Assembly: GCA_964106645.2 (NCBI GenBank)
Contig: OZ067051.1
DNA length: 64,000 bases
DNA from: Podarcis pityusensis
Lineage: Eukaryota
Strand: one strand, 5' to 3'
A program made the translations under genes and the position numbers. The first letter of the stretch is position 1. Each line of letters opens with the position of its first letter. The notes beneath the pieces were generated by a model. That model did no database searches. It was given only the letters and a program-made list of their open reading frames with translations, and was not told the origin of the DNA. This document shows positions 1-64,000 of the stretch, in pieces.

Positions 1-795
1 CAGCTTGCCAAACGAACGGGGTCAGGGATCACACAAACCACAAGCAAGCCCCCTCCCTCAAATATTTTGCTGGGTGCAACAGGGGGATGCTTCTGCAAGC
101 TAGAGAGACTAAAACTTTCGGACCAGGTAAGGGCCCTTTTCTCCCCTTCCACTGGTTCAATGATAAAAGTCATCCACGTGTCTTGTGGCCTTGACCCCTC
201 TTGGAGGGCGCCCACAGCTTCAAGAAGGGAGATGCTGCAGAGTGCAACTGATGTGTCTCCCAGTGAGTTTTCAGGAAGGATGGGGTGGGCAAGGCAAGGG
301 AGGGAGGGAGGGAGGCAATGAAGAACTTCTCTTCTTCATCTCCCCTGTGATGGCTGCTGCGGGGCAAGAGAGATTTGGGCCTCTTTTCTCTCCCCTTGTG
401 CAGGGCAGGGTTGTAAGCTTACAGGAAGAGGGTTTCAAGTTGCAGCCCAGCACGGCAGGCTGCTGGTGTACGTTCCCATTCCCCCATTCCCCCATCCCTT
501 TTTCCCGCTGTGTTCTGCGCCTTGCATTTTTCCCCCCTCCGGGTTTCCTTTTGCCCACCCCCACCCAACCCTCGTGAGTCACAAGGGCTCAAAAACCCAC
601 TGGAGTCAGCGCAGCCAGGCTCAATAGCCATCTCTCTCTCTCCCACAAGTCCACCAGGTTCCACCACCTAACCAATTTCATGGCGTGAGGCTTCCCGCGC
701 CTTCTTTGCAGAAGAGCCAAGACTTGCCAGCATCTCCTCAAGAGCAGCAAATGCACGGCACCCAAGTGTCACTCAGGACCGCAGTTCTCAGCCTC
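1..795 (-). other. RAB11FIP3: RAB11FIP3 3' UTR (partial)
   Basis: Directly downstream of the stop codon; I saw no AATAAA/ATTAAA on the minus strand, so it probably continues past position 1. Confidence 0.75.
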
Positions 796-909
796 CTACT
801 TGACCTCCAGGATGGATGGGTTGGTTTCCATGATGGCCACAATGATCCGGTCAATGTAGTCCTGGAGCCGGAAATTGATCTCTTCTTGTTTCTGAATCGC
901 CTCCATTAG
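796..909 (-). CDS. RAB11FIP3: RAB11FIP3 last coding exon (FIP Rab-binding domain): LMEAIQKQEEINFRLQDYIDRIIVAIMETNPSILEVK*
   Basis: ctgcag|CTA acceptor, TAG stop at 798-796, YIDRII RBD motif. Confidence 0.97.
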   Translation of the reverse strand, partial: LMEAIQKQEEINFRLQDYIDRIIVAIMETNPSILEVK

Positions 910-3900
910 CTGCAGGGGGGAGAGAGAAAAGGGAAACTTATTACATGAAGGCTATTATTCTGAGTCTGGGCTGGAACAGCTTGTCCAAAGGCAGAGTACA
1001 GTGATGAACTGCTGCATAGAGGGCCATAGCACAGTGGTAGGGCATCTGCTGTGCATGCAAAAGGTCCCAATCCCCAGCATCGCCAGACAGGGCTGGGCGA
1101 GAATCCAACCTGAAACTCTGGAGAACCGCTGCCAGTCAACGTAGACACTGCTTGGCTAGACGGACTGTGTATAAGGCAACTTCCTATGTTTCTGTGCAGA
1201 AAAAAGCTCCCAAATACAAGAGCAGCAAACCATTACCAATAGCCCTTCCTAATGGAATCTCTGTGGAATCAATCCAGAGTTTGTTCTTGCACCTTCAATG
1301 GAACATGCCAATCACAATGTAGAAGCCATGTTCCATCTCCCTTCATGCTTCTCACTGTTTCCTTCAGTGGATTTTAAAGGTGGATGACATCTGCAGTTGT
1401 GTGTTGTCTTAACTGACATCCCTTACAACTAAATATACAGAGTGAGGCCCATCTGCACCCCAATTCTGCATGGTTATTAGGGAAAGATTTTGAAATGAAT
1501 CCCAGGGTAACTGCTTTGTGTACCACTCTAACACTGCCTCTTCCAGAGAGAACTTACATGACTATTTACTGAACTGTTTTTTACTGATCAGCTCTCACTC
1601 ACAAAATACAGCTTTTATATTTTCTGATTTAAGACCCCTCGGGGCAGCTTACAACTCTTAAAATGCATCAATAAAACCATATTCAGAGAGAGAAGTAATA
1701 ATAAAAGCACAAAAATGGCACAATCCCCAAACCCATATACCTATTTTGTCATTACAGTGGGTTGTAAGTGACAAGGAGAGTGCTGCAGAAGGATGGTCCA
1801 CAAATTAAAATTTAAAGATTCTGGTCTAACTTCCATTTTCTCACTGGAATAAATACTTTTCAACTTCCTAAAGGCCAGAAACTTTTGTTTGTTTTTGAGG
1901 TGGGGAAAAATACAGTTTCTGTTTCATCAGGATTCATACCTGCAAAGTTCCATGTAGGAACAGCACTTCAGTGCAGCATCAACAGTGAAAACTCAGCATT
2001 ATGCAGAACACTGTTGAATTTGATTATTTGTTCCGAATTAAAACAGGAGGGGGGGGGGTGAGGCTTGCATCTGGCAAACTGATAATTTATAGTGTATTCA
2101 CACTTGGATATGGGAAAAAGATTTAAGTCCTTAGTCTTCCTTTAAAAACCCAAAGTATTGCAAGGTTTCATATGAATTTAATTTCACCTTTACTGCTGAC
2201 AGGAAAGTGGTACCCAGTGTTTCCCGCAGACCCTCCCACAGTACCTCATCTCTGGAGACGGAGCTGATTTCTGCAGCCAGAGATTCAGAGAAGGAAGCAG
2301 AGAAGAGGTTCTTGGCGCCTTGAATACTGAGGTTTATGATCTGCCCATTCAGCTCATCATTCTGTTCCTTCAAGTTTCGGTTATCCTGTTGGCAAAAAGA
2401 AACCCAAAATGTTGCAACTGTTATCACTACCAGCTCCTTCCACCATGAACATATGTGTGAAGCTGCCTTACTGCAGATGCTCACCATCTAGTTCAGAATT
2501 CTGACTGACAGTGTTTGTGATACACTTTCATGTAGCCTTTGCAAACCTCACATCCATTCATGCCACAAATTGACAGCACACATAAATATATTTCAAAACT
2601 AAAACATATGTGCAATGAGTTCTATCTAATGCTCCCCGTGCATTGCTTTGCTGGCACAATGGGACTCTTTCTCTCCTCCCCTCGTGCGTCCCACAACTAC
2701 CCCAGAGCAGATTTTGATGACACATGGGGCGCTGTAGAAGAGAGGACAGGAAGAGAAAGCTGCAAGTCTGTTGCACTAGTGCATTGGATACAACCTCATA
2801 AACTTCAGCTGAATTAAAAATGATTATAAAATTAATTCAGATGCATGATCATAATTTCCTGGCAGCTGTGACAAATAATGCCACCATATAAGTAATATAA
2901 AATTGCTTCTCCAACAACAACCATGACATGTTTCATCCTGGTAATATAAAATAATGCTTGACAAAAAATATTCCCTTGAGTCTGCAGAATAAATAGCAAT
3001 CTATATCTTTAATGTAAATGCATTTTAAAATGCATTTTTGATCCTGCAGTGGGATGCCTTATAAAGAAGCTGACCATCTAGATATGCTCTGCAGATACGT
3101 GGATGACATTACTTGGCACCTACAATCTGTAAAAGATCCGTAAATGGCAGAAGATCTAAGTTTAAGAATAATGTGCCATGGAATGATTATTTTAGCATAC
3201 CGCTGGGAGAAGTGTATATGATTAAAGAGTGCACAATTGTTCTGCTTAGCCAACATACCAAATCCTAAGGGCACAATAATGGTTTAAGGACCAAAGATTC
3301 AACAGTTTAGTTATAAACTTGCTCATTTATTTTGACCTCTCTCCACCAACATCTGACCTTTAGTTGTTCCAGCCAGCACATTTTTTTAGCATCCTCTTGC
3401 ATTTAATTTGAACCAGTCTCTGAAATGCAGGGCCAGTAGAGCTATACTGAGACCCACAATGCTCTCTCCTCCCAGTACCCAATTCAGATACAGCATAGAA
3501 GTCTGTAAGGGAAGCTCAAGTACCTGCTTGAGCCGCCTGATCTCTTGTTCCAGTTCTGTCTCCCGCGTCCGGCTGTTATATTCCTGGAGGCCTATGCTGC
3601 TGCTCCTGCCCCTTCGCTGTTCTGCTTCCAGTTTGAAGAGCTGCAGGTGCTCCAGCTGTTTCCTGAGGTCCTCAATCAACTGCAAGGCAAGGGAGGCAAA
3701 CTAGATTAGTGGAGGACTATCGCCCAAGAGCACTAGCCCATACACACAAAGCGACTCTTTACTGCAAGGAGTTAAATGGGCTGGAGCACTAGGTGTGCAA
3801 GGCAAAAGGCACAAATGCCTCTGCACTGATAACAATGTAATATTTATTCAAAAAGGAGAGACAGGCAGGCAGACAGACAGACAGACAGAAAGACAGGAGG

Positions 3901-6900
3901 CCTTTGATAACCTTACACCCACCCTGAAATGAAGTCTTAAACATAATCCTATGATCTACAACTAGTTCCACCCAAAACTGGAGATCAACAGCCAAGGGCA
4001 GGACTGATAAGGGCCAAGACTTTACGGCAGGGATGGGGAACCTGTGGCCCTCACTATGCTGCTGGGATTCTTAACTCCTATCAGCACCAGCCAACACGTG
4101 CTGATGGGAGTTGTAGCCCAAAACATCTAGAGTTCACCAGGTTGGCAAAGCAATGCATTTTGCTAAACATAGTGAAAAAGGCAAGGAAAAAGCCTGCTCT
4201 GGAGGGGATGGGGTGGGTTTTTGTTTCTTTGTTCTTGTTCTTATCATGTATTTTGTGCTTTTATATTGTATTTTTATGTCGTGAACCACCTCAAGATCTG
4301 TGGATGAAGGACAGTATACAAATTTAATAAACAATACAAATAATCTAGTCAGAAGATGAGTGAGATATATGGGGGTGGGGGTGAGGCAGGATAGCAGGGA
4401 GTGCCCCATGGTGCAGTCCCCCTCTGGAAGCCAGCAGGCTCTGCTCACCTCCTGGGTCGATTCCTTGTCCTTTTGGAACTGGTGCCTCTCGTGGGTCAGC
4501 TTGTCTCCCAACTTCCTCTTGTTCTCCTGCTCCTCATTGAGCTGCATTGTGAGGTCTTCTATTTCATCTAGCAACTTCTGCTTCTCCTGAAAAAAAAACC
4601 AGGGAAATGAAACTGTAACCCTCCCAACACTCTCACCTCTTAAGTCCAGCAAGACCCCATGCCTTCCCACACTTGGAAAAGGGACACTGCAGGACTGATT
4701 GCTACCAAGCTCAGTTAATATCCCGCTATCCCAAAATACACACCATTGGTATCCAATTCAGGGCTGTTTGAGCTGACACACTGTCCACAAGCAGTTCATG
4801 ATGCTGAGAGCAGACTTGAGGAGGAGCTCACAACCAGCCATGTCAGAATTTGTGTTGGCAACTAAAAACATTGGCCTGCCACTAGAGGGCAGAATGACAA
4901 CAAGCAAGGAACATAAGAAACCTGCTTTAAGCAAGGCAAAGGGGTTAGAAATGTACAAGTGATCCAGACAAGGTAACACATGCTGTTAGTTGGGTTTTAT
5001 TATTATGGATGCTGCTTGAAACTCTCTCCTCATCAGCAAAAGTGGGAGACCCCTTGGCCAAACATGAATGTAATAGGGGGCCTTAGGCATATCTTCCCCT
5101 CAGCTTTGTCACCCCACCCGCATCTGTTAAGTGGAATAAAGTGACAATGCATGTTGCAAAAAAGCAATAAAAAAGAACTTCTTCTTCTATTAAATTTCTA
5201 GCTAGCGGCAAAGAAGTTGTTGAGATGAGTTCTTACCACAACTATCAGCTTGTCTTTTTCAACATTCTCTAAAATGTTGACCAGATATGCTTTACATGAT
5301 GGAATAACCACCAGTTTTCAATATCTAACCAAAACAATTATTTGCTACCAGTAACAATTAGTAACTAGAAGCCTAACTGAAGGTTGCAACTCAATATCCT
5401 AAGTATTCAACAATGCAGCAAAAATAGCCAAATTAGGCTTCCAAAAAGCAGGACAAAAATAGCCTCTTGGATTTAAAATCACAGAACAAATAAAACTGTA
5501 GATTTTTAGACAAGGAACCTTTCTTTTTTAAAAAATGTATCATGCTGACATTTGAAACAAGGTGTCAGAATGTCTGGTTTTGATACCAAGGGAAATCCAT
5601 CTGTGCAAAATCGCACATATTGCCCATTTTGTATAAAATCACAGAATTCATATACAATGTTAATTTCCCAGTTACAGTATATACAGGGTGAGTCCTTTAA
5701 AAGAGGACCCGTGGATACAGAGTACACATGTTCCACAGGGCCTCTTTTAAAAGACTCACCCTGTACTTGGATACAATTACCTGCTACAAAATTCCCTTTA
5801 ATTTCCTTTCCTCTTATCTGAAGGAGCTGAACACTTGTAGCCTGCATCCCAAAATAAAAGTCTCACTCACTCGCACTATGTTTTTTATCTTGGATTACAG
5901 GTGACCCACCCCTTGCCCCCGCAAAAATTAAGCCAAAATCTAATCACAACCCCTCCAAACTAGCCTTCCACTTGATCATATAAGAGAAAGTTGATGCAGT
6001 ATCATCTTAGGATAACCACTATAGCAAATCACAGGAGATACATCATACATTTCTATGCATATTTACTCCAAAGAAATCCCTGCTATATTCAGTGGGGTTT
6101 ACTACAAGGTAGGTGAACACAGGGATTGGAGTCTAAAAGTGACAGGTTTGAAGTTACAAGGCAGCCTAGGCTCATATTCAGAGAAAGGCTAGTATTTGAC
6201 CTCAGGGGGAGACAAATAATCAGAGATTTGCATAAGTGCATGGCCTAAAGCAGGTGTGCAGCATCTCTGGCAAGAGCAAACTGAGCACAGCTTGCTCTGA
6301 AGGCAAGGATGCTGAGTAACGGTGGGATAATTAATGCTGTGTCACTGAAACAGAGCCATATGCATTTTTCTTTACCGCTGAGAAATTCTGGTCCAGAGGA
6401 AAGCACACCACCCCTTTTATTTTTAAGGCACACAGAGGCATATTACAAAAATCTCTGCCCGGCAAAGGCACCTCACCTCCTCTAGCCTCTCAATATTGGC
6501 TCTTAGGCAAGGGACGCAGGACCGAAGTTCGCCGTTCTCATCATCCAGCTGCTGTATCCTGCAGTTCACAGAAACAAGCATAAGCTTGGAAATATACTGC
6601 CATCCCTGCAAGCAGGAGGCCTCTCTGCCTGGCCCTTGTGACTCTCCCCAGGCCACACCCCTCACTGGCCTTGGCTGGCCTCGTGTGCCCTTGAACCCTG
6701 ATCTTTCTTCTCGCTTGCCTGGATGGAGAAGAGAGACGTGTGTGTGAGTGCAAATAACTGTACAAAGCCTAAAATTTACATCGGTTGCTCCACCCACCTT
6801 TAGCCTGGTCCCAACCACCCCTGGCATGGGAACCCCTAGAAGGCTGTCCAAAGGGGAATGTAGCCCCACCAGCACCAACACGTGTTAACTATATGTTGTA

Positions 6901-9900
6901 CGAATAAGGGCTTCCTTTTTTACGTGCTGAATCTTCTGCCAGTGAATGTAACTGGATGACCCCGAGTATGGAAGTGCCTAAGCAGAGTCTCCACGCATTT
7001 GCCAACCGTACCGGGCTTGGAGGTTCTCGATCTCAATGCTCTTCTCCCGCTCCATCTTGCTCAGCAGATCCCGCTGTTTCCGGATTTCATCCATGAGGAC
7101 CTCATCTGATTTCAGCTCCTGCTCTTTCAGCTGCTCCTCCAGGGCATTCGCTCTGTGAAGACATAAAGAGGTTGTAGAGTTCAGTGGCTGACACTCCACA
7201 GGGCAACTCCCCCTGGAGCACAACTGTTCAGGCGAAAAAGCATTTTGCACACAAATGAAGGAAAATAACATTTGGTATAGGGGTCATTTCACCATGCCGA
7301 TTCTAACATGTAATTTTCTTATTGTGTATACTTGTTTTAAAGTTGCTGGTTTTATTTTTATTTTGACAAAATACGACATTAAATTTGTTTTTAATGTTCG
7401 CTCCTATCAATATTATTTGCTTACTATTTCAGGTAGTTCTTTGTAAATGCTTAGAAACATAGAAAATGTGTTTAAATAAATAGGAAGTATTCTATTTGAA
7501 ATGGCACACATGCACACCACACCCAAATTACTGGGGCATGGAGGGGAAGCATGAGACCCATAATGAAATCCAAAAACTGCACACCCTATCCTCACAATAT
7601 TAGCTGAATCATGTCCCCCACCCAATGATTTGAGCATTGGCCTAATTTCTTTGTTTAAACCAAGGGTCCCCTGCTTTATAAGTTGATCAACTTATATAGC
7701 TGCCATGGACCCTAACAGACCTTACCAAAATAGAGAACCACAATAACTAAATAAAAGAGAAAAATTATATTGAGTATAGAGGAAAATGGAACACTGAGTT
7801 GACCTTGATGCTTTCATACACCCCAAACCAGAACCAGTTCTCCTCTTTCTCATTGTCTCCACCAGCTAAATAACAGAGCATGATAAAGTAAATTCTACTA
7901 ACGATTGATAGGGCTGTGTCATGTCTCAAGCCCTGTCATTCCACACAACTGTGTCACATGCCATTTCTGAACACACAGACAGGCTCGTCTCAAAGCTGAC
8001 ACCTGACATGCAAGCCAACCTCCCACCCACCCGCTTTTTACCTGTGCACCAGCTGTAGGTTTTCCTGCTTTAAGCGGCTGTGCTGCTCCCCATTTGCTGC
8101 CGTGTCCTTTTCCAGCTCTGTCACTCTTTTCTCTAGGAAGATCACCTGCAGAAGGATCAGTGAGAGTCAAGCATTAAAAGGCCTGTCCTTCCTGCTTCAC
8201 CCATAGGGCATGAAAGCCAGTCTGGGGCCAGAGGTTTTGGTCCAATTCAAGAGCAAGCAGCTCTAACCAGTTGTGCACTTTGTTTCCTCCGCACTTCATG
8301 GTCCTTTGCTTAACGTCATATTATCATCCTTGGCTCCTTAGTCTGTAATACCCAAAGCCTCACCTTTTGGGAGAGATTTAAAAATAGAATGCTCCTTCTT
8401 GGTAATCCATTTGAGTCAATGATCAGGGCTGCTGTTTCAAAACCCTTAAGATGCTGGATGCTCGCATATCCTAAGCCAGTGCACCACAGCAGCAGCAGCA
8501 GAAGCAGCTGGGAAAGTGGGGGGTGGCCTTCTTATAATCATGAATAGGGAACCTGTGGCCTTTAATAAAGGATGGGTTAGAAATTTTTCTAAACACATAA
8601 AAAGTAAAGCATCCCAGTGGCCATGCAGGCTGGGGCTGGTGGGAGCCCGAAATTGTCTGGAGCAGTACTGGAGAAGCATTACACCCTTATGGGAGGAGGG
8701 TGTCTGCTGCCTCTCTGTATGAGTCACTGGTCTGTGTTAGTCTCCTCCTGATCAGGAGACACATATCCAGATCTTTAACAGAGAGACAGACAGACAGACA
8801 GACAGAGAAGAAAGCATTTGCTTCCACACACTCTAACAGTAATGCTTTCCAGCTGTAAAACACACCCACCTTATCAGTGATGTCCTCTTCCAGGCATTCG
8901 GTGTTGTTCCGGAAGGGTTCCTCCATGACATCCAGAGGGAGGGTTCCTGTCTGGTGAAGGTGCCTGTAACGAAGACAGACCAGGCCGATCCAAAGCAAGA
9001 AGACAATTAGAAGGACCATCATCACAGAAAACACCGAACTAGCACAGTTGTGCATGGGTTAACATTTCCACCTTGCTCCTTTCCCTTCCTGCAGGGGATT
9101 CCATCATCAAGTGCAGTTCAGAAGCCCTGTCTGACTACCAGAGTTGGATTTCTCAATTAAAAAACCCCAAACACTTCTGTTTCACGGGCTACTGCCTGCC
9201 CACCCACAGCATCCCTCGATAGTCCTCTAAGCTGAACAAGGTTGTCTGGCACCTTTGTGGGGTGGCAGAAAGAACAATAGCGTATTACCAGGTACCCACA
9301 CTTACACACCTTTTCCCCTTTGCTCTTTGGAATATGGGATGATTAAGATCTGACTTTCTCCCACTTAATTTCTTTCTGATCTTCATGGCAGTGAGATAAA
9401 ACACGTTCTCAAGAGCAATAAAGAACATGAAAGAGGAAGGACCGTGGCTCAACGCTGCAGAATATATACTTCGCAGGCTGGACGTCCCAGGATAAATTGC
9501 TGGAGTGGCCCGTTTGCATCTGGGAATCCTACATTCAAATCCTCACCCACTCTAAAGCCTATTAGACAGCCTTCGGCAAGCGGCTGTATTTCAGTCTAAT
9601 CTACTTCGTAGGAAGAGCTATAGCTCAGGAGCACAGCACCTGCCTTGCATTCAGAGGTTCCTAGGTTGAATCCCCACATTTTCAGGTAGGGGCAGGAAAT
9701 TTCTCTGCCTAAAACCCTGGGGAGCCACTGGCAGTCAGTGTAGACCATACTCAGCTAGGTGGAAAGCATAAGGCAGCTTTCTGTGTTCCCTAAGAGGCAG
9801 GCTGGGAGGCAGAGAGCAAATTCATAAAACAAGCCCTCCCATCATGTTGAGGCTCCTGCATTGCAGGGGGTTGGACTAGATGACACTCATGGTCCCTTCC

Positions 9901-12900
9901 GACTCTACAATGCTACGATTCTACGCCCCCACACATATGGAAGCTGCTTCCATTTTAACACTTCTCCCTGTGTGCCTCTGTTGTGGTCCAAAGGCCATCA
10001 TTTTATGACACAACACCCAGGTCAGACATTTATCAGCTGTTAACTAGTAATGCACTTTATCACTTAAAGAGTGTTCAATATTCCACCCAAAGGACAAGGG
10101 GGAGGCAGGCTTTGGGTGTCCTCTGCCTTCCCCACCCGCCATGCAAAGCCTTAATACAGAAATTCATGCACCGAGAGACTGTGAACGCATTGTAGTGTTT
10201 GAAGGGTGGTTAATAAGAGGTGGTTAATGATAGGTTACAGGTGGTTAATAAAAGTTACACTGCTGATCAACCAAAGGAAAGCATGAAATATATACAGGCA
10301 GCTTGGAAGCTATGGACCTCATTCCAGATCTCCCTCCACAGCAGCAAAACCTGTCTCTTGCAAACAAGGCAGAGCCAGGAATACCATCAGCTTTGGTAAA
10401 GAAATGCCACCCCAAAAGCCCTGCAAGAGGGCAAGCACAGCCTCCTTCCTGACGGCTCATTAAATCTGAGCCAGGCCATATGGCAGGGATAGCCAACCTA
10501 ACCCAGAGGTTGCTAGACTACATCTCCCATCATCCCTAACCACTAGTCTATGTTAGGTGGGGCTGATGGCAGTTGGGGCCCAGCAGCATTTATTTGGAGG
10601 ATGCCATGTTAGTTACCTCTGGCTGTGGTGGCAGGAGGAGGACACAGCGGTGACTGGGCAATCAATATTGTCCCAACCAGTGTTCATGTCGGAAAGAAAC
10701 TGGTTCCACTGGCCAGCTAGCATGAGAGGGTGGGTGAGCTGCATCCTGCCCCCCAATAAACAAGGAAAGTGATGTAAAAGCTCCAGTCTTATAGGCACCT
10801 CTCATGGATGTTACCCAGGGCTGGGGTGTGTGAGGAGTCCCTCCCATGTAGTTTTTAAATGCTCCTCTATCTCTTCACTTCAGAGGCTCAGGTTGGGTAT
10901 AAATGTAATAAATAGAATAGAATTTAAAAATAGATGGAGGACTGTGTGTGTGTGTGTATCACCTACTTTGGGGGAGGCAGTTGCTGGTGTTTTAGCTGCT
11001 TAAATGTATCCACCTAAGTTTTAGTCAGAGTAGACCTATTGAAAAGAAAGGAACTAAGTTCACCATGTCCGTTAATTTCAGTGGGTTACTCTGATTAAAG
11101 CTAACCCCTTTTCCCAGACCCAAAATGGCAGCAAAAGCAACACCTAATCCAGTGAAGAACACCCACCCCTTGTGCAACTTTCATAGTTTAATCGTGAGTC
11201 CCGAAGGGCGGACCAACAGATGGGTATCCACATGCTCTGGTTGAATTTTGGCAAATCAGCAGCAGGATGCTATTCCATAATGGCGGGTTGGGGGAAGAGA
11301 GCGAGCCAGAGCAGGAAGAAGCCCCAAGAATGCCCTTTCTCACACTTTGTTCTTTTTGCAACCTATGTGTAGAGAATAATCATTAAAATAAAGTGTGTGC
11401 TGGTGGATGTCTGAGATGCTTTAACAGGAGAGCCCCACGTGGAGAAAGTAGTCTCCCAAGGTACGCTGGGCAGAAGCTTTACAGCTTTTACCCCTGAGAC
11501 AAGGTAGCCTTCCAAATTTAAGTGCTAGACTGGTAACAAGGAGCAGCATGTCAGTTGGTGAGTAGGGCAGATGGAGGACAGGTCAAGCAATCCGGCCCTC
11601 CTGAGCACCCAGCAGAGAAACCAAACAGGCTACAGGGAGAAGCCCCCTCCTCTGTACCCAGTGTGGAAATGCGGGTTCGCTGTGTCCCCCTTCTCCACCA
11701 GCCCCCCACAGACGAGTAAAAAAATGACAACCCTCCCAAACTGCAAGACTCCTCAAATCCAAGCAAAATATAAATAGAGCCTCCAGGAGTACCTTCATCA
11801 ATTCCCTCTGGGACAAGAAGAAAACATACCAAACAAAGACCACCCACATGCACTTCTAGCATGCAACGCCGAAAGATGTAACTGCTCAGGAGATGTACTT
11901 TTTTAAAAAACAAGGAAAGAAACTGCCCTCATGCAGTCACTGAAAAGAGAAGGTGGAAGGAGAAAGAGTGACCCCCACCACATGGGGGGGCCCATGCAAG
12001 GAAGCTGTCGAGTGGGCTTTGAGAGCAAGCGCAGGGAGAGTAAAAGGAACATCAGAGCATACCTGGCTACCTTCTTGCTTGAGAGCCTCTTATTTGGACT
12101 GTGGAATGAACAACAGGAAAACTAAGTCAGGAAAACTGACACCCAAGAGCAACAAGCGAAACAGGAAGCAAGCGAAGACAGAGCGGCAGGGGCATATCCT
12201 TTACAATTCACGGCACAAATGCACAACACAGCACACCCAGGCCATGCACCCCATGTCCCACCCCATCCCGCCCCAAATCTAAACCCAGCCAGAGGCAACA
12301 TATTTTCTGCACGTTTTTAGCAGCGCTGCAACATCGGAACGGAACAAAGCAGGCCCTCTGCGGTGCCTGCAGGAGCATCCACCGCTCCTCTTCCCCCCGC
12401 GTCCGTTCGCTGGCCAGTCCTGAAAACAGATCCCGAGGCTAAGAATAGAACTTGAGTGTGGTGGGACTTTCGGCTTCTGCTGGATTTAAACCCACCTGTC
12501 AGCCAAGCGGGCATCTGAACCCCCGATAGCAAGGTGCAGGGAGTGCCAAGCAACGTACCTCAAACAGGCGCACCACAGAAAAGGTTTGTGGCACACAGAG
12601 GTGAAGCCAAATGCACACACCTGAAAAAGCCCCACTACGAAACAAGGCTGGACGTGCCTTGGCCATCTTTCTAAGCAGGAGCTTCTGTCAGAGAAAGAGG
12701 AGAAGGGGCCGGAAGGATGACTGGAAACACGACAAGAAGCAGAGAGAGGAGAACCCAAACCTAGTAAGTAGTGAGGCTGAGAGAACTCTTAAAGGTCACC
12801 CCTAGGAAAGAGGTTTCTAGCCCAAATCGTGGCATCACCTTTTCTGACCTCTAGAGGTGTGTGTATCTGTTTCAGGGACTACGTTTTAACTGCTAAGATA

Positions 12901-15900
12901 TATAACACTTAGGAGCAACAGCTTGCCCAAAATATTTTTATCCACTGAGGCAAAGGACAAGAGGGCATCTGTCCCCCATCTCCCACAATTCCAAGAGCAG
13001 AATCTGACCGGGGTGACATCTGCACCATGCATTTAAAGCACTATGGTGCCACATTAACAGCCAGCGCTTCTCTCAGAGTTCATTGGGAAAGGTGAATTGA
13101 TTGTTAAAGCACTTGGGGAACTGTAGCTCTGTTCGAGGAAGAAAGGGTCTCCTAACAACTCTCAGAACCCATAACAAATGACAGTTCCCAGAATGCTCTG
13201 GGATAAGCCATGGCTGTTAACATGGCAGCATAGTGCTTTAAATGTTTGGCGCAAGTGTGGCCTGGACTGGGACTTTAATCTTGCTTCAACACTGGGAATG
13301 GGATTGTGTCCTCCACCACACATGAAGGCAGCAGGCTAGTTTAGGGGGTGCATAACAAGTCTCTAGCACACATAGCTCTGACCTCCACCAGAGGAGAATG
13401 CCCAGGAGGCTCAGCAGGAATGGCTGAAGGTGCTGCCGCTGCTGCCACCCACCTGCCAGCATCCACCACCTGAGGCAACTGCTTCACTTTGCCTAATGGT
13501 AGGGCTGGTCCTTAAGAGCAGAACATAATATATGCAAACACACAGAGAGGAATGGATTGACCGTTGCGATAGGTTTTTAAGCTGGGTAGCCGCCTATCAG
13601 AGAAGCTGTAGGAGTGGGCTTCTTGCATCAACAGAGAGTCGCTAAAAGGTATTGGAGGTCCTTTTCAATGCTGAGATTCTATATATAGCACCCTTAATGC
13701 ATGCAGTGCTGTACAGAGAAACATGCAAACAAAGGTCAGCCTCTTCTTGGCATTTACAACCTAAGTTCCAGTGGAGAGAAAGGGGAGGCATCTGCGTGTA
13801 AAAACGGCAACATGGATTTGAACGTACTTTAGCAGTAGGCATGTCATACAGGCACACACAGCCAGCAGTGGCTGCAGGTCCCTGTTGGCAGTGGCACATG
13901 GCACCAAGACGTCCTTGCCATGTTCAGAGGTGGCTGCTGCCCACTTGAACTGGTAAGGCGGAAGACAAGGGGAGGGACCAACAGTAGGTGGAGCCAGAGC
14001 CAATGACAGGCACAGCCAGAACTAGAGTCAAAGCCAACTTTTGTCGCCCTCCTCCTCCCTGCTGAGTGCTACAAGGGGCAACCCGGAGCCTAAGGAGAAG
14101 AAAGCTGATTGGCTGTGCCATTCCTTAGACTGGCAATGTGTCGGAGTGGGCAGGTGGGGGCTGGCTGAGGGTAGGCTGAGGTTAGAGGGCCAGTGCTCCA
14201 CTTGCCCTGATATAGCAGCCTCCACTGTCACACCATCTCTTCTTCAAACCATGCCTTCTGTGACTTCCCCTTGTGAACATCCACCAGAAGGAGTTAGGGA
14301 TGTTGGACATTCAGCATAATATAATTGCTGGAAATCTATGAAGCAGTATGAAAAGGGGGTTCTCAGAATACATGACATCTCCATTCACAATGTTTGCAAT
14401 ACTCTCATAAGCCTTTGATCTCGCCACACCGATCTAATGCAATCATTTCCTTCAGGCTGGAAGGGGCTGGTATCTGAGTGGCAGGACACCTGCTTTGCAT
14501 GCAGAAGGTCACAGGTTCAACCCCCAGCATCTCCAAATAAGGACTGGGGAAGAGCCCTGCCTGAAAAACTACTGCCAGCCATTGTGCGGACAATACTGAG
14601 CTAAATACCACATTAACTCAAATGTAAAGCGCACCTTTCTTGGCCAAATTACATCATGAACATTAGGGTGCGCATTAGATTCAATGGCACATTAGATTCA
14701 AGTAAATGCAGTAGATCAATTGACAAGACTACAAACCTGCACACATACTCAATTAAGCTTACTTACTGAGTAGAGCTGCATAAGATTGCACTGCAGCAAG
14801 GCCTCTCATGTTCCTCTCTTATTTGCCTCATCTCCTCCTCCCATCTGCCATACCCAACTCCATGCCTTCTGCCATGGCTTATCCCAACATTTGCCAATAT
14901 CTGTGCTGATTGAGGCTGATGAGAGATGCTATCCAAAGCAGGTGGAGGGGGCTAGATTGTTGACAGCTGCTTCATGGCTTGCAGCGATCGCTACGGTCTC
15001 CATTTACCAAGCCTGCCCAACATATTCATCTACAATTCTCAACCTGCTTTCTAAAACCACCATTGCCTCGTCTTGCTTGAAGCCCCCCACCTCTTTCGCT
15101 AGCTGCTGCCATTCTCCACGCCCCGTTCTCCTTAGGCCAGCGTAGATCACAAAGGCACCAAGGAGGAATCCAGAAACGCCATTTGCTTCAGACACACAGA
15201 TTAGTTCATGCAAAGGAGATTAATTGCAGAGCAGAGAAAATGCAAAAAGGAGGATTCTCACTGGCAGTGTTCTTCCTGGTTTTGAAGGGCTAGAGATAGA
15301 GTGTTTTCACGTGCAGCGCTAACAAACACCTCCATCTCCCAACCTTTTTTTTAAGGGCCGTCAACTGAGTGCAAGTTGCACAGACACTGATGTGCATTAT
15401 CAGCAGCCAGTGATCAAGACTGCTATTGAGAAACAGCCTTCCTCCCTGAAGATATACACACAGGCAGTGAAGAGGGTGATGGGGAAGGGCTGTGGCTCAG
15501 TGACAGGGAAGCTGCTTGCATGCAGAAGGTCCTGGGTTCAATTCTCTGGTGTCTCCTGATCGGGCTGGGAGGGGCCCCTGCCTGAAATCCTGGACAGACC
15601 CAGACCATAAGTGACATAAAGAGGTCAACAGCCTGACTCAGTGTAAGGCAACTTCCTATGGCTTGTCTCCAATGCCAAGCTCTACTTAAGAGTCGATCCA
15701 CTGAAATTAATGGACAAAACTAACTTGGATCTATTGCAGTGGGTCCATTCTTGAGTATGACTTGGAGGGCCACAACCCTATGTTCCTATCTTATGCAAGA
15801 AAATGGACTTGATATTACTAAGAGGATGGGGGGTGAGGGTGGGGGAAACCACAACTGAATAATACACTGCTCCATCATCACACTTAGCCGTTTTAAATTT

Positions 15901-18900
15901 GTTATTTTTGTAAATAAGCTCTGGGGTTTTATTGTATTACATTCGAGTGGTATATAAAATAAATCTTGTGAAATAAACCAACCAACCAATTTGGCAAACC
16001 TCAAAGGAAATAGGCCCACCCTGCAGCGTAAGCTCCCCAAATATCAAATGGTTTCAATAACAGGGGCCCAAATATCACTTAAAGCTGCCTGGTAGGCAGA
16101 TTGGCAGAGGCTAGATTCGAACTGGATTCGAACTAGATTCCTGATTCACAGTTCAGCCTTCGACAATAGACAACAGCAGTTCAGGGCCCTTCCTCTGTAC
16201 GTACTGCAGACGTGATTTGTTAAACAAGAAAGAAGGAAGGAAAAAAGCGAGCACCCATGCTTAGCAAACCATGCAAGTCCTACTTTCCCATGAACATATA
16301 AATCATGCAACTTTAAAAAGAAGAGTGTCTCATGCCCCAAACGAGTTACCTATTCATTTCAAGATCATTTAGGCGAGCAGACAGGTCCTCGAGGCGGTTG
16401 ATTTGTTTGTGGCACTGTGTACAGTAAAACTCAAACGCCTCGTCAGTGATAATGCTGTGCAGTTTCGCCGCAAGTGGGTTGGTGCTAGAAAAATCACAAG
16501 TGTGTCATTCTTGTAAAAAAGGAAACATTCAGGCAGAGCCCCTCGATTCCACCTGTGGCTTCCAGAAGTTGAAGGAGAAGACGACGGATGCTCTCGAGTA
16601 GCCAATTTTGGAGGCAGGTGGTGTTTTGTAAAAGAAAGGCGTGGGCTAGTTAATGCCATTTCAAGGAGACAATGATTTGCTGCCTCTTTCCAACAAACTG
16701 CCACTTCACCCCACGAATCACTTGAAGATTTGCTGAGCGTCTTAGAAGACCACTTCATGATTTTTCTGCCTGTTGCAGAAACTGTAATGCACTGTGCATG
16801 ATTTTTAATTGTATTATTACTGTTTCTTTTATTTCTTTTAATTTGAATTTCATCGTATTATAATTTGAATTCCATGAACTGGTGGCCACTCATCCAGCAC
16901 ACAAACAAAGACCCTACAGGACAAACTGCAGCATTCCCTAACATATGGTTGGATCCACATTTTCCTTCTTATGGATTTTAACAACTTTCAATCTTTCCCC
17001 ACTTCAGTGCTTGTGCATGAACTTTACATCTGAACTGAGCTTTTGGGGAAAAGGGTGTGCGTGTGCTCAGTTGGTATTTTTTTCCAATTAAAAAAGCATC
17101 AAGAAAAATACCATTCTAAATCAATATTAATATTTAATGTGGTGTATGTGCCTTCTCTCATCTTCAACCACAGATCCACAGACAACACGCCGTGAACCAC
17201 CTAAATGAAGCTTGCAGACCACTGGTGGTCTATGAACTGCAGTTTGGGAATACCTGCAATAGAGTGTCCCAACTGATGCTCATCTGTCTTGCTAGAAGCC
17301 TTTGCAAAGGTCATTATCAGGAGAGCCAGATCCCAGCCACACTATATAGGATACTGGATGGGAACGTCAAACCCAGAAGCCAAATATAGCTCTCCAGGCT
17401 ATTCTGTGTGACCCTTGGAACTCTCCCCAAGCCAACGTAGTTGCACATGATCTGTGCCAACATTTGCACATGTAGTGATCTGTGGCAGCCATTTTTGGTA
17501 CTGTGACAGCTAAAAAAAAAAAAATTGCAGTAAGGATTTAAAATATGTTTGAGAGAGGCAGGTGGTTATACCTCCCCTCCACTGAAATAAACTTCTGGAA
17601 GCCACAAGGTTTAAATCGGAGATAAGGTTAATAGTGAAAACCACAAAGGAGAGGTTTAATTCAAATACACACACGCAAACACAAACATAGACACACAGAG
17701 GTGTGAGCTGGTAGAAACAAGGTTAAATTTACAAACAGCTGGAAAGACAGTAAACGACTTGGCTCAGTTCCTACTATTTTGCTGAGCAACTTACATCTCA
17801 AGAGGAGGCTGCAAGCATCTATTCGGATGGAAAGAAGCAACAAGCCAAGCAGCATCAGTTTGGAGGGCCCTGGGGAAAGACCCCCTCTTTGTGCCCCCTC
17901 AGTGAATGCGCATCCTTTACTGCAGCTGGTCCAGGGGGCTCTTGTCAGAGGGACCCCTGCAGGAATATGTGGGTCTGTGGCAGATGTCCGAACATGCTGA
18001 CCTATGGTGCCAGAACTGAAGCCATTGCAAACTACAGGAGCTTCACACTTCTTGGTGTGCAGTCAAAAAGCTTTGGCACTGTATGCATAACAGCATTCTT
18101 ATACCAAGCTACTGATTTCAGATGAAGTTGTTCAAAAATGTGCAACAAACTCCCACAATTGATCCCCTTCCTACCCCCAAAGAAGTCACTTTTTAAAAAA
18201 ATAATAATTTTTGAACACTGCGGCCTAGCAGGAGCTGAAGCTTGCAAGGCGGAGGAAAAAAGCACAATGAAGAATCAAACCTAGAGAAGAACAAGCTCTG
18301 GTGCTAACTGATACAACACTTTCCATTTCACTCCACATGATTTGGAATACAATGCTCCCTCCTTTGAGAGCAGGAAAAGCTTGCAACTTGTTAATTGCAG
18401 AAACACCCTGCTTTGGAAATCTGGACTTGAGAACCACCTCTTCACAAGTTGCAAAGCAAAATGTTCCTCTGTGTAAATGCTACAGAAGAAGAGTTTGGAT
18501 TTGATATCCCGCTTTATCACTACCTGAAGGAGTCTCAAAGCAGCCAACATTCTCCTTTCCCTTCCTCCCCCACAACAAACACTCTGTGAGGTGAGTGGGG
18601 CTGAGAGACTTCAAAGAAGTGTGACTAGCCCAAGGTCACCCAGCAGCTGCATGTGGAGGAGCAGAGACGCGAACCCAGTTCACCAGATTACGAGTCTACT
18701 GCTCTTAACCACTACACCACCAAAAGCTGTTGCTTTTGCTTAAGTAAGGGCAGCACTGTGGGGAAGACTGGGAGAAGAGAGCAAAACCAAACCACAAATA
18801 GAAGAAGCACTCTGTTCAGCATAGAAAGATATTCAAGTCATTCTCAAGCTACACTGCCATTGTGTTGCAGCATGGAGGGTGGCTGTTCCGGAGTCCACCT

Positions 18901-21900
18901 CTCCATTCCCTCTCTCCCCCATCCTACAATAAACAAGCATTCTGTGGTCGCTGAGCCACCCCTCCTGTTTTTCCTGATTTTTTTTGTATTTCCACTTGGG
19001 ATTTAAATGAAGGTTTTTTAAAAAAACAACAACACACAAATTGCTGCAGAAATGAAGAGAACTGAATTCAAGGTTGGAAAAAATGAGAAGCAGAGAGAAG
19101 TCAACTGACAGATCCATCCATCCTTAAGTATAACAACCTCAGGAGTGCAGAGAGTAGAGGACATATTTGTAGACTTGCTTGCTGGGACAAGATGGCAGCT
19201 TCTGAGCTAGGAGAGGAGTAAGATGCATCTTCCTGTTCACATCCCCATAGGAAATCCCTGCTCCTGCTGGACCACTGACAACAGGAAGCCCTTCAACCCA
19301 TTTGTGCAACTCTCCCTATTTTCTCCTGCTCACTCAGCAGGACTAGCCAGCGCCAAGCATCCTGTCAACAACCACACAAGCCGTTAGCAGCTGGTAGCCA
19401 GAGTCCAGCTCAACATCTTTCAGGGGCATCCCGTTTGGCAAGACAGCCCCAGGTTGCATCTGCAAGCTAGAGACTAGGAGAGACGCTTGCTTGAAATCCA
19501 GGAGAGCTGCTGCCAACCGGTGGTCTGATAAGGCAGCTTCCTCTGTTCCTATGACAAACTGGCTCCTCCTGCTTGCCTCGTTTCCCAGCAGGTTCATTTG
19601 GCACCAAGGTATGGTCAATCTGCACATGGCCTTACTTAGATCCCATCAAAGCACTCATTTCCTTGCATGGAGGGAAGATGTCTTTGCACTAAGCTGCTGG
19701 GTGATTTGCTAGCACACCTGGCAACCTGGACCCATTGCATGCCAAGGGCACAGGCCATGATGACCTGTGTGCCGCAGGCACATGTAACCCAGGTAGAGAA
19801 ACATCTGCACAGATATGGGAGAAATGCCCTAAAATGAAGGCATCTCTATGGACTGCATGGGAAAGGCAGGAGAAAGGTGCTTTATTATGCTCAGAAGGCA
19901 TCAGAGAAGGTATGTGACACCCATCATCTTCCATCGCTCTCTCACACAAATCATTTTCTCCCTGCTGCTTAGGACACATTTATATGGATCTGTAGAGGTG
20001 AGAGAAGCAGGATTTGTGGTGCACAGGGCTTTTTGTTACAGCTCAGTGGTAGAGCATCTGCTTTCCATGCATAAGGTCAGGCTGGGAAGGACCCTTCTCT
20101 GAAACTCTGGAAATCTGCAGCGAGTCAGTGTAGACAATACCAAGCAAGATGGATCAATGGTCTGACTCAGTGCAACGCACCTTCCTATGTTTGCAGAAGG
20201 AGAGCACCTCTGCTTTTCGTGTGGATGCTGTCAGCTTAAAACTCCAGGTAGAACGGGGCAAGAGTTCTCTCCGAAATCTTGCAGAGCCAGTAAGTACAGA
20301 CAAGATTGAGCCAGATGGACCAACGATCTAACTTGGGATGATGCAGCTTGCTATGTAGCACAGTCACTTTCTTCCTGCTGCCTGTGTGTTGTTGGCTCAC
20401 AGCTATTCCCCTGCACATTCAGCACACAGAGGGGAGAAAACTGTGGCAAGGTGTGCCCTGACGGCTTCAGAGTATCAGACTGGTAAACAAGCCAACTCGA
20501 TACCAGCAAAAACCTGTTTGGTGGAAGTACCCAATAGCCAAGCTAACCCCAGCTGGGTGGGGAGTGCTGAGAATGTGGAGACAGCGCGACCAGGCAGTGC
20601 TGGGAACGTGCTGAAACAACCAGAACTTCCCATCCGCCACTTGACCCATGTTTGATATGCTAGTGTGCCGCTGCTGAAAGTACGCCCAAGTGCTTGTGGA
20701 GCTGTGATCAGGATGTGTGTGCGGGAGCAAAATTTTTTTATTAGTCTTCAATTACAGTCTAATAATAGCCCCATTATAACAATACCAATTTATAATACAA
20801 TTATTAATACCAATTGTTCAAATATCAAATTATATAATTTAGATGAAGTAGGCCCCTGCATGTTGGATTTGATGGATTGATTATTTGCATTATTTCTGCG
20901 TTCCAAAATCTTATTAATTTCAATTACATTCCGGTCATAATAATAATCCCTTATACAACAGCTGCAGTATTAATAACTTCTATTTGTGTTGACACATTAA
21001 ATGATTTATAAAACTACAAGTGAGGAACTCAAGCTTTATTCTTGTTCTTCCTGTGTGTGGCAATTATTCTGTCCATGGTGTTTCTTCCTGTCCTCGTAAG
21101 ATGTTATGTCTTTCTTTCCCCCAGTTGTTGTTGTTATCCATCATGCCTTGGACGGAGCTGATATCCCATCGTTGTTCCAGAAATTTCTCCCTCACCCTGT
21201 CCCGTGCTTCACTGTTTTGTAACTTTAACAACAGCTGCAAAAGTCACTCTGTCCCAATAAATAACCTGTTGTCACCATTTTTCCTCTCAGCCTGGGAAGA
21301 AGAGTGATCTGTCAAGCTGTAGATGACTCAATAAAAACCTTATCAGTTCCTTGGCAGTTCACAGACTCCTTTCATCCTTCCTTCCAACTGAAGATATATG
21401 AGCAATTATACTTCCAATTAAATTAAATTCCAAGTCCTCTTAGCGTTATTCAGTTCACTTTAAACAATAAAGAATGGGGAAGAATCAGCTCTAAGTTTCC
21501 ATCATAAACCTTTTGCAAAATAGAGCTTTCCTCCCTTTTTGCTTTTTTTACACTCACAGTTTCGTTTGATGTTATATTCCGTATTTATAATCCAATTTCT
21601 TCCATCCTTGCTTGTACAAATATAATTTGAACTAATGTTCAGAGGAGGGTTGCCGAATCATAAATGTAGAGAAGAAAACTTTAAATAAAGAAACTGTAGG
21701 CTCCCCTCCCCCTGTCTTTTGCACCGAATGAAGTCTTATCTCAAGTTCAAACTTTAAAGTCCTTGCAGTTGGGTTGGCTCTGGAATTTGTGATCTCATCT
21801 CTTCTAGCATGCGCCTGTACTTTAGTTCAATTAAACTCTAACAGGAGAACCTCTGCTTCTTAATGGCAGCGTTGGAGGGTTTTCGACAGGCAAAGTGCTT

Positions 21901-24900
21901 TCCTTGCCAGAGCGAGAGCCAGATACCGAGATGAACTGCGAGTAAAGCCCATTCCCCCTGTCCCTGGGGGGGGGGGGGATTTGCAAGGATAATTACACTT
22001 AATCATCCTTGTTTTTCCTTCACCAACGATCTCCTGCTGTCATGGGGCCTGCCTCCATTAAAGCAGAGCAGAACTGGAAGCCGTGTGCTGGAGCAATCTT
22101 ATGACTGTTCACCAATACTGCTAACTGCACAGCTCTAATAGATTTCCCTCCGGCCAATGTTTACTGCAGCCTTTGCCAACCTGTGCCCTCCAGATGTTGC
22201 TGGACTACAACTCCTATCAGCTTCAACTTGCTTGGCATGCTGGCTAGGGCTGATAGGAGTTGTAGTCCAACTTTATTGAGGGCACCATATTGGGAAAGGT
22301 TGGTTTAGCGGCTGGCTCAAAGACATATAACCAGAGTTATCTGCAACAGTTATTTTCGACACCGCAACCAGTGGTGGTGGTGCTGAAGATAGGCTACGGA
22401 AGAAGCTTAGAGACAGGCACCAGCCAGTTGAGAAACGCTCAAAATGCAGCAACATGAGACACAGGTTCTGGCCATCTTACCTGGGAGAGAGGAAGGATGA
22501 ACTGCTGAAGCCACTTTCTCCGTTGCACAAGCTGTCTGAGAAGAGATCCACCTCATTCCCTTCCCCGTAGTCCTCAAAGTGCTCCTCCCCGCTAATTACG
22601 GTGACGATGGAGTGATTGTTAATGTCCGAGGTCAAAGGAAGGTCATGAGGGTGAGATCTGTTGGTGGAAAGGGAAGTCAGTATCTCAAGAGAAGGAATCA
22701 AGGAGTTCACCACACCCACCGCTTCCAACAAATGACGGCCACACCCCTGCAGAGAGCGGCATTGATGGAGTCATGCTCAAAACTGCTGCCTGCATTTTTT
22801 TGCTGCCAAAGGACCACAATATTATTATTTATGACATTTATCAGTCATTATGTAATCATTTATGTATTATTACATTTATCATGTGGCTTCACCACAATGG
22901 CATTGAGGATCCAAGCCTGAGGCTCCCTATTCTTGACCTGTATCATCTACAAATTGGCTTCCCATTATTTAAAGCCACCAAAGTCTGCACATGGCCATCA
23001 CCATCACTTCCTGCAGCAGTGAATCCCACAGTTACACCCGATGGCATAGAAATCCTTCCATTTTTCTTTCTTTCTTTTTTTTTAAAGATATTTATTAAAG
23101 TTTCAAGAAATACAAAAAAAAAAAATACAGAGTACAAAAAAAGAATAACGTTTTTAAAATATAACAAAAAAATAGAGAATAAAAAGGAAACATACAAAAT
23201 AAAACAGTTAAAAGGACATTGATTTTCCAAACCTATCTTCCCTACACTTATTTCCCCGGACCTCCTCATACCTCCCTTTTTTGTATTCCAGTTCAGTTTG
23301 TTAGTTCAGCAAATCCTTACCATTAAACTTTTACCCAATTGTTAACCTTTTTTCATATCTCTTAAAGCATTACAGCTAAAAACCTCTTAGTTTCTATCCA
23401 ACATCCTTCTAAGATTCCTTAATTTTGCAATATTTCTGTAAATAGTCTTTAAATTTCTTCCAGTCTTCTTTCACCGACTCTTCTCCCTGGTCTCGGATTC
23501 TGCCAGTCATTTCCGCCAGAAATCCTTCCATTTTTCTATCCCTAATCCCTTGGCAAGGGACGTGGGTGGCGCTGTGGTTTACCACAGAGCCTAGGACTTG
23601 CTGATCAGAAGGTCAGCGGTTCGAATCCCCGCGACGGAGTGAGCTCCCGTTGCTCGGTCCCTGCTCCTGCCAACCTAGCAGTTCGAAAGCACGTCAAAGT
23701 GCAAGTAGATAAATAGGTACCACTCCCGCGGGAAGGTAAACGGCGTTTCCGTGCGCTGCTCCGGTTCGCCAGAAGCGGCTTAGTCATGCTGGCCACATGA
23801 CCCGGAAGCTGTACGCCAGCTCCCTCGGCCGATAAAGCGAGATGAGCACCGCAACCCCAGAGTCAGCCACGACTGGACCTAATAGTCAGGGGTCCCTTTA
23901 CCTTTACATTACTATATATTTTGGAAAGTTGTTAGTTCATTCATTCACTACGCACTTCAGCACCTCTTAAGATATCATAATCAAATTTTGCATGATGATC
24001 CCCGAGATCAAAGAACAGGTTTCTGTCAGTGTTTGGATACGGTTGCACATCATTTTGAACCAAGGCGGCAGACTGAACTGATCAAAGCAACGGTGTTGAT
24101 TTTATGCTTTCTTAGCAATGCCTGAGCAATGCCACTTACGGGGTCTGCCAGTAGATAAATATTTTGGGCTGACTTGGTTAACAGGAGCAGCGGTGATTGC
24201 TGCAAGCTAAAAGGGAGCTTTTATGAACTTGGTGCCTTCCAGCTGCATTGGACTCATAGTCCCATCAGCCTCAGCCAGCAGAGTGCGAAATGCAGGGAGA
24301 GCCAGGGGCCTGCATGGAGTCTTCTGCAGATGGCAGAATGGCATCTGGCTGGCTATTATGGGAACAATGCTGGATTCAATGGACCTTTGGCCTGATGCAG
24401 CAGGACTCTTACATTGGATGCAATCCTCCCCTCTTCCTTGTTTTAGTTTGGCGACCAAACCAATCACTGCTCTGCCTTGGAGTACACCACTCAAGCTGTG
24501 CATTCACACAAGGCCAAGGCACGTGACACATGGCAGTGCTTACATGCATACACCCAAGGCTGCAAATCTGCACAGACCCAGCGTTGCAGAAGGTGCTGTG
24601 AATGCCCAAGCACAACGCAAATATAGCTGGGCCAAGCAAAACTTATGTCCTTTGTAGAAAGTGCATACAATAAGGCAGTGGCTGTATGGCAGGCAACCAA
24701 TCTAAGAGGCGGCTGAATCAACGGTAAAATATTTTCAGCTGCACAGCCAACCCACATATTAAAGTGTTGCGGCATTTAGGACCGCATAATCCTATTAAGG
24801 GCCCAGGAACACACTTTTAAGCAGTGTAACTTGTCAAAGGCACAGACGCCAGGCTTATTTCACAGATACCAGCATCCTGTAACAAAAAGCATGCCATTTG

Positions 24901-27114
24901 CACATGGGTGCACAGACTAGCAGACAGAGTCACAGATGCGAGTCCTCGTTTGCCATTTTAAACTAGCTGAGTTGTCACTGGACAGGTCTTGGGACGTGGT
25001 CCTGCAGCCTCACTTCCCTGACTGGAAAATGGGCCTAAGGGCCACCCACTTTGCAAGGTAAATGAGGTTGAATCTTTAGGTGAGCTGCAGGTCTTTCAGG
25101 ACTGAAGAACTTTAAAGACTTGGAAAGGCTCTTCAAATATAATTTCTAAATCAGAGTAAGAAGTGGCTTAAAAAAAAAGGACCAAACCCCTGCACCTCTG
25201 TGTGGATGAGAATTCGTGACACTGGTCCTTCCTTAATTCAAAAACAGGAAACCCAGAGTTATCAGCAATTCTAGGGATGCAAAAGTGTGTGCGCATTTTG
25301 TGTTAACAGACGGAACAGTCGTGCTATCATCCAGGAAACAGGAGGAGGAGTGAGGCTGTGTTCCTCGCTGCTGATGAAAAATTCCCCAAAGCAAAGGCAA
25401 TACAGAGATTCAGATTGAAGTACTCCAAAACAAAGTACACATGATGAAAAAGCTACAAGCACTGCCCAAGGATAATATACAATTATGCTACTTTTGGGAT
25501 TTGCTCCATTGTGTTTTAAGGTTTGTGTGTATCTGTGGGGTCTGGGTGTGTAATTGCATGCTAGTGTTATGAAAAGATTACAAAATTCTGGGAAGCAATC
25601 TTCAAAAGAAATAAGTAAAATCAGCAAAATCGGTCATCTAAACTGGGCTCACAACTTGGGTTTAATTTTGATATTTGAGGAAGAGAGTAAAAATAAATAC
25701 ACTACACAAGGAACTAGTGACCTCTCCTCTGGCAGCAGCGGTACCACTCTGTTGGTGGTGTCACTTCCAGTTGCTGCTCAGCTGGTGTTCACCTGTGACA
25801 GGGCCCTTTCAGCGGTGGTTCCCCATCTGTGGAGTGCCCTCCCTCATTACTGACTTTCAGAAGAAATTTTGAAACATTCCTGTTTAGCCTGTTTGATGGC
25901 TCAAAAATACTGGCCATGGTAAGTAAGCTTCTGGAAAGGGAGAGGAATGTGTCCCTATTTTGGTAAAGAGCCCTAACGCACTAAAAACAAGGGAAGTGCA
26001 TGAGCAGAAGGCGGCAAGATGGGAGTCAAATCTCTGGACATCAACAAGGAGAAGATCTTCTGACCACCAGCAAAACAGAAATAAGGAAGAGGGGATCAAG
26101 ACCCCAGTGCAGGAAGGAAATATTGGAGGAAAGTAGATATTAAAATCTAGTAAGCCCCAGTGAGGGAGGGAGGGGAAGAGCGAGAGAGAAGTGGTCAAGC
26201 CAATCTTACGGGAGGGAAATCCATGTCAAGATCAAGGCAAGGCCAGTTATGCAAAAGGCCCAATTTCTGCTTCTGTTCATATGTCTAATCAGTCAAATAG
26301 CTCATATTCAGGGAATTCTAGGAGAGTTCAAATTTGGACCATATATATTTACTATATCCAATGCCATCTTTCAGATCCTTGTCAACAAAATAAGGAAGTG
26401 CCCATCTGGATGAACTATAGTTTGTAACATAGAAAGGGGAGCATTTTTATCAACAGGTATATAGTCATACTCTAGGAATGACCACTAGCATATTAGAAAT
26501 AGATGGCACAGAGTGTCCATCAAGTTTTGGGTTGTTGTTGTTTTAAAAAAATTATTTAGTTTGTCCACACTAAAAAGTGTGTGGGGGGGGGGCATTCCAA
26601 GGCAGCTCTAAATAATTAAGACACGCTATTATAAAAAATTGTCTATTATTATTGTATGCTGCTGCACTGACAATTGCCCTGGGCTCTCGTGAGAAGCCAT
26701 CATAATAATCATTCCTGCCATTTTGACTGAGAGCAACATTCCCATAGATCAGTTAGGATCATGTGGATGGCAGCAAAAATAAGTGTGGGCTGGAAAGTGG
26801 AAATGTCAACCAATTTCAGCTGAATGGGAATGGTTATTAAAATGTCTGGAGCTGGCAGAAATGGATAAACTGCGCCGCTCCATCCAAGGGAGAGAAGGCA
26901 GACTGTGGAAGAGCCATCTGGTCGGGAGATGGACTTGCTTTGTTAAGCACTGGAATGCAAAATATGGAAATGAAAGGCTTGAAAGGAATCTGTTCCTGTA
27001 ATGATTGATGATGGCAATAATAATAATAAACGAAAAATCACCACCCATTCTTTTTCCTTCTAGTCCTCATACCACTGACTTCTTGCAGCAAATGGAGGGT
27101 GTCCAGGCTCATTC

Positions 27115-27148
<34 letters not shown>

Positions 27149-30100
27149 TGTGTCAGAGATCAAAAAACCCCTCCTCCTAGGACATACCATTCCTGGCTGG
27201 GCAATACAATGCCTACCCAGGAGCATATGACGCTGCCCCCCCCCCCCGCACTCAAGTTTTAGCTTCAACTTCTTTTCCACCCTAGCACATCTATTAATCC
27301 CACACATAACTCTTTATAAGACTTGCAGGAATGGCATTTTCCACCTTGCTTTGTAAAAAGCAGCAGTGATGTTAATTTGCTGGCTGCTTGACCTCGCGTC
27401 TCCAGTGCTTGTAAAGAAGCCACTCGAAAGCTACACACACAGAACCGCCACTATCCTGGTCAAACACAGCAACTCCACTTTTAAAAAGACAAATATCCCA
27501 CCCGCCCACCTCCAAAGAAAGGCATTTGTACCTACAGGCAGGAGAGTCCAATGCACTGAGCCATACTCCCAGGAGGCCGGGCAGGGCGAACGCAAGCTGG
27601 CATGCTTGCTAATTCTCTCCAGGAAAAAAAAAGGCCCTTGGTGGCCTCGCAGCTCAGAAGCTGATTACGGACTGAGGGTTAGCAACCACTGAGCCCAGCT
27701 CATTTCAGCAAAGAAAGCGGCAGGAGGCTAATCCCAGTTCCCCCTCTTAATCTGCAGGGCCTCTAACAGCAAAAACACTCTTTCAGCCCCGGATCACAAT
27801 CAGAACCTTCTCCAGCTCCTTGTGGACATATAGGAAGTCCTCCTTCAGGTGCTCCAAGTAGAAAGTGAACAGGGTTTATTGGGGGGTGGGGAAAAGAAGG
27901 TTTGCCTAACCCTAAACTAGTGCAAAGGCACAAATTAAGTCCTAAGTCCACTTAAAAAACAACAACACCCTGATAACCAAAATGGAAAACCTGAGGAGTC
28001 ATCCCTTCTCATGGATACATATGGTGGCTTATGCCCAACTAGTCGGACAGGGCTATAGTTAAGTCACAGCCTCAGTCAGCTCCTGCCAGAGAACCTGGAG
28101 AATCACTGCCAGCCAAAACCCCAGCTAGGGCTTGTAGCTTGGTGGTAGGGCACAGACTTTGTAGGAAATCATCGGTACAATTCCTGACAGCGTAGACATT
28201 CCGGGCCCAAGAAGGCCAGTGGTCTGACTTCACCAAGAAGGTTCCCCCCTGTGCCAGCCTTATCAGGACGAATGATTGCTATGATCAGGTTGAATCACAC
28301 TCTGGACACTTTTGAGAGAAGGTGGCAGGTGGATATATGAATGCACTTTTTTCTTTCACTGAACAGGTCAAGTTTAAAAAGGGGGGGGGGTACCAGCATG
28401 ACTGTATGACTGCCTTTTCAAAAACACACAAAATATCCCCAACCTCAGGAGTGGAAATTAGCATGCACTTCCCCAAAACTTCGACTGCACAAGACAAACC
28501 TTGCAGGTCAACACAGCAGGGGTGCTAACTTGAATAAAATACTGGGGGGAAGGTAAGCCCCGCCCCTCATAATCAATCACAGGACATGGTGCACACACAT
28601 CATTTGAATGCCAGTGCCCATCAACTTTGGGGGGCCTTGCTTCCTTAAATATTTTACTGAGGGGGTCCGAAGACCCCTTGGCCCCTAGGAGCTGGCTCCT
28701 ATGCAACACAGCTAGTTGCCAGTTTGATCCCCCATTCACCTTTCTAGCCCTTTAGTCTTAACACCACTGTCTTCGTTCCCCAGGAAAAAAGGGAAATTTC
28801 TTCCAGAAACCCACAGGCCTCATTTTTGCCTGTGCTTTAAGACCATTGCCTGAGGCCATGCGCAGTTGGCCTGCCCTTAAAATTTACTTACTTACTTACT
28901 TATTGCATTTATATACCACCTTTATCTTCCAAGGATCCTCTGCAACTCTGTAAGGTCGGTTAGTCTCAAAGATGGTGACTGGCCCAAGGTCACCGAATGA
29001 GCTTCATGGCTGAGTGGAGATTTGAACCCTGCTCTCCTAGGTCCTAGTTAGACTGGTGGGGACATGAGGCAAGGCCTGCTCAAGGACAGCCTCTACCAGA
29101 CAGAACTTCCTCAGTTGCTACATTTAAGAACGTGTTTTAATTGTTCACACTATTTCTCTGTTGTGGCTCTCAAAACTGTTTTTATACTGCCTGAATTGTA
29201 TCTCAACATAGTACCTTTTTTTTTTTTAATTTTAAAGTGCTATTATTAGATTACTGTATTTTTATAGTTCGTTTTCCGTTTGCCACCTTGGGCAGAGCTG
29301 ATCTAGAAAAGACACCTGATACAAATGTTTAATGAAATAAATGCAAATTCCGTAAACCAGGGATGAGAAGCCTATCAGCCTGCAGCCACCTGTGGGTCCA
29401 CAACCAATGGCAAAAACAGACAGAATAACGGAAGTACTTCTTCACGCAGCAGATATAAATGCATGGGAACTGGTTGCCATGAAGGTGTGATGATGGCAAG
29501 TGGCTTAGATAGCTTTAGAAAGGGGATTAGACACATCCAGGGAGGATAAGGCTATTAATGGCTACCAACAAGTTACAATGGCTCTACTGCATCCAGAATC
29601 GGGTGAGCCCTGAATATCAGATGCTAAGAAGCAACGTCGGGAGACAACGGCCGGCCACTGCAGGAAACAGATTGCTTAGCTTGATGGGCTGCTGATCAGA
29701 TCCAGCAAGGCTCCCCTTGGCCCAATTCACATGCCATGGTAAAACATTGTCCTGGCTCTCCATGCCAGATGCAGAACTCACACACATCACTGTGGCTGGA
29801 AGTTTTAAAAGGTTTTCATGATCACTTAGCCAAGAATAAACATAGGTTTTAGCACTGCGGCTGGTTTGGAGCAAACCCAACCACAATCAGTGCAATGGAC
29901 GCAACCGCGAAGCCAAGGATAGAGGGCTGTTTCTTCCTAGCATTGGTAGAGAGAGAAGAGAAACAGGTGTGATTGGCTCTCACACAGTAAACCGTGGTTT
30001 TATGGCTTACTGTGATGCATGAATGCAGCCCTTACATTTTGCAGAGGGGAGAAATGGCCACTTACCCCTTTGTTTTGTGCTTCCTAAGGCTGGTCTGATA

Positions 30101-30431
30101 AGAAACTAAGTTTCCAAATCTCTGCTTTAAGTTCCCGGAGAGGCTCCTGCTGTCCTACCCAACACCAAGATAAAGCACCTACCCGTTCTCAGGCTCCTCG
30201 GTGGGGTCCGTGAACTCCGAGTGCACAGTGGAATCGATTGCGCTATCCGTTTCTACTTCATCATGCATCTCGTGATGCACCAGGGTGCTGGTGTCTTCGT
30301 CCGTGAATGTCTCACACTCGCTATAGGTGCTCTCTGAGCCCATGTACGCACTGTCTGTCACTTCATTTGCCTGTTGCAGAGAAGAGGAGAAAAAGCAAGT
30401 TAAGAACAGAGAGACAGAGAGACAGAGAGAC

Positions 30432-30482
<51 letters not shown>

Positions 30483-33400
30483 ATGACAACTCCAAATCAC
30501 AACTATGTTTTCTTTCTGCGGAAAGCATTTTCTGGAGGTAGAACAACTGCTTTGAATGCAGAAGGCTCCAGGTTCAATCCCTGGCGTCTCCATGTGGGGT
30601 CAGAAGAGGCTCCCGCTGAAGCTCTGGAGAACCGCTGCCAGTCAGTGTTGTCAATACTGAGCTAGACAGACCAATAATCTGACTCAGTATTGGGCAGCTT
30701 CCTATGTTCCTTGAGCAGGAATAAAAAGAGAGGGGTGGAGTACTGAATGGAGTAGGCCATTTTGAGGAGCATATTAACATACCTCCTTCACTGAAGGTAC
30801 ACATGCACTCTTTCTGTTGCATACTTCTTCATGAACTCTCCCATTACAATGGCCTCATCTGCACACAACACAAAGCCCAACTATGGCTTAGCATGAAAGA
30901 GGAAGTGCACTGGTGCACAGGGAGAAAATTTTGGCCACTGCGCTCCTCCCCAACTACCGGGAGCAAAGCCATGGTTTGGCTTAATGGAAGTGATGGGTGG
31001 CACCTGTTGGGACTGGTAGGGTGGAAGGCAGGGAGCCCAACAGTAGGGGGAGCCAGAGGCATGGACTGGCAGAGCCAACTAGTTCTAGGTTTGTTCCCAT
31101 CCTCTTCCTCCTTGCTGAGTTCTAAAAGGGCAACCCCCGGACTGAGGAGGAAGGTGACAAGCAGGGCCACCCCTTGGGCTAGTTGTATATAAGACTATGG
31201 GCAGGTGGAGGCCAGCTGAGAATCAGGCCTTCCTTTCCCTTCAATTCCTCAACTGTCTTTCTCCCAACTGACAGTTAAATCCCAACTGACAAGAACCTCC
31301 AGCCAATCAGGTTATGCCACCATCCAGACCAATCAGAATGCATTGATCCAGGCCCCACCTAACATTCTCAAAGCAATCACCTATCTCCCTCTCCTCTCAG
31401 AACTTGGTCACTAAGCACCACTGCCAACCAGGCTTGTAACATCATTAACAGTACAAGGCCTTGGGTTTTCAGAGTCACAGAATATTTCTTCTCCCATTTA
31501 AAACACAAACGCAAACAGACATATCTATAGCCAGCCCTACCATTTGTCTACATTCTACTATGAACAAACCACGAGGTGCGACCAAGGTTTGTTCTTGGCT
31601 TACTACACATGGTTTGTTTGGATCAAAACAAACCACAAGACTGGATTCAGACTTAAACCAGATAAATGAAGCAGGTAACTAAAATATCTGTGATCTGTGT
31701 CCTGCCATTAGGAGTGGTCCCAGGGCAGGATCCAGAAGACATGTGATGCGGCTAATCTACTCAGGCTAAGTAGATCTGATCTGGTCAGTGCCTGGGAGAC
31801 ACAGCCTGGGAACCCCCAATGTAACAGTGCCTTGAGTTCCACAGCAGAAGCACAGGTGGACAGACATGAACTAAATCTACTATATATTTTGGAAGGCTGT
31901 TTGTTCACTGTGTAGCTGGACACCTCTTAAGACATCTTATCCAAATTTTTGCGCAATGGGTCTTGAGATCAAGGAGCAGGTTTTCATCTATGTTTGGATA
32001 CAACTAGATGCCCATTTTAATCAAGATCACCAACAGAACATTTCAAAACTGCACTGCTTTTATTGTTTCTTAGAATTCCTGAACAACGTTGGGTACAACG
32101 CTCTAGTAAATAAAAACAAAAGCCTTCAGAGTGTATTGTTTTTCGAGCCATTAAGGACAGACCCTTTCAACAAGCAACCAAGAAATCCAGGTTACACATA
32201 TCCATTTGTGTTACAACACCTTTTTTTTTTAAGGCAGTTATTTCTGGTGAACAGACGTCAGAATAATCTCTGGGAGAATACCGCTTATTCCCTTCTACTC
32301 CAAAGAGAATGCAAAAGCAGGCAAATTACTCCTGAAGGTCATCTTGACTATTAAATTTGCACACCAGGGGAAAACAAATAAATACACACCCATATCAAGT
32401 TCAGAGGAGCTTTTTCAAAAACACTGCAAAGTTCTGTATCAAGAAAGGTTAGCAAAGGAGACACCATGTGCTTAGCAGCCAGATTTTGCAAGCTTTCATG
32501 ACACTCGCTTAAATGCCAAAGGCACACATAAGACAGGTAAACAGAGGATCACTCCAGAATTGTATTTCTAGATTTTCAGCATATGATCCTGAAGCCTTGA
32601 GCTGAAGTGTGAAAACTGATCACAGTCCCCTTAACAGAGTAACATTAAACAATTTTTTAAAGAACTGAAACCCTCTGCCAGCTTGCTTAACCATAGCCCC
32701 CGTCTGCCCCAAAAGCCAGTTCAAAACCGACAGCTCTTGTCAATGCTCATGGTTTTTTTAGATGTTAGTCTTATATCATACCTTTTTTTCACAGAACTTA
32801 CGGTAAAGGTTCTCTCTGTTTTTCCCTCATGACCACCCTGAGGGATAGGACAGATTCCAGGCTTCCTCAACCTCAGCCCTCCAGATGTTCTTGGCCTACA
32901 ACTCCCATGATCCTTAGCTAGCAGGACCAGTGGTCAGGGATGATGGGAATTGTAGTCTCAAAACATCTGGAGGGCCGAGATACTAGCCCCAAGTCAGAAG
33001 GCTGAGGTAGGTTTCCCCAGTTCCAGTTCAATACTCTAATCCAGGCATCCCCAACCTGCGGCCCTCTGCCTACAACTCCTATGATCCCTAGCTAACAGGA
33101 CCAGTGGTCAGGGATGATGGGAATTGTAGTCCAAAACATCTGGAAGGCCGAAGGTTGGGGATGCCTGCTCTAATCAATACATTCATCCGTTTGCAACCCC
33201 ACATTCAAGGGCAGCCCCACAGAGGGAGGAATGCAGTAGCTCAGCATTCATTTGACGAAGGCGTGGGTGACTGTTTCTTGGTCCCCTCCATGGGGCAGAA
33301 AAGGGGGAACTAAGTGGCTGAGGTTGGTGGGAGTTGTAGTCCAAATATCTGGAGGGCACCAGGTTGGCAAAAGCTGGTTTAAAGTCGCAGGTATACACCA

Positions 33401-36400
33401 GTGTTTAGTGTGCATTGCACCACTGAGTGGCTTCCACCCCTCAACAGGCAAAGTAGAGAGAGTTCTAAGTTTCAGCCACTGCTTTGGAGCAACGGCAGAT
33501 ATAGCCTTGCCTGGTCATTTCTGTTTCCTCCCCTCCAATTAAATATTAAACCCCCAGCCAAGATGCCAGGGAGACAGGCTCACATTCCTAACCTAGATAT
33601 CCATTTACCAAAAAGCAAAGCCTTCAAAAAACTGCTGCTGCAGCAGCAAGAGCAAAAAAAAAAAAAAGTTAAACTGTCACTTTGGGGGGGGGGAATCCAC
33701 CTTGCCGTCTGCACCTCGCCCCCATTTTACAGCCTCAGGAAGGGCAGCTGGTTTCCAGGGCAGCTGTTGAAAGACCTTTGCAGATTCCTCGGCTAAGGAA
33801 GTTTGTTTTTTGTGTTACCAGCAGGCCTGACCTCAGCACATTCTACAGATAAATCTTTTCTGTGAATTCCCCGTGCAACGTTGAACAAATACTCAATTTG
33901 AAAGGGAGGGGGGAGAGAAAGAAGTGGCAAACCGAGCCTTGAAAACAAAAGCACATATAAACAGTAAAAAATAAGATAAAGGCTCAGTCCAAGTCTGTAC
34001 ATTTTGCATTCGTGGTAATATCAAATACAGTAGTAACTCTTGCATTCTCTGCAAAAACAACCTGCTAACATTATAGCAGAGGTTTCTCGCCCATTCTGTC
34101 AGCCAGTCTTTTTTAAATTATTATTTCAACGTATGGTGAAAACATTAAAGAAAATTGTCCAGTAGCACCTTAGAGACCACCTAAGTTTGTTCTGGGTGTA
34201 AGCTTTCGTGTGCATGCACACTTCTTCAGATACCTGTACCTGTGCAAGTCTCTTTGTGAGGTCGATAAGAAAAGGTATCTGAAGAAGTGGGCAAGCACAC
34301 GAAAGCTTACACTCAGAACAAACTTAGTTGGTCTTTAAGGTGCAACTGGACCATTTTCTTATTTTTTTATTTATTTCGACTGCGTCAGACCAACACTGCT
34401 GGCTACCTACCTGAATCTTCACCATAGGTTGCGAGGAAACAAACAACACCACACTGTAGTTACAAAAAGTTATATTCACAATCACAATGTATTTTTTATT
34501 GCATTGTGGACAAGCTTAAGAGCAGCTATCAAGGATGCCTGCCCCAGTTACCCCACAGGTTCCATTCAATGCAATAGCTCAGGTCCGGTACCCTGGCCTG
34601 TTATGTTTGCTCACACATCCTAAAGTACTGTAGAGCCCCATCTTAGTCTTGGAGCACCTGTTCTTCATGCAGGTTCAATCTCTGGCATCTCTGGGTGGGG
34701 CTAAGAGAGATCCATGCCTGAAACCTTAAACAGCTGCAGGTCAGTATGTAGACCAAGGGTGGCTTATCCTGCAAGCCACATACAGATGCTTAAACATGCG
34801 CTTGTAGCTCAGTGCTAGAGCAGCTGTTATAGATGCAAAAGGCCCCAGGTTTGATCCCCACCATCTCCAGGTAGGGCTGGGACTGTCCACCACCTGAAAC
34901 CTCATGGAGCCACTGCCGGCCAGTGTTGACAATACTGAGCTAGATGAACCAGTGGTTTGGGCTCAGTATAAGGCAGCTTCCTATGTTCCCTTATAAGCCT
35001 ATTCTTTCCATACACACCCCAACCTTAACAGCAGGTGGAATTGCCTTCAGGAGACATCATTACCACTAGCTCTGATAAGATCTCCATCCTCCCCTAATTG
35101 AAAAGGACCCCAGAGTCTCTGGGAAGAACAGCCAAAGGATTGGTGGTAGCAAGGGAAAGAGTGGGGGAAGCATATATAAAAAAACAACTTTCTTATGGAT
35201 ACTGGAAACGTCTGCACTTAACGCTTGCAGAGTAATCAAACGAAGGAGGAGATTTCATATGCACACCTTCACCATGAGTTCCCGAGGTGGGGTACAGCCA
35301 TAAAAATATTACAGTATTAAATGCAGTGAAAACAAAACTACAGCCAAGAGAATACGGTGGGTCCTATATAGGTAAAGATAAATATCAGATATCGTAGGTA
35401 AGAGGTACACAACAAAAACAACATAATGAAGGTGGCAGATGCGAGGAGGGGATCCCTCAGCTTAGGGGAGGCCACAGAGAATGCCCTCTTCCTGGCTGCT
35501 GCCCCCTCAAACTTCTGAGGACTGTAGAGCTGTAAGGTGCAAACGACTGCTGACCAAAACTTCAATAAAGAATGGGGGGAAATTATAATTTACTTGAGAG
35601 ACCACTGTAAGCAGATGAAAACACTAGCAGGATTGCAATAACACTTGTAATGCAGAAGATTCTATGGATAAACTAGAGACACATAAAATTTGGATGATGA
35701 AATAATATGCAGTTGAAAAGGTTTATACAGTAATAGGATTCATAGAGGGGAAGGTGGAAAATCTAGAGATTCAGAGCAATCTCTAAATATGGATATGTAT
35801 TTTGCATTGTTATAACTCTACACCTGTAAAATCAAATAAAATTTTTTTAAAAAAAAACCTTGGTTGATTGCTGAATGGAATATTTCATGCAAGCACCTTC
35901 CTCTATTTCCCAAACTCCGCAGGATCCACAGTGCGTTAATTCTGCAACCATTTGAAGAAATGATTTACATTGGTTGCTTGTGCTGACCTCCCACAGAACC
36001 GGTTTCTCTGTTGCTCAATAGATCCAAACCCTTTTCCTTCCTGGATGAGCTCAACGATACTGGGAGAGCAAAAACCACCACAAAAGTACACCTTCTTTTA
36101 AAACATGCACACACACACACATACAAACAAACTCACAGGTGGAGAACGCCACGTCTTAGCAGGCTCAGGGAAAACGCTGACTAGGTATGGCTCCCTACTG
36201 ATGCCGAAGTGTTATGGGCGGACAGATGGACAGGCAAGTACCCCTCCCGACACAGGCTCAACTGCCTCAAAACCACCTGAGGGGCTGAGCTAGAGCATTC
36301 CAGAGAGGACCGGAATCTGGACCATGTTAGCACCTCAGATTGGCACCGCTTTCCTCTTAAAGCCGAGGGATAATCTTTTACCTGAAGGCAGGCAAAGTTC

Positions 36401-39400
36401 CTTCTCTGAAAAGCGAAAGTCCAACTCTGGATACGCTTACTTAGAAACACACACACCTCCTGGCTTTCTGCTGGGGTTGGGGAGGAGGCAAGAAGCGATC
36501 AGGAAGTACAAACTGGGCTGGTTTGAACAAACTGGCCTCAGCTCTCTCAACAGAGTTCCTTTTGTTCTTGAACTCCCCAGATAACAGCCTACAGGCTAAT
36601 CTCTCCCCCCCGCCAGCCCACCCCCATTTCCCTGCCGGTGTTTCACTGGGAAGGCTCAATTCTTGCAACTAAATGCAGACCTCAGCCACCTTTGGACAAA
36701 GAGAGCTAAGTTTTAAACTTGTGTCAAAGGAACACACCCTTTTCTAGCTGAGGAACATTTCTCTCTCCCTATACGAAAAGGGAGGGGGGTGTCACCCAGA
36801 GAAACCGATTGCCAAGGGATTAAAGGTAAAGGTAAAGGGGACCCCTGACCATTAGGTCCAGTTGCAGACAACTCTGGGGTTGCGGCACTCATCTCGCTTT
36901 ATCGGCCGAGGGAGCCAGCGTACAGCTTCCGGGTCATGTGGCCAGCATGACTAAGCCACTTCTGGCGAACCAGAGCAGCGCACGGAACCGTTTACTTCCT
37001 GCCGGAGCGGTACCTATTTATCTACTTGCACTTTGACGTACTTTCGAACTGCTAGGTTGGCAGGAGCAGGGACTGAGCAACGGTAGCTCACCCCGTCGCA
37101 GGGATTCGAACCGCCAACCTTCTGATCGGCAAGTCCTAGACTCTGTGGTTTAACCCACAGCACCACCCGCATCCCTTGCCAAGGGATTAGGGATAGAAAA
37201 ATGGAAGGATTTCTATGCCATCGGGTGTAACTGTGGGATTCACTGCTGCAGGAAGTGATGGTGATGGCCTTGTACAGAGTTTGGTGGCTTTAAATAATGG
37301 GAAGCCAATTAGTAGATGATACAGGTCAAGAATAGGGAACCTCAGGCTTGGGGGCTTCTCCATCTGCTCCCCCACCAGTTGTCTCCATCCTTACTTCACA
37401 CCTTCCTTGAGTATTTTTGCCTGGCTAGACTTTGTAATTGAACTCTGATAATGCTTCTTGCTTGCCTGGATCATAGAACTGTAGAGTTGGAAAGGGACCC
37501 TAGGGGTCATCTAGTCCAACCCCCCTGCAATGCAGGAATCTCAACTCAAGCATGCATGACAGATGGTCATGCAATCTCTGCATAAAAACCTCCAAGGAAG
37601 GAGAGTCCACCACCTCTTGAGGGAGTCTGTTCCACTGTCCAACAGTTCTTACCGTCAGAAAGTGCTTCCTGGTGTTTAGTCGGAATCTCCTTTCTTGTAT
37701 CTTGAAGCCACTGGTTTGAGTCCCATCCTCCGGAGCCGGAGAAAACAAGCTTGCTCCTTCCATGTAACAGCCCTTAAGATATTTGAATATGGCTATCGTA
37801 TCTCTTCTCAATCTCCTCTTCTCCAACCTAAACATACCCAGCTCCCTCAACTGTTCCGCATAAGGCTTGGTTTCCGGATCCTTTATCATCTTGCTTGCCC
37901 TTGTTTGCACACCTTCCAGCTTGTCAATACAGTGGTACCTCGGCTTAAGAACTTAATTCGTTCTGGAGGTCCGTTCTTAACCTGAAACTGTTCTTAACCT
38001 GAGGTACCACTTTAGCTAATGAGGCCACTGCGCCACCGCCGCATGATTTCTGTTCTCATCCTGAAGCAAAGTTCTTAACCTGAGGTACTATTTCTGGGTA
38101 AGCGGAGTCTGTAATCTGAAGTGTCTGTAACCTGAGGTACCACTGTATCCTCCTTAAATTGTGGTGCCCAGAATGGAGGATAGAGGGATTTGTGTGGGTG
38201 TGTGCAGAAACAAGCCTACTGTACAAAGGTAAAATCAGCATCCATGGCCCCACCCAATTTTGTCTCTGGCCCCACCCACCACGGCCATGTGGCCCCCAGG
38301 AGGTTCCTTTGAGGGAAATGCAGCCCTCTGGCTGAAAAAAGCTTTGCCACTCCTCTTATAGGTCTATCTCCCGAAGCTAGACATGGTTGCTAAGCTGAGC
38401 CACCATATCTAGAGGCACTCTACCTCAGAGTAACAGATGCTGGGGATACAGAAAAGCTCCCAGAGGTATCTGGTTGGCCATTACAGTGGATGCTCGGGTT
38501 GCAAACGTGATCCATGAGGGAGGCACATTCGCAACCTGCAGTGTTAGCAACCCGCAGCGCTGCGTCTGTGCATGCGTGGGTTGCGATTCGGCACTTCTGC
38601 TCATGCGCAAAGCACGATTCAGCACTTCTGCGCATGCGCAACGGCCGAAACCCAGAAGTAACCCGTTCTGGTACTTCCAGGTTTTGGCGGGTCCGTAACC
38701 CAAAAAAACACAACCTGAAGCATCTGTAACCCGAGGTATGACTGTACTGCCATATGTGATGGGGTTAATCAAGGACAGCCCCACCCAGATATCTAGGGCG
38801 TAAGCTTGTTTATCTAGAAGTAATTGGTGATGCTACAGTAGGTCCAAGTTTTATGGGGCTGTGTGCAACTGCAGATTTCACACGTGATTCGAAAAAAGCA
38901 CATGACTAATGTGCATGGTTGAGCTCTCTCTCTCGCTCTCGCTCTCCCTCCCCCCACAAAAAATGTTTTCACAGAAAGTACGCTGTGCCCCAGAGGAAGC
39001 AATGTCCAAGCTTAAGGAGATAAAGGGATTCAGTCAACTTCACCCACCTGACATTCCTCACATCACTGAGCACACAGGAACATAGTCCTTAAGTAATCAT
39101 TGGCAAAAGGCAACAAAAGACAAGTTGCGATTAGAAGGCGGCTCTCCTTCAGCCCCAGAATCAGCAGAGCTTCTCTAAATCAAGACTGACAGGTAGACGA
39201 GCCAAGACTCCATATATCCAGTGCAGTGGCTGGACTAGTTCATGAGAGACAAAAGCACTATGGCTGACGGAAAATGTCGACAATGGTAGTGTCCACCATG
39301 GTAGCGGAAAGGGTCTGGTTCTGCCCAGGCATTTGAAGAAACTAAAAAAAACTGTGATTTTTAAATTGATAATGTGATTTATGAGTTTTGGGGCTAGATA

Positions 39401-40617
39401 CACACACACATACACAATGATGCAGGACTCAGAGTATTTGATGGGAGCCATACATTGGCAAAAGTCTCCTCCTGTACCTCAAGAAACCTTGTTTGCAACT
39501 GGCATACCAAACTGCGTCAAGTCAAGCCAAAGTCCTGCCAAATGGGAAGACAGTATCTTCACATTAGCAGAGTTAGGACCTGCCATGCCAAAAATCAGGC
39601 AAAGTCACGTTTTGGCCACCCATCTTGATTCAAAATGGTGCCCAGCATCGACAAAGACTGCCACCTCGGGAACCTGTGTGTGGTAATATCTCAAGAGGTG
39701 TCCAAACCCACAGTGGACAGACCAACGGACAGATAGACAAACCACTTTCCAAAAGTATAGCAGATTATTGAAGCATATCCTCTACGGCTGGCCATGGTTT
39801 TGCTTTTATGCTGAAGAGTTCTGCATCAGATGTTCCACCGCTTTACACACCATTCAATTCGTAGGCTGTCTGAATGTGTGGCAAATTCCTTTCTGAGAGC
39901 CTGCACTTGGCACTAGTGGATAGCTGGACTTTGCTGTTTTCTTCTAGAACACTTTAATACTGTTCCACGTACTTTAACGGCTTCTTTTTTAATGGCTGAC
40001 TTTCTAAGCATTTCCCTGCCTTGTAGAAGCTGGGGATTGAACCTGGAACCCTCCTGCATACAAAAGCAGGTGTTCTGCCACTGTGCTATGGGTCTTCTTC
40101 ATTTTAATTCAGAAGCAAGATTGTCTTACTAGACCAGCACTATCACTGTCATTAGTATTAATTTATATACTGCTTAACAGCCAGCGAGGCTTCTAAGAAC
40201 TTTCCAAGTATAAAGTATACTTGTGCACAAGCATAAAGGGCAGGTTGCATGAAGGGTGTTCACAGCTAGTAAAACAAAAGCAAGCTTTACAGAACTCCGG
40301 TGCTTTCCACTAATGATACACAAATCCTTCACTTTCAATGATCTAATACAAGCTCTCAATAATACAATACAGCCTCTTTCAGTCTCTTCCCAAGTCAGTC
40401 CAGCACAATTATGCCACTTCTCATATTTCCACCACCACTCATTTTGTCCGATCTTGGTTCAAGTTGTGTTTCTGACCACACCTCGAATGCCTGTCTTACA
40501 ACTGTGTTCCACAAATAAAGGGATTTTTGTTGTTTCTGCTATTCTGTTTTTGAATGCATTTTAAGATTATCACCCAAGTGTATTATATTGGTCGGTCAGC
40601 AGAGGGCAGCGTTGCCA

Positions 40618-40672
<55 letters not shown>

Positions 40673-43600
40673 AGGAAGAGGTTTGTTTATTTATTTTCAT
40701 TTATTCTTTAAGATGAGAAATGCATGCTCTCTTATGGTTTTGGCACCTTGCTTTGGTGTGTGTGGGGGGGAATAACAAATGATCTACGCCTGGCTAAAGG
40801 AACAAAATATAAAGACTCTTTTGTGGCACATTGGCACTGTTTTATTGTTTGGAGATTAAATACAAAAGCGTCTCCTGTAAGCATTCTGGCTGCTATGAAT
40901 ATTGTGAACGTAAATTTGGATACTTTCGGAAAGACTGCACCATCAGATTGATGTTTTTGATTTCTTTTTTTTATTTCACTTTACACTCTCATTGTCCTGT
41001 CAACAAAATGAAAAGGGGATTATTCTGAACTATTAAACAGTTATTAATAAAAATGTATTTTTAAAAAATTAAAAGGGGGAGGTAGAATAAAAAGAAAGGG
41101 CCTCATCTCCTGTGGCAACCGCCGACTCCCAAGGAGCAATGGCCACACTAAAGTTGCATCACCGCCACTAGGCCTCACTTCAACGTTGTCTTTGGGCAGA
41201 GGCAGCTTCCAGGCAAGCTCTGATCTTGTAACTGGAGAGTCTGAGGGACAGGAGAGAACCTCTGTTTGAACCTTCTCAAGTGTCATTAGGAGAAAACAAA
41301 GCCAGATGGATTTAGCTGCCAGTCACTCTGCCTGACCGTGGGATGTATTTGCAGAGGCGGCAAGATCCGAGTAGGGATGAAAGGGGGGGAGAGTAGAGCC
41401 ATATGACCTGCATGCAGTTTTTAAATGCCTAAGGGCATGACCTCAGGGAAATAAATTGGGCTTGAAAATATTTAGTTGTCACGCTGCCCCCACCCCCACC
41501 CCCATTTGCCGGTTACACTGTTCTTTTGAATGGAGTGGAAAGCTCACAATTTGCAGCAACCCAGTAGCCACAGGCTTCAACATCCCTGCACCCTGATCTG
41601 CCCCAGGCAAATGACTAGCATGAAACAGAGCACTCATGTCATCAAGACAGGCTGACAGCCATATACTTCAATCCTCCTGCAAAGCTTCCTTAATGCGTAA
41701 CCAAAGGAAGAGGTGGGGAAAATCCATGTTGGAGACAAGGCCTGACACTGGATAAGGTGAGGCAAATAAAGATTTGAACTTCCCCAGTCTTTCATGCTTG
41801 CAATAGGTAAAGGTAAAGGGACCCCTGACCATTAGGTCTAGTTGTGACCAACTCTGGGGTTGTGGCACTCTTCTCGCTTTATTGGCCGAGGGAGCTGGCG
41901 TACAGCTTCTGGGTCATGTGGCCAGCCGACTAAGCCGCTTCTGGCGAACCAGAGCAGCGCACGGAAACACCGTTTACCTTCCCGCCGGAGCGGTACCTAT
42001 TTATCTACTTGCATTTTGACGTGCTTTCGAACTGCTAGGTTGGCAGGAGCAGGGACCGAGCAACGGGAGCTCACCCCGTCGCGGGGATTCGAACTGCCGA
42101 CCTTCTGATCGGCAAGTCCTAGGCTCTGTGGTTTAACCCACAGCGCCACCCGTGTCCCTTGCAATACATGCTTGCAATACTCACCCCTGAACCTGCAGAC
42201 TAGAAGAAGGAGAATTAAACAAATGCTACACCAAGAAATCAAGGCTACCAGTCCCTGCCCACTTATCAAGAAAAGCAAAATGGGCCATGCTAACTAATTT
42301 CAAGCAGTGGGCATATAATTCTGGTCTCCATCCAGTCCTGCACACAGACGGATGCTTCTTTGCAAAAGCAAGCATTCTTAAGAAAATAAATGTGGCAGGA
42401 GTGGAGGGCGGTGGGTGTGAGAGATCCTGTAAACGGTGGCGCATGGCACTGCCACCTTGCAAGGCTGCCAAGAAAGCCCTCACAGATTAAGAATACCACA
42501 TTTCCTCATCAGCTGGTGAATACTTTTTTAAAGTCCTCACGACACTTCATCAGCATTTTAGGGCATTTCATTTTTGCAAAGCAATTTTCTGCAATATAAT
42601 GCATTTTTTTAAAAAAACCAACAACGTTATTTTCACAAACATATGCACACTTTGGTATATACATTGTTGCACAGATAACTTGGCTGGAGACCTGCATTGC
42701 AAAATTTGGAAAGGAGCAAATTTTGAAGGATAAAAGGCAAGTTTGCCTTTAAACTGAATGGCATTTTCCCCCATCCCTAGCTGAGACCCATAACCATGTG
42801 GCCTGGTTTAAGGTGGGTCACCACAGCAGCACTCCCAACCAGGTAACAAATTGACGAATTAAGCAACGGGGTCCCCAAATACATGTCTGGATTTAAGGCC
42901 AGTCTTCTGGGCCTGAAAAGGCTGGAGACAGCTGCTGTAAAGACTCAAACCCTGTACAGGCCTTAGTCACTAGGGGCAAGCAAAAGGCTTTGTGTTCAGA
43001 CACTCACCTCAAATGTGACAAAGTCATCAAACTCATCGGGACAGGCAGATGGTGGTTCATCATGGGCATATCCCATAGTGCAGAGCTGGCTGTCAGGAAC
43101 TGCTGAAAGGGGGTGAGAACACACACACACACACACCAAATTATTATTACAGGAGGGAAAGGCAGGTTTTTTTATTTAAAAAAGCAACATTGAGGGTTGG
43201 AATGCTCCTCCAGTGAAGTCTCAAGCAGCAGGAGAAGCAGCAGGAGATTAATGCAAAGGACATTCTGTAAGCCCAAAGTTTCCACCCACAGAGGAGGGTG
43301 TCCACCAGGGGTGCCCGCTTAAATAAAATATTGGGGGGTTCCAGATAACCCTACCCTGCATAATCAATCACATGACGTGGCACACACAAACCATTTGAAT
43401 GGGAATTCCCTTCAACTCAGGGGGGTAGCCCCCTCAATTATTTTAGGGGGGACGAAAGGACCTTGGCCCCTAGGCTCCTCTGGTGCCTGCTGTGCGTCTC
43501 TCCTTGACTTTATCTCCGCTTCCAGTGGGGAAAACCATGTTGCATCTCTAGGTGAGGTGAGCTGCAATGTTCAATCCCTGCTGATACAGAGATAGAGCAG

Positions 43601-46600
43601 AATCGCCTCCCTCTGAGAGGCAGCATGCAAGCTATTATGAGATAATTGCTTGAAAATATCGTTTGCTTCTCGATGGAGTAAAATAAATTTTATTTAATTG
43701 AAAGTACGTAAAAAGTTGTATTAAACACTAGGCATACTCAGGAGTAGAAATCTGTTGGAGCCAATGCAAAAATAATATTCCAGCAAGAGATATAAATTGT
43801 CCCAAATATTAAAAGAAAAAGACACATATAGAATCATGGCACACCTGAAGCTGAAAAGGGGCTTTGCTTCTTGAACAAATGTTGCTTTAACACAGCATTC
43901 CTCAACTTAGTCGTGAAAAACACCTGGAGGGCACCCCGACACCTTCAACTCTCAAGATACCAAAATCCAAGAGATATTGATTACCGTAGGCACACAAATA
44001 CAGAATTTACAATGCATGTTCCAAGAGGAGGTCAAAAAGGCCATTTAAGATTTTGGTCAGATTCCAAAAGCTGAGCTCAGGAAAATCTCTTTTTTTTAAA
44101 AAAAAAATATTTGCATATAAGTTTAAAGAAACAAATTTTAAGTTTTAAAATCTTGTGGCTATATGTTAAAAGCAACAAGTTAGTGGTCATATCTAACCAT
44201 ACCCAGAAATCTAACATATGACCCAGAAATCTAACACAGTTGGAAGTGTGGTGTGGTGATGTTTTGGGGATGCAAATTCAAATTAGACTATAGAAAATTA
44301 TAATTTTATGTCAAAAATAAGAAAATGGCAAAATTTCACAGTGTGGTCAAATGAAACTGAAAATGCATTTGTTAAATATAATTAACTTTGAAAAGGTAAG
44401 AAAATAGTTATAACGGAGGATAAAAAATATTAATAATCTACTATTAGAGTGGGCATAGAGAATGTATCAGTTTGCTGCTACCACACTGACAGATAAAAAC
44501 ATAGGTAAATGGCGTTTCCATGCGCTCTGGCACTCGTCACGGTGTTCCATTGCTCCAGAAGCGGTTTAGTCATGCTGGTTACACGACCTGGAAAGCTGTC
44601 AACAGTATTTTGCTTGAGAATCTTCCCATCCCCCCCCAACCCCATGAAATCATTTTTCTACCTATACTTGGCGCTTCCCTACCCTGGGATTACTAATTTG
44701 TTCATGCAATAGTTTTCCTCCGCAAAAGCAACGCAAGTAAAAAAGTTCCTAGAGGAAAAACCATTTTTACATTAGTACAAAGTTACTCTTCGCCATGTTA
44801 GAAACATAGGAAGCTGTCTTGCACCTCCTCAGACCTAATCTCAGTACAGTGGTACCTCAGGTTACGAACTTAATTCATTCTGGAGGTTCATTCTTAACCT
44901 GAAACTGTTCTTAACCTGAGGTACCACTTTAGCTAATGGGGCCTCCCTCTGCCACCGCCACTGCCGCGCTATTTCTGTTCTCATCCCGAAGTAAAGTTCT
45001 TAACCTGAGGTACTATTTCTGGGTTAGTGGAGTCCGTAACCTGAAGCGTCTGTAACCCGAGGTACCACTGTATTGCCTACACCAGGCTTCCTCAACCTCG
45101 GCCCTCCAGATGTTTTGAGACTACAATTCCCCTCATCCCTGACCACTGGTCCTGCTAGCTAGGGATCATGGGAGTTGTAGGCCAAAAACTTCTGGAGGGC
45201 CAAGGCTGAGGAAACCTGGCCTACATTGACTGGCAGCGGTTCTCCAGGGTTTCAGGCAGGGGGGCATTCTCAGCCCTACCCTGAAGATTTCAAGGAGTGA
45301 AACTGAGTTCCCCCATCCCTGAGCTACAGTCCTTCCGCTCTTCCCTTACTGCGACACTGTCCCCTATAATATGAAAGTGGAAAAGGCTATTCTATCAGGA
45401 TCAGTCCACTACAGCTGAAGTCTAGCACATGGCAGCCTGATAAATTAGATCTCTTAAACCAGGGTCTGCGGCTGCCAAGGGCAATACCGTAATTCATGCT
45501 GAGAAACGAGCTTGGGTCCCGTCTTCAGCCAGTAGCGCAGCCTGAGCAGCAAGGAGTATAGCTGGCTCATCGTTTCAACACACAAGCCGTGCTTCTCAAA
45601 CGGCGGTTTTACGGCTGCTGATTCTGCACATTGCAGCCAGTCTGGTTTGCAACAATTCCCCTTTCGAGGCTTTGTAAATTTCTGCTCTTCTGAAATCACA
45701 TCCAGGAGGAGGCCATTATATCCTGGAAAACTGATCTTAAATACTTTTTATTAAAGATTTTCATCAACTACAAAAGAACATGCAACGTCACTCCCTTTTT
45801 TTGTTCAGATTATAAAGTCTTTGGGTTACATTCAATGCAAGTCAATATGGCACCCAGAGGGAAGGGGAGAGAGGAGAGGGCGAGTGATAAATTTGCACAT
45901 TATTTTTTCATTTCCCCAAATTGGTATATGGGTAAGGTTTTTATGTCGACGTCATTTGGGTAGGTTCTCTTTCTATACATTTGTTGGTTTATGTGGGCAG
46001 TGAGAGAAGGTTGAGGGGGGCCTGGGGCGTGGTTGTTTGCCTTTGATTGACCGCCATGAGATTCATTTGCATGTGTGGAAGGGAGAAATGGATTCTTGGG
46101 TCAAGTTAGCCATACTGATCTGTATGCTGCTGATACATCCCTGCTATCCTTATTGTCATTTTGAGCTGTGTGTGTAATAAAGAGGAGCCGAAGATCAAAC
46201 CTATCCATTCTGAAGGAAATCAGCCCTGAGTGCTCACTGGAAGGACAGATCTTGAAGCTGAGGCTCCAATACTTTGGCCACCTCATGAGAAGAGAAGACT
46301 CCCTGGAAAAGACCCTGATGTTGGGAAAGATTGAGGGCACAAGGAGAAGGGGACAACAGAGAACGAGATGGCTGGACAGTGTTCTTGAAGCTACTAACAT
46401 GAGTTTGACCAAACTGCAGGAGGCAGTGGAAGACAGGAGTGCCTGGTGTGCTCTGGTCCATGGGGTCAAGAAGAGTCGGACACGACTAAACGACTAAACA
46501 ACATCATCATCATCATACCAGGGTGAAGGTGGCTCCATGTCAGTTTCTCTGTTTTATTTGTCCCCATGTCAGTTTCAATCTATCGGTTAGCTTTTCTATT

Positions 46601-49600
46601 AAAGCTGTTTCCCTATACCATTTGGTGCCCAAGGTCCATGTTTACTCCTGACAGGTCTCTCCAGTGTCCAGCTATGATGTTTCTGGCTGCTGAGAGTAGG
46701 TGGGTTATAAGCTCTTTCTACTGTGAGTGAGCATTTCTGTCTGGGAAAATATTCAATAGGGTCAGTTCTGGGGTGGGTTCCAATACCTGCTTAGTTACTT
46801 TACATATTTCTTGTAGGACTGCTGTCCAAAAGGATTGGATTCAGGGACAATCCCACCACATGTGGAGGTACGTGCCTGTAGAGGTGCAGCCTCTCCAGAA
46901 TTTTGGTAAGGTTCCTGGATGTATTAGTACCAATTTCCTTGGTGTAAGATACCATCTACAGATAAGTTTCAAAGTGATTTCCCTTCTTTTGGCTAAAATG
47001 GATTTAAAGGGAGGTTTAGACCACATTCTAGTCCAATGGGTAGAGTTTATCTCGTAACCTATGTCATGCTCCCATCGTTTTTTAATTGTGTTAAGGGGGT
47101 CTGCAGAGTTGTGGAGCAGCATTTTGTATATTGCAGAAGGAAAAGTGATTTTAAATAGAGCGAGTTGCAGTTCCTCAACCCCCTTTTGAAATGAATTGGG
47201 CATTTTTAAAATGAAATAATAATTTTGTTCTTCTGGTCTGGTTGTTAGGAGCAGCATATTCCCAGAGTATGCTACAGTTTGGAATATTACTCTAGTGCGA
47301 GACCCTAATTAGTAACTCTCCACTGGCATAGCCAAGAGATACGTGTCAGGATGTCTGCTCATTTAAAGGCAGAAAAAGACTTAGAGATCAGAAGGTTCTT
47401 TTACACAATCAGGTCTCTTGTTACCACAACTCTTTCTCCCACTTGACCACATAATAAAGTTTACAACTTTACATGCTCAGGAACTGAATGAACCAAATCT
47501 ACCAACCACAACACAGGTTGCAAACTATTATTTTTGTCCTGGGGTAAATTAACTGCCAAGTTCTCATTTATTGCAGCAAATCCAATAAAATAATGATGCC
47601 GTGCATGTTGAGTTTGCTGCAGTAAAAAACTCCCTAGACTTACTGCAGCAGATTTACATTGCGTCAGATGGTACACTGGGTTAGAGAGGCAGTGTGGCGT
47701 AGTGGATGGAGTTTGTGCAAAGCACCTGATCTCCCTCATTCCAAAAGGGTAGGTGCAGAATTGGAGAACGACAATAACTTCTTAAAGGATGTTGTGAACA
47801 CTTTCACAAAAGGTTTTAAAACAAACAAACAAAAAACACACGTGTTATGATCATCCCAAATTGATGATGCACCTATTACAAAAAGGCACATAGTTAAGTT
47901 CAGTGTTTTGCATGAAGAAGAAGTCAGGCCCAATCTCAGGTATCAAAATGACGTCATGCACATGTGTGGAAGTGGCGAATCGCAACCCGCGCACGTGCAG
48001 ACACAGGTTGCGTTCGCTTCAGGATGCGAATGGGGCTCTGGAACGGATCCCGTTCGCATCCAGAGGTACCACTGTACTTTAAATGCATGCTACCCAGCTT
48101 TTCCCACATGAGTGTCTTTTTGAAATCCAACATCCCTCCTCTGTATATTCATTAGCATCTCTAGAATTAGGATCTCTGAAAGGCTGCCAGGCCACCCCTC
48201 TAGCCCACCCACCCAATCAAAGTGTTGTTCTGCAGTTACAACAGAGAGACAGCAGGGAGCTGGCTGCCTGCCAACTTCTTCACAGGTCCAGGACCAACGG
48301 CACAGAAAGGACAAGCTCGACATGGCTTGGAGTCGTCTACCCAACTCATTATTGCTTCTCTCTTGGTGCAGGTCCCCCCCCCCCCGAAGCATATGGGCAC
48401 ATTGTATACAGTTGATGTTGCTATGGTGACCTCACCCAACGGTCCCTGCCAACACAATAGGCTACATGAAAGCTTTTGAATCCCTGTTCAAATGAGCGTT
48501 AAAAACCCACAAACCCTCGCTGCTCATTAGCAACACAAACCCACAAAGGACTCCCCATCTGCACATTACAGGCGCACGTGCTGTCGAGCATGGTCAACGG
48601 GACCTTGTAGCGCTGGTGCGCCCAGAAATACAATAGCTAAAAAGAGAGAGAGCATTGGTACAGCAACAGAGCACTTGGGATTTGCCATCCCGACTGCCGT
48701 GTCCCAAGCAGATCCCCAAAAGCCACATGGGCACAGCGGGCACCCCCAGATGTTTGCCTTCTTGCTGACAACCAGTCCAGGCCTTGGCTGCCCTCCTGCT
48801 CCTGAGTCTCAGCTGAGCGCAGCCCTAATGGTCAGTTTCCTCCTCTTTGGCCTCGGTTCTGCCCTTTCAGAAGGCAGTGTGAGGACAAAACTAGAACTAC
48901 AGTCTTGGGTTAAGAACTTAATTCATTCTGGAGGTCCGTTCTTAACCTGAAACTGTTCTTAACCTTAACTTTAGCTAATGGGGCCTCCCGCTGTCGCCGC
49001 ACAATTTCTGTTCTCATCCTGAAGCAAAGTTCTTAACCTGATGCTGGGAAGTTTTTGCCTCTGCACATGAGTCTGAGAATGTTCTGAACAGTTCCCATTG
49101 AGTTCATGAAACAGTGTACCCTGACCTGTTCTTAATGCATTGCTGACCACATCTACGGAACGTGATTGTTGTATTCTTTCATGTTATGATCAATCATTAG
49201 TAATTGTTTTAGTCATGCTATATTAATCTTTAGTTATAATTTAATTAGGAGGTTTCATGCCTTTCTAGTTCCAGCTCCGTTTCCCAGCCTTTAATCTATC
49301 AGTGATAAATGTTCATATGTAATTCCCGCCTTGTACCTATGTTAACCAATCAGCAACAAGTTGCTTTGTGTTTGTATCAACCAATCAGCCACAAGCACAC
49401 CTGTGGCAATGTTTGTAATATTCAATAAAAGAGTTCCCGGGGCTCGCCCCGGCAGACGCCTCATATGACACCTGCCACTCGTCTGTCGTGAATTCGTTCC
49501 AACAACCTGAGGTACTATTTCTGGGTTAGCGGAGTCTGTAACCTGAAGCGTCTGGTAACCCGAGGTACCACTGTAGTTGGCTCTGCTTGTTGTTGCCTCT

Positions 49601-52600
49601 GGCTCCCCCTACTGTTGGGCTCCCTGCCTTCCACCCTACCAGTCCCAATGGGCACCACAGCCACCACTGACACACAGTCATCAGAGCCCTCAGCTTTGAA
49701 CCAGACACAAGTCTCTCATTTGGCTTTGCTCATTGCAATACAATGGAGCCAATATCCACTTTCCTCCAACAGTTGCTGGAGTGAGATGGGTGCTTGCACA
49801 CGGGATATGACAACATTTGTGAAATGAGCAAGGGCAGCAAAAAGCAACGTGTCGATCAGGACCGGAGCCATGTTTGCTTTTCCCCTGCTTCACATAGGCC
49901 CAACCTACAACAATAGAAGCTTTCAGGAGCATTAAGTCAGCTGGGAGAGCATTATGGCCTTGTGGCGCCTGGGAGACACGCCGCCGAGACCAGGGGGGCT
50001 GGAGCAGAATAGTTTTGAGAGCTGAGGCAGGAAGATAGGCTATTGTGCCAACGGACTGTGGAGACAGGACCAGACTGGGGAAGCAAAGCCCTGGGGACGT
50101 CACAGCATTGCACCAACTCTGCATCAATTGTTGCCATTCCATAAGATCCAGCAACCCGAGTTGGGAAAGGGCGAGATTCCATGGGTTCTGCTGTGACAGG
50201 CCAGCTCCATCAGGCCTCCTCCTCTCCTCTCAACGGTCACCTGGGGCCAGCCATTCCACCAGACTGCCTCTGTGGGAGAGACAGGAAGCAGGGCTCATTT
50301 CATCAGCTTTGCTGGCACCTCCACCCCCTCAGTTGTGCCAGCTGGGCATTATAGGAACAACTGTTTTGATTTTCCTCTTCTCCTCCTTGTCCCTCGTGTA
50401 CTGTGTTCTTTTAGATTTTACCCTACGGGTAGGGACTGTCTCGTTTTGATTGTACGTAAACCGCTCTGGGAGTTTCTTTTGCCGAGGAGCGGGGTACAAA
50501 TGCTATAAATAAATAAATAGAAAGAAAGAAAAATAAAATGTCACCCGGCTGCTTCTAGCTTTTTTGAAGGAAAATTAAATAAAAAGCACCCAAAGCAACA
50601 TGCTCCATACAGTGGTACCTCAGGTTATAGACACTTCAGGTTACAGACGCTTCAGGTTACAGACTCCGCTAACCCAGAAATAGTACCTCGGGTTAAGAAC
50701 TTTGCTTCAGGATGAGAACAGAAATCACGTGGCGGCAGCAGGAGGCCCCATTACCTAAAGTGGTACCTCAGGTTAAGAACATTTTCAGGTTAAGAACAGA
50801 CCTCCGGAACAAATTAAGTTCTTAACCCGAGGTACCACTGTACTGCCATTCTTTAGATCAGGGGTGGGAAGCCTCAGGCCTGGGGGCCAAATGCAGCCCC
50901 CACCTCTCAATCTGGCCCTCAGAACTCTCCCCACGGCCCTCACTGGCCCTGCTTGGTCACCTGAGTTTTAGTGCCCAACTAAAGCATGTCATTGAACTGA
51001 TAATCCTTTTGCTTGTGTGGACTGAGGGTGTGGATGTAGAATGGGCTGAGGGTGTGGAAGCAGAATCTAGCCTAAATTACGAGGGGGGGAAATACATCAG
51101 CTATTCTGCTAACCAGCATGTGGCCAGTGTCAGACATTAGCCAGGCACCAGGCACGTTTTGCTACTGGTGTGGGTCCAATTGCGACCATTTGGAGATCTC
51201 TGGATATCAGGCTGGCAACTGACATCTCCATCTGGCTAGCTCCTCGAGCTTTCTTAAGCATATAAGCAGAACAACTCATTTACTGCATTTAGATCCTACC
51301 CTTTTCTCCAACGAGTACATGGCTCACCCTCTGCATCAGTTAAACCCCTACAATTACCCTGTGAGGTAGGTTAAGAAACTGTGACTGGTCCAAGGTCACC
51401 CAATGAGCTTCATGACTAAGTGGGGATTTGAACTCTGATCTCCAAGGTCCTAGGTCCAACACACTAACCACTACACCACACTAGCTTCCTAGAACACTTC
51501 TGCTACGGGGCAGCACTATAAATTAAGTAGGTAAATAAACAGAGTGAAAGCAAAATGTCCTTTAGAGAAGAATCTGAAATATTTCGCTTGAAGCTTGAAT
51601 TTGTTTTATTCTGGGTTGTTCTATTGTGGCGGATCATAACCTGGGTTTAAGGTGTCATTAGGCAATTACATTATATAGCTGAGTTTCTAACACTGCATGC
51701 TAGATATTCTGATAAATCGTTATCAAGATATGCCACAGTGGAATAACTGAGTCTAGCATTCTTCCTGTGCTGATGGCTTGGTGCTAGAACTGCCCAGTGA
51801 ATACAGCAGAAGAGCAGAGTGGAAAAGAAGACAGGCAGAAGCTTCGAGAAGGCCAGAGATTTTCCTGCAAATCCTTCATTCGGTTGGAGCCTCAAGGCTG
51901 TGATGTCAATGCAACGACCTCAATGCTCCACATCTGGGTAAGCTTCCTGCCTCCCCATTTTGAGTCTGCAGTAGCAAAGGCAAACCGACATCACTGTTAC
52001 AAACTTCCTTGCCGCTTCTCCTCTCAGAAAAAGTAGGTCAACGCATTGGATCATCTGCTCAAATGCTGCTAAGCTAGTAGAGGAAGTGGAGGCTATGAAG
52101 ACTGCCAGATCACTGGTGAAAATGCGGGAGGAGTCTATCCTGCAAGCTTCTTCCTCCTTAGTCTTAGGGTTGTCTTTATGGACTTCACCAGAGACTCCTG
52201 AGTAAGTTTAGCAGTCAAGAAATAACAGGAGAAGTCCTCTTGTGGATCAGGAATTGGTTAGGTTGCAGGCAGCAAAGAGTGGGAATAAATGGACAGTTCT
52301 TTGAATGGAGAGAAGTAGAAAATAGAGTCATTGTCCCCCCTCCCAAAGGATTGGTATTGGAATCTGTGCTTTTTAACTGGCTCATAAACAGTCTAGAATT
52401 AGGAGTGAACAGTGAGGTAGTCAAGTTTGCTGATGGTACTAAATCAGTGGTTTTCCACCAGTGTGCCATGGTGCCTTGAATGGTGGTCAGGGGTGCCACG
52501 GGCAACATGGCCTCTGTCCCTCTTTCTTTCCCTCCTGCCTTTGATGCCCTCTCTGCCTCCCAAAGGCTTGCACGGCTCTTTGCTGCATCAGTAGCCCTGG

Positions 52601-61811: not shown

Positions 61812-64000
61812 TACTTCCAAGCCATCCCGCTTTGGAAGGGGCAACAAGTTATCCCCTTCTGGAATAAAATCATCAGCTGACATCACCTTAAGCTCTTCAT
61901 GGCGTAAGTATAGCTTTCTAAGGGCTAGGATGGGGACCAGCCTGCAAAGCTCCGGAAGATGCAAACCCCAGAAGAGTGCACTTAAGCACACAGAGCTATA
62001 AGCTTAGCATGGAGTTGGAGAACCTGTGGCCCTCCAGATGTGGCTGGACTATGACCTCCATCATCCCTGACCATTGGTCATGACTGCTGAAAATGGAGTC
62101 CAGCAGCATCTGGAGCGACTTCATGAGCTTAGCATTTATAGACTGTGTAATACAGAGACACACACTCTCTCTGTGTGTGTTAGGCAGCCTGGGACACAAA
62201 TACACACACATTCCTTAGACAGAAGGTTATGCATTGGGTGCCAGGAAGCACATTCCTTGCCTCTAGGTGAAATGTTTCCATTATTGATATTGTTCTGTAC
62301 CGAAGCAACGAAGAAGGGATTTCAGATCCCTGCACGGGCGCCAGTTAAAATGAACCGAGAAAAGTGTGCATCGCAGAGAGGAAGTTGGCAGGAGAAACCC
62401 AAACCAGAAAGAAAAACAAGAGGTGCAATTGAGAACAGGAGCCCTGTATGTAATAGCACGTATTGCCCCTCCTAAATCAAGGGTTTCACCATATGGATTT
62501 GGCTGGGCACAAGGCGGGGGGGGGGGAGCAAGGATACTGTTTCTGTCAAGAGCCCAAGCTTTTCATACAGGAAGGAATGGGTGGGATCTGAGCCAAAGCA
62601 CACACACAAGGCTGTATAGAACGGGGCCGACACCCTCCAGCAAGACAGTAGACCTACTGTATACAAGCCTTCGCCAACCTAGCACCCTCCAGATGTTTTG
62701 CGCTACATATCCCATCAGCCCAAGCCTGCACACTGGGCCAAGGCTGGCGTCTCCCTTCTTTTAGCCATCATGCTGGACCGCACCCCCCCCATCCTCAAAG
62801 AGCTTCAAGCAAGGTTGGGTGACAGGCCAGGCCAGCAAAAAGGACATACAGGGCTGTCTCCCCATTATCAGGGTCCTCAAGAATGAAAGGCTGAAAGACT
62901 TAGCGGGACACACACACACACACCGCCAAAGCAGCATGGATTTGTTTCCTTTTCCTGTATTCCACATTGGTCTTTTGAGATCACTTGTAGGGGTGAACGC
63001 ACCTCCTGTCACAGTTGAGAAAAGTTCTCTAAAGCCCATACTTGCAATCAGAAAGACTAGAAGCTTGGCTTTCAGTTATTCTGAAAGATCAGGATCCTGT
63101 TGCCAACACCAAATCCATTAGCTTTTTCTGTGCTGCTTTTTTTTCAGAACCAGAGAAGACACAAAGTGCTATAGATTGGCATTATGTGCCAAGCGGGCCA
63201 CTGTTTTGATTCAGTACTGGTTGAAGTTACAGCACATAAGCAGAGACAAGGCTTCCCCCACCCCACCCCCCCAAAAAATACAATTTGAAGCAAATTTCTA
63301 ATTCTTTATCTAACATATGTGATGCCTTTATAATTAAGTGTGAACTAATTTCTGATGTCCTTAATGCTACTACTCTTGTATCTGCAAAATGCTGCATTCA
63401 AAAGGGAAAAACTTATACCTTCAAATTATTTTTGTTACCATCCTGTCTTAACCATGGTATGTTCAGCGCTCACGTAGTGTTTAACCATGTTTAAACAGAC
63501 TTGTCCACAAAGTGTGATTTCACATGCTGGTTGGCCATCCTAACCATGGTTTAAGCATTCAAAAATGGGAGCCTTGCTCTTGCTCAACCGGGGCGGGGGA
63601 CAACCATGGTTAAAATGTTTCATCTTCATAGGTGCATCTTACCAAAATAAGCAACCTTTGATGTACAAGGTATTGTTCAAATTTTACTCTATTTATAATT
63701 GCTTGCAGAAGAACTCAGGACAAGGGAGATCGCCTCTGAATAATTTGTAACAGGACCGCAGAAGAGGAAACCAGTTACTGTATTTCATCTTGACAAGGGT
63801 TGGCTTTCAGGCACACCAAGTGTTTGCCCTCCGCAGGAATATTTACTTCTGGCAAAACCAAGGGAGCTGAAGTCTGATACAATCTACAGAGAACAATCCC
63901 TGCACTGTGGCTCCTGTTTCAGGGGCAGTCCAGAAAGGATCTTATTCTCACTGAGAATTCCTTTATCAAGCTTCCTTTACAGAAACCACCAAAATATTTC

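Follow-up and report, generated by a model that had tools for sequence, protein, structure and literature searches.

A Sauria SINE in an intron of RAB11FIP3 (SINE A) follows 176 bp copied from beside a second SINE (SINE B) about 14 kb away; its own 5' part probably comes from SINE B too, while its 3' part is of another subtype. The window analysed comprises 64,000 nucleotides of Podarcis pityusensis (assembly GCA_964106645.2, contig OZ067051.1). The segment 22911-23907 is, with a probability of roughly 0.6, a composite made in one Bov-B-driven insertion, in which the reverse transcriptase switched from another SINE RNA onto the nearby SINE B (Table 1).

Table 1. Features of the locus, in window positions
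Feature	Position	Strand	Remarks
RAB11FIP3 coding exon	22483-22662	-	~250 bp outside left end of copy; tblastn bounds, approximate
Captured copy of SINE B 5' flank, part one	22911-23067	+	Terminates in first L1 TSD copy (23048-23067)
L1-clade LINE 3' end, later insert	23068-23517	-	450 bp; 20-bp TSD
Second L1 TSD copy and remaining captured flank	23518-23556	+	TSD copy at 23518-23537; closes with 5' copy of B's 14-bp TSD
SINE A, full-length Sauria SINE, putatively chimeric	23557-23907	+	No TSD
SINE A markers	23831; 23866/23869		277G; 312G/315A (GCCA subtype)
Putative template switch in SINE A	between 23832 and 23865		
Older repeat	23910-24152	+	SINE A tail abuts its 5' end
RAB11FIP3 coding exon	30182-30373	-	Between both copies; tblastn bounds, approximate
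3' copy of SINE B 14-bp TSD	36809-36822	-	5' copy at 37176-37189
SINE B, donor, original insertion	36823-37175	-	TCCG subtype (312T/315G); sense to RAB11FIP3
Donor 5' flank	37176-37351	-	176 bp
Old MITE-like repeat	37327-37471	+	
SINE C, independent insertion	41805-42158	-	GTCA subtype; own TSD

Over a short stretch, the 3' end of the SINE matches the terminal part of an RTE-type fragment (~46470-46500), which we take to be Bov-B. Sauria SINEs (Squam1) are characterised by an (ACCTTT)n tail, a T-initial TSD and a T-stretch ~10 nt upstream (PMC13295347); the copies here have (ACCTTT)n tails, a T-rich -12 to -10 region and a modal TSD of 13 bp (56 sites), and B conforms.

The inverted duplication stands as it was preliminarily described: once the later insert is removed, 22911-23556 and 37176-37351 are both 176 bp long and differ at exactly 5 positions, A and B share the flank and the flank/SINE junction, B has an intact 14-bp TSD of which A retains the 5' copy alone, and homology ends within the SINE tail. 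Self-BLAST paired 22911-23070 with 37351-37192 (96.25%) and 23518-23910 with 37214-36823 (90.7%). A genome search with the flank, which skips very common words, returned 3 hits from 3 candidates, all at the places of A and B, and found no paralog of the 176 bp, which presumably resemble an old CR1 end; a search with the left flank matched itself only. Flank plus SINE occur in exactly two copies, on the same chromosome. The LINE insert within the captured flank, also recognised before, is young (39 dispersed copies at 93-98% among the matches listed), and a longer paralog matches L1 ORF2 (E 5e-35). It is missing from the matching contig of run X20 and is indicated as absent in X10 and X8.

We give virtually no credence to a misassembly or a dispersed composite family. 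Nothing was found in favour of either, and both are refuted by the two-place search and the bridged junctions (the left junction of the copy in 4/4 runs compared, the donor-side boundary in runs X3 and X8); the copies are moreover told apart by the 5 mismatches and the L1 insert. At the right junction, contig records (23887-23991) reach only ~21 letters into the SINE, so they were excluded from the bridging count. On the donor side, 37361-37382 is without cover in X10 and X20; this could reflect lost flank, but a contig hole proves nothing. Flank haplotypes in X8 and X3 resembled gene conversion between A and B but were set aside as evidence, because copies this similar are merged when contigs are assembled.

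SINE B is the donor. The old MITE-like repeat runs past 37351 at B and is cut after ~25 bp in the copy, which fixes the direction from B to A. The opposite direction was rejected, since the TSD sits at B and the old repeat is cut at A, and so was an inversion with staggered breaks, since both native flanks are retained at B. The event is thus local with B as its source, as had been proposed. RAB11FIP3 lies on the minus strand, with the two copies in adjacent introns, and B was correctly placed in sense within one of them; exon order implies that a transcript would span the flank and SINE B in sense.

The 3' end of A, on the other hand, probably does not come from B. The two are discordant at the linked subtype positions 312 and 315, where A is of GCCA and B of TCCG type; among 132 copies scored, 88 had 312G+315A and 28 had 312T+315G, with 2 TA and 2 GG. 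This discordance had been overlooked in the preliminary description, which had named beforehand a placement of the two SINEs in different subfamilies as evidence against its own reading; at the 3' end they do differ in this way. Its proposal that reverse transcriptase primed on B's own tail and copied the whole of B is not supported by these markers, and A and B have no CpG decay in common. The shared 277G, absent from C as stated earlier, is rare genome-wide (196 vs 32,723 exact motif matches, 0.6%). It says little on its own, since 56 of 945 random pairs also have a rare non-CpG state in common. As a subfamily marker it was rejected: 30 of the 196 carriers comprised 13 GTCA, 12 GCCA, 1 TCCG and 4 others. 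We judged the A/B relationship by distance ranks among 43: B ranks 26 of 43 in distance to A over all sites and 4 of 43 with CpG masked, and of the ~13 derived changes that B carries in positions 1-277, A has 1. The flanks have diverged (5/176) to the same extent as the SINEs with CpG masked (8/283), so the capture appears about as old as the SINEs' own insertion. With its shared flank and junction and its discordant 312/315, A has the make-up of a chimera, its 5' part from a resident neighbour and its 3' part of another subtype, with the exact switch point resting on 277G.

The insertion site of A is atypical. As noted before, no TSD surrounds it: the best local match was no better than shuffles (269/300), and a search for a distant TSD found none, while 91 of 112 full-length SINE copies have one (control 108/1500). 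Scored against true Bov-B target sites, the site obtained by joining A's present flanks ranks at the 4th percentile, so that either some target DNA has gone or Bov-B did not make the break. No T-rich signature precedes the cut. With ATC at its end, the left flank restores, together with the right flank, the start of the older repeat, whose first letters may lie at 22909-22911; we take this repeat to be Helitron-like from the ATC...CTAGT-type ends of its paralogs. The restoration suggests that little DNA was lost (chance ~1 in 13, an estimate), and rebuilding the site from paralogs points to a join that was almost blunt, with 1 shared base. The 5 runs compared (of 23 listed) yielded no empty site.

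Comparable structures exist elsewhere in this genome. Among 21 full-length SINEs lacking a TSD, we followed up 19, leaving out 2 with 8-9 bp TSD-like repeats, and 3 of the 19 were TSD-bounded composites: a full SINE, then local DNA from 5-64 kb away, then a SINE 3' piece of 38-94 nt. The 3' pieces begin at 262, 292 and 318, the local DNA measures 173, ~190 and ~260 bp, its donors lie at distances of 5.5, 64 and 11 kb, and a few letters are shared at the switch point. As the TSD bounds the whole, capture at these three loci occurred during insertion. In the composite at C8:7078310, a GCCA 3' piece is joined to a TCCG SINE from a local donor (8 shared derived states). Two candidates, C18:8091922 and C18:6010605, were rejected because their matches were repeats. 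A fifth, differently built case, C8:5001519, is a TSD-less SINE with the 3' flank of a neighbour of different subtype, antisense to the host gene; it is compatible with DNA-level repair.

In 4/4 cases (A, C5, C1 and C8; p=1/16) the strand that was copied runs sense to a host gene, two host assignments being one-sided. RhoGEF gene exons lie on both sides of the C5 composite, one LDLa exon lies on one side only of C1, and C8 lies 0.55-1.1 kb beyond the last coding exon of mitochondrial SerRS; for C1, Pfam on 148 ORFs gave no host gene, which was found by a later exon-candidate scan. The strand pattern hints at nascent RNA as template. Composites numbered 3 among 185 distinct full-length SINE copies. 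One SINE 3' motif has 39,106 exact genome matches, and none of the first 100 listed was accompanied by a neighbour on the same strand within 1 kb (by eye, an exact 18-mer being needed in both parts), which puts composites at a few percent at most. The three hybrids point to a recurring way in which small local duplications arise. Tentatively, and at less than even odds, Bov-B reverse transcriptase may recurrently leave the SINE RNA after 40-95 nt, copy nascent transcripts of the surrounding region, and then finish.

For A itself, reverse transcription would have started at present-day 23907 with a GCCA-type SINE RNA, primed on its (ACCTTT)n tail. After ~45-75 nt the cDNA would have shifted onto B in register, somewhere within consensus 278-311, and the remaining 5' part of B and 176 nt of flank would have been copied before the cDNA joined host DNA without a TSD. 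Involvement of a reverse transcriptase, as first suggested, is likely, and we lean slightly towards nascent RAB11FIP3 pre-mRNA over B's DNA (strand invasion) as its template. Such a switch needs no added gene conversion and has parallels elsewhere in the genome. Several observations sit poorly with it: A lacks a TSD while the three composites have theirs, its joined flanks score low as a Bov-B target site, 277G alone is a weak link to B, and the antisense C8:5001519 fits DNA-level repair.

The 5' transduction of B initially envisaged keeps its sense transcript position, yet the body of A is not a copy of B throughout and no TSD surrounds element plus flank. Since A and B differ at 312/315, simple transduction needs an extra event: reverse transcriptase would have primed on B's tail in pre-mRNA and copied B plus 176 nt, and gene conversion would later have altered 312/315. 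B, in sense with the host gene, lies upstream of A, homology terminates in the tail, and 277G and the CpG-masked rank agree with such an origin; B's three CpGs at 310-317, all decayed, could mark an older converted tract. We nonetheless find it improbable, as the second event must be restricted to 278-353 and the TSD-bounded composites mix subtypes by switching, without conversion. Conversion would also be required if B and its flank had entered a break by pure SDSA, without reverse transcriptase. The lack of a TSD, the near-blunt site, the local donor and the poor endonuclease-site score would suit this, and it matches the repair-mediated duplications of PMC2671141; the end lying exactly within the 15-bp tail, and a distance of 14 kb in place of the under 5 kb given there, make it very improbable.

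A may instead be an ordinary independent GCCA insertion that later broke near its 5' end, with one-sided strand invasion of B as the repair. This would have brought in the flank and 5' part of B and removed A's own 5' TSD, with the same end product as a template switch. The missing TSD and T-rich signature speak for this, as does C8:5001519, where a 3' side was captured between different subtypes without a TSD. Against it, the few derived changes that A shares with B mean that repair had to come soon after both insertions, and the restored start of the older repeat suggests little loss. We consider it unlikely, though a serious candidate.

Taken alone, the A locus amounts to an intronic duplication, and nothing suggests that it has a function. 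The class of composites carries more weight. Known retrotransposon chimeras with a local template, be it DNA or RNA, are few (6 Alu, PMC3415434, and 22 L1, 10.1101/2024.08.27.596794, in these two reports). A genome-wide scan could yield hundreds of composites, and the strand they were copied from and where they lie with respect to host genes would tell the two templates apart. If nascent transcripts are recurrently copied, a lacertid genome would hold SINE-tagged local duplications in numbers from hundreds to a couple of thousand, made by a germline RNA-templated route that also swaps SINE subtype markers. Captures could shift intronic elements or small exons locally, form inverted repeats across an exon, as at A/B, and mislead analyses based on SINE subfamily trees or presence/absence markers.

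In 5' transduction by SVA or L1, an upstream promoter yields one continuous RNA that lands anywhere, with a TSD. The upstream flank moves with the element here too, but locally, without a TSD, and with a 3' end not derived from the donor. Tripartite chimeric retroelements arise by double template jumps (Gogvadze et al. 2007, PMC2104539) and likewise join three templates within one TSD-bounded LINE-driven insert, but they use abundant transcripts, whereas the middle part here is unique neighbourhood sequence. Repair-mediated duplications, with 20 chimeric two-donor acceptors and usually no TSD (Pace et al. 2009, PMC2671141), resemble A as a two-copy local duplication of ~160 bp; they span <5 kb and lack retro-tails, whereas here the distance is 14 kb, a SINE tail forms the right end, and complete TSDs occur in related cases. 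Where an Alu insertion is completed by recombination with a genomic Alu (6/226 de novo inserts; Wagstaff et al. 2012, PMC3415434), the 5' part of a resident copy is likewise combined with a new 3' part and there is no direct repeat, but deletions or rearrangements often result; here the donor is intact with its TSD and unique flank is duplicated. In L1 templated insertions (22 tumour cases; Zumalave et al., bioRxiv 10.1101/2024.08.27.596794, citing Gilbert 2005), non-element genomic DNA, typically <250 bp, is copied in during integration, as here, and an SDSA-like pairing of cDNA with nearby DNA was proposed. Those insertions are somatic with templates reportedly within 15 bp of the site, whereas ours are germline with donors 5-64 kb off, mobilised by Bov-B, often finished on a second SINE and copied from the strand sense to host genes. 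The mechanism at A likely works as in L1 templated insertions and recombination-completed Alu chimeras.

As the preliminary description had it, a flank and its SINE occur twice in RAB11FIP3. With its insert removed, 22911-23556 is the reverse complement of the 176 bp 5' of SINE B (37176-37351), with 5 mismatches/176 bp, and the genome search it called for found this flank in two places only, both in the window. The insert (23068-23517) is a 450-bp L1-clade 3' end with a 20-bp target-site duplication (TSD); its family is young and lineage-restricted here, providing a presence/absence marker for related organisms. RAB11FIP3 lies on the minus strand, its exons mostly matching lacertid proteins at 94-100%, and a single coding exon separates the intron holding B from that holding SINE A. 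Together, 22911-23907 and 36823-37351 form an inverted repeat of 530 bp spanning this exon, which recombination between the copies would invert. Palindromic self-matches at 34148-34360 (213 bp, 84%), 5682-5765, 45082-45219, 55117-55257 and 57405-57540 are probably MITEs. At SINE C, the first 8 bp of the 13-bp TSD are repeated after it, immediately 5' of the SINE (42159-42179).

Coordinates of the window SINEs and of SINEs elsewhere in the genome (C1, C5, C8) with locally copied DNA
Feature	Position	Donor or partner	Description
SINE A	23557-23907		antisense to RAB11FIP3, intron next downstream of B's
SINE B	36823-37175		sense to RAB11FIP3, within one intron
SINE C	41805-42158		
C5 composite	C5:93870003-93870618	93875657-93875829	173 bp local intron from 5.5 kb + SINE 262-355; TSD 12 bp, 2 mismatches; in RhoGEF/SH3 gene, minus strand
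C1 composite	C1:100232589-100233236	about 100243881-100244138	~260 bp, 11 kb away, inverted; SINE 318-355; TSD 12 bp
C8 composite	C8:7078310-7078917	7014028-7014572	~190 bp, 64 kb away; fragment from 292; TSD 9 bp
C8 3'-flank case	C8:5001519-5002013	4979841-4980347	two SINEs, inverted, 21 kb apart, subtypes differ; 145 bp 3' flank in common

The donor is B, since it carries its 14-bp TSD, as previously noted, and the duplicated piece has its left end within an old MITE-like repeat, which runs on at B but is truncated at A. Contigs bridge the left junction of A in 4/4 runs examined, under four organism labels, of which that of run X19 may be the source species, and the donor-side boundary in runs X3 and X8. 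In run X20, a 945-bp contig, which we take from its offset to be the A site, covers the flank in full and continues into the SINE, the L1 being absent; shorter overlaps in X10 and X8 also indicate this absence. The duplication is thus older than these lineages, and the L1 insert is later.

That all of B was copied into A, as had been proposed, is not supported. A carries G/A at SINE positions 312/315, against T/G in B; these states are linked subtype markers (GA 88, TG 28, TA 2, GG 2; 132 copies scored). Identity to A is 94-95% for dispersed copies vs about 91% for B, and A and B are each missing from the best 40 matches of the other. From the flank-SINE junction common to both and these discordant markers, it follows that A would be a chimera. 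Compared with the consensus of 72 other copies, the single derived base they have in common is 277G, which is rare (196 vs 32,723 exact matches) and spread over several subtypes; this base places the putative switch at 278-311. The CpG-masked A-B distance (8/283) is the same as that of the flank (5/176), so the flank was copied at about the time these SINEs inserted.

We therefore file 22911-23907 as a template-switch chimera (probability about 0.6): Bov-B reverse transcription would have started on another SINE's RNA, switched onto B and run into the flank. The earlier interpretation is thus supported in part, for B as donor though not for whole-B copying. Against the template switch, B ranks as close as 4th of 43 by CpG-masked distance to A, and some rare base is common to 56/945 random copy pairs. 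Whole-B transduction followed by conversion, which would accommodate the markers at 312/315, is improbable. Later repair at a SINE already present is unlikely too, yet ranks next after the template switch; the junctions of A bear on it. A TSD is present in 91/112 full-length copies (control 108/1500), and A, for which no clear TSD had been reported, indeed lacked one when copies were tested. Its tail adjoins the point where an older Helitron-like repeat begins, and the last three letters of the left flank are those preceding the same point in repeat paralogs, which suggests a near-blunt join. The Bov-B target signature described in PMC13295347, including an upstream T-stretch, was recovered from 56 sites here; the rebuilt A site lacks the T-stretch and falls at the 4th percentile of Bov-B target scores, so the site has lost target DNA, unless something other than Bov-B made the break. 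Least probable of these readings is a pure repair duplication, a reading to which the same junctions and the discordant markers apply.

A relaxed TSD test left 22/117 copies TSD-less, A included. Screening about 20 kb per side around 19 of the 21 others (1.25 Mb) revealed locally copied unique DNA at 4 of 19. Three of the 4 have the same order, a full SINE, a local piece and a SINE 3' fragment, with a TSD round the whole, which means one insertion event. The Bov-B reading of such TSD-bounded composites rests on TPRT as generally understood, and from the single event we infer that Bov-B insertions here leave SINE RNA after 38-94 nt and then copy local sequence; the 3' piece of A, at a putative 44-77 nt, would lie within this range. 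In the C8 composite, the 3' fragment is of GCCA type and the full SINE of TCCG type; the latter has 8 derived states in common with the donor-adjacent SINE, and the copied stretch comprises the TCCG SINE plus its 190-bp 3' flank; it ends on base 1 of the donor SINE and crosses a T5 run. The fourth case, C8:5001519, has neither SINE 3' fragment nor TSD and could be later repair. Composites number 3 among 185 distinct full-length copies (a non-random sample) and 0/100 in an unbiased but strict check, so their frequency is probably of the order of 1-2%. The interest of the locus is owed mostly to this recurrent class. Direct local duplicates ending without a SINE were also seen, at C14:18204425-18204832 and 18209508-18209915 (408 bp, 100%), C14:15985701-15986180 and 15989275-15989754 (480 bp, 99%), and C2:10008388-10009600 and 10013362-10014581 (1.2 kb, 97%).

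If the template-switch reading is right, the template was somewhat more probably RNA than DNA. Switch points share 5 letters with the SINE at C5 and 4 at C1, and switches on 4-5 common letters are easier to reconcile with a single-stranded template than with strand invasion. Relative to the host gene, the copied strand is sense at A (RAB11FIP3), at C5 (a RhoGEF gene, exons on either side), at C1 (a single LDLa exon, lying past the acceptor) and at C8:7078310 (a short way beyond the final coding exon of mitochondrial seryl-tRNA synthetase). In the 3'-flank case it is antisense, the host there being a gene with a NUMB domain. Sense orientation in 4/4 gives p=1/16, and 4/5 is unremarkable. The donor lies upstream of the acceptor at A, C5 and C1, not at C8:7078310.

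Our literature search, which covered main texts mostly outside subscription journals, listed no paper on Bov-B or Sauria SINEs capturing local DNA, nor do the available portions of PMC2912911, PMC4666360, PMC10670947 and PMC13295347 describe Sauria SINE composites of this kind. Related structures are known. When an Alu insert is finished by recombination with a resident Alu, the product is chimeric and has no direct repeats (PMC3415434). L1s in tumours contain templated stretches <250 bp, for which SDSA-like pairing is the explanation given (bioRxiv 2024.08.27.596794). Repair-mediated duplications arise locally, in many cases have no TSD and sometimes draw on two donors (PMC2671141), and tripartite chimeras are known from a fungus and mammals (PMC2104539).
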